Shown: in pieces, positions 1 to 64,000 of the stretch | Layout of the letters: every line of letters starts with the position of its first letter | Position numbering within the stretch: the stretch's first letter is position 1 | Origin: a virus | Taxonomy: Duplodnaviria > Heunggongvirae > Uroviricota > Caudoviricetes | Length of the DNA: 64,000 bases | Virus record (IMG/VR): IMGVR_UViG_2693429668_000006 | Direction: 5' to 3' (one strand) | Position numbers and translations under genes: made by a program | The notes under the pieces: generated by a model | The model's input: the letters and a program-made list of their open reading frames with translations, nothing else | Databases searched by the model: none | Told to the model about the DNA's origin: nothing

Positions 1-42
1 CGAGTATTTTTAGTCATCCTGTTTACCTCTTTCTCAGGAAGT

Positions 43-198
43 TTAGTCTCCAGGATTCCCGGGGCGGTTCACTCTCTCAAATATGGAAACGTCTTCTATT
101 CCTCGAAGAATGGCTAACATTTTGACCAGTTCATTAGCATCCATTTCTTCGAATAAGGCGTTTTGTTCATCAGCTATCGCTTTGCATTTCTTGCACAT
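43..198 (-). CDS. small hypothetical protein (51 aa, CKKCK motif), below ORF-track size cutoff
   Basis: ATG at 198 preceded by the conserved translation-initiation context (GGAAAAACACATG) and class-B motif; stop at 43-45. Confidence 0.3.
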   Translation of the reverse strand: MCKKCKAIADEQNALFEEMDANELVKMLAILRGIEDVSIFERVNRPGNPGD

Positions 199-214
199 GT
201 GTTTTTCCTAATGC

Positions 215-235
215 TTAAACAAGTTGTTTTCTTAT
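215..235 (-). promoter_or_regulatory. class-B palindromic motif TTAAACAAGTTGTTTTCTTAT (candidate operator/promoter)
   Basis: one of 7 near-identical copies 20-45 nt upstream of minus-strand start codons. Confidence 0.4.
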
Positions 236-495
236 TGGCTTTATTGTGATGTGGCATAAAAGGGGAGCAAGCTAAACGTAAAGGTGCAAACTCTCTATTT
301 CGGTCAACGAAACACAAGGGCCATTTGGCCCTTGTCATTAACACGTTGCTTTACGGACTAGCGGATAAGCGAAGTAGATCGCCAGACCAATGAGGACGCC
401 ATCAGAAATGACAGACATCATCTTTCCCGTAAAATCCACCAACACCGCTATCACCAGAAGAGCAATGACGGTCACAAGCCGGAATCTCTCAAGCA

Positions 496-921
496 TTAGA
501 GATAAGCATCCAGTGACAACTGAAGCGCCTGGGCGATCTTTTTCAGCGCCTGCTCTTCTGGTTCATCAATGCCGTCCTGGTCGGCAATATCAAGGCACAG
601 ACACAGTACATCTACTGCATCATCAGTCCCGGCCACATCCGCCAGCTCACGTAAAGCCTGGGCATTAGCACGGCGCGGTGAGGCTTCGTATTGAGCGCGG
701 ATATTGGCGCTCATCTGGGCAATCTCACCAGCAAAAGGAGAAAATGCAGGCAGAGCTGCAATTGTTTTCTCAAGAATGGAAATTTCTTTTGCATCGCATG
801 TACCGTTGGCATAGGAGATCATGTACCCGCCCCACACGGTGGCTTCAACCGCATCACGGTTCTCCATTTTTTTGACTTCGATAACAGCTTTACGAGTTTT
901 CTTTTTGAAGAAACCTAACAT
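496..921 (-). CDS. hypothetical protein (141 aa); weak TerB-like resemblance in acidic C-terminal part
   Basis: ORF with conserved initiation context at 921; motif DQDGIDEPEE; class-B motif upstream. Confidence 0.45.
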   Translation of the reverse strand: MLGFFKKKTRKAVIEVKKMENRDAVEATVWGGYMISYANGTCDAKEISILEKTIAALPAFSPFAGEIAQMSANIRAQYEASPRRANAQALRELADVAGTDDAVDVLCLCLDIADQDGIDEPEEQALKKIAQALQLSLDAYL

Positions 922-945
922 GTGTTTTCCTTTTGCTATTTGTCA

Positions 946-961
946 AAACAAATTGTTTTCT
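946..961 (-). promoter_or_regulatory. class-B palindromic motif AAAACAAATTGTTTTCT
   Basis: AAACAA/TTGTTT inverted repeat upstream of start at 921. Confidence 0.4.
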
Positions 962-1014
962 GGTTACATAAATTGCTTACGCAAAGACGGTCAATGCATA
1001 TGCACTAACAACCG

Positions 1015-1203
1015 TCAGAAATAACCAAGTACCGAACCGACTGGAAAAATAAAAATCCCAACTACACGAGCCAAGGTCATGCCAGCCTGAAACTGGAGAT
1101 CACCTGAGCAAACGAGTTTTATAATGTTGGATACCCAACCGGCGGCCATGAGAGCCAGAATTGCCAGCCAAATTTTCCCAAAGTGATTTGAAAGCCAGTT
1201 CAT
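1015..1203 (-). CDS. small membrane protein (62 aa)
   Basis: hydrophobic ORF, two predicted TM segments. Confidence 0.4.
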   Translation of the reverse strand: MNWLSNHFGKIWLAILALMAAGWVSNIIKLVCSGDLQFQAGMTLARVVGIFIFPVGSVLGYF

Positions 1204-1212
1204 ACAACCACC

Positions 1213-1707
1213 TTAGTCACAACATGATCCTGAGTAACTGGATGAACTTGAGGTATCGCATCCACCGTCATCCCATCCAGAGTGACAGGACGCTCTACTG
1301 GAGTGGTGGTAATTGTCGTCGACGGAGGTGTGGTGATGGATGAACCCGGCATCAAAAGGCTCTGGCCGGCTGGAACGGCTACCGTCGCCAGTGAAACTAT
1401 AATGAGAACGTAGGCCATTGGTTTCAGCCTCTTTCTTTGAAAATTTTCCATTCGAACTGTCCTTGTTGTTTTTCTCCTTCACTAAAGGCCGTGTACTTTT
1501 CGCTTCGCGTGAAGAACCAGAGGCAACAATCGCCCCCACGTTCGCAACAACTGACGCTTGATTATCTAAACGTTCATTCAGCAACCGAACGGTAGTCTCT
1601 AGTTCATCAAGACGTGACATAACACGACCGCTAAACAATTCGGCCAAAATTTGACGTAAAGAACGAGGACGTTTAGTTGCAGAAGTGAAATAGGTTTGAC
1701 GTGCCAT
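1213..1707 (-). CDS. hypothetical protein; N-terminal ~100 aa look coding, 3-prime extent uncertain (overlaps alternative-frame ORF 1200-1451 with signal-peptide-like start)
   Basis: ORF track; basic/coiled N-terminus; low-complexity C-terminus suggests mis-extended frame. Confidence 0.35.
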   Translation of the reverse strand: MARQTYFTSATKRPRSLRQILAELFSGRVMSRLDELETTVRLLNERLDNQASVVANVGAIVASGSSREAKSTRPLVKEKNNKDSSNGKFSKKEAETNGLRSHYSFTGDGSRSSRPEPFDAGFIHHHTSVDDNYHHSSRASCHSGWDDGGCDTSSSSSYSGSCCD

Positions 1708-1855
1708 GTGGACTCCATCCAGTGTCAGAAAGAGTTGCGGCTGGCGATCGCCAGCCGCCTTTCTCGTTCCATCCTGGAACTGTGTCTTACCGACACATTG
1801 TCATCCTGACGCTGATAAGATACATGATTTAAAATGATAGGTAAACACTTACTTA

Positions 1856-2446
1856 CTACTTGTTATAAACAAAACCAATATCTTTCTTGTGAGGCATATC
1901 TGCTGCTGAAAAAGCTGCGATCTTCGCGAGTCGATCACATATTTCATTTTCACGATGCCCGGCGTGACCTTTAACCCACTTCCAGCGAACATTATGTCGA
2001 CTTGCGGCCTCATCCAGACGCTTCCACAGATCAACATTCTTTACCGGTTTTTTGTCAGAAGTCATCCATCCATTGCGTTTCCACCATTTCATCCACTGTG
2101 TCATGCCGTTTTTCAGATACTGGCTATCAGAGTACAAAATAACGTTGCATGGATATTTCAAACGCTCCAGCCCGATAAGTGCCCCCATCATCTCCATGCG
2201 GTTATTGGTGGTGCTATGAAAACCATCTGAGAACTCGCGTTCCTCACCACCATACTGGAGAACTATACCGTAACCGCCCGGGCCACCCGGATTTTTAAGG
2301 CAAGAGCCATCACTGAAGATTTTCACGGTTTTAAGCTGGGGATTGAACTCTACGACAGGCGTTGTGGAATTGGTGCGGGGAGAATTTTTGTTTTTGTCAT
2401 TTTTGCGAGTTTTTGCTTGCGATCGGGCTGGTGTCTTCGTCGTCAT
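1856..2446 (-). CDS. rnhA: ribonuclease HI
   Basis: RNase H domain motifs (FSDGSC..., ...[14 protein letters not shown]); ATG at 2446 with GGAG RBS; longer track ORF start rejected. Confidence 0.85.
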
Positions 2447-3031
2447 ATAAACTCCTGAATCAAGCGCCGCGCCGATTTTTTTTCCTCGCGCGTGCGCACA
2501 CGCGTGCGTGTTAATAATTATTAAAATAAACAAATTACTTCCCAGAACAGGTTTTTATAAACCTGAACTGAACGAACGAAGTGAGTGAAGTTCACCTCGA
2601 ACGAAGTGAGAGGTTGTCTTTTCAGGTAATACTCTCCCAGGGAGGTGAGTACAAAATTTCCTCACCAACCTGGTCGTTTCATAACCTGAAAAGTTATGAC
2701 CTAAGTCTACTGCCAGCTTAGGCTTGGGAAGTTATGGATGACAGCACCCCAGAACCGAGATCTTCCCACACTTTATGAAGGGGAGTACTGGATTCAACCT
2801 CTCGAAACACCCCAGACTCGACAATCATAAAGTGACCCTTGTCTCTGCTCACTTTGGTTCCCCCTTCCCCAACCCCTAAACGGTGCCGGTTCTACGCTGG
2901 TAGTGAGCTTTTTTAAACCTGACGCCAGTGACGCTTACCCCCACCCATCAGGTCGAGCCTCCAATCTACGACTGGAAACTATCAGATCTTAGCACTTACA
3001 ATTCACTTTATGAATAGTTTGTACTTATCTA

Positions 3032-3286
3032 TCATTTCGATTGATTATTTTTTCGACCATGTAGTTGAACATTCAAGGCAAACACCTCGTTGATCAACTC
3101 ACCTAAAAGCTGTTCAACAAGTTCGCGATGCTCCCCAAGATGCAAGCACTTAATTGCCCATTCGTACAAGTTGAAAGCCTGCTCACGATCTTTCATCATT
3201 TCACGAGCCTGGGCCAGAAAATCGCTCTCTACGAGCGCAACGACATTAGTCGGGTATGACATGTTGGTTTCCTTAAAGTGGTTCAT
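3032..3286 (-). CDS. hypothetical protein (84 aa)
   Basis: ORF track, same strand as neighbours. Confidence 0.4.
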   Translation of the reverse strand: MNHFKETNMSYPTNVVALVESDFLAQAREMMKDREQAFNLYEWAIKCLHLGEHRELVEQLLGELINEVFALNVQLHGRKNNQSK

Positions 3287-3368
3287 AAAATCGATTTTAA
3301 AGCGTCTGGGAAGGGGTTCTAGTGGATTCTGTAGTGGTGTTCAGGTCTGGGAGTCTCTGATATAAAAC

Positions 3369-3427
3369 AGCCTGCTTCCGTATATTAATAATTAATATGT
3401 AGTTATTTATATATACAGAAGCAGGCT
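3369..3427 (-). terminator. composite hairpin element: 10-bp GC stem (AGCCTGCTTC/GAAGCAGGCT) around 39-nt AT-rich loop, T-rich tail on minus strand
   Basis: perfect inverted repeat immediately downstream of the stop of gene 3449-4042; second copy at 53541-53599. Confidence 0.5.
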
Positions 3428-3448
3428 AATTACAGACGCCAGAACAAA

Positions 3449-4042
3449 CTAAGCAGCCTTCTTTGATGGTCTTTTTTTCCTGATCACATTCGCAGGATCA
3501 TACCCTCCCAGACTTTTCATGACGTCCAAAGGGATCTTGCTTATAGAGTGCCCAGCGTCCTGACAGAATCCTCGAAAAACAACGAGCATACTGCCACCTG
3601 GGTTGATGTTTACTTCTACCTGACCCAGATTTACGTCAGGCTCGACAAACGCTACGCGGCCACCAGACAGAATAATCGTCTCATTCGCACACTCTGTTGC
3701 ACGCTCATACCACTTTGTATCTAGGGATTGAGGAATTAGCATCACTGTTGTAACTCCACGAGCCTGCTCACGTATAGCCGCATCAATCCAGGGGGAGATT
3801 TTGGAGTAGGGTGGATTGAGGAAGGCAATTGTACCTGGCTGTCCCCATTCAGATTTCAAAGCATCACGCTCAACGCCTATGAAATTAGGCAGCTTTGCAT
3901 TGTCCTTGTTGCAGGCAACGTCAACATCAAATGTCACTCCAAGATAACGTTGAATGGCAGAAAACAGCCAGTCAGGTGTTCTCCAGAGGTCACGAAGAGA
4001 GTTGTCGCGCTTTCGCTGTTTGATTTTTTCGGCTGCAATCAT
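3449..4042 (-). CDS. DNA N6-adenine methyltransferase (phage Dam-like family)
   Basis: NPPY catalytic motif (FLNPPYS), WRTPDWLF N-terminal motif typical of phage N6A-MTases. Confidence 0.65.
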   Translation of the reverse strand: MIAAEKIKQRKRDNSLRDLWRTPDWLFSAIQRYLGVTFDVDVACNKDNAKLPNFIGVERDALKSEWGQPGTIAFLNPPYSKISPWIDAAIREQARGVTTVMLIPQSLDTKWYERATECANETIILSGGRVAFVEPDVNLGQVEVNINPGGSMLVVFRGFCQDAGHSISKIPLDVMKSLGGYDPANVIRKKRPSKKAA

Positions 4043-4052
4043 CTTCTTTCTC

Positions 4053-4073
4053 GATAGGTAAGTATATACCTAT
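4053..4073 (-). promoter_or_regulatory. class-A palindromic motif GATAGGTAAGTATATACCTAT
   Basis: recurrent motif family (13 copies) just upstream of minus-strand genes. Confidence 0.45.
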
Positions 4074-4225
4074 TTTTGCATTTGATTTTATGTCTGGCAA
4101 TCAAATAAAACGCGCCAGAAATGCAAACGAGAAGCTCTCTGGCGCGTTTTTGTGGTGCTGGGTATGTGATTGGCTTACCCAGTACTATAAAGCTCTCTAT
4201 GGGCTTTATTTTAAGTAGGGGAACG

Positions 4226-5035
4226 TCATCCAATAGTGTACTCCGCGACAAACTTCTTAACGATCGGTGATTCTTCGTTCAATGTTAGATTTCCACCGTC
4301 TCTAACGGCAATTCCTGTCGCTGGAAATACAGCCATCATTTGCCCAGCCTGAGTTGACGCAGTGTTAAGCGGATACGGTTTTTCTGGATTGCTCATTAAA
4401 GCAATCTTAATACTATTACTTGTAGCCTTCTTTTCTGTGAGAAGGTGTCTCATGGAAATTACCGTGTAAACACTAATATCTGGACCTCCGCTAAACCAAT
4501 TAAGAAGGTTTAATATCTTATCCTTTGCTTTGACAGGCGCGTTATCGTAAGCGTCTAAGAAAATATCTTTTTCTAAGCCCGCTTTATTGAAAAACGAATC
4601 ATCTTTATCACTTAAAGTAAAACGAGGACCTCTTGCAGTACGCGCTTTTTTATTTGTATTGCTATCATTTGACTGTTGAACTTTTAATTCATCATTAACC
4701 TCAACACACTCTTCAACCTCAATAAATCCCAATTGTTCTGGCTCGTTTTCGGCAGCTTCAACACTTTCAGCGTTAATTACGTTTATAGGCTCATGCGCTA
4801 ACTCCAACTCATTTAAAGCAGAGCTGAAATCACCTGCTTTTTCTTCATTGAACAGTTCTTCGGCAACATCATCAGAACTCATGGCTACGCCAGCATCTAG
4901 GCCGAGCAGCAGATCGTCAATATCATCAGTATTTTCAACCTGTGCAGCTTTTTTTACTGGTTCATCAAGTGATTGCAACATGGCTGTCAGCTCGTCCAGA
5001 TCATCATTTGTCATTACATTTTCAACCGAACTCAT
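4226..5035 (-). CDS. acidic hypothetical protein (269 aa)
   Basis: ORF track; Asp/Glu-rich N-terminal half. Confidence 0.5.
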   Translation of the reverse strand: MSSVENVMTNDDLDELTAMLQSLDEPVKKAAQVENTDDIDDLLLGLDAGVAMSSDDVAEELFNEEKAGDFSSALNELELAHEPINVINAESVEAAENEPEQLGFIEVEECVEVNDELKVQQSNDSNTNKKARTARGPRFTLSDKDDSFFNKAGLEKDIFLDAYDNAPVKAKDKILNLLNWFSGGPDISVYTVISMRHLLTEKKATSNSIKIALMSNPEKPYPLNTASTQAGQMMAVFPATGIAVRDGGNLTLNEESPIVKKFVAEYTIG

Positions 5036-5193
5036 GTAAGTCTCCTTCTGTTTGGTTACATTTGCGTTTCGATGGCTGCATTTTGACTAAACCTATCAGG
5101 CGGAAAAGTATTAAATACAGGCAGAAAATGATTGAAAGGCGACTGTTCTTTAAAAAAAAGCCTACTTTAAACTTTTTAAAGTAGGCTTTTGTT

Positions 5194-5751
5194 TTACACA
5201 ATTTCAGAGGGTAATTTAAAAAATCCGTACTTATTACGTGCCTTAAAGAAGCATTGCATCATTAAGTTTGTGTCATATAAGGCACTATGTGCTTTGGCAT
5301 GATCGTATATAAAGCCAAGAGAGAAGGCCAACTCTTCAAGGCGGGGACGTTTACCGTCTTCTGTGGCCCACAATCCCGATAACATAGTATCTATAACAGG
5401 AACTTCTGGCAGTCTTACTCCATACCCTGAAAACTCGTGTCGAATAAATGGTATATCAAATGCTTCGCCGTTATGAGCAACCCACACACTACATGCCCCC
5501 ATATAAGCGCCAATTTCGCTGGCATGATTTGACAACAAAGGTTCAGCTGCGAGCTGTTCCAATGAAATGCCATGAACGGCTTGAGCTTTCGGATCTATGT
5601 TTCTGCGAGGGTTAAAACGCATCTCCAGACTATCAATATGTCTCTGTGTCTCCAGTTCATAGCGGGTAATTGCGATTTCAATAATTTTATGACCAGCAAG
5701 GAAATCCAGTCCCGTAGACTCGATATCGATGCCTGCAACAATCGTTGTCAT
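5194..5751 (-). CDS. DEDDh 3-prime-5-prime exonuclease (DnaQ-like)
   Basis: Exo I GIDIESTGL, Exo II HNGEAFDIPF, Exo III HSALYDT motifs. Confidence 0.7.
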   Translation of the reverse strand: MTTIVAGIDIESTGLDFLAGHKIIEIAITRYELETQRHIDSLEMRFNPRRNIDPKAQAVHGISLEQLAAEPLLSNHASEIGAYMGACSVWVAHNGEAFDIPFIRHEFSGYGVRLPEVPVIDTMLSGLWATEDGKRPRLEELAFSLGFIYDHAKAHSALYDTNLMMQCFFKARNKYGFFKLPSEIV

Positions 5752-5760
5752 CAGAACTCC

Positions 5761-6180
5761 TTACAACTTCTTAGCGCCCTTAAGTAGTGCGCTACGTACA
5801 AATTGAGCCGCTTTTTTCAAAGTTTCTTCACTGGTTTCACAGACAATCGGATCTTTCCACTTACCTGACGCAGTGTTGAGAATATTGATTTGGTTGCTAT
5901 CCAGACAAACAGAGATATAAAGCACCGTGCCACCAGCCAGCATCAAATGCATAGGAAACAGAGGCTTTTTACTGCCTTCACTGAACTGAGACATGGCGAT
6001 GTTAATGGCTTCACCTACTTGTGCGCCAACAAGCCCCTGCGCAGTTTCGAATATGGCACGAATAGCCAGACGAGCCTCTCGATCGCTCATAAGCGACCGG
6101 GAATGTTCGTCCGCTACACGAATCAAAGCCTCTGTTGTTTTCCGATCCAGTTCATCTTCAAGCAACATTTCACTAAACAT
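5761..6180 (-). CDS. hypothetical protein (139 aa)
   Basis: ORF track. Confidence 0.45.
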   Translation of the reverse strand: MFSEMLLEDELDRKTTEALIRVADEHSRSLMSDREARLAIRAIFETAQGLVGAQVGEAINIAMSQFSEGSKKPLFPMHLMLAGGTVLYISVCLDSNQINILNTASGKWKDPIVCETSEETLKKAAQFVRSALLKGAKKL

Positions 6181-6241
6181 TTTTTATCCTTAACCCATTT
6201 TGAGAGTTTTATTGTCGCAATGTCGAAGAGGCGAACAATTT

Positions 6242-6886
6242 CTAATGAACGGTTACTCGGCCACAGAACCGGTTTTCTATCTTTTCTACAGCGTTATCTA
6301 GCATTCTCATCACTGATCTGGCTCTTGCTTCAACCGTGCGATATCGGTTGGAAACGACGAAGGTTTGCAGATCTCCCCTTTGCGGATGCAGGTGAATTTT
6401 TGTCAGTTCCCCGCACATCAACGCATCAATACGAGCGACATACAGACGGTCTAATGATGCTCGTTGTGATCGCAAGTAATCTCGCTCTGAGAGAGCGACC
6501 CCCGGGCGTAGGCCAGCAATGGCGTTAAAGTTTGAAATAGCAGTTTTGTGGCAAAACTTTTCGATATCGAGGGCTAACTCAATACACCGATCTTCATTTG
6601 TATGGCCGACCAAATCCAACGTGTAGGCCATAACATCAGCAGGTGTGCGATCGATAACAAAGCCTTCAACACCACGTGTAAGTAGCTCTATATGCTTTGC
6701 TATTTCCATTTGAATCTGAAGCCGCTCATATAGAGGCATAGACTCACCTACTCGAACACCGAGGCGGCTCATCAAACTTCCGACACCAGCATCCACGTAA
6801 GGGATTCCGTAATGTTTGTCGATATATTTAGCCAGGGTTGTTTTCCCACTGCCCTGAGCACCAGTGATCCCAATCCGGTAATCCAT
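6242..6886 (-). CDS. P-loop nucleotide kinase-like protein (possible dNMP kinase)
   Basis: Walker A GAQGSGKTT near N-terminus; sits in nucleotide-metabolism block. Confidence 0.5.
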   Translation of the reverse strand: MDYRIGITGAQGSGKTTLAKYIDKHYGIPYVDAGVGSLMSRLGVRVGESMPLYERLQIQMEIAKHIELLTRGVEGFVIDRTPADVMAYTLDLVGHTNEDRCIELALDIEKFCHKTAISNFNAIAGLRPGVALSERDYLRSQRASLDRLYVARIDALMCGELTKIHLHPQRGDLQTFVVSNRYRTVEARARSVMRMLDNAVEKIENRFCGRVTVH

Positions 6887-7362
6887 TACGACCTTCTGTA
6901 TACGATCTGCGAAAAGCCAGGCTCTTCCTCGCTGGCTCGTTGGGTATAAGCTGTTTCAACAGGCACAAAGCCTAAGTTACGCATCATGCTTGCCGGGAAG
7001 AATGCATCGGCGTTTGGTACATCAACGCCGATGTGGGAGAGCCAAATCTCTTCAACATGCGGCATGAATAGCGAGTAAATTTGTTCCCCGCCAATCACCC
7101 ACACAGGCTCTGGTAATCGCAACACATCATCCACACCAGCAGGGTAGAATCCATTTGGTACAAAGCCATGAGAGCGCGTCAAAACGAGGTTATGACGCTC
7201 TGGAAGAGGGCGTTTGAGACTTTCCATCGTTTTACGCCCCATAACGACAGTGGCGTTTTTGGTGAGTCTCTTAAATAGCTTCAGATCGGTAGAACAACGC
7301 CAGGGCAGTTCGTTCGCTATGCCGATCTCATAGTTACGGCCAACAGCAGCGATCATCTTCAT
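6886..7362 (-). CDS. folA: dihydrofolate reductase
   Basis: collinear with E. coli DHFR (IAAVGRN...LPW..DL..FK..T....VVMGRKT..S..RPLP.R.N.VLTR...VIGG..IY). Confidence 0.85.
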   Translation of the reverse strand: MKMIAAVGRNYEIGIANELPWRCSTDLKLFKRLTKNATVVMGRKTMESLKRPLPERHNLVLTRSHGFVPNGFYPAGVDDVLRLPEPVWVIGGEQIYSLFMPHVEEIWLSHIGVDVPNADAFFPASMMRNLGFVPVETAYTQRASEEEPGFSQIVYRRS

Positions 7363-7820
7363 TTGCTCACCTCATAGATGACCGGTCGATGGTGAGAGTC
7401 GGCTAAAGCGGCACGGAGTCGAGGATCGTGCACCAGCGCAGCGATAAGCAGATCGCCTTTATGCTCCGCTAATGTGCGCTTAATATGCTTCTCATAACTG
7501 GTGCCATTCGGTACGAGATGAAGCCAGTCATAATCAACGCCAAAATCTTTCAGCCATCGTTTAGTTGGCGCTTCAAGAGTTTCAGAGCGGCTACTGATAA
7601 GCACCACTTCAGCCCCTGAGCGAGCAAAACCACGCAACATACGGCTGGTGGGGAAAATGAGTTCATCACCGGCAATGAGCTGGCCTGCATCCGCGTCAGA
7701 TACTGATTTACGATGGCTGGCATTTGCCAGCACACCTTCAATTTCGCATAAGACATACATACCTCTTGCCATATCACACCGCCACTGGAACCTTGATCCA
7801 CGGTAGAGGGTCATAGCCAA
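7359..7820 (-). CDS. hypothetical protein; possible HAD-like fold (true start likely internal Met)
   Basis: ORF track; weak HAD-like motif spacing; not confirmed. Confidence 0.35.
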   Translation of the reverse strand: MAMTLYRGSRFQWRCDMARGMYVLCEIEGVLANASHRKSVSDADAGQLIAGDELIFPTSRMLRGFARSGAEVVLISSRSETLEAPTKRWLKDFGVDYDWLHLVPNGTSYEKHIKRTLAEHKGDLLIAALVHDPRLRAALADSHHRPVIYEVSK

Positions 7821-8877
7821 GAATTAAAACCTCGTCCCATTTGAAATCATCCAACTCTGACCATTCATGAGGGAAAATAACGACCGGATCTGAATGCTCT
7901 GGAGCCTGTCGTTTCATTAGCTCACACACACCTTCCATGTGGTTGTTGTACAAATGCACGTCAAAGCCAAAATGCACAAATGCACCGGCCATGTGACCCG
8001 TAATCTTCGCGAGAAAATGAGTGAGAATGCCATAGCCAGCAATATTGAATGGCATACCAACAAAAGTGTCTACGCTACGCTGTACGAGGCAGGAGTTGAG
8101 GATGCGTTTGGGGATTCCAAGTTCATCCAGTTCAGCTTCAGTAACACTGCCGTCCATCTCCAGATCGTATAGCATCTTGGTGTAGATAGACTCGTAACCG
8201 AGGCGACTGTGTTGAAGACCAATGTCAGTTGCCATCGTTAAACGGGTTTCAAAATCCAGCTCACGACTCCACAAAGAGAAGACAAAGTGGCAAGGTGGCA
8301 GTTTCATATCCTCAAGCTCGCCTACGTTCCATGCGTTAAGCATGATGCGACGATCGGTAGGGTTCGTGCGCAGTGTATCGACAATACGCTGTAGCTGATC
8401 GATTTCACGGGACAGCACTACGCGATCTTCACTGATACCCAGGTATCCCTCGACTTTGTACCCGCGTTCACGGAAAGTAGCGATCTTGCTCAGATATTCA
8501 CTATGGCTCACGATGCGGGTATCTTCCCATCGACGCCACTGCTTACCGTAAACCGGCCCCAAATCGCCATTCTCATCGGCCCATGCATCCCAAATCTTAA
8601 CGCCGTTATCCTTGAGAAATTGGATGTTGCCCGTGCCTTTCAGATACCACTCAAGTTCGACAAGTAGTGGCTTAAGATTTACCGCCTTTCCAGAAATAAG
8701 CGGCACAGTCCCACCAGTAAGCATGTAGTAAGAGGGAACGTAGCAGGTGCTTAAAGTACCAGTGCCTGTGCGATCATCAGCCTGCACGCCGCTTTTAAGC
8801 ACCGTCTCAATAACTTTTGCATACGATGCGTTTGTTACCTGACCGTTCGTATGCTCTCGATTCAAAAGGAGTGACAC
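7774..8877 (-). CDS. thyA: thymidylate synthase (GTG start, ~100-aa insertion relative to E. coli ThyA)
   Basis: DRTGTGT, GDLGPVYGKQWR, LPPCH active-site motifs; GAGG RBS before GTG at 8877. Confidence 0.85.
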   Translation of the reverse strand: MSLLLNREHTNGQVTNASYAKVIETVLKSGVQADDRTGTGTLSTCYVPSYYMLTGGTVPLISGKAVNLKPLLVELEWYLKGTGNIQFLKDNGVKIWDAWADENGDLGPVYGKQWRRWEDTRIVSHSEYLSKIATFRERGYKVEGYLGISEDRVVLSREIDQLQRIVDTLRTNPTDRRIMLNAWNVGELEDMKLPPCHFVFSLWSRELDFETRLTMATDIGLQHSRLGYESIYTKMLYDLEMDGSVTEAELDELGIPKRILNSCLVQRSVDTFVGMPFNIAGYGILTHFLAKITGHMAGAFVHFGFDVHLYNNHMEGVCELMKRQAPEHSDPVVIFPHEWSELDDFKWDEVLILGYDPLPWIKVPVAV

Positions 8878-8890
8878 AAAAACCTCACAA

Positions 8891-8913
8891 AGATAAGTAA
8901 TTACTTATTCATC
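8891..8913 (-). promoter_or_regulatory. class-A palindromic motif AGATAAGTAATTACTTATTCATC
   Basis: immediately upstream of thyA RBS. Confidence 0.45.
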
Positions 8914-8954
8914 GTGTGAGTTTACATTCATTGAGAGAACAAGACCAGACAGAT

Positions 8955-8980
8955 AAAAAAATGGTGGCCATAGGCCACCA
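8955..8980 (-). terminator. rho-independent terminator (minus strand)
   Basis: hairpin TGGTGGCC-ATA-GGCCACCA followed on minus strand by T7 run. Confidence 0.6.
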
Positions 8981-9047
8981 AAACGAATAGTCATTCCAGA
9001 GTTTTATTACGCATGTTAAATATACACAGATAGATAACTACCTACAA

Positions 9048-9917
9048 TTATTTTTTGATCATTCCGTACATTGCTGAGGCTTTAGCTTGCTCAACAAAGG
9101 AGGATAAATCGACATCACTATAGGTTGGAGACTTCAGAATCTTTCCATCGGAAATTCGAAAACCGATCATCTTATCGGTGCCATCAGCATGGCGGAATCC
9201 CAGATCTGAAGAGTCGTATTTGCAGTTGGCCACAGCCTGGCGACGTTCCTCAACATCAGCAGGCCATAATTTTGTCATGTTAGACCGATGAATTTCGCCA
9301 ACCAGCTCGACGACATTGATACCGAGGAAATCAGCCAGTCGATAAGTCATCATGCACGCCACATAGATTTTGTTCATTACACGGCGCAGTTCCTGAATCA
9401 GCTCAGAATCCTTAACAGTCTTCTTCTCAAGTTTATCTGCCAGCTCTTCGAGCATACATGACGCCTCACGAGCTTCCTGAAATGGCATTGCCATATCATC
9501 GAAAACAGTGTTACCGGGCACAAAAATTGTCTGCATAAAGCGATCAATGCTCTGTTCCTGCGTGTAATAGGTCATGCCGGTAGAAATACCACCTTTGATG
9601 GCGACCATCGTACCAACACCAACGTATAAAAAGTCGGCCATTGCATCCAGCAGTTGCTCAATATCCCCATTCATTGCGGCTGGAATACCTTCCACTACAG
9701 CTTCTTCATGAATCAGGCTTGCACGGAGACGAAGCAGCTCTGGTGTCGGCATAACGCGTCTCGGATGCTGGAAGAGTTCATGAAACTGATCGACCATCTT
9801 GTAAATACTTTCAGTAGCTACACCATGACCTTCATGCAACTCATATGGTTCTGGCTTAAATCCAATGAGTCGATCGGTGGCAAGTTTCAGGTGGTCAGTC
9901 AGTTTGGTAAAGTTCAT
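9048..9917 (-). CDS. hypothetical protein (289 aa), function unresolved
   Basis: ATG at 9917 (MNFTKL...) with RBS; longer track ORF overlaps nrdB and is rejected. Confidence 0.5.
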   Translation of the reverse strand: MNFTKLTDHLKLATDRLIGFKPEPYELHEGHGVATESIYKMVDQFHELFQHPRRVMPTPELLRLRASLIHEEAVVEGIPAAMNGDIEQLLDAMADFLYVGVGTMVAIKGGISTGMTYYTQEQSIDRFMQTIFVPGNTVFDDMAMPFQEAREASCMLEELADKLEKKTVKDSELIQELRRVMNKIYVACMMTYRLADFLGINVVELVGEIHRSNMTKLWPADVEERRQAVANCKYDSSDLGFRHADGTDKMIGFRISDGKILKSPTYSDVDLSSFVEQAKASAMYGMIKK

Positions 9918-9994
9918 GCTAGTTTTGTTCCTTCTTAATTCTTGTGATCCATTGTGGCCCAGCGTTGCCAGGCCACATAATGCTTTGTATCGGT

Positions 9995-11137
9995 TTACAG
10001 GTCTGCAAACTGGCTTAGAGAAGCCTTGTCCACGGTAGAATCGATCTGACCTACCAGATATGTGCTTTGCTCTGCCTCTTGTGGTGCAATTTGCAGTGTG
10101 TCGGTTAACAACCACTTGTTCATCCAGACCAGCGGATCTGTGGTAACTTCTGGAAATAAAGCCTTCAGGCCAAGACGATTCATAGCCAGATTGGTGCGGT
10201 ATTTTACATAGGTCTTCAGAATATCCGCGTTTAAACCAATCATCGAACCGTCTTTGAAGAGATAGTCTGCCCAGTTCATTTCTTGTTCGGCGACTGATTT
10301 CATGGTGTCGTAAATGACGTTTTCTTCATCAGCAGCAATCTCTTTCCACAATAAACCTTCGCGACCGGTACGCATGAAGCGGATCATGCGTTCAGTTCCT
10401 TCGCAATGCAGAGCTTCATCACGGGCAATAAAGCGCATAATTTTGGTGTTACCCTCAAGCAACTTCCGTTCGCCAAAGGCAAACGTACATGCAAAACTTA
10501 CATAGAAACGGATCGCCTCAAGCGCATTAATGGACACCAACGTGCGGAAAAGCTGACGGTGCAAAGGGTATGGCTCCCAGCCATATTCATTTACGTACAG
10601 ACGTTCAAACTCTTTCTCACCTAACGACTGGCGCTCGCAGGTCATCCTATAAAGCCTGTCATATTCAGCAGAGATACTGATCGCTCGGTTGATGATTTCT
10701 TCATCCGTAACAATACCGTCAAAAACAATACTCGGATCGTCCACCATGCCACGAATAATGTGGGTGTAGCTGCGGCTATGGATAGTCTCAGAGAAAGACC
10801 ATGTTTCAACCCACGTTTCCAGTTCAGGAATAGAGATAAGCGGCAGCAGCGTTGCATTTGGGCTACGTCCCTGAACTGAATCGAGTAACGTTTGATAACG
10901 GAGATTGCTCAGAAAAATGTGACGTTCGTGGTCCCGCAGCTTCGTGTTGAAGTCGATACGATCGCTCGAAATATCAACTTCTTCCGGCCGCCAGAAGAAA
11001 GACAATTGACGTTCAATCAACTTTTCAAAATCACGGTATTTTTGCTGATCGTAACGTGCCACGTTGACAGATTGTCCGAGGAACATAGGCTCTTTGGTTG
11101 CATCATTAGCACCCAAACGGAACGTTGAATATGACAT
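9995..11137 (-). CDS. nrdB: ribonucleotide reductase class Ia beta subunit
   Basis: di-iron/tyrosyl radical region [19 protein letters not shown]; RNR small-subunit length. Confidence 0.85.
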
Positions 11138-11165
11138 GTGTTTTTCCTTTTTCTTTTTTGGTGCG

Positions 11166-11187
11166 TTTAAACAAGTTGTTATCTTAT
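11166..11187 (-). promoter_or_regulatory. class-B palindromic motif TTTAAACAAGTTGTTATCTTAT (plus partial second copy 11191-11200)
   Basis: upstream of nrdB start. Confidence 0.4.
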
Positions 11188-11243
11188 GTGTTTAAACAAG
11201 GCTTACAAATCAAAGAGAAGGTGGGGATATCCCCCACCATATG

Positions 11244-13559
11244 TCAGATTTTGCAGGCTCCGTCGCACTCATCTTCTGGCTCGACGGCTACAGCTTGCGT
11301 CAGTGGATTCTGCGGTTCGTCGTCATCACGCTTTCCTGCCCCATCTCTGGTGTTGTGGTAGTAAAGCGTTTTAACTCCCATCTTGTAGGCGAGAAGCAAA
11401 TCTGACAGTAGCGTCATCATTGGGACTTTATCGCCTTCAAAGCGAGAAGGGTCATAGTTGGTATTGGCTGAAATAGCCTGGTCAAAGAACTTCTGGATGA
11501 TCGCCACCTTTGTCAGATAGCCGCGGTTGTCCGGCATATCCCACAGGTATTCATACTGTTCCTTCAGTTTTTCAAACTCAGGCACGACCATCTTAACGAT
11601 GCCGTCCTTAGAAGATTTCACCGACACCGGGCCACGAGGCGGTTCGATGCCGTTGGTGGAATTAGTGATCTGGCTGGAAGTCTCGCATGGCATTTGTGCC
11701 GTCAGTGTGGAGTTGCGAAGGCCGTATTTTGCAATACGTTCACGCAGTTCTTCCCACGGCATCTTTAACTCAAAGTTGGTTTCGCCACTTTCGTCTAATG
11801 AAGAACGGTAATGGTCGATCGGCAACTGACCAATTGCGTACTTGGTCTGCTCAAACCAGTCACACTCACCTTTTGCTTCAGCAAGTCGGCAGCTGGCATC
11901 AAGAAGGTAATACTGGATAGCTTCGAACGTTTCATGCACCAGTTTATTGCCAGCGGTATCAGAATAACGAACGCCATTCTTTGCCAGGTAATAAGCAAAG
12001 TTGGTTACACCAATTCCCAAGCTACGACGAGCTTTGGCAGGCACTTCGGCTGCCTCCATCGGATAGTCTTGATAATCCAGTAACGAATCCAGTGCAGCAA
12101 CGGCATAGAACGCCACCTCTTTAAGAGACTCCAGTGAACGGATGGCTCCGAGGTTAAAAGCGGATAAAGTGCATAGCGCGATCTCACCGTTCGGGTCGTC
12201 GGTAAATGCCAGTGGACGAGTGGGTAGAGTGATCTCCATGCACAGGTTTGACTGGCGGACAGGTGCAAGAGCAGGAATGAAAGCGCCATGCTCATTAATA
12301 TGATCGACGTTCGCAATATAAATTCGGCCCGTGGACGCTCGTTCCTGCATCAGAGATGAGAACAGCTCAATGGCAGGTACTGACTTCTTGCGAATTGAAT
12401 CATCGGCTTCGTATTTATGGTACAGCTTTTCAAACAGATCCTGGTCTGTGAAGAAGGCTTCGTACATATCAGGCACATCATGCGGGCTGAACAGAGTGAT
12501 GTTCTCGCTTCTGACGAGTCGACGGTACATTAGACGGTTACTCATGACGCCGTAATCAAGATGGCGAACGCGGTTTTCATCAATACCACGGTTATTTTTC
12601 ACCACCAGCAGACTTTCAACTTCAAGATGCCAGATCGGGTAAAACGCTGTTGCTGCGCCACCACGAACACCACCTTGCGAGCAAGATTTAACAGCAGTCT
12701 GGAAATGCTTCAGGAATGGAATAACTCCGGTATGGGTGGCTTCACCATTGCGGATCTCACTGCCCAGCGCACGGATACGGCCAAAACCAATACCAATTCC
12801 AGCACGACGTGAAACGTAGTCGATAATTGCGGCTGAAGCTGCACTAATCCCTTTCAGACTATCGCCAGACTCAATCAGCACACAACTGGAGAACTGACGG
12901 GTTGGAGTACGGACGCCAGCCATGATTGGTGTGGGCAGAGACAGTTTGAACGTACTTGTAACGTCATAGAAACCTTTGACCATCTCCATACGTGTTTTGC
13001 CCGCGCAGTCGTCTTCCCAATTCTGGAACAGACACATGCCCACCAGCATATAGATATGTTGCGGGCCTTCGTGAATCTCACCAGTAACACGGTTTTGAAC
13101 GAGGTATTTGCTTTGCAACTGCACCGTAGCTGCATAGCCAAAAAGATCGTCACGTTTCGGCTTAATGTAATTGCCGAGTTCTTCGATCTCTTCAAACGAA
13201 TAATGTGTCAGCAAATCCTTGTCATAAACGCCCTTGTTAACGTTCTTGACAATGTGTTGGTAGAAGTTCGGATAGTCGTAACGACCGAAGGCATCTTTGC
13301 GGATTTTAAAAATGTTCAGGCGGGCAGCCACCTGTGAGTAATTTGGTGCTTCTGGTGAGATCAAATCAGCGGCAGATTTAACCAAAGCCTCATGCAACTG
13401 GCTGGTGGTAATCCCATCAAAAATGCTGGCCGCAGCTCCCATTGCTACAGCGGATGCGCTTACACCACGAATGCCTTCTACGCCATACATTACGACGCGG
13501 TTGTATTTTTCTTCGGATAACGGCTCTGTTTGGCCGTTACGTTTTACGATGCTTATCAT
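11244..13559 (-). CDS. nrdA: ribonucleotide reductase class Ia alpha subunit
   Basis: 771 aa; C-terminal redox cysteine pair (...ECDGACKI); adjacent to nrdB. Confidence 0.9.
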   Translation of the reverse strand: MISIVKRNGQTEPLSEEKYNRVVMYGVEGIRGVSASAVAMGAAASIFDGITTSQLHEALVKSAADLISPEAPNYSQVAARLNIFKIRKDAFGRYDYPNFYQHIVKNVNKGVYDKDLLTHYSFEEIEELGNYIKPKRDDLFGYAATVQLQSKYLVQNRVTGEIHEGPQHIYMLVGMCLFQNWEDDCAGKTRMEMVKGFYDVTSTFKLSLPTPIMAGVRTPTRQFSSCVLIESGDSLKGISAASAAIIDYVSRRAGIGIGFGRIRALGSEIRNGEATHTGVIPFLKHFQTAVKSCSQGGVRGGAATAFYPIWHLEVESLLVVKNNRGIDENRVRHLDYGVMSNRLMYRRLVRSENITLFSPHDVPDMYEAFFTDQDLFEKLYHKYEADDSIRKKSVPAIELFSSLMQERASTGRIYIANVDHINEHGAFIPALAPVRQSNLCMEITLPTRPLAFTDDPNGEIALCTLSAFNLGAIRSLESLKEVAFYAVAALDSLLDYQDYPMEAAEVPAKARRSLGIGVTNFAYYLAKNGVRYSDTAGNKLVHETFEAIQYYLLDASCRLAEAKGECDWFEQTKYAIGQLPIDHYRSSLDESGETNFELKMPWEELRERIAKYGLRNSTLTAQMPCETSSQITNSTNGIEPPRGPVSVKSSKDGIVKMVVPEFEKLKEQYEYLWDMPDNRGYLTKVAIIQKFFDQAISANTNYDPSRFEGDKVPMMTLLSDLLLAYKMGVKTLYYHNTRDGAGKRDDDEPQNPLTQAVAVEPEDECDGACKI

Positions 13560-13605
13560 GTATCACCAAATAAAGAGGGCCACTAAATATAGTGGCTCAT
13601 GTTAA

Positions 13606-13625
13606 TAGATAAGTACTTACCTATC
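13606..13625 (-). promoter_or_regulatory. class-A palindromic motif TAGATAAGTACTTACCTATC
   Basis: upstream of nrdA. Confidence 0.45.
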
Positions 13626-13632
13626 AATGAAA

Positions 13633-14202
13633 TCAAATGAGAGACTTAAGAACATCGCGCACCTGGCGGAACTGATCTGTTTGCATACCGGTATGGATGG
13701 CAGCCACCGCATCAGCCAAATGTTCGTTTTTGTTCACGAGAACATCCTGTCCAGATTGCTTACGACGCAGCCACGGTGCTTTAGGGTGTTTTTTCGTAGC
13801 CCACTGGATAATCTCTTCTTTCGATGTAGTAAGTTTATTGCCGACAAAATGCTTGATTTCGTTTGGAGTAACCTGGATCAATGGCTTATCCACACACGCA
13901 AGTACACCGATACAAATACCGTAAGACGTCTGCGAACGAGAGTTTTGGCTCCCAACCGGTAGCTCACAAAAAACCATATTTGCCTTATCAATGATTGGCT
14001 TCGCAACACGCCATATTTCACTGGCGCGGCGCAGATCGTCACTGTTCACACGAACGGTCTTTTTGTTACTCCCCGCTTTAGTCTCAACAAGAGTAAGGCC
14101 GTGAATCTCAAGTTCGTCCGTTTCAAGGTCTAAAGTGCCCACAGCAAGCCCAAAGTTGCTCATAGAGGGATCAACACCAACTACGCTGATTTTTTTACTC
14201 AT
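13633..14202 (-). CDS. RuvC-like Holliday junction resolvase
   Basis: N-terminal VVGVDPS (cf. RuvC ILGIDPG), MVFCELPVG, C-terminal HLADAVAAIHTG (cf. RuvC ADAADALAIA). Confidence 0.55.
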   Translation of the reverse strand: MSKKISVVGVDPSMSNFGLAVGTLDLETDELEIHGLTLVETKAGSNKKTVRVNSDDLRRASEIWRVAKPIIDKANMVFCELPVGSQNSRSQTSYGICIGVLACVDKPLIQVTPNEIKHFVGNKLTTSKEEIIQWATKKHPKAPWLRRKQSGQDVLVNKNEHLADAVAAIHTGMQTDQFRQVRDVLKSLI

Positions 14203-14211
14203 ATAGTCTCC

Positions 14212-14955
14212 TTACCATGTTCCCCATATAGGGTTTTCCAATAATCTCGCCTCCAACGAATTGGCTACTATTGCCGTTTGCAACGTTGGTTGGGGATAGT
14301 TTGCAAAGTCTGAATACTCATTTTCCTGCGTGACACGTTTATCTGCGGCATGTTTAACACCACTTGCTATGAAATGACGCATGATGCCCAATAGCCTCCG
14401 ACTGTCTGCACTATCGTTTGCTAAAACATGAGGGAGCTGAAGTTCGATTTCTACCATTTCTCCATACTTACCAACAAACTGTAGTTTGTCCGCACTGTAC
14501 TTTTTATCCCTCCTTTGGATAAGGAAACCAGTAAAAGCATCACCTGGCGATGCCAAACTATCCACCCGCTTATTGGCAAGTCGAATAAGGTTCGTGAAAG
14601 CCATACAGTGATGCGCACCCATTCCCCCAAAGAACCCTTCGCTATTAATGTTAAGATCTTCAGTTTCATGGGATGCAATAAACCCAGGCCCGACGTTGGG
14701 AAGATATCCCCCCTCAACAAAAGGATTAATCAGGATCGGCGCAATACATCCAGGTGGTAGTGATTTCAAACTTTGCATCAATGGCGTCTCGGATATTAGA
14801 CCAAGCAACGCGGCGAATTGTACTCCGTCAATATTGTTGCTGCCCCACAGAATACGTGGAGCCGCACCATTGGAAGTATGCCCATTGATCAGTTTTATCG
14901 ACTGCATCACTGCAAATACCTGCAAAAACTGCGAGCGGCTTAATTTAAACGACAT
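14212..14955 (-). CDS. hypothetical protein (247 aa)
   Basis: ORF track; upstream of sbcC-like gene. Confidence 0.45.
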   Translation of the reverse strand: MSFKLSRSQFLQVFAVMQSIKLINGHTSNGAAPRILWGSNNIDGVQFAALLGLISETPLMQSLKSLPPGCIAPILINPFVEGGYLPNVGPGFIASHETEDLNINSEGFFGGMGAHHCMAFTNLIRLANKRVDSLASPGDAFTGFLIQRRDKKYSADKLQFVGKYGEMVEIELQLPHVLANDSADSRRLLGIMRHFIASGVKHAADKRVTQENEYSDFANYPQPTLQTAIVANSLEARLLENPIWGTW

Positions 14956-16861
14956 AGCTGCGCCCCTCTTTAACTTCCAGCGTAATAGTTTCCCGGAACC
15001 ATGACTTCATCTCTTTATGGGAGATAATCAGCACAGTACCTCGCTCGCGAGCTTTGGACTCCAGAATACCCATGAGGCGTTCAAGACCGGCTGTATCGAG
15101 TGCATCGTCAATTTCGTCGCCGATAAACAAATCGATGTTTTTACTCGCCCGGTTACTAACCAGATCCTGCAATGCCAAAGAACACGCAATGCGAACCTTC
15201 CGCTTCTCACCACCAGAGAGGGTCTGGAACGACTTACTTGAACCTTTCTTCTGCACACTAATGTTGAATTTGTCGCGATACTCACCTTTTTTAGTGACAT
15301 CCATCGTCGACCACTCAGCAGTAATATTCCCGTCAGACAACGTATTGAGATACTCGGCAGTGCGTGTATTCAGGAAAGGCGTAACAGACGTCAAAATATG
15401 AGAACGCACCCCGGCAGGAGAGTAGACCTGACGAGCTTTTTCCAATAGCAACGTTTGTTCCTGAATAGCCTTCAACTCATCTTTTAAGGACTTGAAGGTA
15501 GACTTACTGGATACCAAGTTATCTTCGTGTCTGGCGATAAGAGCAATAAACGGATTAATCTCTTTTGATATACGATCGACCTCAGTACGAGCACGAGTCA
15601 CAAGAGACTCAATAGCAACAACCTCCTTCTCACGATGACGCAAAGATGAGAGTTGTTTCGTAAGCTCTTCAATCCGGGCAATGATAGCCGTTACATCAGG
15701 TGTCGTTTTAACAAGGGCAGACTCAATGCTTAACGCTTTCTCAAGATTCGTTTTGTGTTTAGCCATTGCCTCTGCAAGTGTCTTCGCCTGACCAATTTCC
15801 TGACGTGCTTGTTCAATGAAATTCTCCTTCACCGTTGATAGATCTTCTTCGCAGTAGGCTTTGCCACAAGTAGGGCATGGTGATCCTACTTTAGTACCAA
15901 CCTCTTCTGCTTTGGTCTTAAAATTGCGCGCGCGGCTCATTGCATCAGCCTGACTATTTTCTGTAGCTTTGATGCTTGCCCGAATATCAGTTATCGCACC
16001 ACGAACTTTGAGCAACTTGGCGTCATGTTCTTCTTTTGAGGCTAACTTTTTGCGCTCACTTTCGATTGCCTTCTCGGTATCACGTATCTGTTCGGGAAGA
16101 GTGCGGATCTCAAGTTCAACTTCCGTTAACTCAACTTCGGCACTGGCCAGCCCAGCCAGGGCATCGTCATAACGTTTAGAACGCTCTTGCTCCCATGATT
16201 CAGAGGAGGCTTTCGCTGACTCAATTTCTGACTGTGTTGCCTCAATGGTCGAGATTGTCGACTCCAATTTGGTTTTAACCACATCCATACGTGCGGCAGC
16301 TGCATTAGCTCGCTCACGAGCAATAGCGTAGGCGCGTGTCAGTCTGTCAACGCCAGCGGCTTCTTCTACGATGGTTTTGAGGTTTTTGTCGGACATTCCA
16401 GGTAAATCTGGCATAGCTTCTTGGCTCGCATAGATGGAAGCCATGAAAACCTCTTTAGATGCACCGATCAGACGCTCGACGAACTCCTGCGTCAGCGCAT
16501 CTTTGCCTTTCGTCATATCGCCATCTTCACCACGAACGATAAGACGATTTTTGAACTCTTTGTGTTTACGGTGACGAATGATTGCGTATCTCTTGCCTTC
16601 ATCCTCGATGGTTACTGCAACACGACAGTTCTTTTCATGGTCGGTAGACAACACATCGTCACCCTTCACACCATGAGCTGTTTCGCCATAAAGACACCAC
16701 ATCAGGCTATTCATTAGAGTTGACTTTCCAGAGCCATTACTTGATGCGGAACTATCATCACTATTAACACCCTGAATAAGCACTAAACCACGCTGATCTA
16801 ACTCGACCTCCGCGCTGGCGATAGCCATAAAATTCTCAACCTGGAGCTTTAAAAACTTCAT
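14945..16861 (-). CDS. sbcC: SbcC/Rad50-like recombination ATPase
   Basis: Walker A ...NGSGKST, zinc hook CPTCG within coiled coil, signature LSGGEKRKV, Walker B DEIDDALD. Confidence 0.8.
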   Translation of the reverse strand: MKFLKLQVENFMAIASAEVELDQRGLVLIQGVNSDDSSASSNGSGKSTLMNSLMWCLYGETAHGVKGDDVLSTDHEKNCRVAVTIEDEGKRYAIIRHRKHKEFKNRLIVRGEDGDMTKGKDALTQEFVERLIGASKEVFMASIYASQEAMPDLPGMSDKNLKTIVEEAAGVDRLTRAYAIARERANAAAARMDVVKTKLESTISTIEATQSEIESAKASSESWEQERSKRYDDALAGLASAEVELTEVELEIRTLPEQIRDTEKAIESERKKLASKEEHDAKLLKVRGAITDIRASIKATENSQADAMSRARNFKTKAEEVGTKVGSPCPTCGKAYCEEDLSTVKENFIEQARQEIGQAKTLAEAMAKHKTNLEKALSIESALVKTTPDVTAIIARIEELTKQLSSLRHREKEVVAIESLVTRARTEVDRISKEINPFIALIARHEDNLVSSKSTFKSLKDELKAIQEQTLLLEKARQVYSPAGVRSHILTSVTPFLNTRTAEYLNTLSDGNITAEWSTMDVTKKGEYRDKFNISVQKKGSSKSFQTLSGGEKRKVRIACSLALQDLVSNRASKNIDLFIGDEIDDALDTAGLERLMGILESKARERGTVLIISHKEMKSWFRETITLEVKEGRSYVV

Positions 16862-17090
16862 ATAACACCTCTGATACCGTGTGTTAGCTTTTGGCCTTCT
16901 TTCAATCTGAACTCCGTATGCGCCGGGAAGGATCTGCGCCTCAATACGCCTTTTCTTGTTAACCTTCCAAGATAAAACGCTACGGGATTTCCTTGTGGCG
17001 GGGAGGGCTTGTGAAACATCACCGTCTGGCCTCGTTCAAGTCTTTTCATCGTGATGGCAAAGTCTCGAAAGCTCCCATAACGACTTTGCT

Positions 17091-18176
17091 TCACACAGCC
17101 TCCGAACTCTCCGCTTCGGTGAGGATTTCCTGACACAAAATATCCAATTTGCTCAGATCAAATCCGCCGTCAGTATCGTGGACAATCTTGCAATAAGCAG
17201 ATACCGACTCTCCCAGGCTATCGATTTTGCTGGTTTCAGTTGTGCTGGCTGTCCCTTCCATCATTGATGACTTACGGATGAAGTTGCACACGACACCTTT
17301 TGCACCCATTGTTTTGAGGATGTTCTGGTACTTAATGCCTTCTTCATCGTTCTCAATTACGGCGCGGAAACGCACGTAGTTGCCGCGAATTTGGTCATCA
17401 GCAACATCATCTTCCAGGTTAATGAATTTAGGCGCACTGGTTTCGTAGTGACTGAAACTGCCGTCCGGGTTTACGATCATGTAGCCAGCCAGAGATCCAA
17501 CATCTCCCCAATTTTGATGAGTCAGTGCACCGACACTGATAACTCCAGGAATGACCTCTTTGTGGTTGTGGTAATGCCCACTAAGCACGAGACGAAAGCC
17601 GATATCCTTTAACTCCTGCGCATCGATACCGACGTCAGGCATTGTTGGAATGGCTTTGTTAATGGATGTATGGATAACAACGTCATGATTATCACCTTCT
17701 ACGCTCTTACGTAATGCTTTCAGATCGCTGATAAGCTCCGCATGATTGTTACGCCAGCTAATCAGGTGGACAGTCACATCACCAATTTTTATTGAGTGTG
17801 GGCGCTTGCCACATACGATTACCACGCCGATAGAACTCAGCGATGCTGCTGCGTTGGCGCTATATACTGAATCGTTGGTTTCAAGATCGTGATTACCGGC
17901 CAGCATTACTACTGTCAGATCAAGCTCGTTGATAATCCACTTGTACGTTTCAGTTACGTAATGCAAAACAGAAGGGGACACAGTTCCTCGGACGTGAAAT
18001 GTATCACCGGCAACCAACATGTACTTACAACCGGCCTTCTTCATGGCGATGGCTGCTTCTTTCGTTGCTTCCAACTGTATTTCAAGTCTGGAGTTAAGCC
18101 CCTCAGCGTTCGTCGTGGAGAACGCATCCCATTTGTGGTAGTGGCAGTCAGAAATGACGCCGTATGGCAAAGTCAT
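17091..18176 (-). CDS. sbcD: SbcD/Mre11-like nuclease (calcineurin-like phosphoesterase)
   Basis: metallophosphatase motifs GDTFH, GNHD, GHYH; paired with sbcC. Confidence 0.8.
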   Translation of the reverse strand: MTLPYGVISDCHYHKWDAFSTTNAEGLNSRLEIQLEATKEAAIAMKKAGCKYMLVAGDTFHVRGTVSPSVLHYVTETYKWIINELDLTVVMLAGNHDLETNDSVYSANAAASLSSIGVVIVCGKRPHSIKIGDVTVHLISWRNNHAELISDLKALRKSVEGDNHDVVIHTSINKAIPTMPDVGIDAQELKDIGFRLVLSGHYHNHKEVIPGVISVGALTHQNWGDVGSLAGYMIVNPDGSFSHYETSAPKFINLEDDVADDQIRGNYVRFRAVIENDEEGIKYQNILKTMGAKGVVCNFIRKSSMMEGTASTTETSKIDSLGESVSAYCKIVHDTDGGFDLSKLDILCQEILTEAESSEAV

Positions 18177-18288
18177 GTATTTTTCCTTTGTGGTTATTTT
18201 GATACAAATTCTAAGAGCAATGAGGAGGTAAACAACTATGCATAACGGTATGTTAGGAATGAAACGAGCGCCTTAATATACAAAATTT

Positions 18289-18312
18289 ATAAGTAAGTAT
18301 ATACCTATTTAT
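18289..18312 (-). promoter_or_regulatory. class-A palindromic motif ATAAGTAAGTATATACCTATTTATC
   Basis: upstream of sbcD. Confidence 0.4.
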
Positions 18313-18430
18313 CGTGGCGCAACTTTGCTTGTCTGTATGACTAAAAATAAGACAGGATCACTGTAGAACGCTATGAGAGCTATTTTGAGGGGGCGTAGAT
18401 TCTATCTACGCCAATATACGATCTGGAGGG

Positions 18431-19075
18431 TTACAGCGCGTCAGTGGGCTTTTTACGCGCTGCGTTTATGCTTATGACGCCAGCTTTTGGACGTGGGTCA
18501 ACAAGGTTAAGCTCTTCTTCGCTGTGGTATTCGAGGTCGAACTCACGTTTTACATGTCTGATGTAGATTGCGGTGAGCAGGCTATCTTTGGTCAGAAAGT
18601 GTCCGTAGGATTTGCGGATCACTTCTTCTACTTTCTCGATTTTCTCACCACCCATACAGAGATGATTAAACCGGCTGTGTTTCCGCAACATTTCGTCTAC
18701 TGGGCCTGAGTAAACCTTGTCTACTTTCCCAAAACGGATGATTTTCCCTGTGTCTGCGGATACGAGGCAAATCAGCTTGTCTGGTGATAAACGATCTCGC
18801 CACGTCACACCTGAACGGAGTGTGTTGAAGTAGGGAGCATCCAATCCGATGATCGGTTTACGAAATGCGAGTAATGGAACGTACCTGATGCAACTGTTTA
18901 AATGAAAATTCACACCAGCCTTATCAAGTTTAATTCTGGTTTCGTAGATCGGGCACTTCGCCGCTATACCGCAGATGTCACAAAGCAACTTCTGCTTATT
19001 CAGGTTGGAATTTGATTCGATAGTGTAGGAGCCGTCTTCAAGACGACGAACCCAGCGCGTGCGTTTTAGATCCAT
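18431..19075 (-). CDS. hypothetical protein (214 aa)
   Basis: ORF track. Confidence 0.45.
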   Translation of the reverse strand: MDLKRTRWVRRLEDGSYTIESNSNLNKQKLLCDICGIAAKCPIYETRIKLDKAGVNFHLNSCIRYVPLLAFRKPIIGLDAPYFNTLRSGVTWRDRLSPDKLICLVSADTGKIIRFGKVDKVYSGPVDEMLRKHSRFNHLCMGGEKIEKVEEVIRKSYGHFLTKDSLLTAIYIRHVKREFDLEYHSEEELNLVDPRPKAGVISINAARKKPTDAL

Positions 19076-19274
19076 ATGTCATTTTTCTGTGATTGTTAGC
19101 CGAGGCAACGATAACCCACCAGGTGCGCCGAAGGTAGTAAATGCCTGTTTTAATTATTCACATATCCACAGGATAGATCCTAATAAAGAGATCCATAGAT
19201 AGATCCTTATATAGATCAAATAAGATCCCCGATCGCTGTAAGCCGCGCCACGACTGGTCTGAAGTCATGTTCAT

Positions 19275-19376
19275 GTATGCTGTCAGCGGTAATTGATAGT
19301 CTGTCAGCGGTTCACCGTATGCTGCCAACTGTTTTTGGTATTCTGTCAGCGGCAAATCAAGTATGCTGTCAGCGGT
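19275..19376. repeat. upstream iteron array: 5 copies of ~16-bp GTATGCTGTCAGCGGT (some degenerate)
   Basis: copies at 19275, 19295, 19317, 19338, 19361. Confidence 0.75.
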
Positions 19377-19396
19377 TGAATGACAAAGGTGTCCAC

Positions 19397-20491
19397 ATGT
19401 CCACAAAAAATAAAAAAGGTAAAAATAACAAAGAAGTAGAAGATAACATCGACAACTTTGAAGAAGGTTCCCTTGAATTGTACACAGGGGAACTTGTCCC
19501 TAATAGCAACAATACAGTCCAACCAATTGCGTTGATGCGACTGGGGTTGTTCGTCCCCACGCTTAAGGGAACAAAATACAGTAAACGTAACAAGCCAAAT
19601 GAGATCGATGCTTCAAAGGAGCTTGTCCAGCTCGAAGTAGCCCGTTCTGAAGGCTATTCCGATATCAAGATAACCGGTCCTCGCCTGGACATGGATCATG
19701 ATTTCAAAACGTGGGTGGGCGTTGTGCGTTCGCTGGCAGAATACGGCGAACCTAATGGTCGTGTCGAGTTAAGCATCACGAAATTTGCGAAGTTTTGTGG
19801 CTATCCATCGTCACAGATCCGCAAAACACTCCGCGACCGGCTTACAAACAGTCTTTTGAAGATCATGCGTACAACTCTGTCTTTCCAGAGAACGTATGAA
19901 GAAAAGAACGTCGACGGCTCTAACAAGATCTCGCTTCTGATGGTGCACCTCATCAATAGCGTGGACTACAACGAGCAGAAAGATACGGTGGTGTTCTATG
20001 CAGAACCGAAGCTGGCCGAACTATATCGCTTTGACCATAAGGTTCTTTTGCAGTTAAAGGTTATCAATAAGCTACCACGCAAAGAAACAGCACAGGCTCT
20101 GTACACCTTCATCGAAAGTCTTCCAACCAAGCCTGCGCCGGTATCGCTTGCTCGATTGCGTGCGCGACTCAATTTGAGTAGCAGGAATGTCAGCTCGCAG
20201 AATCAGACTATACGTAACGGCTTAAAAGCTCTCCAAGATTTGGGCTATCTCGAATACAGCGAGATTAAGCGTGGGCGGTCGATCTATATCCAGATTCACA
20301 GCCGCAATCCAAAACTCAAAGTCGCACCGCCAAAACCTGAAGACATCGAACCCAAAAAACCAGATGAGAAAGCCGGGGAAATTGATGCCAAACAGAACAT
20401 TATCAATAAGATAACCGAACTTTCGCAGAATTTGACGCCTGAAAATATCAAGATGATTGAGATCCTTTCCAATAGTCTCAAACTGCTTTGA
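19397..20491 (+). CDS. repA: iteron-associated replication initiator (RepA-like), 364 aa
   Basis: plus-strand gene bracketed by iterons; ATG at 19397 with RBS; longer track ORF starting inside iterons rejected. Confidence 0.6.
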   Translation: MSTKNKKGKNNKEVEDNIDNFEEGSLELYTGELVPNSNNTVQPIALMRLGLFVPTLKGTKYSKRNKPNEIDASKELVQLEVARSEGYSDIKITGPRLDMDHDFKTWVGVVRSLAEYGEPNGRVELSITKFAKFCGYPSSQIRKTLRDRLTNSLLKIMRTTLSFQRTYEEKNVDGSNKISLLMVHLINSVDYNEQKDTVVFYAEPKLAELYRFDHKVLLQLKVINKLPRKETAQALYTFIESLPTKPAPVSLARLRARLNLSSRNVSSQNQTIRNGLKALQDLGYLEYSEIKRGRSIYIQIHSRNPKLKVAPPKPEDIEPKKPDEKAGEIDAKQNIINKITELSQNLTPENIKMIEILSNSLKLL

Positions 20492-20608
20492 TATGCTGTC
20501 AGCGGTGAAATGTATGCTATCAGCGGCTATTTTTCTGAAAAGTATGCTGTGAACGGTTAAAGATATGCTACCAGCGGTATAGTGAGATAAACGTATGCTG
20601 TGAGCGGT
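20491..20608. repeat. downstream iteron cluster 1 (5 copies)
   Basis: copies at 20491, 20512, 20542, 20563, 20593 with alternating 21/30-bp spacing; first overlaps rep stop codon. Confidence 0.75.
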
Positions 20609-20768
20609 AAATCATCTATCACCACTCAATGCTCTTTTATACCTCCCCAGTGGTTACTAACCTCGAAGAGTGCATTCCATATAGGTTTGCGCTCACTAAC
20701 ATTCTATTCCCATTGCGCTGATTACTTGTAGTGAAAGGTATTTATTGCCTGCTGCTCCCTGATAGAAC

Positions 20769-21023
20769 GTATGCTGTCAGCGGTGTTTTATTGAGGAATT
20801 TTTGTTTGGATATGCTATCAGCGGTAATTAATGGCATATGTCAGACCTTCGTATGCTGCCAGCGGTAATTTTGTTCTGGTTATACCCATACCGGTACACA
20901 TTATTCATGCAATGTCTTAAGTATGCTGTCAGCGGTAAAAAATCGAGTAAAGTATGCTGTGAGCGGTGAGATAGACTCTCGATATGCTATCAGCGGCAGT
21001 TGATTGTGTATGCTGTCAGCGGT
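20769..21023. repeat. downstream iteron cluster 2 (7 copies)
   Basis: copies at 20769, 20810, 20851, 20921, 20952, 20982, 21008. Confidence 0.75.
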
Positions 21024-21070
21024 GACGACTATGAAATATGACTGCGGAACGTGCCGCAGTCAGTTTGCAT

Positions 21071-21283
21071 TTAGTGTATTTTCTTCAACAGACCCCAAAG
21101 TGTTCCGGCTTTTGTAGTCAGTTTTCCTGTTTCTGGATCGTACATACGCCATTCACGCCGCTGGTGGACGATATACCCATCTTCACGTTCCAGACGCTCA
21201 AGAATGCCAGGCTGCTTGAAACCCTTAGCACGCCAGTATCCGCTTGTTTTCTCGATTTCCAGACCTGCCAGTGTTAATGCCAT
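21071..21283 (-). CDS. hypothetical protein (70 aa)
   Basis: ORF track; ATGA-type overlap with upstream gene. Confidence 0.35.
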   Translation of the reverse strand: MALTLAGLEIEKTSGYWRAKGFKQPGILERLEREDGYIVHQRREWRMYDPETGKLTTKAGTLWGLLKKIH

Positions 21284-21618
21284 TATCCAACCTCCTTGCA
21301 GTCATCGAAAAGGTAGCTTTGCTGAGAAGCGTGAACGCCATAGAAGCCCTTGTATTTGTTGTATACGAAGTGGTCTTCTCCGACGCCGGTTAATTTGCCA
21401 TTACGATTTGTGAGATATGGGGATGACAACACTCGATCGTCACGCACAACATAGAACTGGTCGCCGCTGTCTACGACCATCGCTCCATATGGTGCTTTTA
21501 TGACGTCGGTAAGAGCGCCATTCTTAACGTCGGCTACAGACATTTCACACTGATAAACAGTGGTGTCGGCCACAACGATCGAAGAAAGGAACAACAGCGC
21601 GAATGGGATGGCCTTCAT
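21283..21618 (-). CDS. secreted hypothetical protein (signal peptide)
   Basis: N-terminal MKAIPFALLFLSSIVVA signal-like sequence. Confidence 0.45.
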   Translation of the reverse strand: MKAIPFALLFLSSIVVADTTVYQCEMSVADVKNGALTDVIKAPYGAMVVDSGDQFYVVRDDRVLSSPYLTNRNGKLTGVGEDHFVYNKYKGFYGVHASQQSYLFDDCKEVG

Positions 21619-21794
21619 GCTGCCACCTCTTTGATTACATCAAATGCTGAATTAAATACGAGCACGATAGCCAAAGCGTTTATGACTACGTCGTGCACCG
21701 GGGAAAAGACTTTACGAATGACACCAGTGAAAATGCAGTCGATGACAAAAGCTATTGAAACGATGAGTAACAAGTATTCAATAAAAATCTTCAT
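21615..21794 (-). CDS. small membrane protein (59 aa), below ORF-track cutoff
   Basis: hydrophobic ORF with stop/start overlap to downstream gene; class-A-like motif at 21795-21817 upstream. Confidence 0.35.
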   Translation of the reverse strand: MKIFIEYLLLIVSIAFVIDCIFTGVIRKVFSPVHDVVINALAIVLVFNSAFDVIKEVAA

Positions 21795-21833
21795 GATAGG
21801 TAGATACTAACTTATATAAATTTTACTGTAAAC

Positions 21834-22109
21834 TCACTCAAAAGTGCTGATGCTTAAAATACGCTCAAGATGTTCGGCATCTTCATCACTGATTTGTTGA
21901 GTCTCTTCTACGTACCAACAGTTGCCGTTATGCCAACAAACACCATCATCATCAACCATCACTGAATCAGCGTCATGACCTGTATATTCAACGAGAATAC
22001 GCTGGATCAGCGCGTCAGTTTCTTCGTCGTTAAGGCCATCGGCTTTGACCATAAAAAGCGGAAACACGTCATAGACAGTGCTGGTAACGATTCGAACTAA
22101 AACTCTCAT
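21834..22109 (-). CDS. hypothetical protein (91 aa)
   Basis: conserved initiation context at 22109. Confidence 0.45.
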   Translation of the reverse strand: MRVLVRIVTSTVYDVFPLFMVKADGLNDEETDALIQRILVEYTGHDADSVMVDDDGVCWHNGNCWYVEETQQISDEDAEHLERILSISTFE

Positions 22110-22164
22110 GTGTTTTTCCTTTTGTGGTTAGTGTTTACTTATTTTGTTAGTTATGAATAGGCGA

Positions 22165-22590
22165 TCAATCTTCTTGTTTAGGGAAAAACTGTTCAATAAC
22201 TCTGTCAACGGCTGTGTCTATATGGAGTAGATGCCACACAACCATATCTTTGCTTCCCATGCCTTGTGTGAATATCACGTCATACTTACGCCATGCGCAG
22301 TGGAACCAATATGCTGAGTCATCAATTGGTAAATCCTCTCCCGCCTCTTTGAAGTATTTCAGCAGCATTGCCTGCTCTGCCGTTGGCGTTGGACCTATTT
22401 CCTGAGCGTACATACGGATGAATCGCTGCCAGTCTGTCTCGTCGGGGGTTGGATCTGGTGGGGTCATTTCTGCGATAGCGTTTCGTAGCTGATGCGCCCA
22501 ATCAGGTTCAGGAAAGCCTTTTGCTACTTCATCATCAATAACATCCAGAGCCACGTTTGCGGCATCGTAGAGTTTCTTAATAGCTGCCAT
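22165..22590 (-). CDS. hypothetical protein (141 aa)
   Basis: ORF track; class-B motif upstream. Confidence 0.45.
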   Translation of the reverse strand: MAAIKKLYDAANVALDVIDDEVAKGFPEPDWAHQLRNAIAEMTPPDPTPDETDWQRFIRMYAQEIGPTPTAEQAMLLKYFKEAGEDLPIDDSAYWFHCAWRKYDVIFTQGMGSKDMVVWHLLHIDTAVDRVIEQFFPKQED

Positions 22591-22602
22591 GTTTTCTTAT
22601 CC

Positions 22603-22626
22603 TTTTAAACAAATTGTTTTCTTAAT
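22603..22626 (-). promoter_or_regulatory. class-B palindromic motif TTTTAAACAAATTGTTTTCTTAAT
   Basis: upstream of gene starting at 22590. Confidence 0.4.
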
Positions 22627-22681
22627 AAGATAATTGCGATAAAAAAGGCGTCCAACTGGACGCCTGAACTTTTTAGGGGAG

Positions 22682-23512
22682 TTATTTCACTGTAATGAAA
22701 GGAGTGTTAGCCCCTTGAGTCATGTACTGCGGTAACTGGCCATTCCATTTATTGATGGCTTCCAGTTCCATAACGTTCGGGTTTTGACGCAGAGCTTCAC
22801 CGCGCAGACGAATGGCGTCTGCTTCTGCTTGCGCACGAGCACGGATAGCATCAGCTTCACCATTAGCCTGTTCACGTAGCATATTCGCCTCAGCTTTACG
22901 TTGTTCAACTTCCTGCTGACGTTGCAGAGTACGCTGGTTAGCCGTTACTTTGGCGTTAATAGATTCAATGACAGTTTTTGGGTAATCAGGCTTTCCAACC
23001 CATGACAGGCTCAGTACCTCAATACCAACCGGAGACATCTCTTTCTGAATATCTTTCAGTGCGTTGTCCAGCAATTGTGCCTTACCACCGTCGATAAATG
23101 AGTCAGTGGTCATACGGCTGGCCAAACGGTTTAGAGAGTCGGCAATTTTCTGACGCAGATCTGATTCGGTGATATCGTCTACGCCTTTGCGATAGGTCTG
23201 GAACACCGTCGTTACCTTGTCACGATTAACCAGATACGCAACGCCAATTTTGTGACCAATAGCAGTACCGTCACTCATCTGGAATGTGAACGGCTCGTCG
23301 TAGGTCTTTATTTGTTTGAAGGTCGGGAATACGTAAAGTTCGGTGTTAAGACCTGTCCATTGGCGACCAACGCCAACCACTTCACCAATCCCTTTGTCTT
23401 CACCTAATTTGTTTACTTTGATGCCAACGTATCCAGGCTCCACGCGATCACAGCCAGTAAGACCCATTGTGCAAATAGCCGCCAGAGCAACTGCAAGTAA
23501 ACCTTTCTTCAT
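22682..23512 (-). CDS. SPFH/band-7 domain lipoprotein
   Basis: lipobox LTGC after signal peptide; SPFH-like core; C-terminal Ala/Glu/Arg/Gln-rich coiled coil. Confidence 0.55.
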   Translation of the reverse strand: MKKGLLAVALAAICTMGLTGCDRVEPGYVGIKVNKLGEDKGIGEVVGVGRQWTGLNTELYVFPTFKQIKTYDEPFTFQMSDGTAIGHKIGVAYLVNRDKVTTVFQTYRKGVDDITESDLRQKIADSLNRLASRMTTDSFIDGGKAQLLDNALKDIQKEMSPVGIEVLSLSWVGKPDYPKTVIESINAKVTANQRTLQRQQEVEQRKAEANMLREQANGEADAIRARAQAEADAIRLRGEALRQNPNVMELEAINKWNGQLPQYMTQGANTPFITVK

Positions 23513-23515
23513 TAC

Positions 23516-23716
23516 TTATTTCCCCTTTGCTTTGATTAATGAGTTGATAAACTTACGACCAGCAATAAGACCGATTACAGGAGCACCAAAACCAACGACA
23601 ACTCCAAACATGACGGCTAAATCACTCTTGGTAGAAATCAGCGACGGAACCAGTAAACCGTAGATGAGAGCCACTGAAAGGCCTGTGGCTACTGCCAATA
23701 GATAGATTTTGATCAT
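23516..23716 (-). CDS. small membrane protein (66 aa)
   Basis: two hydrophobic segments; immediately upstream of SPFH gene. Confidence 0.4.
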   Translation of the reverse strand: MIKIYLLAVATGLSVALIYGLLVPSLISTKSDLAVMFGVVVGFGAPVIGLIAGRKFINSLIKAKGK

Positions 23717-23745
23717 GTGTTTTCCTATGTGGTTGTTATGTGAAA

Positions 23746-23768
23746 ATAATAAGTAAGTACTTATATAT
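23746..23768 (-). promoter_or_regulatory. class-A palindromic motif AATAATAAGTAAGTACTTATATAT
   Basis: upstream of 23716 start. Confidence 0.45.
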
Positions 23769-23807
23769 TTTCAAGAGATAAAAAGGCGTCCTGTGGACGC
23801 CTTGTGT

Positions 23808-26147
23808 TTACTCTTCTACTGACTCGGTGGGGTTGTCTTTTGCTCTTCGGTCGTCGATTGCCTGCAAAGCCGCAATGATTTCAGCCAGTGGCTTCTCCCG
23901 ATACATCTCGACGATCTGCGATTTGGTGTATTTCTTGTCACCAATTTCAACTCGCCCGCTGGCGTTCTTTGGCAGGTATCCTTCTTCCAGCATGTACTCG
24001 ACGAGCGATTCGATAACGTCGAGGCCACGAGTAGGATCGAAGTAGAATTTCCAGGTGCATTTGCCATACGGTGGTGCAACTTTGTTTTTGATGCATTCTG
24101 CGCCTACGTCCTGGCCGATCTTCTCTTTACCATCCTTCATCACCGATGCACCAAGACGGATACGTACAGAAGCGTAGAACTTCGGTGAATCTCCACCTGG
24201 CGACGTAGTAGGGTCGCCAAACATTACACCGATTTTTGTGCGAACCTGATTCAAGAAGATGATGCAGGCGTTGTATTTGCGTGCCCACAAAGCCAGAGTA
24301 GGGAAGTTCGCACTCGTCGCACGAGCCAGTGCCGTATTGTCGTTCATGTTTAGCTGATCTTTGTCTTTGGCTGTGCCTTCAGCCATCTTTTCGAACTTCT
24401 CGGCTTTGGAGTTCGGAACCATAGACGCAAGAGAGTCAGCCACGATACAGATAGGTGCTGATTCGGGGATAAGCTCTTCATCACGAACCAATTTAAGTAT
24501 TGTGCCGATCAACTCTACAGAGTCTTCGAAGGTATCTGGCTGCTTGTATACCCACTGACCGTCATCCTCATCTGCGTTCAGGCCATTGGCTACAGCCAGG
24601 CCAACGTCAAAACTGTTTTCATGATCGAGGAATACCGCCAGACCATCTTGTTTTTGAGCGGAGATCATCGCTGCTGTTGCAAGGAATGTGTTGTGGCTGA
24701 TAATCCCGTTAGACCAGAAAGAGTGTGTTTCCGGCATCGCTACGTCGAACGTTGGTGCTTCACCTTCCTCAATAGCCACGACTTCGTCGTAGAACAAGTT
24801 AGAGCCAATTACCGCTGCCAGTTGTGCAAACAGATGCTCGTTAAAACGATTCTTTCTGCCAATGAAGGAGACATAGATTTCTCGCAGTTTGTCTATTCCG
24901 ACACGATCGCCGCGGCCAATAACGTGGTCTACCAGAGCGTAGTCTTCACGGGTGGTCTTGGTGAGCGACTCGTAGAGTGATTTCACTAAGCCGCTGATGT
25001 GCGGAACATAGCCTGAGTAAGTGCGGTCAAAACCAATGTCCCGTTTGGTTGCCACTGATAAACGTGCCGGAGATTCGAAACCAATCGTTGACAGAAAAAG
25101 GTCGTAATTAGAGCCACTGAATGACAGCCGGTAATATGTATTTTCATAACCCGCGACGTGTTTTTCAGAGATAGTTGACGTAATCCCCAGATTCAGGAGC
25201 ATGAGGCGAATTTGCTGTAGCAGCAGCCCACTCGCGCTCACAACCTCAATGCAGCGACCATCATTGACGTGGCATTCCAGCTCAAAGTAGCCGCGAAGGA
25301 ATGCAATTTGAGCCTCGCTATTGGCGCGACGCACACTCAACGGAACCTGCTTGCCAGCAGCTTTCTCATACTCCAGACCATATTCTTTAAAAAGCAGCGA
25401 ACGCACCTCTTTGCTAAACAGCACATGGTCTTCCGAGCCGTTATGTTTTCTCGTAACTGGCATCTTGTCTGATACCAGCGAAATGAGGCGGTAGTACTCA
25501 TCCTTGATGAAAGGATCTGTGTTAGAAAAATTCACTGAATTTTCAGAGGCCACGTATCCGTCAGCAATTAAATAGCCCATCAGTTTTGCGATATTGGCAT
25601 CCAGGTGCTGATCGCCGAATTGATGTGTGCCAACCATTGAAGGAATCGTGTCGCCTACACTGATTTTTTCAGCATGTCGCCAGACGACATTACCTAAGTC
25701 GTCAACCACACGGATTGGGTGACGGAACGTAGCCTCGATATAACCGCCTGATGCCAGCTTAATACGCTTGAATTTGCGACGGTTGTTCCATGTCAGGTGT
25801 GAGGTCTTCTCTATCACGCCATTTTCATTGATGAGTCCAACGTTATGCTCTACATCGCGAGTAGTGCATGTCGCTTTGTACCCTTCAATCTCAAACAACT
25901 CTTTCACTGTTACCATTCCACGCTCCGTCAGCAGCATGGTGTCTGCGGTAACACATTTCCCCGCGCTTGGTGGCCCGAATACTTCTACGATACGACCACA
26001 TGGGAAACCGCCATCGTAACGACCGGAAATAGCTTTGTTTAACGGAGGAAAGCCTGTGTCAATCCAATGAGTTACTTTCTGAATTTCGTCGTTGCTACCG
26101 ATTTTCTTTTTCAGAGCAAGTGCCAGTGCGGATTTTCCTTTTGCCAT
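23808..26147 (-). CDS. recA: RecA-like recombinase precursor interrupted by an intein
   Basis: exteins (64 + 293 aa) carry RecA motifs GRIVEVFGPPSAGK|TF, FLDHENSFD, IIFLNQVR; insertion inside Walker A. Confidence 0.8.
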   Translation of the reverse strand: MAKGKSALALALKKKIGSNDEIQKVTHWIDTGFPPLNKAISGRYDGGFPCGRIVEVFGPPSAGKCVTADTMLLTERGMVTVKELFEIEGYKATCTTRDVEHNVGLINENGVIEKTSHLTWNNRRKFKRIKLASGGYIEATFRHPIRVVDDLGNVVWRHAEKISVGDTIPSMVGTHQFGDQHLDANIAKLMGYLIADGYVASENSVNFSNTDPFIKDEYYRLISLVSDKMPVTRKHNGSEDHVLFSKEVRSLLFKEYGLEYEKAAGKQVPLSVRRANSEAQIAFLRGYFELECHVNDGRCIEVVSASGLLLQQIRLMLLNLGITSTISEKHVAGYENTYYRLSFSGSNYDLFLSTIGFESPARLSVATKRDIGFDRTYSGYVPHISGLVKSLYESLTKTTREDYALVDHVIGRGDRVGIDKLREIYVSFIGRKNRFNEHLFAQLAAVIGSNLFYDEVVAIEEGEAPTFDVAMPETHSFWSNGIISHNTFLATAAMISAQKQDGLAVFLDHENSFDVGLAVANGLNADEDDGQWVYKQPDTFEDSVELIGTILKLVRDEELIPESAPICIVADSLASMVPNSKAEKFEKMAEGTAKDKDQLNMNDNTALARATSANFPTLALWARKYNACIIFLNQVRTKIGVMFGDPTTSPGGDSPKFYASVRIRLGASVMKDGKEKIGQDVGAECIKNKVAPPYGKCTWKFYFDPTRGLDVIESLVEYMLEEGYLPKNASGRVEIGDKKYTKSQIVEMYREKPLAEIIAALQAIDDRRAKDNPTESVEE
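24690..25955 (-). mobile_element. intein (422 aa) with LAGLIDADG homing-endonuclease domain
   Basis: starts Cys (CVTADTML...), ends ...SHN followed by Thr; LAGLIDADG-type motifs LMGYLIADGYV and AFLRGYFELE. Confidence 0.8.
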
Positions 26148-26149
26148 GA

Positions 26150-26422
26150 TCAGGCTCCTTTTGTTTCGTTGATTCGTTTTAAAGCGGCGGATTCGTCTAA
26201 TACAATCGCATCGTGATTAAGGAGTCTGGATACACGAGCGAGGATTTTTACGACCTGCTCGCTGACTAATCCAAACTCGCGATCTGTCGCTTTCATTCCG
26301 GCAGCGCCTAGAATTGACGGCAGTGCGATGACAGCGTACTCACCGTGATAAAAGACAATCTCTTTTGCCAGTTGGGTGGGGGTGGTTGTAGCGCCATTAA
26401 TAATCGATTTAAGCATTAGCAA
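26150..26422 (-). CDS. hypothetical protein (90 aa)
   Basis: ORF track. Confidence 0.4.
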   Translation of the reverse strand: MLMLKSIINGATTTPTQLAKEIVFYHGEYAVIALPSILGAAGMKATDREFGLVSEQVVKILARVSRLLNHDAIVLDESAALKRINETKGA

Positions 26423-27411
26423 TACCTTTCGAATGGAAGAACAAACACTTCAAGGTCTTCAAGGAACGAACGGAAATTCAGCTCGTAGCACAGTTGCTCG
26501 AATGCTTTCACGTCACGATTGCCTTTGATTGTTTCGATTTCGGTAGGCGGAAACTTCGTCTCAATCAGGTTCATTAGCGTGATGTTTCTCTTGAACGCTT
26601 CGAGCATTCGACAGCCTGTTTTCTCGTTGAAGGCATTCTTCGCTAGTTTGTTGAAGGCGGTCTTATGACGCCCTTTATTAACCACGATTGAGCCGTCGTT
26701 GATGCCGCGTACCATCGTTGCGACACTTCCCCATTCATGCAGCAGCTCTTTCGCACCGCCAGCACCAATGCCTCCAACACCGCTAATGTTGTCCGAGTTA
26801 TCGCCTTGTAATGCTTTTGCTTCCAAAAATGCGCGAGGCGTGGCGAATCCTGTCAGCTCCGCAAATTGCTCAAAATTAACCTGCTTGTTTTTGGCGTCTT
26901 CACGCAGGCTTACCCAGCTTACGTTTTCACGAACTAACTGAAGCCAGTCGCTATCGCCTGTTAACAGATAGATGTGTTCAACGGTTGGCTGCGGTGCCAT
27001 GCGGGATACCAGCAGCCCGGCCAGATCATCCGCTTCTGCATCTTTTGCAATGAGTTGGGTAACTCCAAGCGCGGTCATCATTTTGAGGATGTATGGCTTC
27101 TGGATAGCAAAGCCTTCCTTCATCTTTTTCATATCAGGATCGTCGTCGCGATTTGCTTTGTAGTCCGGGTAAAAGTCGCGACGCTTGTCACTAAATCCAT
27201 CCCAAAGAATCATAGGTCGGGCATGGAGGATGGAGGCATAACGACGGACGTTCTTAACAAAGCCGAAAGCAGCCTGTACTTCCATTTCGCCGTTGTGCAA
27301 TTTGTCAGATTGTTGGTGGTAATAACCCAGGCTATTGCCATCTACGAAGAGATAATTCACCGGTACATTCCTTCCAAAAAGTAAGGCGTCCGTAGACGCC
27401 TTACTGGTCAC
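26416..27411 (-). CDS. 5-prime-3-prime exonuclease / flap endonuclease (FEN family)
   Basis: N-terminal YLFVDGNSLGY, acidic cluster DAEADDLAG, H3TH-like C-terminal region. Confidence 0.75.
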   Translation of the reverse strand: MTSKASTDALLFGRNVPVNYLFVDGNSLGYYHQQSDKLHNGEMEVQAAFGFVKNVRRYASILHARPMILWDGFSDKRRDFYPDYKANRDDDPDMKKMKEGFAIQKPYILKMMTALGVTQLIAKDAEADDLAGLLVSRMAPQPTVEHIYLLTGDSDWLQLVRENVSWVSLREDAKNKQVNFEQFAELTGFATPRAFLEAKALQGDNSDNISGVGGIGAGGAKELLHEWGSVATMVRGINDGSIVVNKGRHKTAFNKLAKNAFNEKTGCRMLEAFKRNITLMNLIETKFPPTEIETIKGNRDVKAFEQLCYELNFRSFLEDLEVFVLPFERYC

Positions 27412-27420
27412 GTAATGGGA

Positions 27421-28449
27421 TTACAGAGAGTCCAGCTCTCTCAGTAGGTCATCCAGACCTTCATCTTCCGTCGCAGATGCGGCTGCTACAGATGTCGCTG
27501 CGACTGCTTCAGACTCTTTGACTGATACTGCAACGGCAGCGGAACTTGCTTCTGGTTTAAATTCAGTTTCAACGGCACGGAGGATTTCTTCATCAACCAG
27601 ACTGGTTGGTTCAGAAGCCGGTGTGTGCGCGGTTGCTACAGCCGTCGCTCCTTCTGTATGACCAGTGACAGAGCCAAATCCAGGTAGTGCCGCAGCCGAT
27701 GTTTTCGCGGTTGAGGAAATTGCTGGTGCAGATGCTGCGGCAGTTGGTGCAGCGATGCCAATCAGACGACCCATAGTGCGAACTGTCGACAGAAGACGAG
27801 TTTCATCAGCCTGATTTGCGTATGCGATCAGATCATGCTGGGTGTTCCAGAATTTATCTTCGATATCGCCTTTGTAGACTTTACGCTTAGGCGAGACGTC
27901 ATATTTGGTATCGCGACCAGAGCCAGTACGTTTAATCAGGAATGCGTAGCCTTCCTCTTTGCTCAGTGGATTGCCGATATCATCAGCGATGTCTTCGGTG
28001 ATTGCTTTGCAGATATCATCGAATACAGTAGACGGCAGCTCGATTAACTGGCATTTCTCAGCATCTGCGAAATCCTCACGAGCAGAAAGAATGCCGTTGA
28101 CCAGGTAGCGAGGAGTGGCACGCATTTGACCGATGCGTTCTTCCATTGCTTTGTTACCCTTGTGACGAGCGCGACCTTCCATAACCATTTCGCATAGCTG
28201 ACAAGCGCGACCGTGAGTATGTTGCTCACAAATATAAGCGTTGGTTGCTTCTTTACCTTCCTCGTTCTGATACTTAACGTAGTGCATACCGAAAGTCTGG
28301 AAGAACTTACCGTTTGGGTCGTCTTTATTCGGGAAGATGCGGATATAGTTGACGCCGTCTTTTAAGCGAGTCAGATCAACGTTGTTGCCACGTTTGGCGG
28401 CAATGTCTTCACGAGTTTTGTTAAGCAAATCAAGTAATGTCTTAGACAT
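27421..28449 (-). CDS. single-stranded DNA-binding protein, T4 gp32-like
   Basis: VNYIRIFPNKDD... collinear with gp32 core; H/C zinc-ligand cluster (CEQHTHGRACQLC); acidic C-terminal tail (DEGLDDLLRELDSL). Confidence 0.6.
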   Translation of the reverse strand: MSKTLLDLLNKTREDIAAKRGNNVDLTRLKDGVNYIRIFPNKDDPNGKFFQTFGMHYVKYQNEEGKEATNAYICEQHTHGRACQLCEMVMEGRARHKGNKAMEERIGQMRATPRYLVNGILSAREDFADAEKCQLIELPSTVFDDICKAITEDIADDIGNPLSKEEGYAFLIKRTGSGRDTKYDVSPKRKVYKGDIEDKFWNTQHDLIAYANQADETRLLSTVRTMGRLIGIAAPTAAASAPAISSTAKTSAAALPGFGSVTGHTEGATAVATAHTPASEPTSLVDEEILRAVETEFKPEASSAAVAVSVKESEAVAATSVAAASATEDEGLDDLLRELDSL

Positions 28450-28532
28450 GTGTTTCTCCTTGTTGTGATTTGGCCGATGGCGCTATGCGCGTTGGGCTTT
28501 CGTTCATTCGTGGCTCTTTCGAGCTGTTAAAT

Positions 28533-28560
28533 GATAGATCAGTACTTACTTATTATCTAT
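28533..28560 (-). promoter_or_regulatory. class-A palindromic motif GATAGATCAGTACTTACTTATTATCTAT
   Basis: upstream of SSB gene. Confidence 0.45.
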
Positions 28561-28566
28561 CAAAAA

Positions 28567-28998
28567 TCAACGGGGAGTAATAAAGCGTTCAGAGCCTAAT
28601 CGCTCTAATTCAACGATGGCCATCTTTGACGCCTGAACGATCATGTCTCGGCGATGCGAAAAGGCGGCGACAGCATGTTTGTATATGTCTGCGATGTGCC
28701 GTGCTTCATCCAACTTCTGCCGTTTAGACAGATACTGTGGGTTTGTTTTAACCTTAGCGTCCAGTACAGACTCGTTGAACTTAATGCCGTTCATACTCAA
28801 GTTCTTACGCTCTGTGTCGTATAGCTTTGCTTCAACAGCTTCAAGGTTAAGTTTTGCCTCTGCGACATCTCGATCTGCCTGCGCTAGTTTTGACCCATAC
28901 TCCATTAAAAGCCGTGGCTGTTTACGCCATACTTCCTCAAGGTTGTCGCGGTCGAACTCCAGATCGGCCATGATTTTAGAAAAAATATCAGTGTTCAC
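28567..28998 (-). CDS. hypothetical coiled-coil protein (143 aa); possible UvsY-like mediator
   Basis: size and position next to SSB/recombinase genes only. Confidence 0.35.
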   Translation of the reverse strand: MNTDIFSKIMADLEFDRDNLEEVWRKQPRLLMEYGSKLAQADRDVAEAKLNLEAVEAKLYDTERKNLSMNGIKFNESVLDAKVKTNPQYLSKRQKLDEARHIADIYKHAVAAFSHRRDMIVQASKMAIVELERLGSERFITPR

Positions 28999-29253
28999 TC
29001 TAATAGGTTCCTACTTATAAAATCTGTATCAATTATATCAAACAGAGAACGGGTTTATGGCGTCATGTCAACTTTGTTCAGGGGAAAAATATTGAGATCA
29101 CCGAAGATAATTAGTTGTCTTATTTTGGTAAGCTGTGCTGACCATCTTTAGGTCACATACATGAGATGGATGGGGGTGTGGCATGAACGGATGAAATTCA
29201 GTCGCCGTTGACAGATGTCAACACTGTGAATAGAATACTATTATCGGAGGCGA

Positions 29254-29478
29254 ATGAAGCAACATCCGAATAAGCATATTCAAGCAGCCATTGACTATGC
29301 ATTAAGTAAAGGCTGGATCTGGGTAGCAGCTGGTGGTGCTGCACATTGTTTTTGCAGACTGCGATGCGGTAATCCAGAAGGTGAACACAAAACTCACCAA
29401 ATGAGCGTATGGTCGACTCCGGGTAATCCCGAAAACCATGCCAAACAGATCAAACGAATGGTTGATCGTTGTAAATGA
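29254..29478 (+). CDS. small hypothetical protein (74 aa); possible HicA-like toxin
   Basis: plus-strand island; His/Cys-containing basic protein; weak pattern only. Confidence 0.3.
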   Translation: MKQHPNKHIQAAIDYALSKGWIWVAAGGAAHCFCRLRCGNPEGEHKTHQMSVWSTPGNPENHAKQIKRMVDRCK

Positions 29479-29538
29479 TTTCAAGGCGGCATTAGCCGCC
29501 TTTTGCAGAAACTGTCCAACTATCTTCAAAGGAAAACT

Positions 29539-30102
29539 ATGGCGCTTTATAACTTCACTCTGACGCTCTCAGGCGTATCGTATGAGACGGAAGGACTGGA
29601 AGACGCGCTGTACCAAAACGGCTGTGACGATGCGCTAATTTGCGCATATGGAAACTCCGTCTATGTAGAATTTGACCGCGAAGCACAATCACTTGATGCA
29701 GCTATCGCATCTGCGGTCGACAATATTGAATCAGCCGGTATCGGTGCAATTGTTGAATCCGTCGACTCGGCTCTTGTGGGCTTAAGCGATATCGCGGAAC
29801 TGACAGACCTGTCTCGCCAGGCAGTGGCGTTGCTCAAAGACGGTAAGCGCGGAAGCGGCGACTTCCCTTGCCCTGTACAACGCATAAAAGGCCAGTCTCC
29901 TCTCTGGGATTGGGCTGATGTGGCTGAATGGCTCATGAATAACGGACGACTTAAAGAGGGCGATCAAATTGTCCAAAATGCCCGAACTTTGAGTAAATGG
30001 AATCTGGCGCTTCGAAACAGCGTCTCGAAAGATTTCAACGAAATAGAGCAAATTGCGGAGAAACTGATTAAACGCCGCAAAGATATTGCGAAATGCGCAT
30101 AA
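29539..30102 (+). CDS. hypothetical protein with C-terminal HTH-like segment; possible HicB-like antitoxin
   Basis: ATG at 29539 with RBS; C-terminal ...LSRQAVALLKDG...WADVAEWL helix-turn-helix-like pattern. Confidence 0.35.
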   Translation: MALYNFTLTLSGVSYETEGLEDALYQNGCDDALICAYGNSVYVEFDREAQSLDAAIASAVDNIESAGIGAIVESVDSALVGLSDIAELTDLSRQAVALLKDGKRGSGDFPCPVQRIKGQSPLWDWADVAEWLMNNGRLKEGDQIVQNARTLSKWNLALRNSVSKDFNEIEQIAEKLIKRRKDIAKCA

Positions 30103-30431
30103 TGATGCCCGCCAATTGGCGGGCATCTGTTCTCTGTAAAGGTGTCTGGCATCGTCTGGTTCGTTAACGTTTACTAAACCAATGGTGACAAAAATTAGTT
30201 ATCTTTGAAAAATAAAGGTTGCATGAAAAGAAGGGGTATGCGTTAATAGCATCGTTGGTTTGCAAGACAGACCTTATGTAAGCAGTTTTAGTAAAGCAGT
30301 CTCAGTTCAGTGTTATCTTCTGATTTCCCTTCTTCGTGAGTCTCCTCCTTAAGTGCCTAAGTAAGTCCCAATCTATACAGATCAAATTCTCGCCGCACTA
30401 TGTGGCTCACAAAATTAAGAAGGTAATATCT

Positions 30432-30647
30432 ATGTCTAATAAAATGACTGGTTTAGTAAAATGGTTTAACTCTGATAAAGGCTTTGGCTTTATTTCTCCT
30501 GCTGATGGCAGTAAAGATGTTTTTGTACATTTTTCGGCAATTCAGAGTAATAATTTCCGCACTTTGGAAGAAGGCCAGCAGGTCGAATTCTCTATCGAGA
30601 ATGGGGCTAAAGGCCCAGCAGCAGCAAATGTCGTTGCTCTAAGCTGA
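30432..30647 (+). CDS. cold-shock protein (CspA family, 71 aa)
   Basis: RNP1/RNP2 motifs KGFGFI and VFVHF; GLVKWFN start; ~190-nt leader upstream. Confidence 0.85.
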
Positions 30648-30925
30648 TTCAACGCTGATGATCCTCATTTCTACAATAACGAAGACGGTGTAAGCCTGAG
30701 TGGATAGATTTGTAGGATTGTACAAGTTGAATAAATTAGCATGGTAAGGCCATGCTAATTAAATCGACACAACGGCCAGTTTATTCCATAAAAGTGAATT
30801 GCCCATTGTGGCGAAATGCGGGGTTGCCGCATGAATAGTCAAAGGCAGAAGCTAACTGCCGGCATGGCAAAACAAAGTGCGTAAGAGGAGTGACTTCCTC
30901 AACAAGCGCCATAATTCTTTATAAA

Positions 30926-30950
30926 CCCGCCAACAGGCGGGTTTTCTTTA
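30926..30950 (+). terminator. rho-independent terminator
   Basis: hairpin CCCGCC-AACA-GGCGGG followed by TTTTCTTT; between convergent csp and dnaE. Confidence 0.6.
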
Positions 30951-33900
30951 TTACTTATTTATTGTCTCCGCGATATCAGCCAGAATGGCCTCCAGTCGCT
31001 CTCCTTCTTCCGGTCGGAAGTACAGGATATTCGGGTTAAATCCGTAGAAGACGGTTGCATCAAGCTCTGGGAAGTACTCCTTACGACCAATCAGATCTGA
31101 TGGTTTACTCTTATTGTTAAATAGTGCGGTTGAACGACTACCACACGTCAAAATGTAGGTTGGTCGTACAAGATTAATTTCTTCCCGCATAAAGTCTGTG
31201 AACTGGCCTATCTCGTCTTTGGTATAGTCTTTCTCTTTGTCCTTAACCTTCTTACAAACACCCGTGACATAAAGATCGCCCATGCGCAGATCTCCAACTG
31301 TCAGTAGTTTTGCCTTAAAGTCGTCGTATCCGTTCTCCATGAAGTAGCCGGTACGAGCGTCATTGCCGTTCGCATTGTCCAGAATGATCATGATTTTGGG
31401 TTTAATACCAATAGTCGGGCGTATCAACTCCTCACCCAAGCCCATTTCAGCCGCCATACGTGTCATGAGTACGTTGATTTCGGCAGAACGCTTAGGATTC
31501 ATTTCGAACGGACGTGATGCTTTAACAGCGTCAATGATGAGATTGCCCATCAGCTCAGCCTGGTCGCGCAGTCGTTCAGGATCAGTTGCTGGCAGACTGC
31601 CTGGCTCAATTGACGCAAAAGCCCCTACTTTATGAAGCGACTCGCGTACACGACTGTTACATGCACGCTTCTCGACCGCTTCATCGAATTGTGCCACTGA
31701 CTCGAATTTGCCACCAACTTTCTCACGCGCACGCATAATTGCCTGACAACCATTTTCAGAACAGCCTTTCACAGCAGAGAATGGCGCATACAGTGCCTGA
31801 CTGCCGTCTTCGAGTGTGCGGATCTCAATTCGGTTAGATGACACATTAACGTCTGGTGGCAATACGCGAATGCCATAGGTCAGCGCATCCTTCACCAGCC
31901 CCTGATGCTTATCCTCGCCCAGAATGGTGAGCGCAGCTGCGAAGAACTCAGCAGGGTAGTGCGTCTTTAGCCACATAGACTGATAACTGATTAAAGAATA
32001 AGAAACGGAGTGTGATTTATTGAACTGATAGGCTCCGTTTTTCTCAAATGCGGTCCAGATCTCCTTCGCTTTCATCTCTGATAGCCCTGGATGTGACGCT
32101 GTAACGCGTACTGCGTTTATAGGTAGTTTTGCGCCGTGCTCAAGTGCCTCTTCGACAGTTTTCAGAGTTCCGTCTTCGCATTTAAAATGTTCCGCACGGT
32201 GAATGCGCTGTGTAGTGCCATCTTCCAGCTCAACGTCTATCCAGCCAGCTTGAGCCTGAACGATGAACTTCTCGCCCATGCTCTTCATTTTTTCCATGTT
32301 CTTCTTACCGATTGCGGAACGCACAGCGTCAGCTTCAGCCATTGTGAAGCCGGCAAGCAATCGAGTCGCGTTCATCGTCTGTTCCTGATAGAGAATCACG
32401 CCATTTGTTTCCGCGGTAAGTTCATCAAGAACGGGGTGTAATGATTCCGGCGTCATAAAGCCTTTGGCGACAGAAACATAGTCATCCAACATGCCTGATT
32501 GAATTGGCCCCGGCCGGAAGAGCGCAGTTGTAGCGACGACCGTTTTAAAGCTCATTGGCTCAATTCCACCACCTAAATCTTTAAGCAGCTTGCGCATTGG
32601 GCCTGATTCAAGCTGGAAAACACCTTGAGTGTACCCAGCAGCAAAACCATCCAGCACCTTGCGATCTTCAAGAGAAATGGCATCAAGATTGATATCTTCA
32701 CCTGTGTTCTCTTTTATGTAGCGTTTTGCACTATCGAGCAAATCGAGAGTTGCCAGGCCAAGCACGTCCAGCTTAATTAGGCCCATAGCCTCGCAGTAAC
32801 GCTTGTCAAATGCGATACAACGCGCGTCACCACGGCGCTCAACCGGTGTACGTTCTGTCAGAGGAACACCTGCTACGATCATCCCTGCCGCATGTCTACC
32901 AAAGCCACGCATAAGGCTTTGTAACTTGCAGGCTGCATTGAATGCATCAGGATATTTTGTTGCGTATTTGTCGAGACTTGCCAGTTGTTCGCGCAGTTCT
33001 TCCAATGGAAGGCTATCATCCTCAGCGTTCTTCAGTTCTTTTGATACCGCCATATCTGCGGACTCCACACCATAAATACGAGCGGTGTCACGTAGTGCAG
33101 AGGCTGCGCCCAGGTAGGTGAAGTTCGGAATGCCTGCAACGTAATCTTCGCCGTAGCGTTCATTCAGATACTCGATCACCTCATGGCGACGTGCCTGGCT
33201 GAAGTCCAAATCCGCATCTGGCAAGTCGAGACGCTCAGGGTTGATGAAACGTTCAAACAGAAGACCGTGACGGATAGGGTCGACGTTGGTTATGCCTATG
33301 CACCATGCCACCAAAGAGCCAGCGGAGGAACCACGACCAGGCCCGACAGGAATGCCAGTTTCACGGCTGTGATTCATCAGATCGCGTACCATCAGGAAGT
33401 AACCACAAAATCCCAGGCGAGTAAGCGTGTCCATTTCGTACTTAAGTCGCTCAACATAAACCCTGTTCTCAGAAGCCGGTGGTGTGTATCCAAACTCTTT
33501 TGTGGTAAGACGTTTACGCAGCCCTGCAACAGCCAGTTTCATCAGCGTTGCAGGTTCGTCGTCTGCCATCTTGGGCAGTGCTGGTGGCAATTCATGCCAG
33601 CGCCATGTACAGGCTTCGATAATGGAGTCCTGCGTTGTTGAGGCCATTGCAGCTGTTACCGGCACATCCATGCGAACGGAGAAGGCTTTAAGCGCCTCAA
33701 GGAGATGGCGGCGACCATTGACGGCGTTATCTCGCTGGTGGGGTATACGCAGACGATGCGGCTGGTCGATTTTTATGTTGTTCGTAACCATGTGCGCAAT
33801 GTCTTTAATGTCTGCATCGTCGATCGATTCGTAATAAGCGGGATAGAACGCTACTGGCTCTATTTTCAGTGCGCTGGCTACTTTCATCGCTCGGACGTTA

Positions 33901-34469
33901 ATCTGGTCGTAGAATGGGGTAGGGTGCGGATAAACCACGCTATAGAAGTTGTCTTTCCCGCCCGCTGTAATCAGTGAGCTTATGATTTTTGCAAAATCGT
34001 TGCGTTGGAACACGCTACCGATGTCGGAAGTGAGCAGGATGATGTTGCCTTTGGCATATGTAGAAACCAACTGTTCGAGCGAGAGACGCGGTACAAAGTA
34101 GAACTGTTCTCGTGTGTTGGCCACCGTCATTAGTTCGCAGATGTCGCGATATCCTTGCTCATTTTTAATTAGAGCGGTAAACGAGTAGTTACGTCCCCGC
34201 TCTAATGATTCCATACATCTCATAGATTCTTTAGCAAGTTTAGCCCGGTGCTCGTATGTGGGATCATCAACGATATTTAGTTTCACACCACAAATAACCG
34301 CCATGTCGTCACCAGCGGCACGTTGTAGTGGAATAACACTCGCAATATTCATGCTATCTGCTGAAATTACAGCGGTGTAGCCAGCTTCTCTGGCAATCTT
34401 CACCGCGTTTTCTGCTTTTAGAGCCGACTCCCCAAGTGAGAAGTCAGTTCGAACCATCAGTGCTTTCAT
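30951..34469 (-). CDS. dnaE: DNA polymerase III alpha subunit (DnaE-type, PHP domain N-terminus)
   Basis: 1172 aa; Pol III alpha core (GPGRGSSAGSLVAWCIGITNVDP), degenerate PHP N-terminus; ATG at 34467-34469. Confidence 0.8.
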   Translation of the reverse strand: MKALMVRTDFSLGESALKAENAVKIAREAGYTAVISADSMNIASVIPLQRAAGDDMAVICGVKLNIVDDPTYEHRAKLAKESMRCMESLERGRNYSFTALIKNEQGYRDICELMTVANTREQFYFVPRLSLEQLVSTYAKGNIILLTSDIGSVFQRNDFAKIISSLITAGGKDNFYSVVYPHPTPFYDQINVRAMKVASALKIEPVAFYPAYYESIDDADIKDIAHMVTNNIKIDQPHRLRIPHQRDNAVNGRRHLLEALKAFSVRMDVPVTAAMASTTQDSIIEACTWRWHELPPALPKMADDEPATLMKLAVAGLRKRLTTKEFGYTPPASENRVYVERLKYEMDTLTRLGFCGYFLMVRDLMNHSRETGIPVGPGRGSSAGSLVAWCIGITNVDPIRHGLLFERFINPERLDLPDADLDFSQARRHEVIEYLNERYGEDYVAGIPNFTYLGAASALRDTARIYGVESADMAVSKELKNAEDDSLPLEELREQLASLDKYATKYPDAFNAACKLQSLMRGFGRHAAGMIVAGVPLTERTPVERRGDARCIAFDKRYCEAMGLIKLDVLGLATLDLLDSAKRYIKENTGEDINLDAISLEDRKVLDGFAAGYTQGVFQLESGPMRKLLKDLGGGIEPMSFKTVVATTALFRPGPIQSGMLDDYVSVAKGFMTPESLHPVLDELTAETNGVILYQEQTMNATRLLAGFTMAEADAVRSAIGKKNMEKMKSMGEKFIVQAQAGWIDVELEDGTTQRIHRAEHFKCEDGTLKTVEEALEHGAKLPINAVRVTASHPGLSEMKAKEIWTAFEKNGAYQFNKSHSVSYSLISYQSMWLKTHYPAEFFAAALTILGEDKHQGLVKDALTYGIRVLPPDVNVSSNRIEIRTLEDGSQALYAPFSAVKGCSENGCQAIMRAREKVGGKFESVAQFDEAVEKRACNSRVRESLHKVGAFASIEPGSLPATDPERLRDQAELMGNLIIDAVKASRPFEMNPKRSAEINVLMTRMAAEMGLGEELIRPTIGIKPKIMIILDNANGNDARTGYFMENGYDDFKAKLLTVGDLRMGDLYVTGVCKKVKDKEKDYTKDEIGQFTDFMREEINLVRPTYILTCGSRSTALFNNKSKPSDLIGRKEYFPELDATVFYGFNPNILYFRPEEGERLEAILADIAETINK

Positions 34470-34653
34470 GTGTTTTTACCTTTATGGTTTTTTTGATTTT
34501 GTCATTGGGGAAGCCTACGAACTTCCCATACATCGAAATCGCAACTTCTTTTGCTGATTGGTGACAATCGGGCTTGTCTGGACATACCAGACAAGCCTTA
34601 CCAGTTTCAGAAGCAGCGATAAGAGAGCCGAAACATCCTTTACGCACGATCAA
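34444..34653 (-). CDS. small Cys-rich hypothetical protein (69 aa)
   Basis: ORF track; CLVCPDKPDC cluster; overlaps dnaE start by 26 nt. Confidence 0.3.
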   Translation of the reverse strand: MIVRKGCFGSLIAASETGKACLVCPDKPDCHQSAKEVAISMYGKFVGFPNDKIKKTIKVKTHESTDGSN

Positions 34654-35885
34654 CCAAATATTTTTTGAACAACTTCACGAGCCGCTTGTGCAGAAGCTGA
34701 AGGGAGTTTGTTAATGAAAGAACGCTCAATACCTGTCACAAAGTCGCCTCGCATCATTCCAATCTTGGCCGACAACAAAAGTTCACGAGGGCCAATTGGC
34801 TGACTGATAAGGTGTTCTTCGTATCCATCGCGAACGATACCGGCAAACTTAACCATCTTTTCTGCGTATTCATCCACGATACCGGCATTTATCAACATGT
34901 TGATCTCTGCCTCTTTGCTCATGTATTTCACATTCGAAACGATGCCAAAACGCGAAAAGTTCGCGGCGTTCTGGATGTTTGTACCCTGGTACAAGCCGGT
35001 TTCATCACCAGATCCGTTCGTGTTGCCAGTGCCAATGAAAGCAAACCGTTCATGCGGAGTAATGCGACGCCATTCTGGAGTCGCCTCTTTGATGACCAAC
35101 GCTTCACCTTCCAGCACTGGCTGATACACGCCAAGAATCTGTGGAAACGCAAAGTCGTATTCATCCGCGAGGTAAACCCAGCCATGCTTCATTGCGAGCG
35201 CAAGCAAGCCAGGCTCGAAATACGTAGAGCCATCACGCGCCAGAATTTGCCCCGTAACATGTGCCTCTTCCATTGATGCTGTATGTTGGGCACGGATCAA
35301 CGGACGATTGAGCAAAGCACATAGTTGTGTAGGCAATGACGATTTGCCTGTTCCTGCATGACCCCACAAATAGCCAGGTATGCCAAGTTCAAGCATCATG
35401 AAAATGTCTTTGATCAGTTCGAAGTCGCCATATACGTAGCCCTTCTTCACTTCTGGAACGAACTCTGGAAACGGCGTATTGACGTTGACGCTAACCATGA
35501 GCGGCGTCCCACGTTTTGTTCCGAGTTCTTTCACCGTTACATTTAGCAGTTCGTGAGCTGCGACCAGATCTGTCTTGTACTCAACTGTGCCTGTGTAGCC
35601 TGGGCTACTGGTCACGCCAGATGATTTGGCCATTTCGCTTTTTTGCTCGGCACGTTTAGCTTGAATTGCATCAAGTGCCTTTTTCGATAGCGTTGGTTCA
35701 TCTGGAAACTGCGTTGTGTACATTTTCAGTACGGTGTCAGGATCGGCATCTTTTACTGACTCAGGAATGCCCTCGCAATTACCATTGGCTACATGGGACT
35801 TAAAATAGTGAAATGATTTGCCGCACCACTTGCAAACAAGGTAATCAGAAGGATTTTTATCATTTTGCAGTGCAGTAGTAGTCAT
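34650..35885 (-). CDS. AAA+ ATPase (MoxR/CobS-like) with N-terminal zinc-finger-like segment
   Basis: Walker A GHAGTGKSS, Walker B-like VYLADEYD; N-terminal CKWCG...C. Confidence 0.65.
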   Translation of the reverse strand: MTTTALQNDKNPSDYLVCKWCGKSFHYFKSHVANGNCEGIPESVKDADPDTVLKMYTTQFPDEPTLSKKALDAIQAKRAEQKSEMAKSSGVTSSPGYTGTVEYKTDLVAAHELLNVTVKELGTKRGTPLMVSVNVNTPFPEFVPEVKKGYVYGDFELIKDIFMMLELGIPGYLWGHAGTGKSSLPTQLCALLNRPLIRAQHTASMEEAHVTGQILARDGSTYFEPGLLALAMKHGWVYLADEYDFAFPQILGVYQPVLEGEALVIKEATPEWRRITPHERFAFIGTGNTNGSGDETGLYQGTNIQNAANFSRFGIVSNVKYMSKEAEINMLINAGIVDEYAEKMVKFAGIVRDGYEEHLISQPIGPRELLLSAKIGMMRGDFVTGIERSFINKLPSASAQAAREVVQKIFG

Positions 35886-35942
35886 GCGCTTTTCCTTTGT
35901 TCTCTAATGAGCGTTCAAGTTCTTATATAAATATACCATTAA

Positions 35943-35964
35943 CTATGGTAAGTAGTTACTTATC
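35943..35964 (-). promoter_or_regulatory. class-A palindromic motif CTATGGTAAGTAGTTACTTATC
   Basis: upstream of AAA+ gene. Confidence 0.45.
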
Positions 35965-35980
35965 ATTAAGGCTGTTTTAA

Positions 35981-38089
35981 TTACTTCAAAATGATACGAG
36001 ATAGTTCAGTAACTACAGATGAACCAAGACTATCAACACTAGTTACCAGGGCATGATTTGCGTAAAATCTCTCCGGTGCATCAGTCATGATGCCAATTGC
36101 CATCAAATCAATGTCAGTCTGCGTTTCAATTTGCTTCGTAACCGAACGCAAATGGGCGTCAAAACCTCTCCCAACAGCCCACGGCGCGCCATCACTCAGA
36201 ACAAGCATGATCTTCCTGTCCTCCAAGCGACCGGAAAATAACGATGCAAGGCTGGCTATGCTTTCACCATCCACGTTATTAAGAAGTGGGAATGTGTAGC
36301 CTACGCACCCCATACGTGAGCGAACTTCGCGAGAATTTGCTTTTTCATTCCAATTTTTGATGATAGGTAGCATTAAAGATTCAAAGCGAGAGAACTCATA
36401 TTTGATAGCCTTAAGTTCTCCTGCTGCCATATGACTGCCAAATGTAGTGAAGCCGGTGATAATGTTGGGAACATTTATTCGATCAAGTGCATCGGCGATG
36501 GTATATGCACTTGCAAGAGCTAGTTTTATCGTTTCGCCACTCATTGAACCCGATAAATCAATCACTTGTTGAACACAGGCGTTAACGGCTTTAGATTCTT
36601 CTTTTTTACGAAACACGCGATCATCATTCATTGTTAATCTGTAGATACTTGAACCATGAATGCGCCCCCGACGCTGGCCAGGTATAAACTGAACTCTGTT
36701 TCTGCTTGCTATTGCACGTTCCAGGTCTTTTGCCAGCGTCGACGAAACACCTGACGAAAGGTGCTTTTCAATATATTTGTCGAAGAGCTGGTTGCCTTCA
36801 GGAACGATGCGATAACGGCTGATTGGATATCCACCTAAATCAATATCGGAGAATGTTTTAATAAGCCGTTTGATATGGGCTTCTGCCTGATCAATCGAGC
36901 CGATGAAGTCGTATGAGCGATTGTATGGCCTGTATTCGCTTTTCGAGCTTTCTGTTAACTCGCTTTTAATCGTTTCGGATAGCGCATCTTCTGTCATGCC
37001 TCCGACTTCATCTTCCATGCTATCCAACTCCTCTAAAGCCTCTTCCAGACTCATTTTTGACGGAGTTGGAATGTCTGAAGAGCCGTCTTCTGTCGATTTT
37101 CTTTTTTCGTGGTCAGTGGTAAATGATTCTGACGCCGCGTTATCAGAAGCACCAGAATCTGATACCTCTTTATCATTTTCTGTATCATCGAATATTGTTT
37201 CTGATGATTCAGAATTATCTGAATCATCACTGTCGTTATTATCATGTTTGTACTTACTGTGTGATTCTGATTTGATAGATTTGTGATTATCTAACGCTGA
37301 GGGTGTCTCATGATCTTCGTTGTCTTCATTGTTTTCTCCAGAGGCATCCGTCTGGTCAGCGTCTGAAGGATCGGAAGTTTTTCCCGGAGCTGACTCCTTA
37401 CCTTTGCTTTCACTTTCAGTGTCTTTGAGGATCTTAGCTATGGTCGCAGCCACCTTTACACAATCCTCGGTGCAAGACATGTTACGCACGGCCACATCGA
37501 TACCATGTTCTTTTAATAATGAAATTGGTTTCTCAATGACAGGCCAATATTCATCCATGAAATCTACGAACGGTGCTTGGCCATCCCAGGCTCTTACAAC
37601 CGGACAGAGAAAGAAGTTTAGAAAAAGCGCGCGCTGATCTTTGCCACAATAAGCAATAGCCTCTGAAGCCTTTGTTTTAAAGACTTTTTCGATTATAAGG
37701 CGCTGAGTTGCCATCAGATTACGTCTTGTTCCGTTAAAGACCTGACCCATTTTTCGCTCGATGAACACGTCTTCTAAGGCATTCCATAGCGACCAGGAAG
37801 GAACGCGTCCTTTTTCTCTCATTTTGTTGGACACACGAATATCGGTAAACAAAATGTGAGCAACCTCATGATCGAGAAATCCGCGCACAGCATTCATCAA
37901 TGCCGGTGTTGCGTTATCCGGGATTGATGGGATGTTTACGAGAATTGGCTCTCCATCATCGTTATAGCGTACATAAGCGTCGTCCCCTCGTTCTGCAACA
38001 GGGATGTTTTTACCTGAAAGGAGAGCGACTACTCGTTTTACACTGTCACGGAAGTCCTGAACCTCTTTGATGGAACGTTTTTTAGACAT
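35981..38089 (-). CDS. von Willebrand factor A (VWA) domain protein (CobT-like partner of AAA+ ATPase)
   Basis: C-terminal MIDAS motif DLSGSMSG; long acidic Ser/Asp-rich linker. Confidence 0.6.
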   Translation of the reverse strand: MSKKRSIKEVQDFRDSVKRVVALLSGKNIPVAERGDDAYVRYNDDGEPILVNIPSIPDNATPALMNAVRGFLDHEVAHILFTDIRVSNKMREKGRVPSWSLWNALEDVFIERKMGQVFNGTRRNLMATQRLIIEKVFKTKASEAIAYCGKDQRALFLNFFLCPVVRAWDGQAPFVDFMDEYWPVIEKPISLLKEHGIDVAVRNMSCTEDCVKVAATIAKILKDTESESKGKESAPGKTSDPSDADQTDASGENNEDNEDHETPSALDNHKSIKSESHSKYKHDNNDSDDSDNSESSETIFDDTENDKEVSDSGASDNAASESFTTDHEKRKSTEDGSSDIPTPSKMSLEEALEELDSMEDEVGGMTEDALSETIKSELTESSKSEYRPYNRSYDFIGSIDQAEAHIKRLIKTFSDIDLGGYPISRYRIVPEGNQLFDKYIEKHLSSGVSSTLAKDLERAIASRNRVQFIPGQRRGRIHGSSIYRLTMNDDRVFRKKEESKAVNACVQQVIDLSGSMSGETIKLALASAYTIADALDRINVPNIITGFTTFGSHMAAGELKAIKYEFSRFESLMLPIIKNWNEKANSREVRSRMGCVGYTFPLLNNVDGESIASLASLFSGRLEDRKIMLVLSDGAPWAVGRGFDAHLRSVTKQIETQTDIDLMAIGIMTDAPERFYANHALVTSVDSLGSSVVTELSRIILK

Positions 38090-38106
38090 GGCTAATCCTT
38101 TGTTAT

Positions 38107-38124
38107 GAAAACAAATTATTTACT
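38107..38124 (-). promoter_or_regulatory. class-B-like motif GAAAACAAATTATTTACT (degenerate)
   Basis: upstream of VWA gene start. Confidence 0.3.
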
Positions 38125-38187
38125 AGTGTGTTTAATGTAGCACTGCGCGAACAGGGAACTAAGCCATTCGCGCAGGGAGAAGAGGGG

Positions 38188-38400
38188 TTAACAGATTCTG
38201 ACGGCTAAAGACCCGGAGCCGGTATTGAGAAGCGTGAAGCGTTTGTTGTTAAGTTCGAATATAAAGCCAGTTGTGTCATTCACACCAACCTGAATCTGCT
38301 CATTCGGTAGATCGGTGAGGATGTCAGCTACACACTCATCAGCTAATTTCTGTACGTGTCCGATCTCAAGAGCGATTAGGCTGGAAATAGTGGTGTTCAT
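38188..38400 (-). CDS. hypothetical protein (70 aa)
   Basis: ORF track. Confidence 0.35.
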   Translation of the reverse strand: MNTTISSLIALEIGHVQKLADECVADILTDLPNEQIQVGVNDTTGFIFELNNKRFTLLNTGSGSLAVRIC

Positions 38401-38651
38401 TCAATCAATCCATTCTAACTTATACTATGGTAAGGAATACTACTAAAATCTATATCAATACTGAATACATTCATATCATATGCAAGTTGATTTTCTTACC
38501 TGTTTTGGGCTAATTTTTCTCCGTGCAATGGCCTTTAACCGGTCTTTTAAGTGCCTATCGAAAAAAATGATAATAGCTTTACAACCCTAACCTTTGATGT
38601 AATATCGGTAAGCACTTACCAGAGAGAATTGAACGCGCAAAGGTTGTAACC

Positions 38652-39038
38652 ATGTCTGATAACAAGATTGAATTTATAGAAAGTCGCTACGCTGCTTTTA
38701 TCGCAGGGTTGATTGAATCCTCACCTATGAGCCAGGCCCAGATAGCCAAAACAATTGGGTATAAAAACGCCAACAACCTTTCTTTAATTAAAAGCGGCAA
38801 AATTCCTTTGCCTATCGATAAGGTTCGTCCGCTGGCGCTGGCACTGGGCATTGAGCCAAGTCGTCTTATGATGATGGTGCTGGAAGAACGCCAACCCGAA
38901 CTCGCAGCATTTTTATACAAAGAAGGCACTGCTCCTCTTAACGAGGACGAAAAACAGGTTCTTGCTGCATATAACGAGCGATTCGGTAAAGAGAAAGGCG
39001 CATCACAAAAGGTTGTTGAGGCCATAAAGTCTCTATGA
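38652..39038 (+). CDS. HTH DNA-binding regulator (XRE-like)
   Basis: helix-turn-helix segment SQAQIAKTIGYKNANNLSLIKSGK. Confidence 0.5.
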   Translation: MSDNKIEFIESRYAAFIAGLIESSPMSQAQIAKTIGYKNANNLSLIKSGKIPLPIDKVRPLALALGIEPSRLMMMVLEERQPELAAFLYKEGTAPLNEDEKQVLAAYNERFGKEKGASQKVVEAIKSL

Positions 39039-40136
39039 AAAATTTACACGAATAAGCTCTGTTGATAGACGATCTCCCTTAAATTTGTGGTCAATTTCGT
39101 CTAAATCCGGTTGCTCTACGATTGATGCGATGTACGTCGAGAAACTTTCTAAGGCGTCTCGCATCTCGTCCATATAATCGTGCCGGTCGTAGACCCGATC
39201 TATCCCCTCAAGACTGTGGTTCATGATTTTACGTGATACCTCCTGGCTTATGCCTAATGCTGGGAAGTAACTACGCGCAGTACGGCGCAAATCTCGGGGT
39301 GTAAATGGCTCAAGCTCCATCAGTTCTGGTCGTTCCAGAATACGACGTAATGCCTGGGCTATTGCCACTTTAGACATAGGAAGGTCTTTCCCGATTTTTT
39401 TATTCGAAGGCACGAGCCACTGGCTGTCTTTACCATATTCGAACAACTCTTCAATACAAGTGCGCATTAATGAGCTTAAAGGCAGAGAATGCTCACGGGC
39501 AGATTTGTTCCTCTTGCCTTGATTCCAAACCCCACGCTTAAGATTGAACTCACTTTTTTTAGCCCGCAGTACTTCGTCAGGTCGTCTTGCGGATACAAGA
39601 CATAGCCTGGCCGCCCATTTTGTACCAGCGCACACATTGAAGTAGTCCCATATATTCCAGAACACCCATACCTCTGCGTCGGTCAGCTTCCGCTCGCGAG
39701 GTGTGGGCTTTGCGCCACCGGCAACTTTGTTAAGTGACATATCGTTTAACGGTGACACGTCTATCATCCCCTGGAAGGCGCACCAGCTAAGGAACTGCTT
39801 CATCAGAGAGAAAACGCGGCGGCCCATAACAATTTTGCCATCCAGTATTAGTGGGTTGACCAGTTGGTTCACCATGAACCTATTAATGTCACTTACTTTT
39901 ACATCGGCAATGTGCGGCAAAACATGTATCAAAATACAATGAACAGCGATCTCTGGCCGACGTCTGGTTATCAGCAGAGATAAGCGAGTGAATAACATGA
40001 ATGCGTCCGAGAATCTCATGTCATTGCTGACCTGGGAGATCATAACGGCCTGCATTTGAGATGCTCTTTCGAGATACTCTATCGCCTCTTTTGAGGTGTT
40101 CTCCGCAGCGCGTGCTCTGTCAAAGCTATTTTTCAT
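39033..40136 (-). CDS. tyrosine recombinase / integrase family protein
   Basis: C-terminal catalytic region TPRDLRRTARSY (box II) and NHSLEGIDRVYDRH (His...Tyr); ARRPDEV box I-like. Confidence 0.65.
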   Translation of the reverse strand: MKNSFDRARAAENTSKEAIEYLERASQMQAVMISQVSNDMRFSDAFMLFTRLSLLITRRRPEIAVHCILIHVLPHIADVKVSDINRFMVNQLVNPLILDGKIVMGRRVFSLMKQFLSWCAFQGMIDVSPLNDMSLNKVAGGAKPTPRERKLTDAEVWVFWNIWDYFNVCAGTKWAARLCLVSARRPDEVLRAKKSEFNLKRGVWNQGKRNKSAREHSLPLSSLMRTCIEELFEYGKDSQWLVPSNKKIGKDLPMSKVAIAQALRRILERPELMELEPFTPRDLRRTARSYFPALGISQEVSRKIMNHSLEGIDRVYDRHDYMDEMRDALESFSTYIASIVEQPDLDEIDHKFKGDRLSTELIRVNFS

Positions 40137-40346
40137 ATGACAATCACCGAGTTACGCCGATGCACTGTATAAGTAAACAGTATATTAGGCATAGATTCTT
40201 ATAGGATCAAGAGTAAAAGTAACTCATTTTCAGCAATGATTCCATACATAGTAGGTATGGAATCATTTAGCCGTTGTTTTTTGAATTTTAAGGGAACCAA
40301 GCGTGAGTTTGGTGGGAACAAAAACGGCTCCTGTGAGCCGTTAAAA

Positions 40347-40592
40347 TTAGAGAGTGGTGACGTATGCAGCCAGTTCTGTGTATCCGCCAATCGGTTGGCC
40401 ATCGATCAGTACCTGGGGGATAGTCTCTACCGGTTTGCCAACAATTTCGCTAAGTTTTTCCTTATCGATACCGGCAGTGGTGATGTCGATGTACTCATAA
40501 TCACCATAGCCGTGTCCCTTTAGTTGTTTCGCCAGCTCGACCGCACGTTTGCAATATGAGCAGTTATCTCGTCCGTAGATAACGATAGTCAT
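40347..40592 (-). CDS. glutaredoxin-like protein (NrdC/NrdH-like)
   Basis: IYGRDNCSYC redox motif, thioredoxin-fold length, ...DGQPIGGY. Confidence 0.7.
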   Translation of the reverse strand: MTIVIYGRDNCSYCKRAVELAKQLKGHGYGDYEYIDITTAGIDKEKLSEIVGKPVETIPQVLIDGQPIGGYTELAAYVTTL

Positions 40593-40648
40593 GTTTACCT
40601 CATAATAATTATGTGTTACTTAACCAGAAAATAAATATTACTATAAAA

Positions 40649-40670
40649 GATAGGTAAGTAAAAACCTATT
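40649..40670 (-). promoter_or_regulatory. class-A palindromic motif GATAGGTAAGTAAAAACCTATT
   Basis: upstream of glutaredoxin gene. Confidence 0.45.
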
Positions 40671-40731
40671 TAATGTCTGCAATACATCGTAAACTTGCCT
40701 GTTAATCACAACTTAATTTAGTTAATATTTA

Positions 40732-42060
40732 ATGCAACTAACAATGGTAAGTACGAGAGCATACATGCCTGTTTTTATTTCTGTTGCAATTCTAATGTTT
40801 TCCATAATAATTTTGTTTTTAGGTTTACTACTTGAGCCATTTCAAGATTGGAAGGTTACAGACCAAATTGCTGTATTGAGTAGTTTTATAACGACAGCGG
40901 CTTTTTGTGCAACAGCGTGGAACGCCTATGAAGCAAGAAAAAGTGCAAAGGCAGCACTGGAGGCCGTTAGGATAACTACCGATTCATTGATTGAGATGAG
41001 AAAAAATTCTTTCAAAGAATGGTTTGACACTTTATTAAATCAGCATGATGAGTTGTACAATAATGTCATACCAATCATTGAACAGACAAAAAAACAATTT
41101 AATAAAAATGAAATGCATTCGTTTTTTTATCCATTGGTAAGAAAGCATGAGGTTATTCAGTACATAAAACATATTACCAATATATTAGTCTATGTAGATA
41201 ACCGATTTTACATAGATGGAAATTGTTTTGATGAAAAAATGGAATATATTATTCAATTGAGTGGAAAAATACCACCGCAAATGAAGTTGGTTATTGCAGT
41301 TTTTGGATTGGACATCGATTCTCGTGAACCGCTGGATTCAAAAAAACTGTATGCTTTATTAAATAAATATGATTTTTTCAAAGATGAAATATTCTTTGAT
41401 GATGCTTATTCAAGCATGCCTGAAGTAGAGCTATTTATAAAGGATAGATTTGATAAAATATTTAAAACCAAGATGTTAAAATACTTTTGGAACGTGATTA
41501 AGGAATATTATTCTCAAGTTGAAGTCAAAGAAATCTGGGTGGTTCGTCGTCCGCAAGTTGCTTCATCGGTATTAATGAACTACCAAACACCATTATCTGG
41601 TTTAATTGATGATTATTTTAAAAATTTGCCAAATGAGGTAAAGAGCATTTTTGATGAAGCACTAAAAAAAGCTAATGATAGTGTTACGTCTATTGATGAC
41701 TATATTCATCGTTTGATCGGTTGCAGAGTCGCGTCGATTTCAGAGCATGTCCATTTCGAAAGTGAAATACTGAGTAGTGAAAAGGATGTGAAGGATATGA
41801 TTAAAAATTACATAGAGCAAAGAAAAACTGGAAAAAATGCGGTAAATCTTGGGCAGTTATATTTCTCGAGTGAGTCAGATGTAATTACAGGTGATCAGTT
41901 GAGTGATGCGATCGATGAATATGAGAAAAAGTTGGCACTTATGGCAATAAACGATAATGATGATAGTGATAACCTATTGTGCCATATCTATATTAAATCA
42001 TGTGAGATAGTTGATGAATATAAGCGTGAAACATTAAAATTGGGCGAGTACGCACAATAG
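40732..42060 (+). CDS. AT-rich membrane-anchored hypothetical protein (442 aa)
   Basis: N-terminal TM helix (and possible second), large K/E/D-rich soluble domain, markedly AT-rich codon usage, opposite strand to backbone. Confidence 0.55.
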   Translation: MQLTMVSTRAYMPVFISVAILMFSIIILFLGLLLEPFQDWKVTDQIAVLSSFITTAAFCATAWNAYEARKSAKAALEAVRITTDSLIEMRKNSFKEWFDTLLNQHDELYNNVIPIIEQTKKQFNKNEMHSFFYPLVRKHEVIQYIKHITNILVYVDNRFYIDGNCFDEKMEYIIQLSGKIPPQMKLVIAVFGLDIDSREPLDSKKLYALLNKYDFFKDEIFFDDAYSSMPEVELFIKDRFDKIFKTKMLKYFWNVIKEYYSQVEVKEIWVVRRPQVASSVLMNYQTPLSGLIDDYFKNLPNEVKSIFDEALKKANDSVTSIDDYIHRLIGCRVASISEHVHFESEILSSEKDVKDMIKNYIEQRKTGKNAVNLGQLYFSSESDVITGDQLSDAIDEYEKKLALMAINDNDDSDNLLCHIYIKSCEIVDEYKRETLKLGEYAQ

Positions 42061-42311
42061 GTTGTGCAGATTCGAAGCCTCTTTAAATTTTGCGCTGAAA
42101 ATTGTTATTTTACGGTAAGTAACGCTGTTTTCAGCGCATAAATGTCAGTGAATAATTTGATGCTTGCTGTAACGATGGTACGCTACGTAAAATCCGATAT
42201 TTATGAGACTGATTGCAGGTAAGGACTTACATAGCGCACAAAAATTGCTGATACCAGATGCAATATATGTTTAATGTCAAATTTTAGATAGGGGCGTATA
42301 CGCCCCTGTCA

Positions 42312-42866
42312 TTATTTTATTTTATCTTCTTCTAAACGAGAAAATTTAAATTGTTTATCGGTGATGGTGAGTAGTGTTACACCTTCCTTTTCGTGTAAAA
42401 GACCGGCACCGTTTGACACCATAATCAATCTATCCTTCCCTCGAAAGATTTCATAATATTTACCAGCTCCACAAGTTTTAGTTTCAATACAGTCCATGCC
42501 AGATACTGCTTCTCTGTTAAAAACACGATCTTTTGTAGCAACGGGTTTTCCGTACTCCTTTGTCAGCATTTCACTTATCTGGATGAATGTATACTTACCA
42601 ACATTACTGGTTAATGACATTTCGACTTTTCCGTCGATCAGGTTGCCATTCGTATGCGGTTCTTTTTCAGTCGGACTATTTTTATCTTGAAGAATAAACA
42701 CTTCAACATTTTGTGTTAGCTTCTTGAATTGGGCTTTATAATTTTGTTCAAGTTCACTTTTATCTTTGCCTATTAACGTTAATTCATCTATTTCAGATTC
42801 GTTACACCCTGTTAGTGTTAACGCAATTATTAGAGATGCGAAAATATTGAGATGGCACTTCTTCAT
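42312..42866 (-). CDS. lipoprotein (184 aa)
   Basis: signal peptide with lipobox LTGC; AT-rich. Confidence 0.55.
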   Translation of the reverse strand: MKKCHLNIFASLIIALTLTGCNESEIDELTLIGKDKSELEQNYKAQFKKLTQNVEVFILQDKNSPTEKEPHTNGNLIDGKVEMSLTSNVGKYTFIQISEMLTKEYGKPVATKDRVFNREAVSGMDCIETKTCGAGKYYEIFRGKDRLIMVSNGAGLLHEKEGVTLLTITDKQFKFSRLEEDKIK

Positions 42867-42982
42867 TAATTTGTCTCCATGTTTAACTGCTGCGATCTAA
42901 TCAGGAACATGAAGGCAGTCTAACGCTGCCTCGGATCAAAGCGATAAAACGATACGTGAATATAACTAAGTGTCAACAAATC

Positions 42983-43005
42983 AAAAAAGGGGCCGAAGCC
43001 CCTTT
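42983..43005 (-). terminator. rho-independent terminator downstream of tRNA cluster
   Basis: hairpin GGGGC-CGAA-GCCCC with A6 on plus strand (T6 on minus strand). Confidence 0.6.
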
Positions 43006-43159
43006 GAATTTTGCGCTGAAAAAAGTGTTGCTAGGATGTTAGCAAGCTATGGTTAAGAACGTCTGCCGTAATTGTCTATCACAGCGTTGAGCGGTCTGGT
43101 TTATGTTAGCGGAGTCTTAATCTGGTTGATTAAAAGGCCAAACCGCTCAACGCTGTGTC

Positions 43160-43246
43160 TGGCGGAGAGTAATGGAATCGAACCATCATCGTTTGCACAA
43201 TGGGACGGTTTTCAAGACCGCTTGAGCACCATGCTCCCTACTCTCC
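43160..43246 (-). tRNA. tRNA-Ser (anticodon UGA)
   Basis: 87-nt cloverleaf with encoded CCA, anticodon loop CUUGAAA, long variable arm, T-loop TTCGATT. Confidence 0.8.
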
Positions 43247-43540
43247 AATTGTGTTGTGTGCTCCGTTTCGTGGAGCTAACGGCGGGTGATCAGACCGCAC
43301 CAGGTTGGACGTATTTCAGCGTTATGCTGTTGCAAGAGAGCCAAATTGTGATGGCCGGTGCTGATCTCCGGCATTGCCTACGTTAGCGGCCTTCAGGCAG
43401 TTCATCCGCTTGCTTCTACGTCGCACATCAGCCTGTGCATTCACCACAATGTTGAGAACACTGGTTGTCACGCTGCAACGCAACATTATATTCATAAATT
43501 GGGATATGAACCCGTTACGCCAATGTTCTCAATATTATGT

Positions 43541-43616
43541 TGGTGCCGGTTAACGGACTTGAACCGCTGGCCATTTGCTTACAAAGCGACTGCTCTACCA
43601 ACTGAGCTAAACCGGC
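43541..43616 (-). tRNA. tRNA-Thr (anticodon UGU), two mismatches in anticodon stem
   Basis: 76 nt; acceptor/D/T arms canonical; loop TTTGTAA; possibly pseudo-tRNA. Confidence 0.6.
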
Positions 43617-43620
43617 AATT

Positions 43621-43707
43621 TGGTGGGGAGTGATGGAGTCGAACCACCCGAGTCGCAATGACAGTAGATTTACAGTCTACACCGCTACCTCTACGGACTA
43701 ACTCCCC
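43621..43707 (-). tRNA. tRNA-Tyr (anticodon GUA)
   Basis: 87 nt; anticodon arm GTAGA-CTGTAAA-TCTAC; long variable arm. Confidence 0.8.
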
Positions 43708-43712
43708 TAAAT

Positions 43713-43787
43713 TGGCGATGGTGGGTGGATTCGAACCACCGATCAGTTGGTTAACAGCCAACTGCTCTACCGCTGAGCTACACCATC
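43713..43787 (-). tRNA. tRNA-Asn (anticodon GUU)
   Basis: 75 nt; anticodon arm GTTGG-CTGTTAA-CCAAC; T-arm GGTGG-TTCGAAT-CCACC. Confidence 0.85.
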
Positions 43788-44545
43788 AATTCAGCACTGC
43801 CAGTATTTATTACTCAGCAGTGCCAATCGCGGCGGTGTTAGTTTTTGCCAATAAACGCACCGCTACTTGCACTTTTCGTTAGTGCCAGACGTTTTCGACT
43901 TCGCTCAATAGAAGGCAAAATCTTTAAGTAGATGATGTTTCTGAGGACAGCACCTACTTTGTAATTTACATAATGCGGTGTATGGAATCATTTGTTGTGA
44001 AAACAGGCACCAATGGCAACAGTGGTTAAACCTACACAACAATCCTGTCTTCACAACGTTGAGGCCACTACCCCGATTGAATGTTTGCCCAACATGTTAC
44101 ATATCAACGTTCGCCAGTATCTCTGTGAATAGAACCTTAGAATTGATAAAAATGTAATGGCCTCAACGTTGTGTGCTGGCTAACCATACCAGCCGGGCTA
44201 CGTCGCCGCTTTTTAACCCAGTATAAACGACATAATTGAACAAAATGACGTAACAGGATGGGCGGTCAGTGGCTAAGAATCCGGGAGTGATATGGAGTTG
44301 GAAATATACCGACCGCCCATTCTGTTACTTCATCGGAGAGGGCATGGGTGGTGCCGTATCATGCCCTCTCCTGCGTTCTGCAATCACACTCGCTCAGTGT
44401 GTCCCATTTCGGTAACGAGGCTGGAAACTGACCTCGCTGGTGTTTGGCTTATTAGGCTACTGCCAGATAGACTTCTTCGTTTGCACTTGTATTTAAGTTC
44501 AAACAGTCGCGTCTCAACGAAAACAAAGCCATCTTATACATAAAA

Positions 44546-44567
44546 GATAAGTAAGTAAATACTTATC
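44546..44567 (-). promoter_or_regulatory. class-A palindromic motif GATAAGTAAGTAAATACTTATC
   Basis: upstream (minus-strand sense) of the structured noncoding region and tRNA cluster. Confidence 0.4.
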
Positions 44568-44576
44568 GTGATGTTT

Positions 44577-44867
44577 TTATTCGGTTGTGACTTTTTTGAT
44601 CATGGCCACTCTACGATCAGGTGTTCTTGTGATGGTTGCAGTGAATCGTTTCGCTTGGATAGTAATGGTTTCGTTCTCCTTAAGTTGCCCGTAGCGAGTT
44701 TCCACCAGGGTGCCAAGACGCCACAGGCAATCATCGATACGTTTATGACTGGCAAATTTAATCAGCAGCAGTTTTACGACTAACTGACCTACGTAAAAGG
44801 CGAATCCGACTCCAGTCGCGATGAAATAGTGTACCAACCACCAGTCCCAAGAAGTTAAATTGCTCAT
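44577..44867 (-). CDS. membrane protein (96 aa)
   Basis: N-terminal hydrophobic helices. Confidence 0.4.
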   Translation of the reverse strand: MSNLTSWDWWLVHYFIATGVGFAFYVGQLVVKLLLIKFASHKRIDDCLWRLGTLVETRYGQLKENETITIQAKRFTATITRTPDRRVAMIKKVTTE

Positions 44868-45012
44868 TTTCTCACCTTTGTTTCATGAATTACCCGATAC
44901 ACACGCTTTCCGATGCACAGTGTTTTGGTTTTAAGTTCCTGCTTAATTAAGTCACGACAGATGCCGAAGCCGATAAGGAAACCAGCCATAAAAGCTAATG
45001 AGATGTATGGAA

Positions 45013-45228
45013 TCATTCTAACGCTCCTGATTCTACTAATTGCTGTAGCAATACTTTCCCTTTATCAGTTAACTGGTAGTTGGCCGAGCACCACGTTTCA
45101 GAAACGTTTGCAACCAACCCTAACCGCTCTAACTTAGCCCGCGTTTTAGGCTTCCAGTACTCAGGGAACTCCGGCCACTTACTGATTTCATGAAGCGTTT
45201 CCTTCTCCCGCTTACTTAATACGATCAT
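45013..45228 (-). CDS. hypothetical protein (71 aa)
   Basis: ORF track. Confidence 0.4.
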   Translation of the reverse strand: MIVLSKREKETLHEISKWPEFPEYWKPKTRAKLERLGLVANVSETWCSANYQLTDKGKVLLQQLVESGALE

Positions 45229-45387
45229 CCTTAATCTCCTTCACTGTGTGGGTTATTTCTACAATGCGATAAATACGACCGCGTCGTTCTATAACACCGC
45301 TTTTAATGTAGTCATTGATGCAACTGGACATCACCACAATACCGATTAAAAAACCAACCGCTAAAAATGCAATCATCCAGCCGAGCA

Positions 45388-46710
45388 TCATTCTTTATCT
45401 CCGATTCGATCTTCTGTATCGCGTAAGCAACGCGGCCATTTCAGTCGTGGGTGGCGTAAGCTGCCGTCCGGTGTTTTCTCGTGACAATGAACCTCAACAA
45501 TACGACCACGGTACTTCTCTTTGTTGTTCCAGATCTCGTCCAGATATTTATGCTTAATGCCGCTCGCACGAACAATCACACCGTTTTCAAGGCGAATAAC
45601 AATTTTTCCAAGCGTGTTGGCAAAACCAGAGTCCGGGTCGCCCGACTCAAAGTCGATAATTTCACCATCTTCTGAATCTTCGTCTTTTAACTTCCACCAG
45701 CTGCGGGTACGTTTAAACTCGTAAACAGAGTTCGGATCTTTGCCCATCTCCCCTTCTTCGTTATCGTCAAGGCGTTTCATGAAGCGTTCGATGAAGTCTT
45801 CGTGGCTATGGATGATATAGAACGGATGCAGGTGAATGTCTTGTGTGTAGCCTTCACTGCGATCGTTTTTGAACAACGCCACGAGAATAGCCAGGCGCTC
45901 TTTCAGCTTCATACCTGTCTTTGCATACTCTTTGGATTTAGCCTGTGCCCGCCATTCCGGTAGGAAGAAGTCGAAAACATGATAAATAGCGCCAATTGCC
46001 TGCACGTTCTTTTTGCGCAATGCAGATACGGACTGGTTAAATGAACCGGCTGTTCCTTCACCATCGAAGAAGATGTGTTTGTGGCCTGAAAGTTTGCCTA
46101 ATTCGAGCATTGCTGGCTTTAGGTGATCGAGAGACGTGATTGGATTACCAGTACGAGAAAGGAAGTTAACCTCTTCCTCGTCAACAATAACCTCGCAAAT
46201 TACTCGCAAACCATCGAGCTTAAGACTGCCAATCATCGGCCATTTTGCTTTAGGGTTTGGCTTGAAGGGGTATTTGTCGCCTTTTTCTTTATACGGTGAC
46301 GCCAGCTGCACCTCGAATTTCGGAATGGGATTTTCAAAAACCTTGTTGCATAGGCTAATCCCAACACCCGCTTTCGGGTCTTTTAAGAGGAAACGACGGA
46401 ACACGTCCTGCCCATCGGCGCACATTGACGCCACGATAGACTCAACAGCAGCTATTGCTGCGTTCCCCGTCAGCTCGCGAGAGGCCAGCTTATTCAGTAC
46501 ATCAATGGCTTTTTCGTCACTTGGGACGGACTCACTAAGCGGCTCTGCCACTTTGTATTTCTTTACCCCAAAACGGATGAAAGGGTTGAGCATCAATGAA
46601 ACCATGCTTTGTTCAAAGTCATCCATGTTGGCCAATGCCTCTTTTTTTGCATTGGTTCCCATAGCTTTCATTTCGTCCAGCTTATGCTTAAGTGCGATCA
46701 ACTTTTTCAT
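45388..46710 (-). CDS. ATP-dependent DNA ligase
   Basis: adenylation motif I KLDGLR; 440 aa. Confidence 0.8.
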   Translation of the reverse strand: MKKLIALKHKLDEMKAMGTNAKKEALANMDDFEQSMVSLMLNPFIRFGVKKYKVAEPLSESVPSDEKAIDVLNKLASRELTGNAAIAAVESIVASMCADGQDVFRRFLLKDPKAGVGISLCNKVFENPIPKFEVQLASPYKEKGDKYPFKPNPKAKWPMIGSLKLDGLRVICEVIVDEEEVNFLSRTGNPITSLDHLKPAMLELGKLSGHKHIFFDGEGTAGSFNQSVSALRKKNVQAIGAIYHVFDFFLPEWRAQAKSKEYAKTGMKLKERLAILVALFKNDRSEGYTQDIHLHPFYIIHSHEDFIERFMKRLDDNEEGEMGKDPNSVYEFKRTRSWWKLKDEDSEDGEIIDFESGDPDSGFANTLGKIVIRLENGVIVRASGIKHKYLDEIWNNKEKYRGRIVEVHCHEKTPDGSLRHPRLKWPRCLRDTEDRIGDKE

Positions 46711-47177
46711 TGTTGTTTTGCCTCCATATGTTGATCGATTTGCTCATGTGTTTCTTTTGTTGTTTCTTCAATCAACGCCGCATACACGTCAGTGATCGCT
46801 GTTTGTGATGTGGCGCTCTTCTTAACCATGCTATTAATCATTACACTGTCACGTTTTCGTTTTATAGTTCTGGCTTGTTTATTCCGTTCTTCAACCTCCT
46901 TAATGAGTGCGGTCATATCTTCGAAATACAGAGATTCTCCTTTACGAATCTCTTCAACCATCATTTTTAACGCCTTGCATTTGCCTGCTTTAATAGCGGT
47001 TGCGCACGACTGGAAAGACGTTCGAGGAAGACGGTTTTCTTTGAAGGCAAGAATGGTGTGCTGGCAAACGGAGTAGCTGCAATATGCCGACTCACCGTTT
47101 ATCTTTACTTCCTCACAACGAAGTGAATAACCGTTATTTCCTGAAATAGAAGGGACTTTTGACAAATCAGCTTTCAC
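46707..47177 (-). CDS. hypothetical protein (156 aa), Cys-containing N-terminal region
   Basis: ORF track. Confidence 0.45.
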   Translation of the reverse strand: MKADLSKVPSISGNNGYSLRCEEVKINGESAYCSYSVCQHTILAFKENRLPRTSFQSCATAIKAGKCKALKMMVEEIRKGESLYFEDMTALIKEVEERNKQARTIKRKRDSVMINSMVKKSATSQTAITDVYAALIEETTKETHEQIDQHMEAKQQ

Positions 47178-47244
47178 AATTACCGCCAGAAATAATCTTG
47201 TGCTTACCTATCATTATTTGCGTAAAAAACGACACACAGAGAGC

Positions 47245-48027
47245 TTACCAACTTCCCCAGCTAATCATCTTGCGCTGATCGCTTTCTAAGCGATAGGGGG
47301 CAAGAAGCTCTGTGACATGATTGGTGGCGTATGATTTGGCCTCTTGCTCTATCATCGGTAATTCGTTAGCAATCCTGACCATCTTCCCAGCAAATTCCGC
47401 CATTACGCCATCACACGCCTTACCCGCATCAACAATGATATGCACAAGATCCAACTGGCTTTTGCACATGTCCCAAAGAGTCGAATATTCGCTCTCCCTG
47501 ATTAGGTTTACAGCATCATTAGCCCCTTTATTAATCAAAACCTCCAACAGATTTGTCGGGGTGACGAAATCGGCTTTCAGAGACAATGTTGGTTCAGCTT
47601 TTACCGACAGCAAGTAATCTTCAAAGTTTTGCTTGTCTTCCAGCAAAGCTAAACTACGCATAGCTCGAATTGATTCTCGAATAACGGCTTCAATATGTTC
47701 GTCACCTGGAGGACAGATAATGGTATCTGTATAGATGACTCTGCCATCAAACCACGCCCCAACCTGCACTTTTAGAGTTCGTAAGTTTTCTTTGCGTACA
47801 AAAACAACTAATGCAGAACGTCGTGCATGTGCAGGTTCGCCCCATACGCACAACTTAACCTTCAGATAAGGTAGCCCCGGTAGAGGGATCTCGACCAAAC
47901 GAGTGGCGATATGATCCATTGCCGTATTGACGGCTTTTTCAATGATGTCTAGCCGATTGCTCTCGCTGATTTCTAAACCAGTTTTATCAATGATGTTGCA
48001 GGCTAATCTCTTAATTTCTTCTTTCAT
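47245..48027 (-). CDS. hypothetical protein (260 aa)
   Basis: ORF track; class-A motif upstream. Confidence 0.5.
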   Translation of the reverse strand: MKEEIKRLACNIIDKTGLEISESNRLDIIEKAVNTAMDHIATRLVEIPLPGLPYLKVKLCVWGEPAHARRSALVVFVRKENLRTLKVQVGAWFDGRVIYTDTIICPPGDEHIEAVIRESIRAMRSLALLEDKQNFEDYLLSVKAEPTLSLKADFVTPTNLLEVLINKGANDAVNLIRESEYSTLWDMCKSQLDLVHIIVDAGKACDGVMAEFAGKMVRIANELPMIEQEAKSYATNHVTELLAPYRLESDQRKMISWGSW

Positions 48028-48068
48028 ACCAACTCCTAGCTAACGGATGAAAGTATTCTTACAAAAAC

Positions 48069-48089
48069 TTAAGTATGTATCTACTTATC
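48069..48089 (-). promoter_or_regulatory. class-A palindromic motif TTAAGTATGTATCTACTTATC
   Basis: upstream of gene starting at 48027. Confidence 0.4.
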
Positions 48090-48152
48090 ATTTTAGGTGC
48101 AATAGTTCTTTATACTAAGATGCCGGGCATATCCTCAGCCCAGCATTCACCT

Positions 48153-48566
48153 TTAATGAGCTACAGCCTCACTGTTGCACATCTTTCTGTAGACCTGCTT
48201 ATAACGCTGTAAATCATGAGGATCATTAGGTGCCAACGACTTCGATAGGATTTTGTATACCACCCCTTTTGAAAACATGCCCTTTGGCTTCATTTCGAGT
48301 TCAACAACATATGAGTGATAGCCCACGTATGCACCAAAGCCATTTTTGGCGTTTAATTCACCACACACAAAGCCTGTCACACTCCCATCATCATGATCAG
48401 TCCTGACAAACTTATCTTTCCTAAACATCACCGACGTGGGATCTTTCATATCATCCGCAATTGCCTGTTGGCCCAGAGTAATAGCCTTCTCGTCTGTAGG
48501 CTTACACCCAACTAATGCAAACAACGACAATAAAGCACCTGTTAAAATCAACTTCTTTTTGCGCAT
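48153..48566 (-). CDS. lipoprotein (137 aa)
   Basis: signal peptide with lipobox LVGC. Confidence 0.5.
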   Translation of the reverse strand: MRKKKLILTGALLSLFALVGCKPTDEKAITLGQQAIADDMKDPTSVMFRKDKFVRTDHDDGSVTGFVCGELNAKNGFGAYVGYHSYVVELEMKPKGMFSKGVVYKILSKSLAPNDPHDLQRYKQVYRKMCNSEAVAH

Positions 48567-48793
48567 TTTGACTTCCCTTTATTTATATTTATCGTAGGTA
48601 TTAGTTAACCAAAACACGAGCCGTGTCACAATAATTCCATAGCTCATTATTTCCATCAGTGATTAATATCACATCAACTTTACAGTTCATAAATTATCAA
48701 AGCTGACAGATTAACTAAATTTAAGTACCCTTTTCGCACACTTGACGCTTGCCGCGTCTAAACTGTTCATCCTATATCAACAGAACATAAAAT

Positions 48794-50047
48794 ATGAAAC
48801 TCATAAAACCTTCATCGTTGCTGGCATTAGCTTTGCTTTTCGGCCCTGGATACGTTAACGCAGATAATAAACAAACGCTGATCGACGCCGCCACCGCAGG
48901 AGATACCACAGCACAAAGTGCGTTAGGGACAAATTATTTGGATGGGGCTAATGGCTTTGATGAGGATTTAGTAGAGGCCAAGAAGTGGATCGATCTCGCC
49001 GCAGAAAAGGGAGATAAAGTAGCATATTATGCGCTTGGGGTTATGTACACAATTGGGAAGGGAGTAGATAAAGATCTAAATAAGGCCGTTGAGTACTACA
49101 AACTAGCAGGAAATGCTCGCAACGGCAGTGCTTACCATAATCTTGCCGTTATATACGAACGAGGTTGGACTGGAAAGGAGGACCCAGAAGCTGCTTTAAA
49201 ATATCACAAACTAGCAGTAGAAGCTGGTGATATACCTTCGCTTGCCTATATGGGATATTTATATCAATACGGTAAGGGAGTTCCGAAAGATTACAAGAAA
49301 GCATTTAAATCTTATAAAAAGGCTGCGGATAGTGGAAATGCCGCAGGAATGTATGGGCTAGGCTCTATGTACGACGATGGTGTTGCTGTTAAGCGCAACA
49401 ATAAAGAGGCAATTAAGTGGTACTTGAAAGCAGCTGAATTAGGAAATAATAACGCCATGAGCGCGCTTGGATACAAGTTGATGCATGGAGAAGGTATAAA
49501 AAAAGACTATTCGAAGGCCAGAAGTCTTTTAGAACAAGCAATCAGCTTAGGAAATGATTATGCCATGAACCACCTTGGTTACATGTATCTTAAGGGATTG
49601 GGCGTCAAACAGGATTATCGGAAAGCATCAGAGCTTTACCAAGCTGCTTGCGATAAAGATGACGAAACGGGCTGCGAAAACGTTGCTGCAATGAAAGCAA
49701 AAGGTACGTTCCGTTCGCCTTCAAAACAGCAAAATGCCAAATCTGACACTCAGCGACTTATTGCTAAATCCATTGATAAAGGCGTTAACGCAACATTTAC
49801 CTGGCAGGGTGATGATGCCGTCTTCACCGCTAATGATGGCAAAGTTGACTGCACCTTCTTGAAGGATTTTTCAGAGAAAGGAGGCAATCTGGCTACCTCG
49901 TTTGTTTGCACCGATAACGTTCAAATCATCCTGAAGCAATTCAGAGATACCAAGAATGCCTACCTCGCGGTAATGACTGACAACTTCAACACAGAAGTTA
50001 AATCATTTTCGGTCAATGTTTACGTGACTAATACTGGTTCAAACTAA
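48794..50047 (+). CDS. secreted Sel1-repeat (TPR-like) protein
   Basis: signal peptide; tandem ~36-aa Sel1-like repeats (A..LG.MY..G.GV.KD...A..WY.KAA). Confidence 0.65.
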   Translation: MKLIKPSSLLALALLFGPGYVNADNKQTLIDAATAGDTTAQSALGTNYLDGANGFDEDLVEAKKWIDLAAEKGDKVAYYALGVMYTIGKGVDKDLNKAVEYYKLAGNARNGSAYHNLAVIYERGWTGKEDPEAALKYHKLAVEAGDIPSLAYMGYLYQYGKGVPKDYKKAFKSYKKAADSGNAAGMYGLGSMYDDGVAVKRNNKEAIKWYLKAAELGNNNAMSALGYKLMHGEGIKKDYSKARSLLEQAISLGNDYAMNHLGYMYLKGLGVKQDYRKASELYQAACDKDDETGCENVAAMKAKGTFRSPSKQQNAKSDTQRLIAKSIDKGVNATFTWQGDDAVFTANDGKVDCTFLKDFSEKGGNLATSFVCTDNVQIILKQFRDTKNAYLAVMTDNFNTEVKSFSVNVYVTNTGSN

Positions 50048-51220
50048 TGCTGCTATACCTTTTACCTTGCTTAAAAGTTCAAGCTGTCGTGAGTAAGGTT
50101 TTGCGCAATAGTAGGCTTTGATAATCTGCCCCGGTGTCGCATCGCCGGGGTCGAGTCCTTCCTCGCCCAAACACGCAACTTTGACATTAAGACCAATACT
50201 GGTCAGTCGCCTGGCTGCGGCCATCGTGTTTCGTATAGCTTGCTTTTCACTATCCCACATCATGATCACATTACGTAATCCACGCGCCTTGAGCGTCAGG
50301 AACGCGCCCAACTGATCTTCTGCATCCTGAGTGGTGTTGCCAGATAGATGCATCCCGAACGTTCCTATTGGCTCCACGTAATCACGTAATGTTTCTTCGT
50401 CGAAAATAGCTCGTTTGACCCCCATAACATCGAACGCACCCTCACAGACAACTACAGTCTGTTTGCCGACTGCATTATGGCCGTTGTAGAGAAATTTACC
50501 TGAAGCTGGAAGCTGCATAGGAAAGAGGTAGCGGCGTTCTGCTGTACCGGTAATGTCTCGTCCCTGAAATGTCTTCATTACCCCATCCAGATCGTAAACC
50601 GGTATCAGTATTCGCATATCGAATATCTGCCCTTTTACCTGATCTGTATACGGATCTACATAAGCGTGCTTGCCTTCGACGCAGTATCGTAGGTCAAAAT
50701 ACTTTGCCATTTCAGGTGATATGTTTCGTTCAACCAGATAGTCTGGAAGACGGCCATCTATAGGAAGCTCGTAATGACGAGGGAGTGCAACTGGCCCCTC
50801 TAACTCGACTGTGCTTGCAAGCACTAGCTCTTCTTTCTTTGGTGTCCACCCCTGGGAAAGAAGAGCGTTCTGCACATATTCCTCGAACTGTCGTCGTGAT
50901 TTACCGCTGTAGTGCTTGAGGAAGACCAGCTTATTGAACTGAATCTCTTCGGGATGATCACCAGCGAAGCATTTGCCGACGCCACTGGTCAGATTGAAAT
51001 ATACCTTCCAGTTGGAGCTGCCGCATACCGGACACTCTTTGATATTCACTTCACGACCGCGAGCACTCACGCCTCCACGTCGATAAACGATACCTTCAGT
51101 ATCCAACCATTGTTCAAAATCTAATTCGGCAATTAGCTCTTTCAGCTCGCTCACGATAATTCCACTTTTAACAGGCAATATTGTGACCAACCTAAATGTT
51201 GATATAACATAAAGGCTCAT
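50039..51220 (-). CDS. DnaG-like DNA primase (zinc finger + TOPRIM)
   Basis: zinc-binding CPVCGSSNW...GKCFAGDH; TOPRIM VVVCEGAFDVMG / MWDSEK; ATG at 51220 with conserved initiation context. Confidence 0.7.
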   Translation of the reverse strand: MSLYVISTFRLVTILPVKSGIIVSELKELIAELDFEQWLDTEGIVYRRGGVSARGREVNIKECPVCGSSNWKVYFNLTSGVGKCFAGDHPEEIQFNKLVFLKHYSGKSRRQFEEYVQNALLSQGWTPKKEELVLASTVELEGPVALPRHYELPIDGRLPDYLVERNISPEMAKYFDLRYCVEGKHAYVDPYTDQVKGQIFDMRILIPVYDLDGVMKTFQGRDITGTAERRYLFPMQLPASGKFLYNGHNAVGKQTVVVCEGAFDVMGVKRAIFDEETLRDYVEPIGTFGMHLSGNTTQDAEDQLGAFLTLKARGLRNVIMMWDSEKQAIRNTMAAARRLTSIGLNVKVACLGEEGLDPGDATPGQIIKAYYCAKPYSRQLELLSKVKGIAALV

Positions 51221-51301
51221 GTGTTTTTCTTTTGTGGTTTGGCAAAAGAAAAGTTGTTTCACCAATGAATCAAGCGTGGAGGTGTTCTCCACGCTTATTT
51301 T

Positions 51302-52642
51302 TTAGGTAACGTCTAAGATTCGCTCAATGAAGCGCATTTGTTCGAGGTTTTGTTTAACGCGAATGCTGATCCCTCCCTGCTGGTTACGTGAACCGGCAAA
51401 GTAGAGACGAGCCTCTCCTTTCGCTTCTTCTTCTTCGGTTTTGTTGATCGTTATTACCAGGTCAGCAATACGTACTTTTTCGATGTTGTCGGCAGCGTGC
51501 ATCATTGTGGCAACTTCTGACGCGCCACCTTCACGGTTTGTCTGCGATGCCGTGATCCCAGCAACGTTATGCTTGTCATAAAGAGCACGTAAATCGGTGT
51601 AGATACTACGAATGTTGGCGCGATCATCACGAAGGTCATAACTGGCACGCATCAAATCTGCGTAGTCGACAACAACCATGTCAGGCACCATGCCGTTGGC
51701 TTTCATGCTGTTAAGCATACGGTCCAGATCTGCCGGTGACATACTTCCTGACGGACGCTCAACAACCCACAAACTACCAATCCCCTTAGAGGCTCCCAAC
51801 TCTGCCAACTTACGATGAACTTCATCGCGCCGTTCCACCAACTTGGACATTTCCGTCTCCGACAATCTTGCATCAAAACGGTCGGACAAAATGTTGGTGT
51901 GAACCTCCAGCGAGAGATACAGAACATTGTAGCCAGCAAGCGTTGCGTTTATGGAAAACTCGCCCATTGCGGTCGATTTACCGGATTTAGCGAACCCCAT
52001 GAAGAGCACCATTTCGCGCTTTGCCCAGCCTTTTTGGTACAGCAACCTATCGAGAAGAGGGAGTCCAGTTGTAATACTGTTTGGTACATACTCCTCTGAA
52101 GCCTCATATTCACGCGCTTTCAATCGCTCACTTGCGGAGGTGTAGTAGTCATAGATTCCGGTCGCTTCGTTCGATCCAATCTGCTGAACCTTGGCCATGA
52201 TTGCCATCGCCCCCTGAAAGTCGCCCTTCTCTTTCAGTTCAGCAGCCTTAATCAGAGCATCATCAAACGCTACGCTTTTTGCGAAGGTTGATACCTGGTC
52301 AACCATGTACGAGGTATCGGACAATTTTTCTGCAAGGATGCGCTTAAACGCAACAACAACATCGGCGAATAGTTCCTCACGGATAGTCTTATCGCGTTTC
52401 GCACGCTTAAGCATATCCAGAATTGCAGATGAAGAGGGCGCGCTCTTGTACATACGGTAATAGCCCGAAACCATATTAACCAATATGGCATTGGCCGCAT
52501 TGGCAAATTGGCTAGGCACAACCAGATCTCCCGCACGAGTAAGAAACTCGTGATCACGACAAAAATATGCCGTCAGTCTGTTCTGGAAATCTTCATCAAA
52601 CTCTTCGGACAGCCCGCGTCCTGTATGGCAAAGTTCGGTCAT
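51302..52642 (-). CDS. DnaB-family replicative helicase
   Basis: Walker A GFAKSGKST, RecA-like C-terminal domain, 446 aa. Confidence 0.75.
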   Translation of the reverse strand: MTELCHTGRGLSEEFDEDFQNRLTAYFCRDHEFLTRAGDLVVPSQFANAANAILVNMVSGYYRMYKSAPSSSAILDMLKRAKRDKTIREELFADVVVAFKRILAEKLSDTSYMVDQVSTFAKSVAFDDALIKAAELKEKGDFQGAMAIMAKVQQIGSNEATGIYDYYTSASERLKAREYEASEEYVPNSITTGLPLLDRLLYQKGWAKREMVLFMGFAKSGKSTAMGEFSINATLAGYNVLYLSLEVHTNILSDRFDARLSETEMSKLVERRDEVHRKLAELGASKGIGSLWVVERPSGSMSPADLDRMLNSMKANGMVPDMVVVDYADLMRASYDLRDDRANIRSIYTDLRALYDKHNVAGITASQTNREGGASEVATMMHAADNIEKVRIADLVITINKTEEEEAKGEARLYFAGSRNQQGGISIRVKQNLEQMRFIERILDVT

Positions 52643-52655
52643 GTGCTTTCCTTTG

Positions 52656-52680
52656 TTTTTTAAACAAATTGTTTTCTAGT
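52656..52680 (-). promoter_or_regulatory. class-B palindromic motif TTTTTTAAACAAATTGTTTTCTAGT
   Basis: upstream of helicase start. Confidence 0.4.
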
Positions 52681-52685
52681 ATTAG

Positions 52686-53426
52686 TTAATTAGATAGGGG
52701 ATCAATAAACCGCCGTGCTTCTTCCAGTTCTTCTGGAAAGTGGGCGGAAATAAGGCGCTCTGGAACGATTTCCATTAGCCAGATAGCGGAGAAAATTGCG
52801 CGTATGCGCTTACTGCGAGGGATGGTGCGCAAACGCTCCAGAATCCACTCAAAATAGCTTTCCTGAATCGGGTTGAACTGCATGTCTCCCATATGCTTAA
52901 AGCTAACCAGAGAGTCATCCAGACGGGTTGTTGCGCGTCTGGCTAATTTCTCTTCAAATATCTCAATCAGTTCTGGCTGCCACAAATGCTGTGGGCGAGG
53001 CAGCTTGTCCCACAGACGTCGTGCAGCTGCGGAAAGAACAGTGGAGATAAAGTAGTCGTATGAGCAGCAATAGCGATCCGCAAACTGGCGTGCTTTCCAT
53101 AGCGACGTTTTATTAGCAGTCGACAACTCCTGATAAGGCAAGCGTTTTAACCCGGTGGTGAACGGAGCTGTTTCAAAGTGTTCACGACCGTGCGTCAGCA
53201 TGATATTTGAGTACTGACGTTTGTATGCCTCCGTAAACAGACAGGTGGCCATGAGAGGATGCATATCGCGGTAATCAAACCACTTCGTCTCAAACAGTTC
53301 AGCCTCGTCTTTGCAGCGCGACAAACCAATGTTTTCAGCAACCCACTTGTCCATAACAGCGGTATTCCACTCTGTCATGAAGTCGTACTGGTCGTTGTCG
53401 ATGGTATCGAAAAAGATTTGGCTCAT
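52686..53426 (-). CDS. hypothetical protein (246 aa)
   Basis: ATG at 53426 with AGGTGA RBS (track GTG start at 53435 rejected). Confidence 0.5.
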   Translation of the reverse strand: MSQIFFDTIDNDQYDFMTEWNTAVMDKWVAENIGLSRCKDEAELFETKWFDYRDMHPLMATCLFTEAYKRQYSNIMLTHGREHFETAPFTTGLKRLPYQELSTANKTSLWKARQFADRYCCSYDYFISTVLSAAARRLWDKLPRPQHLWQPELIEIFEEKLARRATTRLDDSLVSFKHMGDMQFNPIQESYFEWILERLRTIPRSKRIRAIFSAIWLMEIVPERLISAHFPEELEEARRFIDPLSN

Positions 53427-53437
53427 GTGGCTCACCT

Positions 53438-53459
53438 GGTAGGTAGTTACTTACTTATC
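53438..53459 (-). promoter_or_regulatory. class-A palindromic motif GGTAGGTAGTTACTTACTTATC
   Basis: immediately upstream of 53426 start. Confidence 0.45.
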
Positions 53460-53540
53460 ACAATGAGCGGATGATAGCGACTGGTGGCAGTTTTTGGAAG
53501 TGGAAACGGAAGGGACTTGTTCTGGTGGGTGTCTTTAAAA

Positions 53541-53599
53541 GACCTGCTTCTGTATATACAAATAATAAGTAACTTATTAAATACATACGGAAGCAGGTC
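53541..53599 (-). terminator. composite hairpin element: 10-bp stem GACCTGCTTC/GAAGCAGGTC around 39-nt AT-rich loop
   Basis: second copy of the element at 3369-3427; directly downstream of KAP-like NTPase stop. Confidence 0.5.
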
Positions 53600-53607
53600 A
53601 TAATCTA

Positions 53608-55314
53608 TTAATGATTGAGTATTTTATTAACACGCAGCTTATTAAGTGTTGATTTTGAAGCAACTTCCTCCAAAGCTTCTATTGCTTTATCAGTGATGCT
53701 CTTCTGTTCGTCTGTCGGGTGTTGCATACCCTTGAACTTGAGCATAGTCTCTTCTACTAAATTCAAAGCATCCTGATCACAGGATAATATCCAGTTTACG
53801 TAATCATCTTTAGAAAAACTGTTAAGAATATTCACATCACTATGGTTAAATCTTCCACCAGCTATTTTTTTTATAATTTTATCTAAGTTATAGTCATCTG
53901 GATTTCTATCTTTCAATTTTTTTTCAATTCTGAAACCTAATTCTTCATTTCCGAAGATCTCTACTCGCAAAGAATTAAATGTAGCATACGCATTGTCTTT
54001 ATTAACAAAAGCATCTGCATATGCCTCTATAATATTATTACAATCTCTATCCAATTTGATTAGGACATTTATTAAACCTACGAACTGTCCAATTGGTATA
54101 CGCAACAGACTATCGTTAATTACGCGCTCAATTTGAAAAATAAACTCTGATTCATTATCTTTAAAAGAGTTTCTAAAAACATCCCAAATTTTATAAACCT
54201 CACATAAAACCCTATTATCTCTATATTGTTCATTTTTTTCTTTTATTATATTTAGAATATTGCTTTCAGAAGACACATAACCGTTCTTAAGGTAAAAATC
54301 TATATCATCATCGAAAGCACTTTCTGCTCGTTCATAAATAATATCAAGGCTATTAACAAATGAATATACAGAGTTAACTTCTTCCTTTTCATCTTTATCA
54401 TCTAACATATAGTCGAATGCATGTATATTTTTGATTGACTCCTTAAATGAAGCATAATCAACGCTAGGAACACCAAAATAGTAAACCACTGAAAATAAGA
54501 CCAATCTATTAATAAAACTTTCTCTAACCTTATCCTCTGCTAACTTTAGCACATCTCTAAATATAACTAGAGATGATTTTATTTTATTTAATATTCTAAT
54601 GTTTTTGATGTTTAAATCATTTGCTAGGTTTTTTAACAAAAGAAAATCAGGGTCAGTCTCATAAAAAACTTTTCTTAAGTTTTTCTCAGGCGTGGGATCG
54701 TATTTTATTTCCACATCAATTATTTTTTCTCTATACTCTAAAAACTGTTGTTGTGCAGTTTCTTCATGTAAGTTATCTTCATTTAATATTAGAACAACCT
54801 TGCAATTTTTTCTTCTTGCCAACTCATCAATTACCCCCATAATCTCTTTAATTTCTAGCGCACTACCTTTTCGTTCAATATCATCAATGCAAACCAAATA
54901 ATTATTAACAAATTTATACTCAAGAGATGACAGCAGATTATCAGTTTTGAACCCAAAAAAATCGTTCTTTCCAAAATGTATTAAAAATTTTGACAAGGAG
55001 TTGTATTTCAACCATCCCCAAAACCCATTTCTATAACGAATCATAGTTCGATCCGTTTCAGATAAAATCAGTTCTTTATATTTCTTTTCATTAATTGGTG
55101 TGGCACAATGATAAAGAGCTTTTTTAATGTCTCCAATAGAATTTATTCCAAACAAAGAAACATATGAATATGCATTAAAATCTAATTTTTTAGAATGTTT
55201 AGTATAAAAGCTATTCCAATAATGCGTTTTACCTACTCCCCAATTTCCTTTTATGACAGCAACCCGATGATCTGAGTCCAAAAAATTTTTTAAAAATACT
55301 TCTATCGATTCCAT
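53608..55314 (-). CDS. KAP-family-like P-loop NTPase (568 aa), AT-rich accessory gene
   Basis: Walker A GNWGVGKT (GxWGxGK[ST]), Walker B LVCIDDIERK (hhhhDD[LI][DE]R); strongly AT-rich. Confidence 0.55.
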   Translation of the reverse strand: MESIEVFLKNFLDSDHRVAVIKGNWGVGKTHYWNSFYTKHSKKLDFNAYSYVSLFGINSIGDIKKALYHCATPINEKKYKELILSETDRTMIRYRNGFWGWLKYNSLSKFLIHFGKNDFFGFKTDNLLSSLEYKFVNNYLVCIDDIERKGSALEIKEIMGVIDELARRKNCKVVLILNEDNLHEETAQQQFLEYREKIIDVEIKYDPTPEKNLRKVFYETDPDFLLLKNLANDLNIKNIRILNKIKSSLVIFRDVLKLAEDKVRESFINRLVLFSVVYYFGVPSVDYASFKESIKNIHAFDYMLDDKDEKEEVNSVYSFVNSLDIIYERAESAFDDDIDFYLKNGYVSSESNILNIIKEKNEQYRDNRVLCEVYKIWDVFRNSFKDNESEFIFQIERVINDSLLRIPIGQFVGLINVLIKLDRDCNNIIEAYADAFVNKDNAYATFNSLRVEIFGNEELGFRIEKKLKDRNPDDYNLDKIIKKIAGGRFNHSDVNILNSFSKDDYVNWILSCDQDALNLVEETMLKFKGMQHPTDEQKSITDKAIEALEEVASKSTLNKLRVNKILNH

Positions 55315-55365
55315 TGGTGTCTATCCTTCAACTCATATATTGGGCGTAACAAACGCCCAATATAA

Positions 55366-55725
55366 TCACCCTTTCTTCATCAACTCGCGTTTAATTTCAT
55401 CGGTACGCATCGTGACATCGGCAGCTGTGATCGCCTCGTTAAGTTTCACGATGTCCTCGATTTCCTGCGGTGTCTTCTCCGCAAGATGGAAAATAGCAGC
55501 ACGAATCACGTCAGAACGAGTGAACTTCTCGAAGCGAGGGATGAACTTCATCATCTCCAGCAGTTCGAAGTATTCGTCCTCCAGTGACATTGTGCGGCTT
55601 TTAATTTTCTCTTTGCCACGAGTCGGGCGTCCCTGTGGTCTGACTGGTTGGCGCAAAGGAGTTGTGTTCTTAGCCGGTGCATCAGGCTCTTTGCGCTTTG
55701 CTAGGTCACCCATTTTCATGGACAT
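55366..55725 (-). CDS. small partition partner protein (ParG/ParB-like candidate, 119 aa)
   Basis: translationally coupled downstream of parA; basic N-terminus. Confidence 0.4.
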   Translation of the reverse strand: MSMKMGDLAKRKEPDAPAKNTTPLRQPVRPQGRPTRGKEKIKSRTMSLEDEYFELLEMMKFIPRFEKFTRSDVIRAAIFHLAEKTPQEIEDIVKLNEAITAADVTMRTDEIKRELMKKG

Positions 55726-56393
55726 TATTCTTCTTCCTCCAGACTCAACAGATAATCTACAAATTCTTCAAACTCGGCTTCCGCCTTTTTGTCGCGCTCG
55801 CTACCGGTCATTTCAAAGATAGAACGACCAGACTCTTCCGCATCATCATAGACGTTGCGGTTATATAGATTGACTGGCGCAGACTCGATGCCAAACGTCT
55901 CAACAATCTCTTTAGCCGCCAGAATGCGAGACACTTGTGATGGCAAAGCCGGGCACTGGTTCATGACCGCGCGGACCTTCACTTTATCGTTTACATTACG
56001 AACATTGTCGATAATAGGATCGATGTCACGCAGAGATTTCAAATCACGACGCTTAGGACGAAGCGGGATAATGATAACGTCGGCCATCAGCATCGCTTGT
56101 CGCTGAATTTCGGAGTCAAAGCCACCAGCATCTACCACTACAAACTCAGCTCTACCCTGAAGCGATTTTAGGTGCTTAATGATGTCATCCTGAACGTATG
56201 CAAAAGGAATCAGCTCAAGGTCTTCGTTCTGTCGACGGTCTTCACACCAGCTTGTTGTCGTGCGCTGAATATCTATATCAGTGATATAAACCTTCTTCTT
56301 CTTTTTGACTTTCAGGCAAACGGCAATTTGCTGGGCAACGGTGGATTTGCCAGGCCCGCCCTTTGTGCCGCCAACCACAAAGATCTTGGTCAT
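55725..56393 (-). CDS. parA: ParA-family partition ATPase
   Basis: deviant Walker A VVGGTKGGPGKST; 222 aa small-ParA size. Confidence 0.8.
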   Translation of the reverse strand: MTKIFVVGGTKGGPGKSTVAQQIAVCLKVKKKKKVYITDIDIQRTTTSWCEDRRQNEDLELIPFAYVQDDIIKHLKSLQGRAEFVVVDAGGFDSEIQRQAMLMADVIIIPLRPKRRDLKSLRDIDPIIDNVRNVNDKVKVRAVMNQCPALPSQVSRILAAKEIVETFGIESAPVNLYNRNVYDDAEESGRSIFEMTGSERDKKAEAEFEEFVDYLLSLEEEE

Positions 56394-56425
56394 TGGAGAG
56401 TTCCCTTTGCGTCTATTATTATCGT

Positions 56426-56450
56426 CTGAAACAACTTGTTTTCTTATATG
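56426..56450 (-). promoter_or_regulatory. class-B palindromic motif CTGAAACAACTTGTTTTCTTATATG
   Basis: upstream of parA. Confidence 0.4.
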
Positions 56451-56711
56451 TGATATAGCCTAAATGCCTACGGCTACGGTGTAAAGGTTAAATGGTAGGT
56501 TGTGGTTAACAATTGGCAATCATAGCTTGTATTTGTCTGTTGAAAAAAGTAACAATGACCTCTATATTACAAGTACGGTGATATGCCGTACACAATTTGA
56601 TAATGCACACGTAATGGGCTATAGCCTTTTAAAGTAATTTTTGAGTCGAAAACTCAGTTTGAACAGAGGAGATTGATGGCCTTCCTACATCACGGCCATC
56701 AGGAGGAATAC

Positions 56712-56981
56712 ATGTCAGCACTAAAAAAGCAGCGCATCGATTTGAGATTAACCGATGACGATAAAAGCATCATCGAGGAAGCTGCCGCAATGTCTAACCA
56801 GAGCATTACTCAGTTTATGGTTAGCAGTGCATCTGAACGTGCCGTGAAAGTTATAGAGCAACACCGTAGACTAGTTCTGAATGAAGAATCCTGGAATCTG
56901 GTTATGGACGCTATAAGCAATCCTCCGGCACCGAACGACAAGCTGAAACGAGCTGCTGATCGTCTGAAAAGCATGGAGTAG
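56712..56981 (+). CDS. tacA: TacA-like antitoxin (DUF1778, RHH)
   Basis: ATG at 56712 after AGGAGG RBS; typical TacA N-terminus MSALKKQRIDLRLTDDDKSIIEEAAA. Confidence 0.7.
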   Translation: MSALKKQRIDLRLTDDDKSIIEEAAAMSNQSITQFMVSSASERAVKVIEQHRRLVLNEESWNLVMDAISNPPAPNDKLKRAADRLKSME

Positions 56982-56988
56982 TTTACTC

Positions 56989-57510
56989 GTGAGCAATACA
57001 ACGATAGAGATTTTCTCTGGAGAGAAAGATTATGATCTAAACGGTTTTGATTGCGGCGAAGAGTCACTAAACGCCTTTTTAGCCAACCACTTAAAAAGGC
57101 AGCATGAGGGAAAAATTCTTCGTGCTTATGTGCTTTGCACTCAAGAAGAAAGGCCAAAAGTGTTAGGATATTACACTTTGTCAGGTAGTTGTTTTGAAAA
57201 GGAGTCCTTACCTTCAAGAAGCAAACAAAAGAAGGTTCCTTATCGGAATGTTCCAAGTGTTACTTTGGGTAGGCTGGCTTTGGACAAGTCCCTTCAAGGT
57301 CAAGGATTTGGCTCAATGCTTGTAACACATGCAATGCGCGTTGTGTACAATGCATCTCTTGCTGTAGGCATTCATGGACTTTTCGTTGAGGCGTTAAATG
57401 ACAAAGCCAAGGCGTTTTATAAAAGTTTAGGCTTTATCCAGCTGGTTGGTAACAACGAGCGTTCTTTGTTCTATCCTACAAAATCTATCGAAAAATTGTT
57501 CGAAGAATAA
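56989..57510 (+). CDS. tacT: GNAT acetyltransferase toxin (TacT-like)
   Basis: GTG start 8 nt after tacA stop; GNAT acetyl-CoA motif (RLALDKSLQGQGFGSMLV). Confidence 0.7.
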   Translation: MSNTTIEIFSGEKDYDLNGFDCGEESLNAFLANHLKRQHEGKILRAYVLCTQEERPKVLGYYTLSGSCFEKESLPSRSKQKKVPYRNVPSVTLGRLALDKSLQGQGFGSMLVTHAMRVVYNASLAVGIHGLFVEALNDKAKAFYKSLGFIQLVGNNERSLFYPTKSIEKLFEE

Positions 57511-57542
57511 TGTGTTCCCCTCATTTGAGGGGAACTTCGACA

Positions 57543-57758
57543 TCACCAACCACAAACCCTCTCTCCCATCGTATTGTGAAAAAGGATTTGGCGTTCGGTT
57601 TCTTCAGTCATTACATCATTATTGCTGATATAGATAGGCTCAGCCCCATCGCAGAACAACACGCTGGCTGTTTGTGGTTTAATGACGCACCCACTTATCA
57701 TACAACTCACGATGAACGGCAGAAGCATCTTTCTGACGTATTTTACTGCTCGTCTCAT
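57543..57758 (-). CDS. o-spanin (Rz1-like lipoprotein), embedded out of frame in i-spanin gene
   Basis: signal + lipobox MISGC; overlaps 57679-57930 in another frame. Confidence 0.45.
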   Translation of the reverse strand: MRRAVKYVRKMLLPFIVSCMISGCVIKPQTASVLFCDGAEPIYISNNDVMTEETERQILFHNTMGERVCGW

Positions 57759-57930
57759 TCACCACTTTCACTGTGTTTTGAAGTCGTTTTCTGTCTTCCT
57801 GTTTTGCCTTCTCTTCCATTGCTCGTCGCGCCGCATTCCCGCCCATCGTGTAAGCGCCGACAAGAACGAAAAGAACGGCAGCCAGCGTAATCAAAGCAAC
57901 TTTTAGCTTTGTCATCAGGCTGCCTAGCAT
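57679..57930 (-). CDS. i-spanin (Rz-like)
   Basis: N-terminal TM helix then charged coiled-coil. Confidence 0.5.
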   Translation of the reverse strand: MLGSLMTKLKVALITLAAVLFVLVGAYTMGGNAARRAMEEKAKQEDRKRLQNTVKVVNETSSKIRQKDASAVHRELYDKWVRH

Positions 57931-57931
57931 A

Positions 57932-58651
57932 TTAGACCATCCCTTTCTGGTGTTTTCTTACCTGCGACCAGGCAATGAATCCTGCCACAACAATAGTGGC
58001 AATACCGAAGATGATGCGTACTGTATCCCCGCTAGAGATATGACCTTGTGCTTTATCCATAGCAGCGGAAACCTGCGGCATAACATCGGCCAGCTGCGCC
58101 AGACCAATACCTGCTGTAACAGTTGCGCCTGCGGTTTCTTTAGTTACAGGAACAGCCTTCACGGTTTTCACCGGCTTAACAACGCCAGCTCGACGCAGAC
58201 CTTCCTCAATAACTTCTGCCGCATACCAGGTGTTCAGCGTTTTTAGCGGGCCTCGGCCATTCTCGTGGCGAATGATTGCCTCAACCAAAGGTCGAAGGAT
58301 GTCGTAATCATGCAGATCGATGATCATGTCTGCGGTTACACCAACGGCTTTAGACACCTCATTAATGTAGGCGTCAGTATTGTTTTCATTCGGCGGTGCC
58401 CAGCGTTCAATAACTTCACGAATGGTATCGATACTTGTGCCGTCTTTTGCGCGACGTTTATCGTGGTAGGTAATTAGAGTCACCGCCAGCGCACGAATCC
58501 CCCAAACAGGGTCTTTAAACGTGCAAAAGCGCGGTTCGTCTGGATTCGCAACCAGACCTTGCCACGGTGATCCTTTATCAAGATTACCGGGGTTATTATT
58601 ACGAATGCCTCTCGGAGTCTTCATCCTTGATCTCCTGTTATTGCAGTCCAT
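57932..58651 (-). CDS. putative lysin (peptidoglycan hydrolase candidate) with C-terminal hydrophobic segment
   Basis: position between holin-like and spanin genes; IRNNNPGNL motif; call is contextual. Confidence 0.4.
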   Translation of the reverse strand: MDCNNRRSRMKTPRGIRNNNPGNLDKGSPWQGLVANPDEPRFCTFKDPVWGIRALAVTLITYHDKRRAKDGTSIDTIREVIERWAPPNENNTDAYINEVSKAVGVTADMIIDLHDYDILRPLVEAIIRHENGRGPLKTLNTWYAAEVIEEGLRRAGVVKPVKTVKAVPVTKETAGATVTAGIGLAQLADVMPQVSAAMDKAQGHISSGDTVRIIFGIATIVVAGFIAWSQVRKHQKGMV

Positions 58652-58961
58652 TTTTTACGCCATACGCGGCTAACCCCAAAAGCAGTGCAGTAATAATGAA
58701 CGACGTTATTTTAGAAACAATGCCGCCAAAGAACCCACTGGAGATGGAATCTAACCGGTTAAGGAGCTTGTCCAGGTTGGAGTGTTGAATACTATGTTGC
58801 GCCGGGGTCATATCACCAAAGTAGGTTTTCAGCTGATCATTGACCTCCTGGCCAATTTCTTCACGTAGCTCTTTGCCTAATTTGCCAACAACCTCCCGAG
58901 CAACGATCGCGGCAATACGCTCAACTTGCTCTGTTGTAACGCCCGCCATCTCGTTCGACAT
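58638..58961 (-). CDS. holin-like small membrane protein
   Basis: 107 aa, C-terminal TM helix; first gene of lysis cassette. Confidence 0.4.
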   Translation of the reverse strand: MSNEMAGVTTEQVERIAAIVAREVVGKLGKELREEIGQEVNDQLKTYFGDMTPAQHSIQHSNLDKLLNRLDSISSGFFGGIVSKITSFIITALLLGLAAYGVKNGLQ

Positions 58962-59022
58962 GTTTTCCTCCGTGAAAAGTCAAATCGGGATGGCGGATTT
59001 ATATCACACTTCTCCTTTTAAT

Positions 59023-59047
59023 TGTAGGTATATACTTACCTACCTAT
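59023..59047 (-). promoter_or_regulatory. class-A palindromic motif TGTAGGTATATACTTACCTACCTAT
   Basis: upstream of lysis cassette. Confidence 0.45.
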
Positions 59048-59164
59048 ACATATACCGTTTAACGGTTGTTCATATTCGCATCTAGTAACTCACTAATATA
59101 TCCCTATGATTGCGGCTGTGAAATCGCATTTTTAAACCACACAGCCATATAAATAATGTCTAAA

Positions 59165-62100
59165 TCAGTTACTTGTTGCCCCAACAGTACCTGCAAATTT
59201 CAGCCATTGACCTGACGGACTTCTATTACTACGGTAGTGATAAACGAGGATTGCGTTTGTAATCCCACCATAGTCAGCTTTGTGTGACGTCGTTAAACGA
59301 ATTGTATAATCACCGTTAGGTAGATTAAAAACTTCGATTATAGATTCTGCTAATTCTACAGCACCAAATCCCGTTATATTGTTGATACTGCCAGCATTGA
59401 ATCCCATAGCATCGCCAAAGCCAATCCAATAACTTTTGCTAAACGCCCCATTTGATTTTAGGTGGCTAATGAATGCGGACAAGCTCATGCCCATATCCCC
59501 ACCTGAAACAGAGGAAGTTCGCACAGTCATACTTGGAAGAGCACTGCTCTTCACATAGGAACTTAGAAGGTTTGTTACCTCTGTTTTCGTGTAAGCATTA
59601 AGGTTAGCCGCAGTCAAAGTTATATCGGCAGAGCCATCAAACGCCACACCAGCAATTTTCCTTGCTGTCTGCAATTTTGTGGCGGTTGCGGCATTACCAG
59701 TAGTGTTCTGGTTCCCATCTGCATTCACACCTGGAATGCTGTCTTTTTTAGTATATATCTGAGTCCAGTCCTCTTCGAACCCATAGCCATCACGTGATGA
59801 ACGGTAATACAATCCACCATTTTTATAATGCGCTCGGATTTGGAGAGTCCGACAACTACCTACGCCTATATAAAAATTTGCAACGATATAAGAATCCCCG
59901 GAGCGTGTAACATTATACGCACCTGATTCGGCATTCCACGGGACCGCACCACTAGCATCGGCATAAGTTCCAGTAGCGCGTCGAGCAAAAGCAGATACAT
60001 TTGCAGCTGTTAGTGTTATATCAGCAGAACCATCAAAAGACACGCCGCTTATTTTTCTAGCAGTTTGCAACTTCGTAGCTGTTGAAGCATTACCGTTCAA
60101 ACTACCATTTACGCCACCAGTAACATTTAGTCCATTACCAATGGACACAGCACCGCTGGTATTATTAATTGTAATAGGTCGCAAACCGTTCCATGAACCT
60201 AATGTGTCTCCTGATGCTGTTAGCATGAAATATGTGTTCGATCCATCATTACGGATAAAGAACCCAAAGCTACCGTAAGCAATGCGGAAACCATTTGCAT
60301 ATTTTGAAACGATCTCACCAGAAGACGTTAATCCGCCAGTTAACGCTCCTCCAGATAGTGGTAAAGCTCCGACATCAGCCGCAGTAGGCTTGTTTTTAGT
60401 GTTATACGCTCTGCGCCATCCTGGTGAATAGCTCGTCCCGTTAAATACATAGATAAACTCCGCATTAGTGAGAGCACCAGAGACACTCGCCGTTGTGGCC
60501 GTTGTTATACGGATCGTATAATTGTTTGAGCTACTACCGTTATTAAATACCTCTATAACAGCTCCTGCTAATGGAATAACGCCACAACCAGTTTCACTAT
60601 TTGGTATGGTTGCACTATTGGCATAGGCCCACGCACATCGAGCAATCCATGACTTTGTGTTAAATGCTCCATTATTTTGCAATAACGTCACTAACTGTGC
60701 TGTTGTTATTGCTCCGCCATTACTTCCTGTAGTTAACCAACCAGTAGGAGATGCCGGGCAACCTATATTTGCTGGCGACAAGGAAATATTTGCCGAGCCG
60801 TCAAACGACACCCCATTGATAGTACGCGCAGTCTGCAACTTCGTAGCAGTAGCCGCGTTGCCCGTTGTATTCTGATTACCAGTCGTATTAACACCTGGCA
60901 AATTAATATTCGCAGTACCATCAAAGCTCACGCCGCCGATAGTTCTTGCCGTCTGAAGTTTTGTAGCAGTTGCAGCATTACCAGTGGTGTTCTGATTACC
61001 CGTAGTGTTTACACCTGGAAGGTTAATATTTGCAGAACCGTCGAAAACAACTCCACCGATAGATCTTGCCGTCTGCAATTTCGTGGCTGTACTTGCATTA
61101 CCATTCAATGAACCAGTTAATCCACCTGTAACAGACAACGGACCTGAAACTGTTCCTCCGGTTGTTGGCAGTGCTCCAATATCTGATGGTGTAGGTTTCT
61201 GATGTGAGCTATACATCGTATAAACAACACCATCGGTAACGCTGGAAGGCTTACTCGCTGAATATGTTGGCGAGGTATAAATAGAAACTGTCGCATTTGC
61301 AGTACAATCCCAATGGATATTTACACGAGTCGCATAATTGCCAATCTCAACGTAAATATCATATGTATCGCCGGATGTGTTGATCCAGGCGAAATTCGTT
61401 AATCCGACAGCTGTACGCTTCCACAAAGCACCTGTAATCCCTTTGGGGTTTCCATTGCCTGCTCGTAGAACCAGTTCTGAAATGCCTGCCTGATGTGGGG
61501 AGCCGACGTTGTAACCAGCGCCACCAATCAATGCGATGTAAACGATGGAACTCGCTTGTGGCATGGTAACCGTAGCCAGTTTGAACCACCCTGCCCCGCC
61601 AGAGAAAGACATCGTTACTGAATTTAAAGTACCAATATCTTTCGGCGTTAATGTGATATCCGCAGTCAGTGCTTTACCGTTAACTTTTCGGTTAGATGGC
61701 ACCCTGCTATTCGCATTGTCATTGGCTGCTTTAACTGCTTTTGGCGTTGCGGCCAGCGATTCACTGGTGCTGTCGACAGCACTGCTAAGTTTCACAACAC
61801 CTTTAGTTGTAAGGCTTGCGTCTTCCATCGCAACTGCACCGGCAATCTCTTCAGCACGATCAGCAGCAGCTTCCGCACGGGTCGCAGCGGATTCAGCAGC
61901 AGTTTTGCTCTGAGATGCTGCCGTCGCACTGCCTGCCGCCTCTGTTGCTTTCGTGGATGCCGTCGTGGCACTGCCCTTCGCTGCTGACGCCTGTCTGGTC
62001 GCCTCATCTTTTGAAGCAGACGCAGATGATGCCGATGACGCCGCCGAACTGGCGGACGATGCGGCAGCCGTTTTTGAGGATTCTGCGCTGGTTTCCGACG

Positions 62101-63190
62101 CTTTCGCGTTCGTTTCGGATGTCTTCGCTGCGGAAGCAGACCTCGCTGCTGCGCTAGCCTGTTCAGTGGCTTCGCCAGCCTTCGTTGTGGCTGTTGAAGC
62201 AGACGATGCGGCACTTTCTGCCGATTTTCCGGCGGCGGTGGCACTGGCTGAGGCCTGCCCGGCACTTGTTGACGCGGCACTGGCAGACGACGCAGCCGCT
62301 GTTTTTGAGCCTGCCGCAGCTGAGGCACTCTGTGCTGCTGCCGTCTCAGAAGACTTAGCGTTCGTCTCGGACGTTTTTGCCGCCTTCGCGGAATTGCCTG
62401 CCGCTGTTGCCGAGGAGGCTGCACTACTGGCGCTCAAGGATGCGTTCGTTTCTGATGATTTCGCTGCCTCTTTTGAGGCCGCCGCATCCCGGGCTGAGGT
62501 GGCAGCTTCTGACGCTTTCGTGGTCGCGGTGGATGCAGAAGTGGCTGCTGATTGTTGTGACGCTGCGGCATTCGTTTCAGATTTTTTCGCAGCAGTTGCA
62601 CTCGCACTTGCGGCACTTTGTGAGGATGCCGCAGCGGATGCACTTTGAGACGCTTGAGAGGCTTTTTCTCCAGCGGTATTGGCGCTTTCTGCTGCTGCGG
62701 CAGCACTGGCCGCTGCCTCACGAGCTTTGTCGCCAGCAGCATCAATCGCGTCAGTGTTATTTTTATACCACTCAACGTTTTCGTTGTGCTCGTTGACGAT
62801 CTGCATTAGCGGCTTAACGGTTACTTCTGTACCGTCTTCACGCTCGATTGTCACCTCATCCAGAGCAGTCAACCAACTGCGCATAGACTTGGAATCAGCC
62901 GACATACGCGACATTAGTGCTGTAAAGCGCGCGCTAAACTGTGTTAAGTCGCCTTCATAGGTCGTAATGATTCGGCACGGAACCTCAGACTGAGTTTCGC
63001 CGGTATAAGGTTCTGAGAGAACAATATTCGTATCGCTTATTACGCGCTTGATCTCATACAGCTTATTGTCGGGGCCAATGACGATCATCCCCGGCAACAC
63101 ACCATTAGCTGTTACGTTCCAGGCTGTCCCTGCCCCAACCAGAGTATTGCTACCCTGTGTAAATGTGATAGTACCTTCCCTGTACCACAT
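59165..63190 (-). CDS. tail fiber protein (1341 aa) with Ala/Ser-rich coiled region and T4 gp34/gp37-type fiber repeats
   Basis: ~200-aa Ala/Ser/Thr/Lys low-complexity segment; repeated GNASTATKLQTAR.I.GV.FDGSA.I.L units (>=5). Confidence 0.8.
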   Translation of the reverse strand: MWYREGTITFTQGSNTLVGAGTAWNVTANGVLPGMIVIGPDNKLYEIKRVISDTNIVLSEPYTGETQSEVPCRIITTYEGDLTQFSARFTALMSRMSADSKSMRSWLTALDEVTIEREDGTEVTVKPLMQIVNEHNENVEWYKNNTDAIDAAGDKAREAAASAAAAAESANTAGEKASQASQSASAAASSQSAASASATAAKKSETNAAASQQSAATSASTATTKASEAATSARDAAASKEAAKSSETNASLSASSAASSATAAGNSAKAAKTSETNAKSSETAAAQSASAAAGSKTAAASSASAASTSAGQASASATAAGKSAESAASSASTATTKAGEATEQASAAARSASAAKTSETNAKASETSAESSKTAAASSASSAASSASSASASKDEATRQASAAKGSATTASTKATEAAGSATAASQSKTAAESAATRAEAAADRAEEIAGAVAMEDASLTTKGVVKLSSAVDSTSESLAATPKAVKAANDNANSRVPSNRKVNGKALTADITLTPKDIGTLNSVTMSFSGGAGWFKLATVTMPQASSIVYIALIGGAGYNVGSPHQAGISELVLRAGNGNPKGITGALWKRTAVGLTNFAWINTSGDTYDIYVEIGNYATRVNIHWDCTANATVSIYTSPTYSASKPSSVTDGVVYTMYSSHQKPTPSDIGALPTTGGTVSGPLSVTGGLTGSLNGNASTATKLQTARSIGGVVFDGSANINLPGVNTTGNQNTTGNAATATKLQTARTIGGVSFDGTANINLPGVNTTGNQNTTGNAATATKLQTARTINGVSFDGSANISLSPANIGCPASPTGWLTTGSNGGAITTAQLVTLLQNNGAFNTKSWIARCAWAYANSATIPNSETGCGVIPLAGAVIEVFNNGSSSNNYTIRITTATTASVSGALTNAEFIYVFNGTSYSPGWRRAYNTKNKPTAADVGALPLSGGALTGGLTSSGEIVSKYANGFRIAYGSFGFFIRNDGSNTYFMLTASGDTLGSWNGLRPITINNTSGAVSIGNGLNVTGGVNGSLNGNASTATKLQTARKISGVSFDGSADITLTAANVSAFARRATGTYADASGAVPWNAESGAYNVTRSGDSYIVANFYIGVGSCRTLQIRAHYKNGGLYYRSSRDGYGFEEDWTQIYTKKDSIPGVNADGNQNTTGNAATATKLQTARKIAGVAFDGSADITLTAANLNAYTKTEVTNLLSSYVKSSALPSMTVRTSSVSGGDMGMSLSAFISHLKSNGAFSKSYWIGFGDAMGFNAGSINNITGFGAVELAESIIEVFNLPNGDYTIRLTTSHKADYGGITNAILVYHYRSNRSPSGQWLKFAGTVGATSN

Positions 63191-63232
63191 GTTGAATATG
63201 CTCCTTGATTTGGCGGGTTATCCTTGCCCGCC

Positions 63233-63253
63233 ATTAAGTAAATACTTACCTAT
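63233..63253 (-). promoter_or_regulatory. class-A palindromic motif ATTAAGTAAATACTTACCTAT
   Basis: upstream of tail-fiber gene, followed by 5-prime-UTR hairpin and AAGGAG RBS. Confidence 0.45.
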
Positions 63254-63283
63254 TTTTACCGATATAAAATTTTTTTTCCACCA

Positions 63284-63994
63284 TCACAGACGGCCAATTC
63301 TTACTCGTAGGACGTTGTTATCGTCATAAACGTCAATCCGCTGACCATTTATAACCAATCTCCCATTGCCGCCGCTATTACCGTTGATCTCAAGCGTTCC
63401 ATTTTTGCCGAACCGCCATCCAGATCTACCGCTAACAAAATTGGTAGATTGCAGATCGCCTACTTTTGCATTGGTGATTGTGCCATCCTTGATATACGCT
63501 CCATTCATATAGGCGATACTGTTTTCGATAACAAATGGCGTTGTGATCTTCCCGTTAACAGAGTTGACCAAACCAAACCTGTCCGCCTGAACCAAAAACT
63601 GAGATAGCCCAGTGGTGTCAATACCAAGCGCAATACCGGCAACATACTTCTGCCCTCCGCTCGTTGAAGTCTCCATTTTCAACGTCCACGCGGTTGATAC
63701 TTTTTTGTTGGTATCAGCAATAGCTGTTGCCTGCTGTTGAATTGTCGCGGTATTTCCATCCACCTCTGCTTTCAGAGTATCGATTCGCCCACTCAGAGCA
63801 TTATCTGCCTGCGTTCTCGCTGTCGTTTCAGTTGTGACCGCCGCAGAAATGTTGGCTGCTGTTTGAGACTCTAAGTTTGTGATTTGAGTCGCCAATGCAG
63901 CATCTTGCTCTGTACGCGTTTTCGTTTCGGTTGCTACAGCCGCTTTAATATCCTCTTTGTATTGAGAGGTCAGCTTGGTGATCTGAGACGACAA
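63284..63994 (-). CDS. tail fiber/tail tip protein, C-terminal part (gene probably continues beyond window end)
   Basis: coiled Thr/Ala/Gln-rich segment then beta-rich C-terminus; only 6 nt remain upstream. Confidence 0.5.
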   Translation of the reverse strand: MSSQITKLTSQYKEDIKAAVATETKTRTEQDAALATQITNLESQTAANISAAVTTETTARTQADNALSGRIDTLKAEVDGNTATIQQQATAIADTNKKVSTAWTLKMETSTSGGQKYVAGIALGIDTTGLSQFLVQADRFGLVNSVNGKITTPFVIENSIAYMNGAYIKDGTITNAKVGDLQSTNFVSGRSGWRFGKNGTLEINGNSGGNGRLVINGQRIDVYDDNNVLRVRIGRL

Positions 63995-64000
63995 CGCCGA

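Follow-up and report, generated by a model that had tools for sequence, protein, structure and literature searches.

A CobS/CobT-like motor-adaptor pair heading the replication operon of an SSU5-family phage-plasmid may act on DNA-bound proteins rather than in cobalt chelation

The mechanism of the canonical CobST motor and adaptor of cobaltochelatase has been described; the N-terminal domain of CobT has an M48C peptidase-like fold, a disordered linker of ~90 residues follows in the protein, and the effector of the system, CobN, is a protein of 137 kDa (10.64898/2026.07.21.739949). Related genes form a widespread two-gene cluster of tailed phages in which the VWA partner carries an N-terminal HExxH domain (Liu et al. 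2021, PMC8651126; Iyer et al. 2021, PMC7824862), and the roles proposed for the phage pair are boosting of vitamin B12 (PMC8651126) or virion assembly (PMC7824862). The pair that we analyzed belongs to this family, which is known as the phage 'cobST' cluster or MoxR-vWA-metallopeptidase pair (PHROGs 249, 1576, 459 and 17276). It is not new, being known under the names 'porphyrin biosynthesis', 'cobST cluster' or 'MoxR-vWA-peptidase', and elements of the SSU5, pHCM2 and pMT1 type have had it annotated for years, in SSU5, pHCM2 and pMT1 as 'porphyrin biosynthesis protein'. A prior reading of the DNA, made from the sequence only, held that the role of such pairs in phage biology is undefined, and the literature that could be searched agrees. 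The window, by which we mean the whole 64,000-nucleotide stretch of IMG/VR record IMGVR_UViG_2693429668_000006, derives from an SSU5-family phage-plasmid of E. coli and is 100% identical to pMB5646_2.

The sequence-only reading had proposed a co-oriented ATPase and VWA-protein gene pair, with a small Cys-rich ORF as a possible further member. All three ORFs were found where it placed them, on the minus strand (Table 1), with the 702-aa CobT-like and 411-aa CobS-like genes 95 nt apart, and profile searches identified an AAA_5/MoxR-CobS-like ATPase adjoining a CobT-type VWA/MIDAS protein, as predicted. The motifs that it had picked out are likewise present, namely Walker A, Walker B and an N-terminal Cys/His cluster in the ATPase and an acidic linker and MIDAS in its partner. 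These ORFs are real genes under purifying selection and not chance ORFs: in comparison with SSU5, the folded domains show pN values of 0.06-0.19 at a pS of at least 0.7, cobS is full length in 80/80 related viral contigs, and the VWA protein is carried by more than 1000 plasmid records. The two genes also stay together in every relative examined, down to ~30% identity, including all 15 contexts in which CobS/CobT-like genes were inspected.

Table 1. Features of the motor-adaptor locus and its neighbors (positions in the window)
Feature	Position	Strand	Basis or remark
DnaE-type DNA polymerase III alpha, 1172 aa, C-terminal family-4 UDG-like domain	30951..34469	-	next operon gene after small Cys4 ORF
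Small Cys4 ORF, 67-69 aa, motif GCFGS-x11-CxxC-x5-C	34444..34653	-	phrog_6337, E 2e-44
CobS-like MoxR AAA+ motor, 411 aa	34650..35885	-	AAA_5, phrog_249, PDB CobS 9ujv_A
Walker B DEYD, residues 241-244	35154..35165	-	invariant in motor alignment, canonical CobS included
Walker A GHAGTGKS, residues 175-182	35340..35363	-	motor alignment
Ros/MucR-type zinc finger of motor	35676..35846	-	putative ligands C18, C21, H31, C37
CobT-like adaptor, 702 aa	35981..38089	-	Pfam CobT and CobT_C, phrog_1576, PDB CobT 9uka_G
MIDAS DxSxS (DLSGS, residues 511-515)	36545..36559	-	alignment with canonical CobT MIDAS
Acidic Ser/Asp/Glu-rich linker, residues 226-380	36950..37414	-	composition
HEVAH, residues 74-78, candidate zinc-peptidase motif in N-domain	37856..37870	-	family alignments
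70-aa leader ORF	38188..38400	-	phrog_2627 (function unknown), E 9e-41; divergent from repressor-like gene
HTH repressor-like gene, divergently transcribed	38652..39038	+	'transcriptional regulator'; 'putative repressor' in Cyrano

The motor consists of a zinc finger (residues ~14-70), a linker (70-105) and a CobS-homologous AAA+ module (105-411). It matches AAA_5 (PF07728) with an E value of 2e-15, phrog_249 with 2e-106 and the PDB entry for CobS with 1.8e-25 over residues 141-411, the next-best PDB matches being Midasin, CbbQ and NorQ. G175, G178, G180 and K181 of the Walker A motif are invariant, canonical CobS included; the sensor and arginine residues N288, R312 and R367 are also invariant, and relatives are recorded as having a CbbQ_C lid. 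What had been read as a Cys cluster (C18, C21, H26, H31 and C37) is, at the level of the family, a Ros/MucR-type zinc finger with putative DNA binding. The window's own protein has no direct Pfam match, its assignment resting on alignment with relatives; its spacing is C18-x2-C21-x9-H31-x5-C37, with Cys instead of His as the fourth putative ligand, ahead of a conserved 'Y..(Y/F)PDAP.LS' segment. When a profile was built from 19 motor N-termini, the top PDB match was Ros87 (2jsp_A, E 3.5e-5), and Pfam ROS_MUCR (PF05443) matches 12 of these 19 members, one of them above the gathering score (best 26.5 bits against a cut-off of 25.4). Among 44 sequences, C18 is invariant and C21 and H31 are at least 90% conserved. 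An AF2 model of the N-terminal domain, only moderately confident at pLDDT 67.5, has the beta-beta-beta-alpha-alpha order reported for Ros87, and a Foldseek search with this model gave no match. The finger of two lineages shows CxxD and His-to-Tyr substitutions; zinc-free Ros homologues with a Cys-to-Asp exchange are known. Canonical CobS has no such finger, nor do the cyanophage and Vibrio-phage forms.

The adaptor is built of an N-domain (residues 1-225), the disordered acidic linker (226-380), a helical 'shaft' (~440-490) and a VWA domain (491-702). Pfam matches were obtained for the CobT N-domain (E 1.8e-27) and for CobT_C, the VWA part (E 5.7e-83), and phrog_1576 matches with an E value of 7e-300; a family profile matches the VWA and shaft region of PDB CobT 9uka_G with 3e-39. 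The HEVAH motif of the N-domain is invariant in both adaptor alignments, HExxH is kept in 144/146 full-length family representatives, and conserved E106, D107 and E111 lie downstream of it. At the same place canonical CobT has SMALR; the phage adaptor retains a motif that canonical CobT has lost, a finding that adds to the sequence-only reading. HExxH is also lost from two lineages that keep the synteny, Acinetobacter plasmids and Pseudomonas phage phiK7B1, and cleavage therefore cannot be essential everywhere. In the alignment, the region around D73 falls on the CobT_N residues in contact with the CobS lid. The linker, the phage counterpart of the disordered linker of canonical CobT, contains 19% Ser, 15% Asp and 15% Glu, giving a net charge of -34; its length varies among relatives and its pN of 0.41 is the highest of the gene. 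All five MIDAS positions (D511, S513, S515, T548 and D633) are invariant, and DxSGS is present in 143 of the 146 representatives.

The small Cys4 ORF was correctly suspected to belong with the pair: in distant relatives DnaE is immediately preceded by a GCFGS..CxxC..C protein of which the ORF is a truncated form, its homology being to the N-terminus of the 170-226 aa proteins found directly upstream of that polymerase in four loci. Its likelier start is the GTG at 34647, as annotated in SSU5 (SSU5_051), and it is full length in 78/80 viral loci. The stop of cobS overlaps or abuts its start and it overlaps the start of dnaE by 26 nt; it is translationally coupled to both neighbors. At the other end of the operon, the leader ORF is present in 75/80 viral loci, and in six loci an ORF of 57-78 aa stands in its place ahead of the CobT-like gene. 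The intergenic region between leader and repressor-like gene (38401-38651) presumably holds the operon promoter and operator, and the layout with an integrase and a divergent HTH gene recurs in five loci. In all 13 zinc-finger-bearing lineages sampled, which comprise phages and phage-plasmids of gamma- and alphaproteobacteria, the replication module is headed by CobT, CobS, 0-4 small ORFs and DnaE, in this order, and the DnaE-UDG fusion is downstream of the pair in 13/13. Descent of a single replication module from a common ancestor could account for much of this synteny. Cyanophage S-PM2 has a homologous pair flanked by gp46 and gp45/gp44/gp62, and that of Vibrio phage JSF27 is situated upstream of helicase/PolA genes. 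Published RNA-seq of lysogeny by Cyrano, a 97%-identical relative, gives the three genes 7-10 normalised reads, like terminase, and the adjacent repressor 96. The pair is thus silent in the plasmid state of this relative, which argues against the plasmid-maintenance role that had been suggested.

Based on these observations we favor, tentatively and at a little under even probability, a reading in which the pair is a DNA-tethered motor-adaptor, possibly a protease, that remodels or processes a protein client on DNA for lytic replication of the phage, and is not a cobaltochelatase. By homology with CobST, whose complex has been solved, the CobS-like protein would form an ATP-driven hexameric ring, the N-domain of the CobT-like protein would dock on the ATPase lid with the 'shaft' entering the ring pore, and the adaptor would offer its MIDAS face and N-domain to the client. 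With its Ros/MucR-type zinc finger, the motor ring is probably tethered to DNA, and because the M48-like N-domain retains HExxH, the adaptor may cleave the client as well as grip it. The phage form of the machine would operate with no CobN effector. The two genes are the first large ones of a repressor-controlled lytic operon that runs into the Cys4 protein and DnaE, and by acting on a protein on DNA the machine would allow lytic replication to start or proceed. The client might be the phage polymerase or one of its partners, or else a host protein bound to DNA, and DnaE is itself a candidate client or partner. We consider it unlikely, though worth stating, that the pair is an AAA+ unfoldase, VWA adaptor and zinc protease that clears DNA-bound or cross-linked proteins (host nucleoid proteins, stalled parts of the host replisome or repressors) ahead of the phage DnaE replisome. 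If this were true, bacterial viruses would have in the pair their equivalent of the eukaryotic Cdc48-Wss1/SPRTN system, and canonical CobT would be a descendant that had lost its catalytic activity and been recruited to cobalt chelation.

Several other roles were weighed against the DNA-tethered motor-adaptor. Metal insertion or enzyme activation is the classical function of MoxR-VWA pairs (10.64898/2026.07.21.739949), and a chaperone that inserts or activates a metal cofactor, as NorQ/NorD, CoxD/CoxE, CbbQ/CbbO and CobS/CobT do, might here serve a phage metalloenzyme, candidate clients being the di-iron/manganese small subunit of class I RNR, NrdB, or an SbcD-like nuclease. The window does encode NrdA/NrdB, ThyA and a Metallophos nuclease, several phage lineages have the pair among genes for nucleotides and replication, and since replication modules also harbor accessory genes of nucleotide metabolism, the position of the pair is by itself compatible with a metabolic role. 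However, the RNR genes are ~20 kb away and not adjacent, the consistent neighbor is a DnaE whose PHP domain has VRTDFS instead of the usual His-x-His metal motif, and the DNA-binding-type finger of the motor and the conserved HExxH of the adaptor would be left unexplained; we regard this role as doubtful. Much the same probability attaches to a host-takeover or counter-defence protease that captures and cleaves a host protein early in infection, for example a nucleoid protein, defence factor or regulator, with no direct part in the replisome. An early location next to the repressor at the start of the lytic operon, the conserved HExxH, the MIDAS as a protein-capture site and an acidic linker long and charged enough that it could mimic DNA would all suit such a function. 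Against it, no similarity to known anti-defence proteins or PADLOC models was found, the PADLOC search giving no match for the ATPase or the small ORFs and only a 16.6-bit, zero-stretch match to DrmE for the VWA protein. In addition, two lineages have lost HExxH, and the core is conserved across phages of E. coli, Acinetobacter, Rhizobium and cyanobacteria, hosts so different that a phage-internal or universal client fits better than a host-specific one.

A chaperone or protease for virion assembly has been proposed for the MoxR-vWA-peptidase pair of group 2.2 jumbo phages (PMC7824862). Such a function has been shown for the MoxR/VWA pair of Acidianus two-tailed virus, and AAA+/VWA chaperones are able to assemble large structures. 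In every lineage examined, however, the pair lies in the replication/recombination module and not with head or tail genes; its translational coupling to DnaE and the finger on its motor also speak against this role, which we judge quite improbable. The standard annotation, and the hypothesis of PMC8651126 and the cyanophage literature, is that phage CobS and CobT hijack the host's CobN as an auxiliary cobaltochelatase, boosting vitamin B12 for nucleotide synthesis. The homology of the pair to CobS/CobT is clear. E. coli, however, is not known to have either CobN or a corrin pathway in the established picture of enterobacterial B12 metabolism. Production of B12 in E. coli requires heterologous cobN/S/T and ~30 genes (PMC6249242). 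The window has no CobN-sized ORF, its only ORFs of at least 1000 aa being DnaE and a tail fibre, and the element's own ribonucleotide reductase is the B12-independent class I NrdA/NrdB. Scores fall far below the NCBIfam equivalog cut-offs for both CobS (TIGR01650; 84.8 bits against 558.55) and CobT (TIGR01651; 74.4 against 759.05, with only the C-terminal 260 residues matching), and the extra finger, retained HExxH, reversed gene order and linkage to DnaE are foreign to a chelatase. The auxiliary chelatase is therefore barely tenable, and it is very unlikely that the pair makes vitamin B12 here.

Compared with CobNST (9ujv/9uka), then, the phage pair shares a homologous AAA+ module with Walker A/B motifs and lid, a three-part adaptor (M48C-like N-domain, disordered acidic linker, and shaft plus VWA with MIDAS) and the adjacency of the two genes. 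It differs in lacking a CobN effector in the element and probably also in the host, in scores ~7-10 fold under the equivalog cut-offs, in the order T then S rather than S then T, in the additional ~100 residues of the Ros/MucR finger on the motor, in an adaptor that keeps HExxH and in its setting, a phage replication operon instead of a cob cluster. NorQ/NorD, CbbQ/CbbO, CoxD/CoxE, RavA/ViaA and Rea1/Midasin likewise combine a hexameric AAA_5-type motor, one MIDAS-bearing adaptor and a protein client, and Midasin also has an acidic linker ahead of its MIDAS domain; however, these systems have neither a DNA-binding finger nor an HExxH domain, and their clients are metabolic enzymes or pre-ribosomes. 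Within the phage family, the SSU5-type subfamily is set apart by the motor zinc finger, the Cys4 protein and the fixed position before the DnaE-UDG polymerase, extras of which we found no description in the searchable literature. The finger resembles that of Ros/MucR (PF05443; 2jsp) in its Cx2Cx9Hx4H spacing and the ensuing 'Y..W/Y.P.DYP..AP' segment. In contrast to Ros/MucR, the last putative ligand in the window is a Cys that follows an insertion, and the finger, with its putative DNA binding, is fused to an AAA+ motor in place of the Ros oligomerisation domain.

The window encodes a 702-aa CobT-like protein and a 411-aa CobS-like protein, whose ORFs contain all of the motifs quoted in an earlier sequence-only reading of this DNA. 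That reading had assigned the two to a MoxR-type AAA+ ATPase and a VWA-domain protein, and the profile searches uphold it. The 411-aa protein matched AAA_5 (E 2e-15) and phrog_249, "porphyrin biosynthesis" (E 2e-106), and its best PDB match was CobS (9ujv; E 1.8e-25, residues 141-411), with Midasin, CbbQ and NorQ next. The 702-aa protein matched Pfam CobT at residues 9-294, CobT_C at residues 492-701 (E 6e-83), phrog_1576 (E 7e-300) and also the solved CobT; both proteins score far under the NCBIfam equivalog cut-offs. The genes are intact in 80 related viral contigs, all of them close relatives (77-100% identity), and the pair is under strong purifying selection, with a pN of 0.06-0.19 against SSU5 in the folded domains and a saturated pS. 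Distant contexts were drawn from phage and plasmid collections and from contig look-ups. The VWA protein is found in 1037 plasmid records and the wider family comprises 8287 clusters at 50% identity; a homology search with a distant N-domain as query returned 8 fragments only.

The element is an SSU5-family phage-plasmid. Over the region, identity amounts to 100% with E. coli plasmid pMB5646_2, to 97% with Cyrano, a phage-plasmid from E. coli LF82, and to ~80% with Salmonella phage SSU5. Five closely packed ORFs form a minus-strand run from a 70-aa leader ORF to the gene for DnaE, and a gap of 251 nt separates the leader from a divergent HTH regulator. The stop of the CobS-like gene overlaps the TTG start of a small Cys-rich ORF or, alternatively, lies 2 nt before a GTG start, the one used in SSU5; the end of this small ORF in turn overlaps the ATG of dnaE by 26 nt. 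The neighbours constitute a phage replication/recombination module with a DnaB-like helicase, primase, ligase, gp32-like SSB, 5'-3' exonuclease, intein-bearing RecA and SbcCD-like proteins, and genes for a class I RNR (NrdA/NrdB), ThyA, a Rep3-type plasmid initiator and tail proteins are also nearby. Between dnaE and a CspG-like cold-shock gene that converges on its end lies a perfect 9-bp GC-rich hairpin (AAACCCGCC-AACA-GGCGGGTTT) with T-rich tails on both strands, likely a bidirectional terminator that closes the operon. Consensus scans for promoters and terminators did no better than shuffled sequence.

Features of the window, with coordinates, strand and basis or position
Feature	Coordinates	Strand	Basis or position
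Leader ORF, 70 aa	38188-38400	-	phrog_2627
CobT-like ORF, 702 aa	35981-38089	-	ORF map
CobS-like ORF, 411 aa	34650-35885	-	ORF map
Cys-rich small ORF, 67-69 aa	34444-34653	-	ORF map
DnaE ORF, 1172 aa	30951-34469	-	ORF map
HTH regulator	38652-39038	+	divergent from operon
Integrase	39033-40136		upstream of operon, past HTH regulator
Inverted repeat	38143-38175		between leader and CobT-like gene
GC-rich hairpin	30923-30944		between cspG-like gene and dnaE
CspG-like cold-shock gene	30336-30647	+
GrxA-type glutaredoxin	40347-40592	-
Nucleotide-metabolism cluster	7774-13559	-
RecA homologue with intein	23808-26147	-
KAP-family P-loop NTPase, 568 aa	53608-55314	-
442-aa ORF	40732-42060	+
Sel1-repeat protein, 417 aa	48794-50047	+	within helicase/primase/ligase block, opposite strand

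Several further features of the window were recorded. The RecA homologue is broken by a LAGLIDADG intein (RecA, LAGLIDADG_3 and Intein_splicing domains), and SSU5 has an uninterrupted 358-aa recombinase at this position. For the KAP-family NTPase, PADLOC gave a match to the candidate defence system PDC-S49 (E 2e-21); its gene sits in a compositionally foreign, low-GC island (~54000-56000, GC 0.35). No Pfam or PADLOC model matches the 442-aa ORF, which is situated in a second AT-rich island (40000-42000, GC 0.35) beside the integrase and glutaredoxin genes. In Cyrano this region is occupied by another gene, CYRAN_43 (184 aa), whose expression in lysogeny is very high (~7000 normalised reads), and the region looks like a variable cargo slot. 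The Sel1-repeat protein has 6 repeats (E 5e-56).

Expression was read from LF82 RNA-seq of a lysogenic overnight culture (PMC9928086, S1 Table; normalised reads). The CobT-like gene (CYRAN_47), the CobS-like gene (CYRAN_48) and dnaE (CYRAN_49) of Cyrano stand at 7.8, 6.7 and 10.1, and the small and large terminase subunits at 7.1 and 8.4, whereas the adjacent repressor (CYRAN_45) reaches 96. Because the reads of the pair are terminase-like in lysogeny, the pair is a repressed, lytic-cycle function. This counts against a role in plasmid maintenance, an effect that had been raised from the sequence as possible and that the lysogenic silence of the pair in Cyrano disfavours. In macrophage-associated samples, the Cyrano counterpart of the leader ORF, CYRAN_46, goes up from log2 4.3 to 10.8, and the downstream CobT-like gene only from ~3 to 5.9. 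The two are separated in the window by a 9-bp inverted repeat (CTGCGCGAA ... TTCGCGCAG, 15-nt loop), which might attenuate read-through into the CobT-like gene.

The phage ATPase extends ~100 residues further at its N-terminus. With a profile built from 19 of these N-termini, the best PDB match was the Ros87 zinc finger (2jsp; E 3.5e-5; next 0.07), Pfam ROS_MUCR was matched by 12 of the 19, one over the gathering score, and two database homologues carry a precomputed PF05443 label. The ligand spacing, Cx2Cx9Hx4H, is that of Ros; the last His has become Cys37 in the SSU5 clade through an insertion, and two lineages have CxxD and Tyr substitutions. The AF2 secondary structure agrees with Ros87 at modest confidence, and Foldseek with the zinc-finger model gave no match. 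The finger is missing from canonical, cyanophage and Vibrio-phage CobS, and our literature search found no paper joining MucR, zinc finger, AAA+ and phage.

Gene context was inspected in thirteen finger-bearing lineages: the window and SSU5; four metagenomic or genomic contigs at ~45% identity (L003/4, L005, L006, L095); Photobacterium, Methylobacter-type and ENA contigs (L096-L098); Acinetobacter and Aeromonas plasmids; Pseudomonas phage phiK7B1; and Rhizobium phage RHph_N2_6. All thirteen share the order CobT-like, CobS-like, 0-4 small genes, DnaE polymerase, usually followed by gp32-SSB, 5'-3' exonuclease and RecA, and DnaE bears a UDG-like C-terminal domain in most. Among the small genes in between are those for a sigma-70 region-2-like protein and for a protein of 170-226 aa whose N-terminal "GCFGS..CxxC..C" domain is homologous to the small Cys4 ORF of the window, and the divergent integrase/HTH-repressor layout is common to several of these loci. 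Homologues without the finger likewise have replication genes as neighbours: in cyanophage S-PM2 they lie between gp46/gp47 and gp45/gp44/gp62, and in Vibrio phage JSF27 they are upstream of a helicase and PolA. The tie of the pair to DNA replication genes therefore spans three polymerase families. The synteny may in part be plain inheritance.

The sigma-70 region-2-like protein, of ~210 aa, lies between the ATPase and Cys4 genes in many relatives (contigs L003, L005, L008 and L091); the SSU5 clade has lost it, and its Cys4 protein is shortened to the N-terminal 67 residues. In the DnaE of the window, a family-4 UDG-like domain (residues ~1016-1172, TIGR00758 E 5e-7) replaces the usual C-terminal domains, a fusion that recurs in most relatives. 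The usual UDG motifs are GE(A/G)PG and HPS; inspection by eye, without alignment to a reference UDG, did not show them, and DNANGND and NPN are present. The PHP domain has no His-x-His motif (MVRTDFS), and the gene is split by an HNH/NUMOD4 endonuclease in some relatives (L008, L098).

By homology, the pair would assemble into a CobS6–CobT-type motor–adaptor complex; its zinc fingers would set the motor ring on DNA, and the MIDAS site and HExxH-bearing N-domain of the adaptor would grip, and possibly cut, a protein client. Operon structure and expression show that this machine is produced along with the phage DnaE as the lytic programme starts. Based on the homology, the presumed placement on DNA, the client grip and the co-production with DnaE, we tentatively favour the view that the machine helps phage DNA replication to start or to continue, either by assembling or activating the phage polymerase and its Cys4 partner or by clearing a DNA-bound obstacle.

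The adaptor carries HEVAH at residues 74-78, with E106, D107 and E111 conserved, where canonical CobT has SMALR. Of 146 full-length representatives of the phage-type family, 144 have HExxH, as do the S-PM2 and JSF27 homologues; the motif is lost in Acinetobacter plasmids and Pseudomonas phage phiK7B1. Fold searches with the N-domain recovered no peptidase; conservation of the motif suggests that the domain may be catalytically competent. That the pair is a protease for host takeover is improbable. A machine that inserts a metal cofactor into a phage metalloenzyme is likewise an unlikely reading, and insertion into the DnaE PHP domain was rejected as the main idea since motif I lacks its histidines. 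In jumbo phages, Iyer et al. (PMC7824862) reported a MoxR–vWA pair whose vWA protein has an N-terminal metallopeptidase, and proposed that the pair acts in virion assembly; we regard a virion-assembly chaperone as very unlikely here. Membership of the pair in a defence system was rejected after PADLOC comparison.

True cobalt chelation, the function implied by the standard annotation, is exceedingly improbable. E. coli does not make the corrin ring natively, and its B12 production took about 30 heterologous genes, cobN/S/T among them (PMC6249242). The window has no CobN-sized ORF, at least 1000 aa being reached by DnaE and the tail fibre only, and the RNR of the element, a class I NrdA/NrdB enzyme with a glutaredoxin, works without B12. 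Acinetobacter baumannii, Vibrio cholerae, Klebsiella, Salmonella and Yersinia, in which the family also occurs, are not known as hosts for an aerobic CobN pathway either. The pair is very probably a motor–adaptor machine and not a chelatase in this host, and its "B12" label is almost certainly wrong there. The element furnishes its own B12-independent dNTP synthesis; its nucleotide-metabolism cluster encodes ThyA, a MazG/PRA-PH-like pyrophosphohydrolase, NrdB and NrdA with an ATP cone, and the glutaredoxin gene lies apart from it.

These assignments matter because phage and virome surveys routinely tally "cobS/cobT" among the auxiliary metabolic genes for vitamin B12, and marine cyanophages have them in their core gene set. 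SSU5-type phage-plasmids, which are clinically common and carry resistance genes, occur in E. coli, Salmonella Typhi (pHCM2), Yersinia pestis (pMT1), Klebsiella and Acinetobacter, with no B12 pathway to serve. If the pair belongs to the replication apparatus, the "metabolic" label is mistaken for a large class of annotated genes, a step of the lytic switch that is conserved and could be drugged or engineered becomes testable by a few point mutants, and the MoxR–VWA motor–adaptor design can handle DNA-bound clients; such a role would also suggest how a chelatase adaptor arose from a protease.

The existence of the pair is already known, as a widely annotated phage family, and is not in itself a discovery. 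It is labelled a porphyrin or cobalamin biosynthesis protein in SSU5, pHCM2 and pMT1-type elements, and cyanophage papers count cobS as a B12 gene whose function is uncertain. In tailed viruses from eight host orders, Liu et al. (PMC8651126) identified a "cobST two-gene cluster", which by their proposal hijacks host CobN; a paper on a Klebsiella SSU5-like plasmid does not mention the pair. We found no experimental test of its function in the literature, and the cautious view of a pair with an undefined phage role holds. The SSU5-type form is a distinct MoxR–VWA variant, whose motor bears a zinc finger, whose adaptor has kept HExxH and whose genes have a constant position ahead of dnaE.

In the canonical system, the motor is a CobS hexamer and CobT is the adaptor: its N-domain, with an M48C-peptidase-like fold, binds the CobS lid, its linker is disordered, a "shaft" before the VWA domain enters the ring pore upon nucleotide binding, and CobN is gripped between the MIDAS face and the N-domain (10.64898/2026.07.21.739949). 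We compared the window proteins with cobS-cobT from a Shinella replicon. With the family profile, no alignment of the N-domain to the CobT structure in the PDB was obtained; pairwise BLASTP alone gave one to canonical CobT_N (E 3e-4), including the lid-contacting G-x-x-D segment, and an AF2 model of this domain (pLDDT 87, pTM 0.82) has the order of secondary structure described for CobT_N. The AAA+ and MIDAS residues are invariant between the two systems and the shaft region is alignable. The gene order, T then S, is the reverse of the canonical one, and CobN, part of the canonical system, has no counterpart of its size among the ORFs of the window. The window proteins share all parts of the canonical CobST motor–adaptor mechanism except CobN.

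Follow-up and report, generated by a model that had tools for sequence, protein, structure and literature searches.

The window, that is, the whole 64-kb stretch of DNA analyzed here, is an SSU5/pHCM2-like phage-plasmid of E. coli. We think it somewhat probable (about 0.55) that its tyrosine recombinase gene, int, and a 33-bp palindrome beside it form a Cre/loxP-like resolution system that keeps the plasmid prophage monomeric, with int controlled by LexA and the neighboring HTH gene serving a separate function. An earlier note on this DNA had named a Cre/XerD-like multimer-resolution recombinase as one of two possibilities; multimer resolution has the best support, all of it indirect, although the protein falls outside the Cre and Xer clades and, in the best reading, the system stems from a different recombinase lineage. 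The support comes from the place of int in the core backbone, its consistent absence from chromosomes, its lack of an arm-binding domain, and the conserved, co-varying palindromic site that adjoins the gene.

A tyrosine recombinase without an arm-binding domain

The int gene (39033..40136, minus strand) is an ATG open reading frame whose 367-aa product matches Pfam Phage_integrase PF00589 (E = 2.9e-10, 40.6 bits, cut-off 27.1) and PHROG family phrog_1 ‘integrase’ (E = 4.8e-47). These matches confirm the integrase-type identity first read from sequence motifs, and the frame contains SARRPDEV, TPRDLRRT, and NHSLEGIDRVYDRH. Databases label the gene ‘site-specific integrase’. Alignment with 24 homologs places the catalytic residues at R185, K211, R281 (the His-II position), R284, H307, and Y316; R185, R284, and Y316 are invariant in the 25 sequences, and K211 and H307 nearly so. 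In a profile alignment, R185/R281/R284/H307/Y316 stand opposite R212/H308/R311/H333/Y342 of lambda Int, so the catalytic Tyr and Arg residues do align with the integrase family. The His-II position is Arg throughout the armless clade and His in arm-bearing relatives, and this departure from the catalytic pentad in the whole clade counts against the resolution reading.

A Pfam search found no match to the arm-binding domain PF13356 in the protein. The 365-aa clade lacks an N-terminal block that distant relatives of 400-460 aa carry together with PF13356. The AF2 model (pLDDT 85.9) shows short helices for residues 1-40, and everything beyond them can be superposed on lambda Int 75-356 (TM 0.72-0.74, normalized to the target). 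In Foldseek, that lambda Int fragment, Tn1549 Int, and XerH rank highest; Cre chains fall far below lambda Int (E = 0.05-0.13 vs 1e-6), IntI structures are weaker fold matches than lambda Int, and Cre is absent from a profile search of the PDB. The match to NCBIfam PRK09692 reaches 33.9 bits (cut-off 434). The protein is outside the Cre and Xer clades, its relatives being lambda/P4-type integrases, and its sequence and predicted fold indicate a simple tyrosine recombinase with core-binding and catalytic domains only.

Int is part of the plasmid backbone

The HTH regulator gene of the earlier note is also real (38652..39038, plus strand, 128 aa), but the two genes are not divergent as had been described. 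Instead, they point toward each other, with a 3′ overlap of 6 nt (39033..39038). Annotations or gene calls for E. coli, Citrobacter, and Klebsiella relatives show the same convergent layout, and the neighbor order CobT, 70-aa ORF, HTH, int is kept in Escherichia, Citrobacter, Kluyvera, Yersinia, Buttiauxella, Klebsiella, and Xenorhabdus elements. Of 5,426 complete E. coli genomes searched, 252 contain the int and HTH DNA, in 254 copies that all sit on plasmids, with no chromosomal copy. At least 80% of this DNA is present in 217 E. coli genomes, versus 219 for the backbone CobS-like gene. Far from being absent from relatives, int is core backbone (217 of 219 E. coli elements), and tyrosine recombinases have been listed among the persistent genes of the SSU5 supergroup (Pfeifer et al., PMC7969092). 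On large Pantoea, Rahnella, and Erwinia plasmids that have no phage backbone genes, int and its site also occur as a lone pair among ordinary genes.

A conserved palindromic site beside int

The candidate recombination (core) site (40235..40267) is the perfect 33-bp palindrome AATGATTCCATAC-ATAGTAG-GTATGGAATCATT, of 13-7-13 structure, located 98 bp upstream of the int ATG. It is unique in the window, and a match occurred in none of 100 shuffles. In GTDB species genomes, every one of the 62 int homologs examined is preceded at 44-250 bp by an inverted repeat whose arms flank a 7-bp spacer. The 62 loci span many genera and include non-phage megaplasmids, and in 56 of them the 11-nt arms are perfectly symmetric. 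The two arm classes follow the protein clade: GATTCCATAC is found with int proteins at least 57% identical to the query and GACTCCAGAC with those 45-52% identical, and both arms switch together between classes; a few loci have mixed arms. In IMG/VR, there is one full site per locus, and int lies 41-100 bp from it in 105 of the 109 loci having the site; in three of the other four, the site is near the locus end. The site was found in 252 E. coli genomes, the same number as int, once per genome and always on a plasmid, with 0 of 504 matches on the chromosomes of the 5,426 complete genomes. Fifteen different spacers occur among sites with identical arms, as expected if the site recombines with its own copies and not with a fixed chromosomal attB. 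A search of the literature available to us found no description of the site or of a function for the int gene.

Four tRNA genes, all on the minus strand, do lie about 3 kb from int as had been noted: tRNA-Ser (43160-43246), tRNA-Thr (43541-43616), tRNA-Tyr (43621-43707), and tRNA-Asn (43713-43787), the nearest being 3,024 bp from the int start codon. This proximity, the database label, and the nearest families by sequence and fold (lambda Int and the P4/CP4-57-type PRK09692) would suit a true integrase that inserts a nested island, or the element as a whole, into a chromosomal target such as a tRNA gene, and some homologs are on contigs of 0.5-0.9 Mb that may be plasmids or chromosomes. We nevertheless regard such an integrase as very improbable. 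The proposed link to tRNA genes did not hold up: the site is neither in nor near one, the E. coli chromosomes carry neither gene nor site, and the tRNA genes are intact, with no partial tRNA duplications found. The palindrome arms are essentially intact at every locus, and one arm is never joined to unrelated DNA, which is what integration would leave. The missing arm-binding domain and the different spacers of close relatives also count against it. A nested island is not supported either: int keeps the same backbone neighbors in seven genera and is found in relatives with entirely different cargo. Chromosomal phage-plasmid relics are regarded as rare and not integrase-driven (Pfeifer and colleagues, PMC12977533).

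Synteny breaks at the site

On its distal side the site borders directly on a variable cargo slot (40268..42981), occupied in this element by grx (40347..40592, minus strand), a low-GC 442-aa gene, and a 184-aa ORF, with GC content of 31% at 41-42 kb. Homology with Cyrano, Citrobacter, and another E. coli element ends at 40269-40285 and resumes at about 42982. Relatives have other genes in the slot: a YafO toxin module in one, Ail/Lom and PhoH-like genes in Citrobacter, the caf1 F1-capsule operon in Yersinia pestis pMT1, and in Cyrano the strongly expressed moron CYRAN_43 (723× background; PMC9928086). Alignments of 315 locus pairs extend as far as the site: 253 end 0-60 bp past its distal edge, 6 at 60-200 bp, and none at 200-1000 bp, and 56 run on for more than 1 kb. 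On the opposite side, 120 of the 253 pairs stay homologous more than 200 bp beyond the int stop codon. We infer that the breaks are a footprint of recombination activity, although the pairs are not independent of one another phylogenetically and such sharp breaks could also come from selection protecting the unit of int and site beside a plastic region.

The breaks could also mean that the site is a docking and exchange platform, serving chiefly, over evolution, to fuse cognate-site replicons or capture circular DNA and so load cargo into the adjacent slot, loosely like intI/attI of integrons with SOS induction included. This would fit the collinear int side, the unrelated cargo of different elements, the LexA-like box at the int promoter, and the sharing of one arm class between phage-plasmids and unrelated Chimaeribacter contigs. 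We consider it unlikely in either form, since there is exactly one full site per replicon in the 252 E. coli genomes and per IMG/VR locus, and the cargo is neither bounded by a second site nor marked inside by site-like scars; arrays are likewise absent. The far end of the variable region (about 42982, before tRNA-Ser) is an ordinary homology boundary. Moreover, a resolution system would itself be expected to bring about exchange at its site between co-resident relatives; in P1 crosses, loxP is a hotspot of recombination.

A LexA-like box at int and a separate HTH gene

A LexA-box-like palindrome, CACTGTATAAGTAAACAGTA (40163..40182; CTGT-N8-ACAG, 16 of 20 consensus matches), lies between the putative −10 and the int start codon. 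[quoted passage not shown] The putative int promoter, weak and sigma-70-like (40182..40210, minus strand; TTGATC, 17 nt, TAATAT), was read by eye, and its −10 abuts the box. It matches 8 of 12 positions and was thus not reported by the consensus scan, which needs 9 of 12. As judged from these motifs, int appears to be repressed by LexA and induced by DNA damage in the SSU5-like lineage. The weak promoter match counts against the LexA-controlled resolution system, and an SOS-controlled dimer resolvase would be unusual.

The XRE-like character claimed for the HTH protein is weakly supported by sequence, the match to Pfam HTH_19 (E = 7.8e-4, 19.7 bits) being under the 30.2 cut-off, whereas the fold supports a Cro/C1-type protein: its AF2 model (pLDDT 71.6) superposes on C.AhdI, 434 Cro, and P22 c2 over about 62 residues (target-normalized TM 0.78-0.80), with Foldseek E-values of only 0.01-0.09. 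The protein also matches phrog_8 ‘transcriptional regulator’ (E = 1.3e-11). The family is small, with 55 members of at least 55% identity that, with few exceptions, come from contigs no longer than about 116 kb. This XRE/Cro-type protein is a candidate prophage repressor, and its Cyrano ortholog CYRAN_45, annotated ‘putative repressor’, is expressed at 10× above background in lysogens (PMC9928086). The consensus scan placed its promoter at 38578..38605 (plus strand; TTTACA, 16 nt, TAATAT), in a block conserved in six lineages. Just downstream of the −10, the operator-like palindrome GGTAAGCACTTACC (38607..38620) is kept in E. coli, Citrobacter, Kluyvera, Yersinia, Buttiauxella, and Klebsiella. 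Copies of the same motif are scattered over the whole window: GTAAGNNCTTAC with at most one mismatch occurs 9 times versus 1.4 expected, 7 of the 9 being intergenic. The HTH gene probably has a function separate from int, as a prophage repressor with its own dispersed operators.

Satellite half-sites

Three satellite half-sites repeat one arm of the site. The first, AATGATTCCATAC followed by ATC (34204..34219, plus strand), is an exact 13-mer inside dnaE and antisense to it, and it is exact in Citrobacter, Kluyvera, Yersinia, and Klebsiella though the flanks diverge. The second, AATGATTCCATAC followed by ACC (43977..43992, minus strand), is intergenic, just beyond the tRNA cluster, and has a single mismatch in one relative (NZ_CP083480.1). 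The third, again with ATC (45002..45017, minus strand), overlaps the start codon of a 50-aa ORF (44864..45016) and has a 20-mer in common with the dnaE copy. All three conserved half-sites are oriented toward the full site, 3.7 to 6 kb away on both sides. They are absent from the megaplasmid loci and from the Xenorhabdus and Photorhabdus loci, where the HTH partner is kept. A plain Cre/lox model does not account for them.

Another role for Int would be in an SOS lytic switch, in which LexA cleavage releases int transcription into the overlapping repressor gene, where it would act through antisense RNA or transcriptional interference; binding of Int to the half-sites might also alter the expression of neighboring replication genes. 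The conserved tail-to-tail overlap of 6 nt leaves no room for a terminator between the genes, and a Pfam search found no S24 cleavage domain in the HTH protein. Only two strong LexA-like boxes are present in the 111.6-kb relative, one at int and the other upstream of an S24 peptidase gene, and Cyrano is induced 39-fold by ciprofloxacin (PMC9928086). Half-sites and box also occur in the same lineages, the Enterobacteriaceae SSU5-like elements. This switch is wholly inferential, and we hold it to be quite unlikely, as a purely regulatory role would need neither conserved catalytic residues nor a perfect recombination-type site. The megaplasmid homologs have the site and lack the HTH gene, LexA box, and half-sites, from which we take the ancestral function to be recombination.

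Proposed mechanism

In the Cre/loxP-like resolution system that we favor, one Int monomer would bind each 13-bp arm, two sites would synapse, and strand exchange would take place across the asymmetric 7-bp spacer via Tyr316. Directly repeated sites in a plasmid multimer would thereby yield monomers, so that the low-copy prophage plasmid could be partitioned. As a by-product, co-resident relatives with a cognate site may recombine there, so that the site would become a mosaic junction bordering the cargo. LexA would repress int in the SSU5-like lineage, and DNA damage would induce it. Host XerCD could in principle resolve plasmid dimers instead, which counts against this reading.

Genome cyclization is a second role of Cre in P1, and by this analogy Int could cyclize the infecting linear genome, either alongside multimer resolution or in its place. 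That the element forms virions (PMC9928086) is in line with this. We find the role improbable: in the 111.6-kb relative, about 46 kb separate the site from the terminase genes, and the megaplasmid homologs cannot have this role.

Comparison with known systems

The intI gene of integrons is under SOS control. Like IntI/attI, the site here is immediately upstream of the recombinase gene, with variable cargo beyond and a LexA-like box at the promoter; unlike it, there are no attC-like partner sites and no cassette arrays, with one site per replicon. Among large low-copy plasmids, F and the Salmonella virulence plasmid encode tyrosine recombinases for multimer resolution, ResD and Rsd, which act at the nearby cis sites rfsF and crs. 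Int is likewise plasmid-encoded with its candidate site close by, but the site architecture reported for ResD/rfsF and Rsd/crs differs from the 13-7-13 layout. In Tn4430, extra single TnpI binding motifs act as accessory sites within about 100 bp of the core. The inverted-repeat core with extra single motifs found here is similar, but the half-sites are kilobases away on both sides and absent from megaplasmid homologs. TnpI is reported to resolve replicon fusions at the inverted-repeat core IRS (PMC2847244).

Lambda Int and the P4/CP4-57-type integrases (PRK09692; PF13356 + PF22022 + PF00589) are the nearest relatives by sequence and fold. A 7-bp overlap is typical of lambda-type sites. Unlike these integrases, Int has no N-terminal arm-binding domain, no arm-type repeats were seen near the core, and no chromosomal integration or attL/attR junctions were found for int. 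In several respects the system resembles Cre/loxP of P1, Dre/rox, Vika/vox, Nigri/nox, and Panto/pox, which also have a (phage-)plasmid-borne two-domain tyrosine recombinase lacking an arm-binding domain and a short site adjoining the gene, with two 13-bp inverted arms, an asymmetric spacer, and one site per replicon (site layout in PMC10250229, PMC4957104). It differs from them in that Int is not of the Cre clade, has Arg for His-II, and is accompanied by a LexA-like box and satellite half-sites; the spacer is 7 bp, not 8, so published screens requiring 8-bp spacers would miss the site. Cre resolves P1 multimers (PMC7969092), and by analogy multimer resolution would be the expected role of Int and its palindrome.

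A recombinase gene of the plasmid backbone

The 367-aa tyrosine recombinase gene (int; 39033..40136, minus strand) and the 128-aa HTH gene (38652..39038, plus strand) both exist, and the motifs quoted for the recombinase in the earlier note are present. That note was mostly right but erred on gene orientation: it took the two genes to be divergent, whereas they are convergent and overlap by 6 nt at their 3′ ends. The same convergent layout is found in Cyrano, in a second E. coli plasmid, in Citrobacter and in a Klebsiella phage. The 5.6 kb around int and the HTH gene is 100% identical to plasmid pTIC (MF554642.1) and 99% identical to E. coli plasmid NZ_CP083480.1, and portions of it match Escherichia phage Cyrano (pLF82) at 97% identity; all three are SSU5/pHCM2-like phage-plasmids. 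The genes around int form the SSU5-group replication block (DnaE, CobS-like AAA ATPase, CobT, ligase, primase and helicase).

SSU5-group phage-plasmids are common in clinical Enterobacteriaceae. Among 5,426 complete E. coli genomes, 252 carry the int and HTH DNA, at 254 places in total, all of them plasmid-borne and none chromosomal. The backbone CobS-like gene is present in 219 E. coli genomes and at least 80% of the int and HTH DNA in 217, and int is thus a core gene. Tyrosine recombinases were reported as core in the SSU5 supergroup by Pfeifer et al. (PMC7969092), and according to the same authors phage-plasmids are typically without true integrases and chromosomal relics are rare accidents (PMC12977533). 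In about 33 E. coli records int is 80% identical, and their HTH gene, of the Klebsiella type, is not a swapped-in gene but a homologue of 56% identity.

We further collected homologues of int at 62 loci, one genome per species, from genera including Kluyvera, Yersinia (Y. pestis, pMT1), Buttiauxella, Chimaeribacter, Pantoea, Rahnella, Erwinia, Ewingella, Hafnia, Xenorhabdus, Photorhabdus and Biostraticola. The SSU5 backbone (HTH, CobT, CobS, DnaE) accompanies int at just 7 of the 62 loci. At the remaining loci int and its upstream site lie amid ordinary genes (e.g., for a GGDEF protein, H-NS, a TonB-dependent receptor and a chemoreceptor), and several of these pairs are carried by named large plasmids, among them pPANA1, pA and pC3_1. 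A recombinase kept together with its own site on several kinds of large low-copy replicons fits a role in plasmid maintenance. Homologues with an intact upstream site are also found on a 905-kb contig of Biostraticola tofi and on several 0.5-0.7-Mb contigs of Rahnella and Pantoea, each of which could be a chromosome or a megaplasmid.

A palindromic site travels with the recombinase

A candidate recombination site, the perfect 13-7-13 palindrome AATGATTCCATAC-ATAGTAG-GTATGGAATCATT, is located at 40235..40267, 98 bp upstream of the int ATG. It occurs once in the window and was never reproduced in shuffles. At all 62 homologue loci an inverted repeat with a 7-bp spacer lies 44-250 bp upstream of the gene, and its 11-nt arms are perfectly symmetric at 56 of them. 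Class-1 arms, with GATTCCATAC on both sides, accompany recombinases at least 57% identical to the query, and class-2 arms, with GACTCCAGAC on both sides (full site GTGACTCCAGAC-N7-GTCTGGAGTCAC), accompany those of 45-52% identity; five loci have mixed arms. Because each class occupies both arms and follows the protein, three positions have changed in both arms together. Such joint change should be expected of a site bound symmetrically by a co-evolving protein, and Int is the putative binder. The possibility that the palindrome is a terminator was rejected, as the terminator scan did not flag it and the arms are invariant in sequence while the loop varies.

The association also holds in IMG/VR, where a site of either arm class was found in 109 loci, with int 41-100 bp away in 105; of the four remaining loci, three have the site near an end. 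Identical arms surround 15 different AT-rich spacers among the IMG/VR loci, and the spacer is 7 bp at all loci. Among E. coli, the site is present once per genome in 252 genomes, the same number as int, and never on a chromosome.

These observations bear on what the recombinase does. The earlier note had offered two readings, a multimer-resolution recombinase of the plasmid state and the integrase of a nested island, possibly targeting a tRNA gene. The second could draw on the four nearby tRNA genes, which were confirmed by two methods (one of them Rfam) and the nearest of which is 3,024 bp from the int start. If the element used one fixed attB in the chromosome, the overlap sequence should be constrained, and integration should leave the palindrome split; the loci show neither. 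With no chromosomal copies among the 5,426 E. coli genomes and the palindrome intact at every locus, we reject the island and tRNA reading. We favor Cre/loxP-like multimer resolution of the plasmid prophage by Int at the site, with a probability of about 0.55. Pairing with the site explains the integrase-like gene in an element that never integrates, and with the 33-bp site precisely defined, what was a vague annotation becomes a recombination system open to direct testing.

The Rfam scan of the window gave the four tRNAs and nothing else. Long hairpin-forming inverted repeats without an Rfam match flank the tRNA genes (43080-43157, 43442-43542 and 44052-44173); their arms are of 20-23 nt, 83-95% complementary and seemingly related (CAC..GTTGAG). 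Between tRNA-Ser and tRNA-Thr, the spacer (43258-43556) shows about 82% identity to upl/plp of phage P1 and its relatives, so that this stretch is shared with an unrelated phage-plasmid family.

A simple recombinase of lambda/P4 descent

Int matches the tyrosine recombinase superfamily profile PF00589 (Phage_integrase) at 40.6 bits, over a cut-off of 27.1. Its AF2 model (pLDDT 85.9) has two domains. Foldseek matched the model to lambda Int, Tn1549 Int, XerH and IntI with a probability of 1.00, and the best superposition is on lambda Int 75-356, followed by Tn1549 Int and XerH; phmmer gave no match for either Int or the HTH protein against PDB sequences. Among 25 sequences, R185, R284 and Y316 are invariant and K211 and H307 are conserved in at least 90%. 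The family profile places R185/R284/H307/Y316 opposite R212/R311/H333/Y342 of lambda Int, with the Lys alignment one column off. The His-II position, where lambda has H308, is an Arg in Int (R281, in the motif PRDLRRT). R281 is invariant throughout the close, armless clade of 19 members, and the distant arm-bearing relatives retain His (HDLRRT).

The arm-binding domain PF13356 (DUF4102) has no match in Int, whose alignment is missing the N-terminal block; it is recorded only for distant relatives of 400-460 aa (E 1e-36 to 1e-20). Members of the Int clade are about 365 aa long and are without this block, and the first 40 residues of the model form short helices. The central domain PF22022, recorded for many homologues, reaches 22.8 bits in Int against a cut-off of 27. 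Since the distant P4/lambda-type relatives carry the block that Int is without, Int can be described as a P4/lambda-type recombinase that has lost its arm-binding domain. Its architecture is the simple Cre/Xer-like one, with core-binding and catalytic domains, and it falls outside the Cre and Xer clades.

Putative regulation of int and the HTH gene

A LexA-like box, CACTGTATAAGTAAACAGTA, lies at 40163..40182, between a weak promoter match (TTGATC, 17 nt, TAATAT; 8/12, read by eye) and the int ATG. It matches the consensus at 16 of 20 positions in the CTGT-N8-ACAG frame and is the sole match of at least 16/20 in the window (shuffle mean 0.015). The box is at the same place in eight SSU5-like lineages (14-18/20 matches) and is absent from the megaplasmid homologues of int. 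From these sequence matches we infer that int may be under LexA control. The full 111.6-kb relative has one further LexA-like box, upstream of an S24 peptidase gene. Such a second strong box, matching at 17/20, is at 3719-3738 in NZ_CP083480.1, about 19 bp upstream of the gene for a 129-aa S24 family peptidase, and points to a small SOS regulon of the element's own. In pTIC, otherwise identical, an insertion sequence (4806-6026) separates int from the palindrome. The alignment pieces overlap by 8 bp (window 40169-40176) within the LexA-like box, so that regulation of int may be altered in this plasmid.

Single exact copies of the 13-mer arm are also present at three window positions, 3.7 to 6 kb from the full site: at 34204-34219 (plus strand), inside and antisense to dnaE; at 43977-43992 (minus strand), intergenic and beyond the tRNAs; and at 45002-45017 (minus strand), on the start codon of a 50-aa ORF. 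The half-site 15-mer is ATGATTCCATACATC, and the consensus over 80 distinct examples is aTGATTCCATAC followed by ATC. They are found at the same three positions in Citrobacter, Kluyvera and Klebsiella elements with diverged flanks, and some of them in Yersinia and Buttiauxella within the 13 kb examined; class-2-arm loci have none. All point toward the full site (148 of 148 cases, but representing only four conserved positions). They may serve as accessory binding sites for Int, with a loose parallel in TnpI/IRS, or Int may act on them in regulation. Together with the LexA-like box, the conserved half-sites could reveal additional regulation.

Three other interpretations of the 13-mer were considered and rejected. 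The half-sites are not degenerate full sites, since none has a recognisable second arm 6-8 nt away. A candidate fourth half-site, internal to int and one mismatch away from the motif in Citrobacter, Kluyvera, Yersinia and Klebsiella, was left out of the count, because it falls on the conserved DVWNQ codons and has three mismatches in the window. Nor is the 13-mer a genome-wide operator in the style of P1 C1, since no further copies occur elsewhere in the full 111.6-kb relative and the HTH promoter has a different palindrome. The latter, GGTAAGCACTTACC, lies just after the promoter and is kept in six lineages.

The HTH protein, a candidate regulator of the XRE/Cro-C1 family with its five-helix HTH domain, scores below the cut-off for Pfam HTH_19. 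Its model (pLDDT 71.6) resembles C.AhdI, 434 Cro and P22 c2 at TM about 0.8 over ~62 residues, with E-values of 0.01-0.09. The family comprises 55 clusters, all at least 55% identical and nearly all on contigs of up to about 116 kb, and is confined to the SSU5-like phage-plasmid lineage. The motif GTAAGNNCTTAC, allowing at most one mismatch, occurs nine times in the window versus 1.4 expected (12-mers at 1841, 13609, 23753, 28299, 35948, 38608, 42219, 52802 and 63238). Seven of the nine copies are intergenic, and copies are often inside a longer TAGGTAAGTACTTACCTA-like palindrome. They could be dispersed operators similar to those of P1 C1, with the 128-aa HTH protein as the possible binder. 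The Cyrano orthologue is annotated as a ‘putative repressor’ and is expressed 10-fold over background in lysogens (PMC9928086). These results suggest that the HTH protein is a prophage repressor with dispersed operators. It is unlikely to be a dedicated int regulator, because the int promoter region is without a GTAAGNNCTTAC-type motif.

Homology breaks at the site beside a cargo slot

Homology between the window and Cyrano, the Citrobacter element and another E. coli element ends at 40269-40285, 2-18 bp past the palindrome on the side away from int, and picks up again near 42982. The variable region between (40268..42981) is hereafter called the cargo slot. We surveyed breakpoints in 315 pairs, not independent of each other, among genome loci with alignments reaching the site. 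The alignment ends 0-60 bp past the distal edge of the site in 253 pairs, 60-200 bp past it in six, 200-1000 bp past it in none and more than 1 kb past it in 56. Among the 253 pairs breaking at the site, 120 stay homologous for more than 200 bp beyond int in the other direction. The elements of Kluyvera and Y. pestis, for example, are 94% identical over 6 kb on the int side and unrelated from 3 bp past the site. Such breaks match the footprint that site-specific exchange between co-resident elements would leave; selection alone could also sharpen the boundary. In P1 crosses, loxP shows similar behavior.

The contents of the slot differ among elements. Cyrano has a moron expressed 723-fold over background (PMC9928086), one relative a YafO toxin module, Citrobacter Ail/Lom and PhoH-like genes, and pMT1 the caf1R-caf1M-caf1A-caf1 capsule operon. 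The site places a recurrent mosaic junction beside a slot of virulence and accessory genes, including caf1 in pMT1. In a pMT1-like contig of Yersinia pestis NCTC5923, the F1-capsule operon (113-5241) and the site (~5871-5901) are about 630 bp apart. The window itself has grx and two genes of unknown function, with no defence-system match in PADLOC. One of the two, of 31% GC (40732-42060, plus strand), encodes a 442-aa protein with a hydrophobic N-terminal stretch, whose only match is PHROG 18168 (unknown function), with none in Pfam or PADLOC; most relatives are without it. The other, a 184-aa gene (42312..42866), is bracketed by a 29-bp direct repeat of 93% identity (42073-42101 / 42994-43022) and by a 24-nt inverted repeat (42118-42141 / 43009-43032), which suggests that it may have arrived as a discrete insertion.

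The breakpoints also raise a bolder and, in our judgment, improbable scenario, in which int and its site go beyond resolution and are an SOS-inducible docking point, common to SSU5-like phage-plasmids and unrelated large Enterobacterales plasmids, that fuses replicons and swaps the DNA beyond the site. If true, it would give the entry route of the caf1 operon, toxin-antitoxin modules and highly expressed morons into the slot, and the inward-pointing half-sites would be part of a new long-range control of the reaction. A 198-kb cointegrate of an IncC and an SSU5-like plasmid (NZ_CP146657.1) was inspected for a fusion junction at the site; the int neighborhood there is ordinary backbone and speaks neither for nor against such a fusion.

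Comparison with known recombination systems

By descent, the nearest systems are the lambda/P4-type integrases, from which Int differs in being without their arm-binding domain and chromosomal integration. Integrons have a comparable arrangement of gene, site and cargo, and SOS control may be a further common feature, but they have cassette sites; here no attC-like partner sites were found in the cargo, and there is one site per replicon. Closest in working to the multimer resolution favored here is Cre/loxP, which shares with Int the absence of an arm-binding domain and a site of 13-bp inverted repeats that adjoins the gene and is conserved with it. Cre-type systems have 8-bp spacers and belong to the Cre clade, whereas the spacer here is 7 bp at all loci and Int lies outside that clade. 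Cre is a weak fold match to the Int model (E 0.05-0.13) and is absent from the profile matches. Panto/pox is a Cre relative (PMC4957104), and both it and the recombinases of a 2023 Cre-type screen belong to a different family from Int. In the searchable literature, papers on SSU5-like plasmids mention the integrase as an annotation only. An 8-bp spacer was a requirement in published searches for Cre-type tools (PMC10250229), which puts Int and its site outside such screens and makes them a candidate recombinase/target pair with a 7-bp spacer.

Follow-up and report, generated by a model that had tools for sequence, protein, structure and literature searches.

An AbiC/AbiP-like gene and an orphan lipoprotein gene in a candidate accessory-gene slot of an SSU5-like phage-plasmid

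Few abortive-infection genes have been known for as long as AbiC and AbiP, and how they work has yet to be explained, even for the lactococcal AbiC (PMC13064643). Members of this group are single genes located on mobile elements, and their products have N-terminal transmembrane (TM) helices, two of them in AbiC, for which a two-TM architecture has been described (PMC13064643). The gene analysed here resembles the group in both respects, as well as in the all-alpha extra-membrane region of its product, which has no recognisable enzymatic fold. It differs from the group in that the protein is beyond the reach of the Pfam, PADLOC and NCBIfam models, is longer than AbiC and has a hypervariable C-terminal half, and from the lactococcal AbiC in being Gram-negative and phage-plasmid-borne. 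Defence systems of SSU5 phage-plasmids are listed in a 2025 bioRxiv survey, the accessible portion of which mentions neither a hotspot nor AbiC.

The studied region is part of a stretch of viral DNA of 64,000 nucleotides (IMG/VR record IMGVR_UViG_2693429668_000006), further referred to as the window. A preliminary description of this region had proposed an acquired exclusion or defence cassette formed by a membrane-protein gene and a lipoprotein gene and bracketed by a 16-bp direct repeat. We consider it reasonably probable that the region is instead a slot holding two independent, separately transcribed, AT-rich genes of foreign origin, that the repeat is a scar left by the joining of modules, and that an anti-phage role may be ascribed to the membrane protein.

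The phage-plasmid and its variable slot

By nucleotide identity and gene order the window is an SSU5/pHCM2-like phage-plasmid. The record MF554642.1 is 100% identical to it over positions 40600–43100 (2.5 kb tested), and phages Cyrano and CMS-2020a show 94–97% identity over approximately 65% of an 8-kb query. The assignment is also backed by the synteny of the CobT, integrase, grxA, tRNA and ligase genes. The left flank of the slot is the glutaredoxin gene grxA (40347–40592, minus strand; Pfam Glutaredoxin, E 6.5e-11), kept at 72–100% amino acid identity in nearly all mapped relatives. The right border is the intrinsic terminator of the tRNA operon (42986–43005, minus strand), which is kept in all aligned relatives; the right-hand backbone context is the tRNA cluster itself (Ser, Thr, Tyr, Asn; 43160–43787, minus strand), identified by ARAGORN and Rfam. 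The Rfam scan of positions 40000–45000 returned nothing except tRNAs. Insertions of resistance genes, too, occur in the vicinity of these tRNA loci.

The homology of relatives to the window ends at grxA and picks up again at about position 42982, leaving a variable slot of 2.39 kb (40593–42981). Its GC content is 33.6% vs 45.5% in the rest of the window, of which it is the lowest-GC 2.4-kb stretch; the AbiC-like and lipoprotein genes have 32.6% and 35.0% GC, respectively, in agreement with their earlier characterization as AT-rich. The suggestion that the block was acquired also holds up: it is AT-rich variable cargo, absent or replaced in close relatives.

In total, 48 loci were mapped, of which 39 are in the SSU5-like context. 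Fifteen of these 39 carry the AbiC-like gene alone (it is the sole slot gene in L005, L006, L009, L032-35 and L041-42), and fifteen carry the lipoprotein gene followed by a gene for a 262-aa nuclease-like protein, with or without a gene for a 242-aa protein. The lipoprotein gene occurs without the nuclease-like gene in one locus (L004), and neither it nor the AbiC-like gene is present in Cyrano. Both genes together were observed in seven loci with near-identical sequences, the only ones with two copies of the repeat motif. Conserved flanks combined with mutually exclusive variable cargo, the pattern of a hotspot, are seen across the 48 loci, and the region from grxA to the terminator of the tRNA operon appears to be a place where accessory genes are readily exchanged by recombination. 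A description of this slot was not found in the literature.

The alternative cargo of the relatives looks defence-like, judging by profile matches. The 262-aa protein matches the PADLOC model PDC-M68A (5.7e-25), as well as Cap4/SduA-type nuclease models, and the 242-aa protein has weak HEPN/Abi matches. Together with the AbiC/P-like family, these are candidate-level matches to the defence catalogues. In lipoprotein-type relatives proteins of the PDC-M68A or Cap4/SduA type are encoded immediately downstream of the lipoprotein gene. This usual follower is missing from the window lineage, where the AbiC-like gene is found in its place on the opposite strand.

That the AbiC-like and lipoprotein genes form one two-component exclusion or defence cassette, acquired in one insertion event with the repeat at either end, is a reading to which we give very little credence. 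The genes are indeed adjacent, both AT-rich and situated in the same variable slot, and two sublineages at least have kept this arrangement. However, across the 39 SSU5-like loci the genes occur apart in every lineage except that of the window. In PLSDB the AbiC-like gene is found in 138 records, mostly phage-plasmid-sized enterobacterial plasmids, and the lipoprotein gene in 108, including pHCM2 and IncY P1-like plasmids, in the last of which it is present alone; only three records have both genes, counted for the alleles of the window lineage. Moreover, the two genes are convergent, with their own terminators and a separate promoter-like site, and the repeats flank the lipoprotein gene alone. 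A GC-rich hairpin between them (42287–42310; 10-bp stem with 7 GC pairs and a T-rich tail) is terminator-like on the plus strand, and a search for a small partner ORF in the same interval yielded no credible candidate. Since the genes are found together in just one near-clonal lineage with its sublineage, and apart in every other locus that was mapped, they are to be regarded, on this distribution, as independent modules. The proposal of a single cassette is thereby largely abandoned. Synteny of both genes in relatives lacking the repeats, which would have spoken against acquisition, was not observed; the relatives carry other cargo.

The AbiC-like gene

The longest ORF of this gene extends from 40732 to 42060 on the plus strand (442 aa), the form given in the preliminary description. 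The ORF is present, and its start is most likely at 40765, yielding a protein of 431 aa (40765–42060), because all homologues start at the equivalent of M12 (MP[IVF]L...), the RefSeq annotation in an identical plasmid has 431 aa, and the ATG at 40765 is preceded, at a distance of 5 nt, by a GAGAG Shine–Dalgarno sequence, with none before 40732. The upstream region (40593–40764, plus strand) is unique to the window lineage, being unrelated to the sequences that precede other AbiC-like alleles, and a search for σ70 promoters in it gave no strong match.

Full-length homology of the window family to PF16872 proteins was detected by profile–profile comparison (hhalign probability 100%, E 9.7e-57, 406 columns). 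The family profile search retrieved 87 representatives; PF16872 is carried by 51 of the 60 full-length ones that were scanned, the window protein being among the 60, and the PADLOC AbiC and AbiP models match six and four full-length representatives, respectively. With BLASTP the window protein aligns to the PF16872 region of P0107, a PF16872 protein encoded within an ICE (E 4e-10). The window protein itself has no direct PF16872 match at E ≤ 0.1 and scores below every threshold of the PADLOC AbiC/AbiP models and NCBIfam. It also falls into phrog_18168. A Pfam hint of a DUF1796 peptidase (E 0.071) and a PHROG tape-measure match (E 3e-4) were not retained, as they were sub-threshold or reflected composition. 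Profile searches against PDB sequences returned nothing for either this family or the lipoprotein family, and no solved fold matches the AbiC-like protein. Like the genes of the AbiC/AbiP group, this one stands alone, without a conserved partner gene. On the strength of the profile homology the protein is a divergent, uncatalogued member of the AbiC/AbiP (putAbiC) family; the earlier view of it as an Abi-type membrane-anchored protein thus finds a counterpart in its membership of a family named for abortive infection.

Hydropathy and an AlphaFold2 (AF2) model (pLDDT 83.5) show TM helices at the N-terminus and, after them, an extra-membrane domain that is also helical, the layout of AbiC/AbiP. 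Two TM helices were found, compatible with the preliminary description: helix 1 (residues 2–22) is strongly hydrophobic, and helix 2 (approximately residues 32–55) is Ala/Thr/Ser-rich, weakly hydrophobic and runs into a long helix in the model. The predicted order is a cytoplasmic N-terminus, TM1, a short periplasmic loop, TM2 and a long cytoplasmic helix. The Ala/Thr/Ser-rich TM2 is nearly invariant in the family, with T43, A46, T50, W52 and E56 (numbered on the 431-aa protein) among the invariant residues, and the conserved putAbiC core covers residues ~37–211. The N-terminal half is conserved, whereas the C-terminal half diverges rapidly and is sometimes swapped; the natural allele series spans 30–56% identity, with pM-64-1161 (55%) and CP099286 (31%) as examples. 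AbiC has a length of about 344 aa, as compared to 431 aa here.

By analogy with this family we infer an anti-phage function of the AbiC-like protein. The gene would be expressed from the resident plasmid prophage. The variable cytoplasmic half may sense a component of an infecting heterologous phage, and the conserved membrane-proximal module could then execute an abortive-infection-type block, either by membrane damage or in the way reported for AbiC and AbiP, by disturbing the expression of late phage genes. We found no experiment in the literature tying this subfamily or any enterobacterial putAbiC protein to phage resistance, and no paper mentioning PF16872. The many mentions of 'AbiC' in PMC13590631 refer to another family, that of the Abi_C/AbiJ HEPN domain.

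Alternatively, the protein could serve the phage-plasmid itself, as a superinfection-exclusion factor or injection block directed at related phage-plasmids, as a holin-like protein or one that times lysis, or as an addiction toxin. A temperate element encodes this membrane protein, the family is concentrated on contigs of ~105–112 kb resembling SSU5-like phage-plasmids, and rapid allelic divergence would suit competition among related elements. We consider such roles unlikely: the gene is dispensable, being missing from Cyrano, pHCM2 and all lipoprotein-type relatives, it is located outside the lysis and structural modules, no conserved antitoxin-like partner ORF was found, and the full-length homology is to a family whose defining trait is abortive infection and which ICEs carry as well.

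The lipoprotein gene and the repeat

The convergent minus-strand gene (42312–42866, 184 aa; phrog_15156) was found as initially described. Its ORF begins with MKK and contains the lipobox LTLTG/C, with Asn at position +2; the signal peptide with this lipobox is invariant in 13 aligned homologues as regards the LTLTGC motif, and residues Cys126 and Cys132 are conserved. The mature lipoprotein (163 aa) is predicted to go to the outer membrane, given Asn at +2. A promoter-like site is located at 42949–42976 on the minus strand (TTGACA-16-TATCGT, 10/12 matches; a consensus match only). Homologues form 16 clusters, all enterobacterial where the source names the organism, with 61–85% identity across hosts, including pHCM2 of S. 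Typhi. The AF2 model of the lipoprotein is unusable (pLDDT 48.7, with 13 similar sequences). Because the nuclease-like gene does not accompany it in L004 or in IncY P1-like plasmids, in the latter of which it is located near cre and ref, the lipoprotein gene may be considered an autonomous mobile gene common to SSU5-like and P1-like phage-plasmids. Two other lipoprotein-related candidates were set aside: the P1 lipoprotein Plp, whose gene adjoins the P1 tRNA genes, shows no relationship to the window lipoprotein, and the 213-aa protein encoded beside the lipoprotein in P1-like plasmids is not related to the 242-aa protein found beside it in plasmids of the pHCM2 type.

The gene had been compared to the receptor-masking lipoproteins T5 Llp and Cor. 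It shares with them the small size of a phage-encoded lipoprotein, a classical lipobox and likely expression in the lysogen. However, the mature protein is 2–3 times larger, and no similarity of it to Llp or Cor was detected by Pfam or PDB profile searches; the one Cor match in PHROG (E 0.041) is confined to residues 1–50, with the signal peptide. Genes of the Llp/Cor type are expected to be linked to phage receptor-binding or tail genes. Here, the flanks are the tRNA operon, grxA or the AbiC-like gene, away from receptor-binding genes. SSU5 and P1 adsorb to the LPS core, not to FhuA. The analogy was therefore not retained, being left without sequence or profile support and without adjacent receptor-binding genes.

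The leading guess for the lipoprotein is surface exclusion or some other envelope change in the lysogen. That it is not a receptor mask at all but has a host-fitness or virulence function in the lysogen, comparable to that of Bor and TraT, lipoproteins of serum resistance and surface exclusion, seems to us doubtful. The separate promoter-like site, the identity level maintained across hosts up to S. Typhi pHCM2, the occurrence in two unrelated phage-plasmid families and the distance from tail and receptor-binding genes are all consistent with it. On the other hand, the protein matches no Pfam or NCBIfam family, Bor and TraT included, defence-like genes adjoin it in most SSU5-like relatives, and allelic replacement of its 5' half suggests conflict-driven diversification.

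The repeat itself is real. The exact 16-mer AATTTTGCGCTGAAAA occupies 42086–42101 and 43007–43022, rather than the originally given 42085–42101 and 43007–43024, and it is part of a repeat of 29 nt (42073–42101 and 42994–43022; 27/29 identical), the copies being 921 bp apart. At up to two mismatches the 16-mer has three matches vs 0.19 expected, a number reached in 0 of 100 shuffles. The copies flank the lipoprotein gene, as had been noted, and not the pair of genes, as the notion of a bracketed cassette implied. Copy 1 (plus strand) begins 12 nt after the AbiC-like stop codon and consists of the right half of a terminator stem and AATTTTGCGCTGAAAA. Copy 2 (plus strand) is part of the conserved backbone border and is also present in the lipoprotein-less loci L001, L005 and L006. 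Loci with only the AbiC-like gene have an intact border after the stop codon, at the same distance as copy 1.

In addition, a third, inverted partial copy of the border is located at 42118–42141. Copy 1 pairs with it in a long hairpin of the 3' UTR (42088–42141, plus strand), and the RNA fold of 42055–42330 has z = −2.4. This inverted copy is not accounted for by a single simple crossover.

Copy 1 is best read as a relic of the conserved border that follows the AbiC-like gene. Since copy 2 is that border itself, the alignments indicate a recombination scar rather than a target-site duplication. The repeats do mark a junction of modules; the original idea that they mark an insertion is kept to this extent, copy 2 being conserved backbone. 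Homologous or illegitimate recombination at the border probably fused a slot of the 'AbiC-type' with one of the 'lipoprotein-type', leaving the 29-nt direct repeat. In the sublineage of L053 and L054, positions 42600–42999 are 25–39% divergent from the window, and the sequence on either side of them is essentially the same as in the window. The mosaic tract of L053 ends at the border and starts inside the lipoprotein gene, boundaries typical of homologous recombination.

Direct repeats 921 bp apart around a single gene, a tyrosine recombinase gene 2 kb away and the extra inverted copy could also point to a target-site duplication or a pair of att sites, produced when a mobile element or the neighbouring recombinase inserted the lipoprotein module. 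Several observations make this quite improbable. The 29-nt repeat, with its two mismatches, includes half of a backbone terminator stem, which is kept in all relatives, those lacking the lipoprotein gene too. The copies enclose the lipoprotein gene and no other, with no transposase or recombinase found there. Lipoprotein-type relatives have a single border copy beside the lipoprotein gene, and the L053 tract ends at the border yet starts inside a gene.

Significance and comparison with described hotspots

What is new here is an uncatalogued family member; the feature itself is of an ordinary kind, since specialists would expect a phage hotspot to contain AT-rich genes added from elsewhere. A bolder reading, which we put forward as speculative and would not bet on, is that this is a previously undescribed defence hotspot of SSU5-like elements. 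Its commonest cargo would be an uncatalogued enterobacterial branch of AbiC/AbiP, acting as a phage-triggered effector with an invariant small-residue TM2 and an exchangeable C-terminal sensor, and the lipoprotein would be a new envelope-level exclusion factor. If true, the locus would be the first genetically tractable E. coli model of AbiC/P action, a question open since 1992. The allele series, with its conserved N-terminal half and swapped C-terminal half on an E. coli-compatible element, is ready material for specificity swaps. Surveys of phage-plasmids may undercount defence content, because defence finders miss the window protein and its branch is present on 138 PLSDB records. The grxA–tRNA slot with its conserved border also illustrates the shuffling of accessory genes by phage-plasmids.

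The nearest described parallel for the slot as a whole is provided by the defence hotspots of temperate phages and satellites (P2 and P4), as presented in the accessible part of PMC13586616. In both cases conserved flanks enclose mutually exclusive, AT-rich cargo with fast turnover, including defence-like genes, and the cargo seems to be exchanged by recombination at conserved borders. The present slot differs in belonging to an SSU5-like phage-plasmid, in its site between grxA and the tRNA terminator, and in that most of its cargo is outside the defence catalogues.

Organization of the grxA–tRNA slot

The gene order of the window is that of SSU5/pHCM2-like phage-plasmids: a CobT-like gene (35981-38089), an HTH regulator (38652-39038), a tyrosine recombinase (39033-40136), glutaredoxin grxA (40347-40592), a cluster of four tRNA genes (43160-43787) and an ATP-dependent ligase (45388-46710). 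Plasmid MF554642.1 (113 kb) shows 100% identity to 40600-43100, and two E. coli plasmids 99.9%; Escherichia phages Cyrano and CMS-2020a show 94–97% identity over approximately 65% of an 8-kb query. Homology to relatives stops at grxA and restarts at about 42982. The segment 40593-42981 has the lowest GC content of any 2.4-kb stretch in the window (33.6% vs 45.5% elsewhere). It carries a plus-strand AbiC-like gene converging on a minus-strand lipoprotein gene. Both ORFs, their AT-richness and the repeat were largely correctly seen in the preliminary description, apart from the gene start and repeat coordinates corrected below; its interpretation was about half correct, the segment indeed being acquired cargo. 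The exact cargo is present in 5 of 5,426 complete E. coli genomes, each time on a plasmid.

Slot contents were compared by placing marker proteins with local tblastn on 48 fetched loci, 39 of which had an SSU5-like context. The AbiC-like gene occurs alone in 15 of the 39, on the plus strand and convergent with the backbone. Another 15, including S. Typhi pHCM2, carry on the backbone strand the lipoprotein gene followed by a 262-aa gene and sometimes preceded by a 242-aa gene. One C. freundii locus has the lipoprotein gene without the 262-aa gene, and Cyrano has neither the AbiC-like gene nor the lipoprotein gene. Both occur together in the remaining seven loci, whose sequences are ~100% identical and form the window lineage. 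Thus the two genes, described at first as a single cassette, are independent modules. The two-gene arrangement is also seen in two Logan contigs (L053 and L054) added after this mapping; only they and the window lineage have two border motifs and a lipoprotein gene without the adjacent 262-aa gene. The 262-aa protein matches the PADLOC candidate PDC-M68A (5.7e-25) and Cap4/SduA-type nuclease models, and the 242-aa protein has weak HEPN/Abi matches. Given these matches and the alternation of content among relatives, the slot resembles defence hotspots.

Other variable loci and repeated elements were observed in the window and its relatives. The integrase–grxA interval is a second small variable slot, empty here (40137-40346), occupied in Cyrano by a 184-aa gene (phrog_28788; L001 5405-5959) and in Citrobacter, Klebsiella and Enterobacter relatives by a YafO-type toxin gene with a partner gene (L004 2118-3146). 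The composition of the tRNA cluster itself is variable: of the four genes in the window (Ser, Thr, Tyr, Asn), tRNA-Tyr (43621-43707) is missing from Cyrano's three (L001 6959-7206). Just past the tRNA region, the AbiC-type relative pM-64-1161 carries an ISEcp1-blaCTX-M-64 insertion (L006 6648-8215), in agreement with a report of resistance transposons inserting near tRNA loci of SSU5-like phage-plasmids. The tRNA-Ser/tRNA-Thr spacer (43258-43556) has ~82% identity to phage P1/P7/D6 DNA annotated as upl and plp, which in P1 adjoins the tRNA-Thr and tRNA-Asn genes, the plp ORF overlapping tRNA-Thr; it is a conserved, perhaps non-coding, element common to unrelated phage-plasmid families. Four long hairpins lie among the tRNA genes (43080-43157, 43442-43542, 44052-44173 and 44245-44333; arms of 20–26 nt, 37–82 nt between them), three of them with CAC..GTTGAG-type arms. 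They have no Rfam match and may be processing signals, small RNAs or decayed tRNAs. The sequence AATGATTCCATACAT occurs three times (40235-40267, 43979-43992, 45003-45017) and looks like an operator; the occurrence that separates the integrase gene from grxA is a near-perfect palindrome. A 27-nt repeat (89% identical; 40643-40669 and 44540-44566), situated on the minus strand upstream of grxA and of the tRNA cluster, may be their shared promoter; the grxA copy reads TTTACT-16-TAATAT on that strand. Another island of strong AT-richness (28.5% GC at 54–55 kb) has a gene for a 568-aa KAP-family P-loop NTPase (53608-55314, minus strand; Pfam PF07693, E 6.6e-6), with replication genes on one side and a ParA-like gene on the other. 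The protein matches the PADLOC candidate PDC-S49 (E 2e-21), and the gene is probably further defence-type cargo.

The border repeat and recombination

Exact copies of the 16-mer lie at 42086-42101 and 43007-43022, a pairing not due to chance. The full repeat spans 29 nt (42073-42101 and 42994-43022), identical at 27 of 29 positions. It flanks the lipoprotein gene alone. Copy 2 lies within the conserved right border of the slot, where AAAAAAGGGGCCGAAGCCCCTTTGAATTTTGCGCTGAAAAAAGTG... forms the intrinsic terminator and 3' trailer of the minus-strand tRNA operon; this border is found in aligned E. coli-type relatives with or without the lipoprotein gene. Copy 1 is reduced to the motif and the right half of the stem. 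In the AbiC-like-only loci the stop codon is 30–45 nt from the border motif; in the window, the stop codon (42060) and copy 1 are spaced likewise. Upstream of the lipoprotein gene, the sequence has 85% identity to the equivalent region of lipoprotein-type plasmids; 40593-40764 and 42102-42320 are unique to the lineage. The simplest history is that an AbiC-type slot recombined with one of the lipoprotein type, at the border or close to it, duplicating 29 nt of border sequence.

The L053/L054 sublineage provides independent support for recombination at the border. Relative to the window it has one mismatch in 40300-42299, three more up to 42599, none in 43000-43099 and six in 43100-43299, while 42600-42999 differs at 25–39% of positions. 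The replaced tract begins within the lipoprotein gene, covering its 5' half and promoter, and ends at the border. The repeat could alternatively be read as a target-site duplication left by insertion of the DNA between its copies; this is unlikely given the length and imperfect match of a repeat that is functional backbone sequence, and given that no recombinase is encoded between its copies. The repeat had been proposed to mark an insertion bracketing the gene pair; what it marks instead is a junction formed by recombination at the conserved border of a hotspot. An inverted partial copy (42118-42141), which can pair with copy 1 into a long 3'-UTR hairpin, is left unexplained by the border-recombination history.

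The lipoprotein gene

The lipobox LTLTG|C of the minus-strand ORF is invariant in the homologue alignment. According to the established +2 rule of lipoprotein sorting, Asn at +2 predicts sorting to the outer membrane, and the conserved cysteines C126 and C132 suggest a periplasmic disulfide. A good promoter-like site is located upstream of the gene. The family is small (16 clusters, 61–99% identical to the window protein over the full length, with four further clusters that are shorter or partial) and has no relatives in Pfam, NCBIfam, PADLOC or PDB searches. The suggested analogy to the exclusion lipoproteins Llp and Cor found no support, the sole match to the Cor family being confined to the signal peptide (E 0.041). 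A tblastn search retrieved 108 plasmid records, among them SSU5-like and IncY (P1-type) phage-plasmids. Since it occurs in both, the distribution marks it as an autonomous mobile gene common to two unrelated phage-plasmid families. The IncY copies lie near cre and ref, adjoining YaaC-family and nucleoside-deoxyribosyltransferase-like genes; 67%-identical homologues are at 5001-5555 of both L049 (NZ_CP086663.1) and L050 (NZ_CP010146.1). Envelope exclusion and host fitness are possible roles, neither backed by homology.

The AbiC-like protein

The AbiC-like ORF most likely starts at 40765 rather than 40732: all homologues begin at the equivalent of Met12, the RefSeq annotation has 431 aa, and a GAGAG Shine-Dalgarno sequence lies 5 nt upstream. 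The protein has no direct match in Pfam, NCBIfam or PADLOC; in PHROGs it belongs, with a 410-aa protein of CP099286, to phrog_18168 (function not assigned). Searching with the single sequence yielded just 10 clusters, against 91 with a profile, nearly all of these on 105–112 kb contigs of Escherichia, Klebsiella, Enterobacter, Salmonella, Citrobacter, Cronobacter and Raoultella; the weakest profile match carried PF16872 (putAbiC). Exhaustive profile search of 1.84 billion representatives yielded 87 proteins. Among 60 scanned full-length sequences, including that of the window, PF16872 was detected in 51, PADLOC AbiC in six and AbiP in four. BLASTP against P0107, a PF16872-carrying protein, gave E 4e-10 across its Pfam-domain region, and hhalign of the window family with the PF16872-bearing set gave a probability of 100% (E 9.7e-57, 406 columns). 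Because of the profile-search, BLASTP and hhalign results, we place the protein by homology in the AbiC/AbiP group as a divergent member, in keeping with the abortive-infection type first proposed for it. P0107, a distant relative, is cargo of an integrative conjugative element, consistent with a role in mobile-element conflicts.

A confident model (pLDDT 83.5, pTM 0.70) returned no match in fold searches. The first membrane helix (TM1, residues 2-22) is strongly hydrophobic; the second (TM2, ~32-55), Ala/Thr/Ser-rich, is modelled by AF2 as continuing into a very long helix. Since the inter-helix loop is acidic and Lys/Arg residues are abundant after TM2, the bulk of the protein is predicted to be cytoplasmic. 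Conservation peaks in the near-invariant, small-residue-rich TM2 and the next helix (residues 41-80) and remains strong across the putAbiC core, up to ~211, whereas variability is far greater in the C-terminal half. In one subgroup similarity ends at residue 211, which implies exchange of the C-terminal module. The conserved membrane-proximal part would be the effector or anchor, and the variable cytoplasmic part the sensor. Many single-protein abortive-infection systems have such a layout. The gene is an uncatalogued addition to a known family, in a hotspot of familiar type: the grxA–tRNA slot, most of whose cargo is uncatalogued, behaves similarly to the defence hotspots of other temperate elements.
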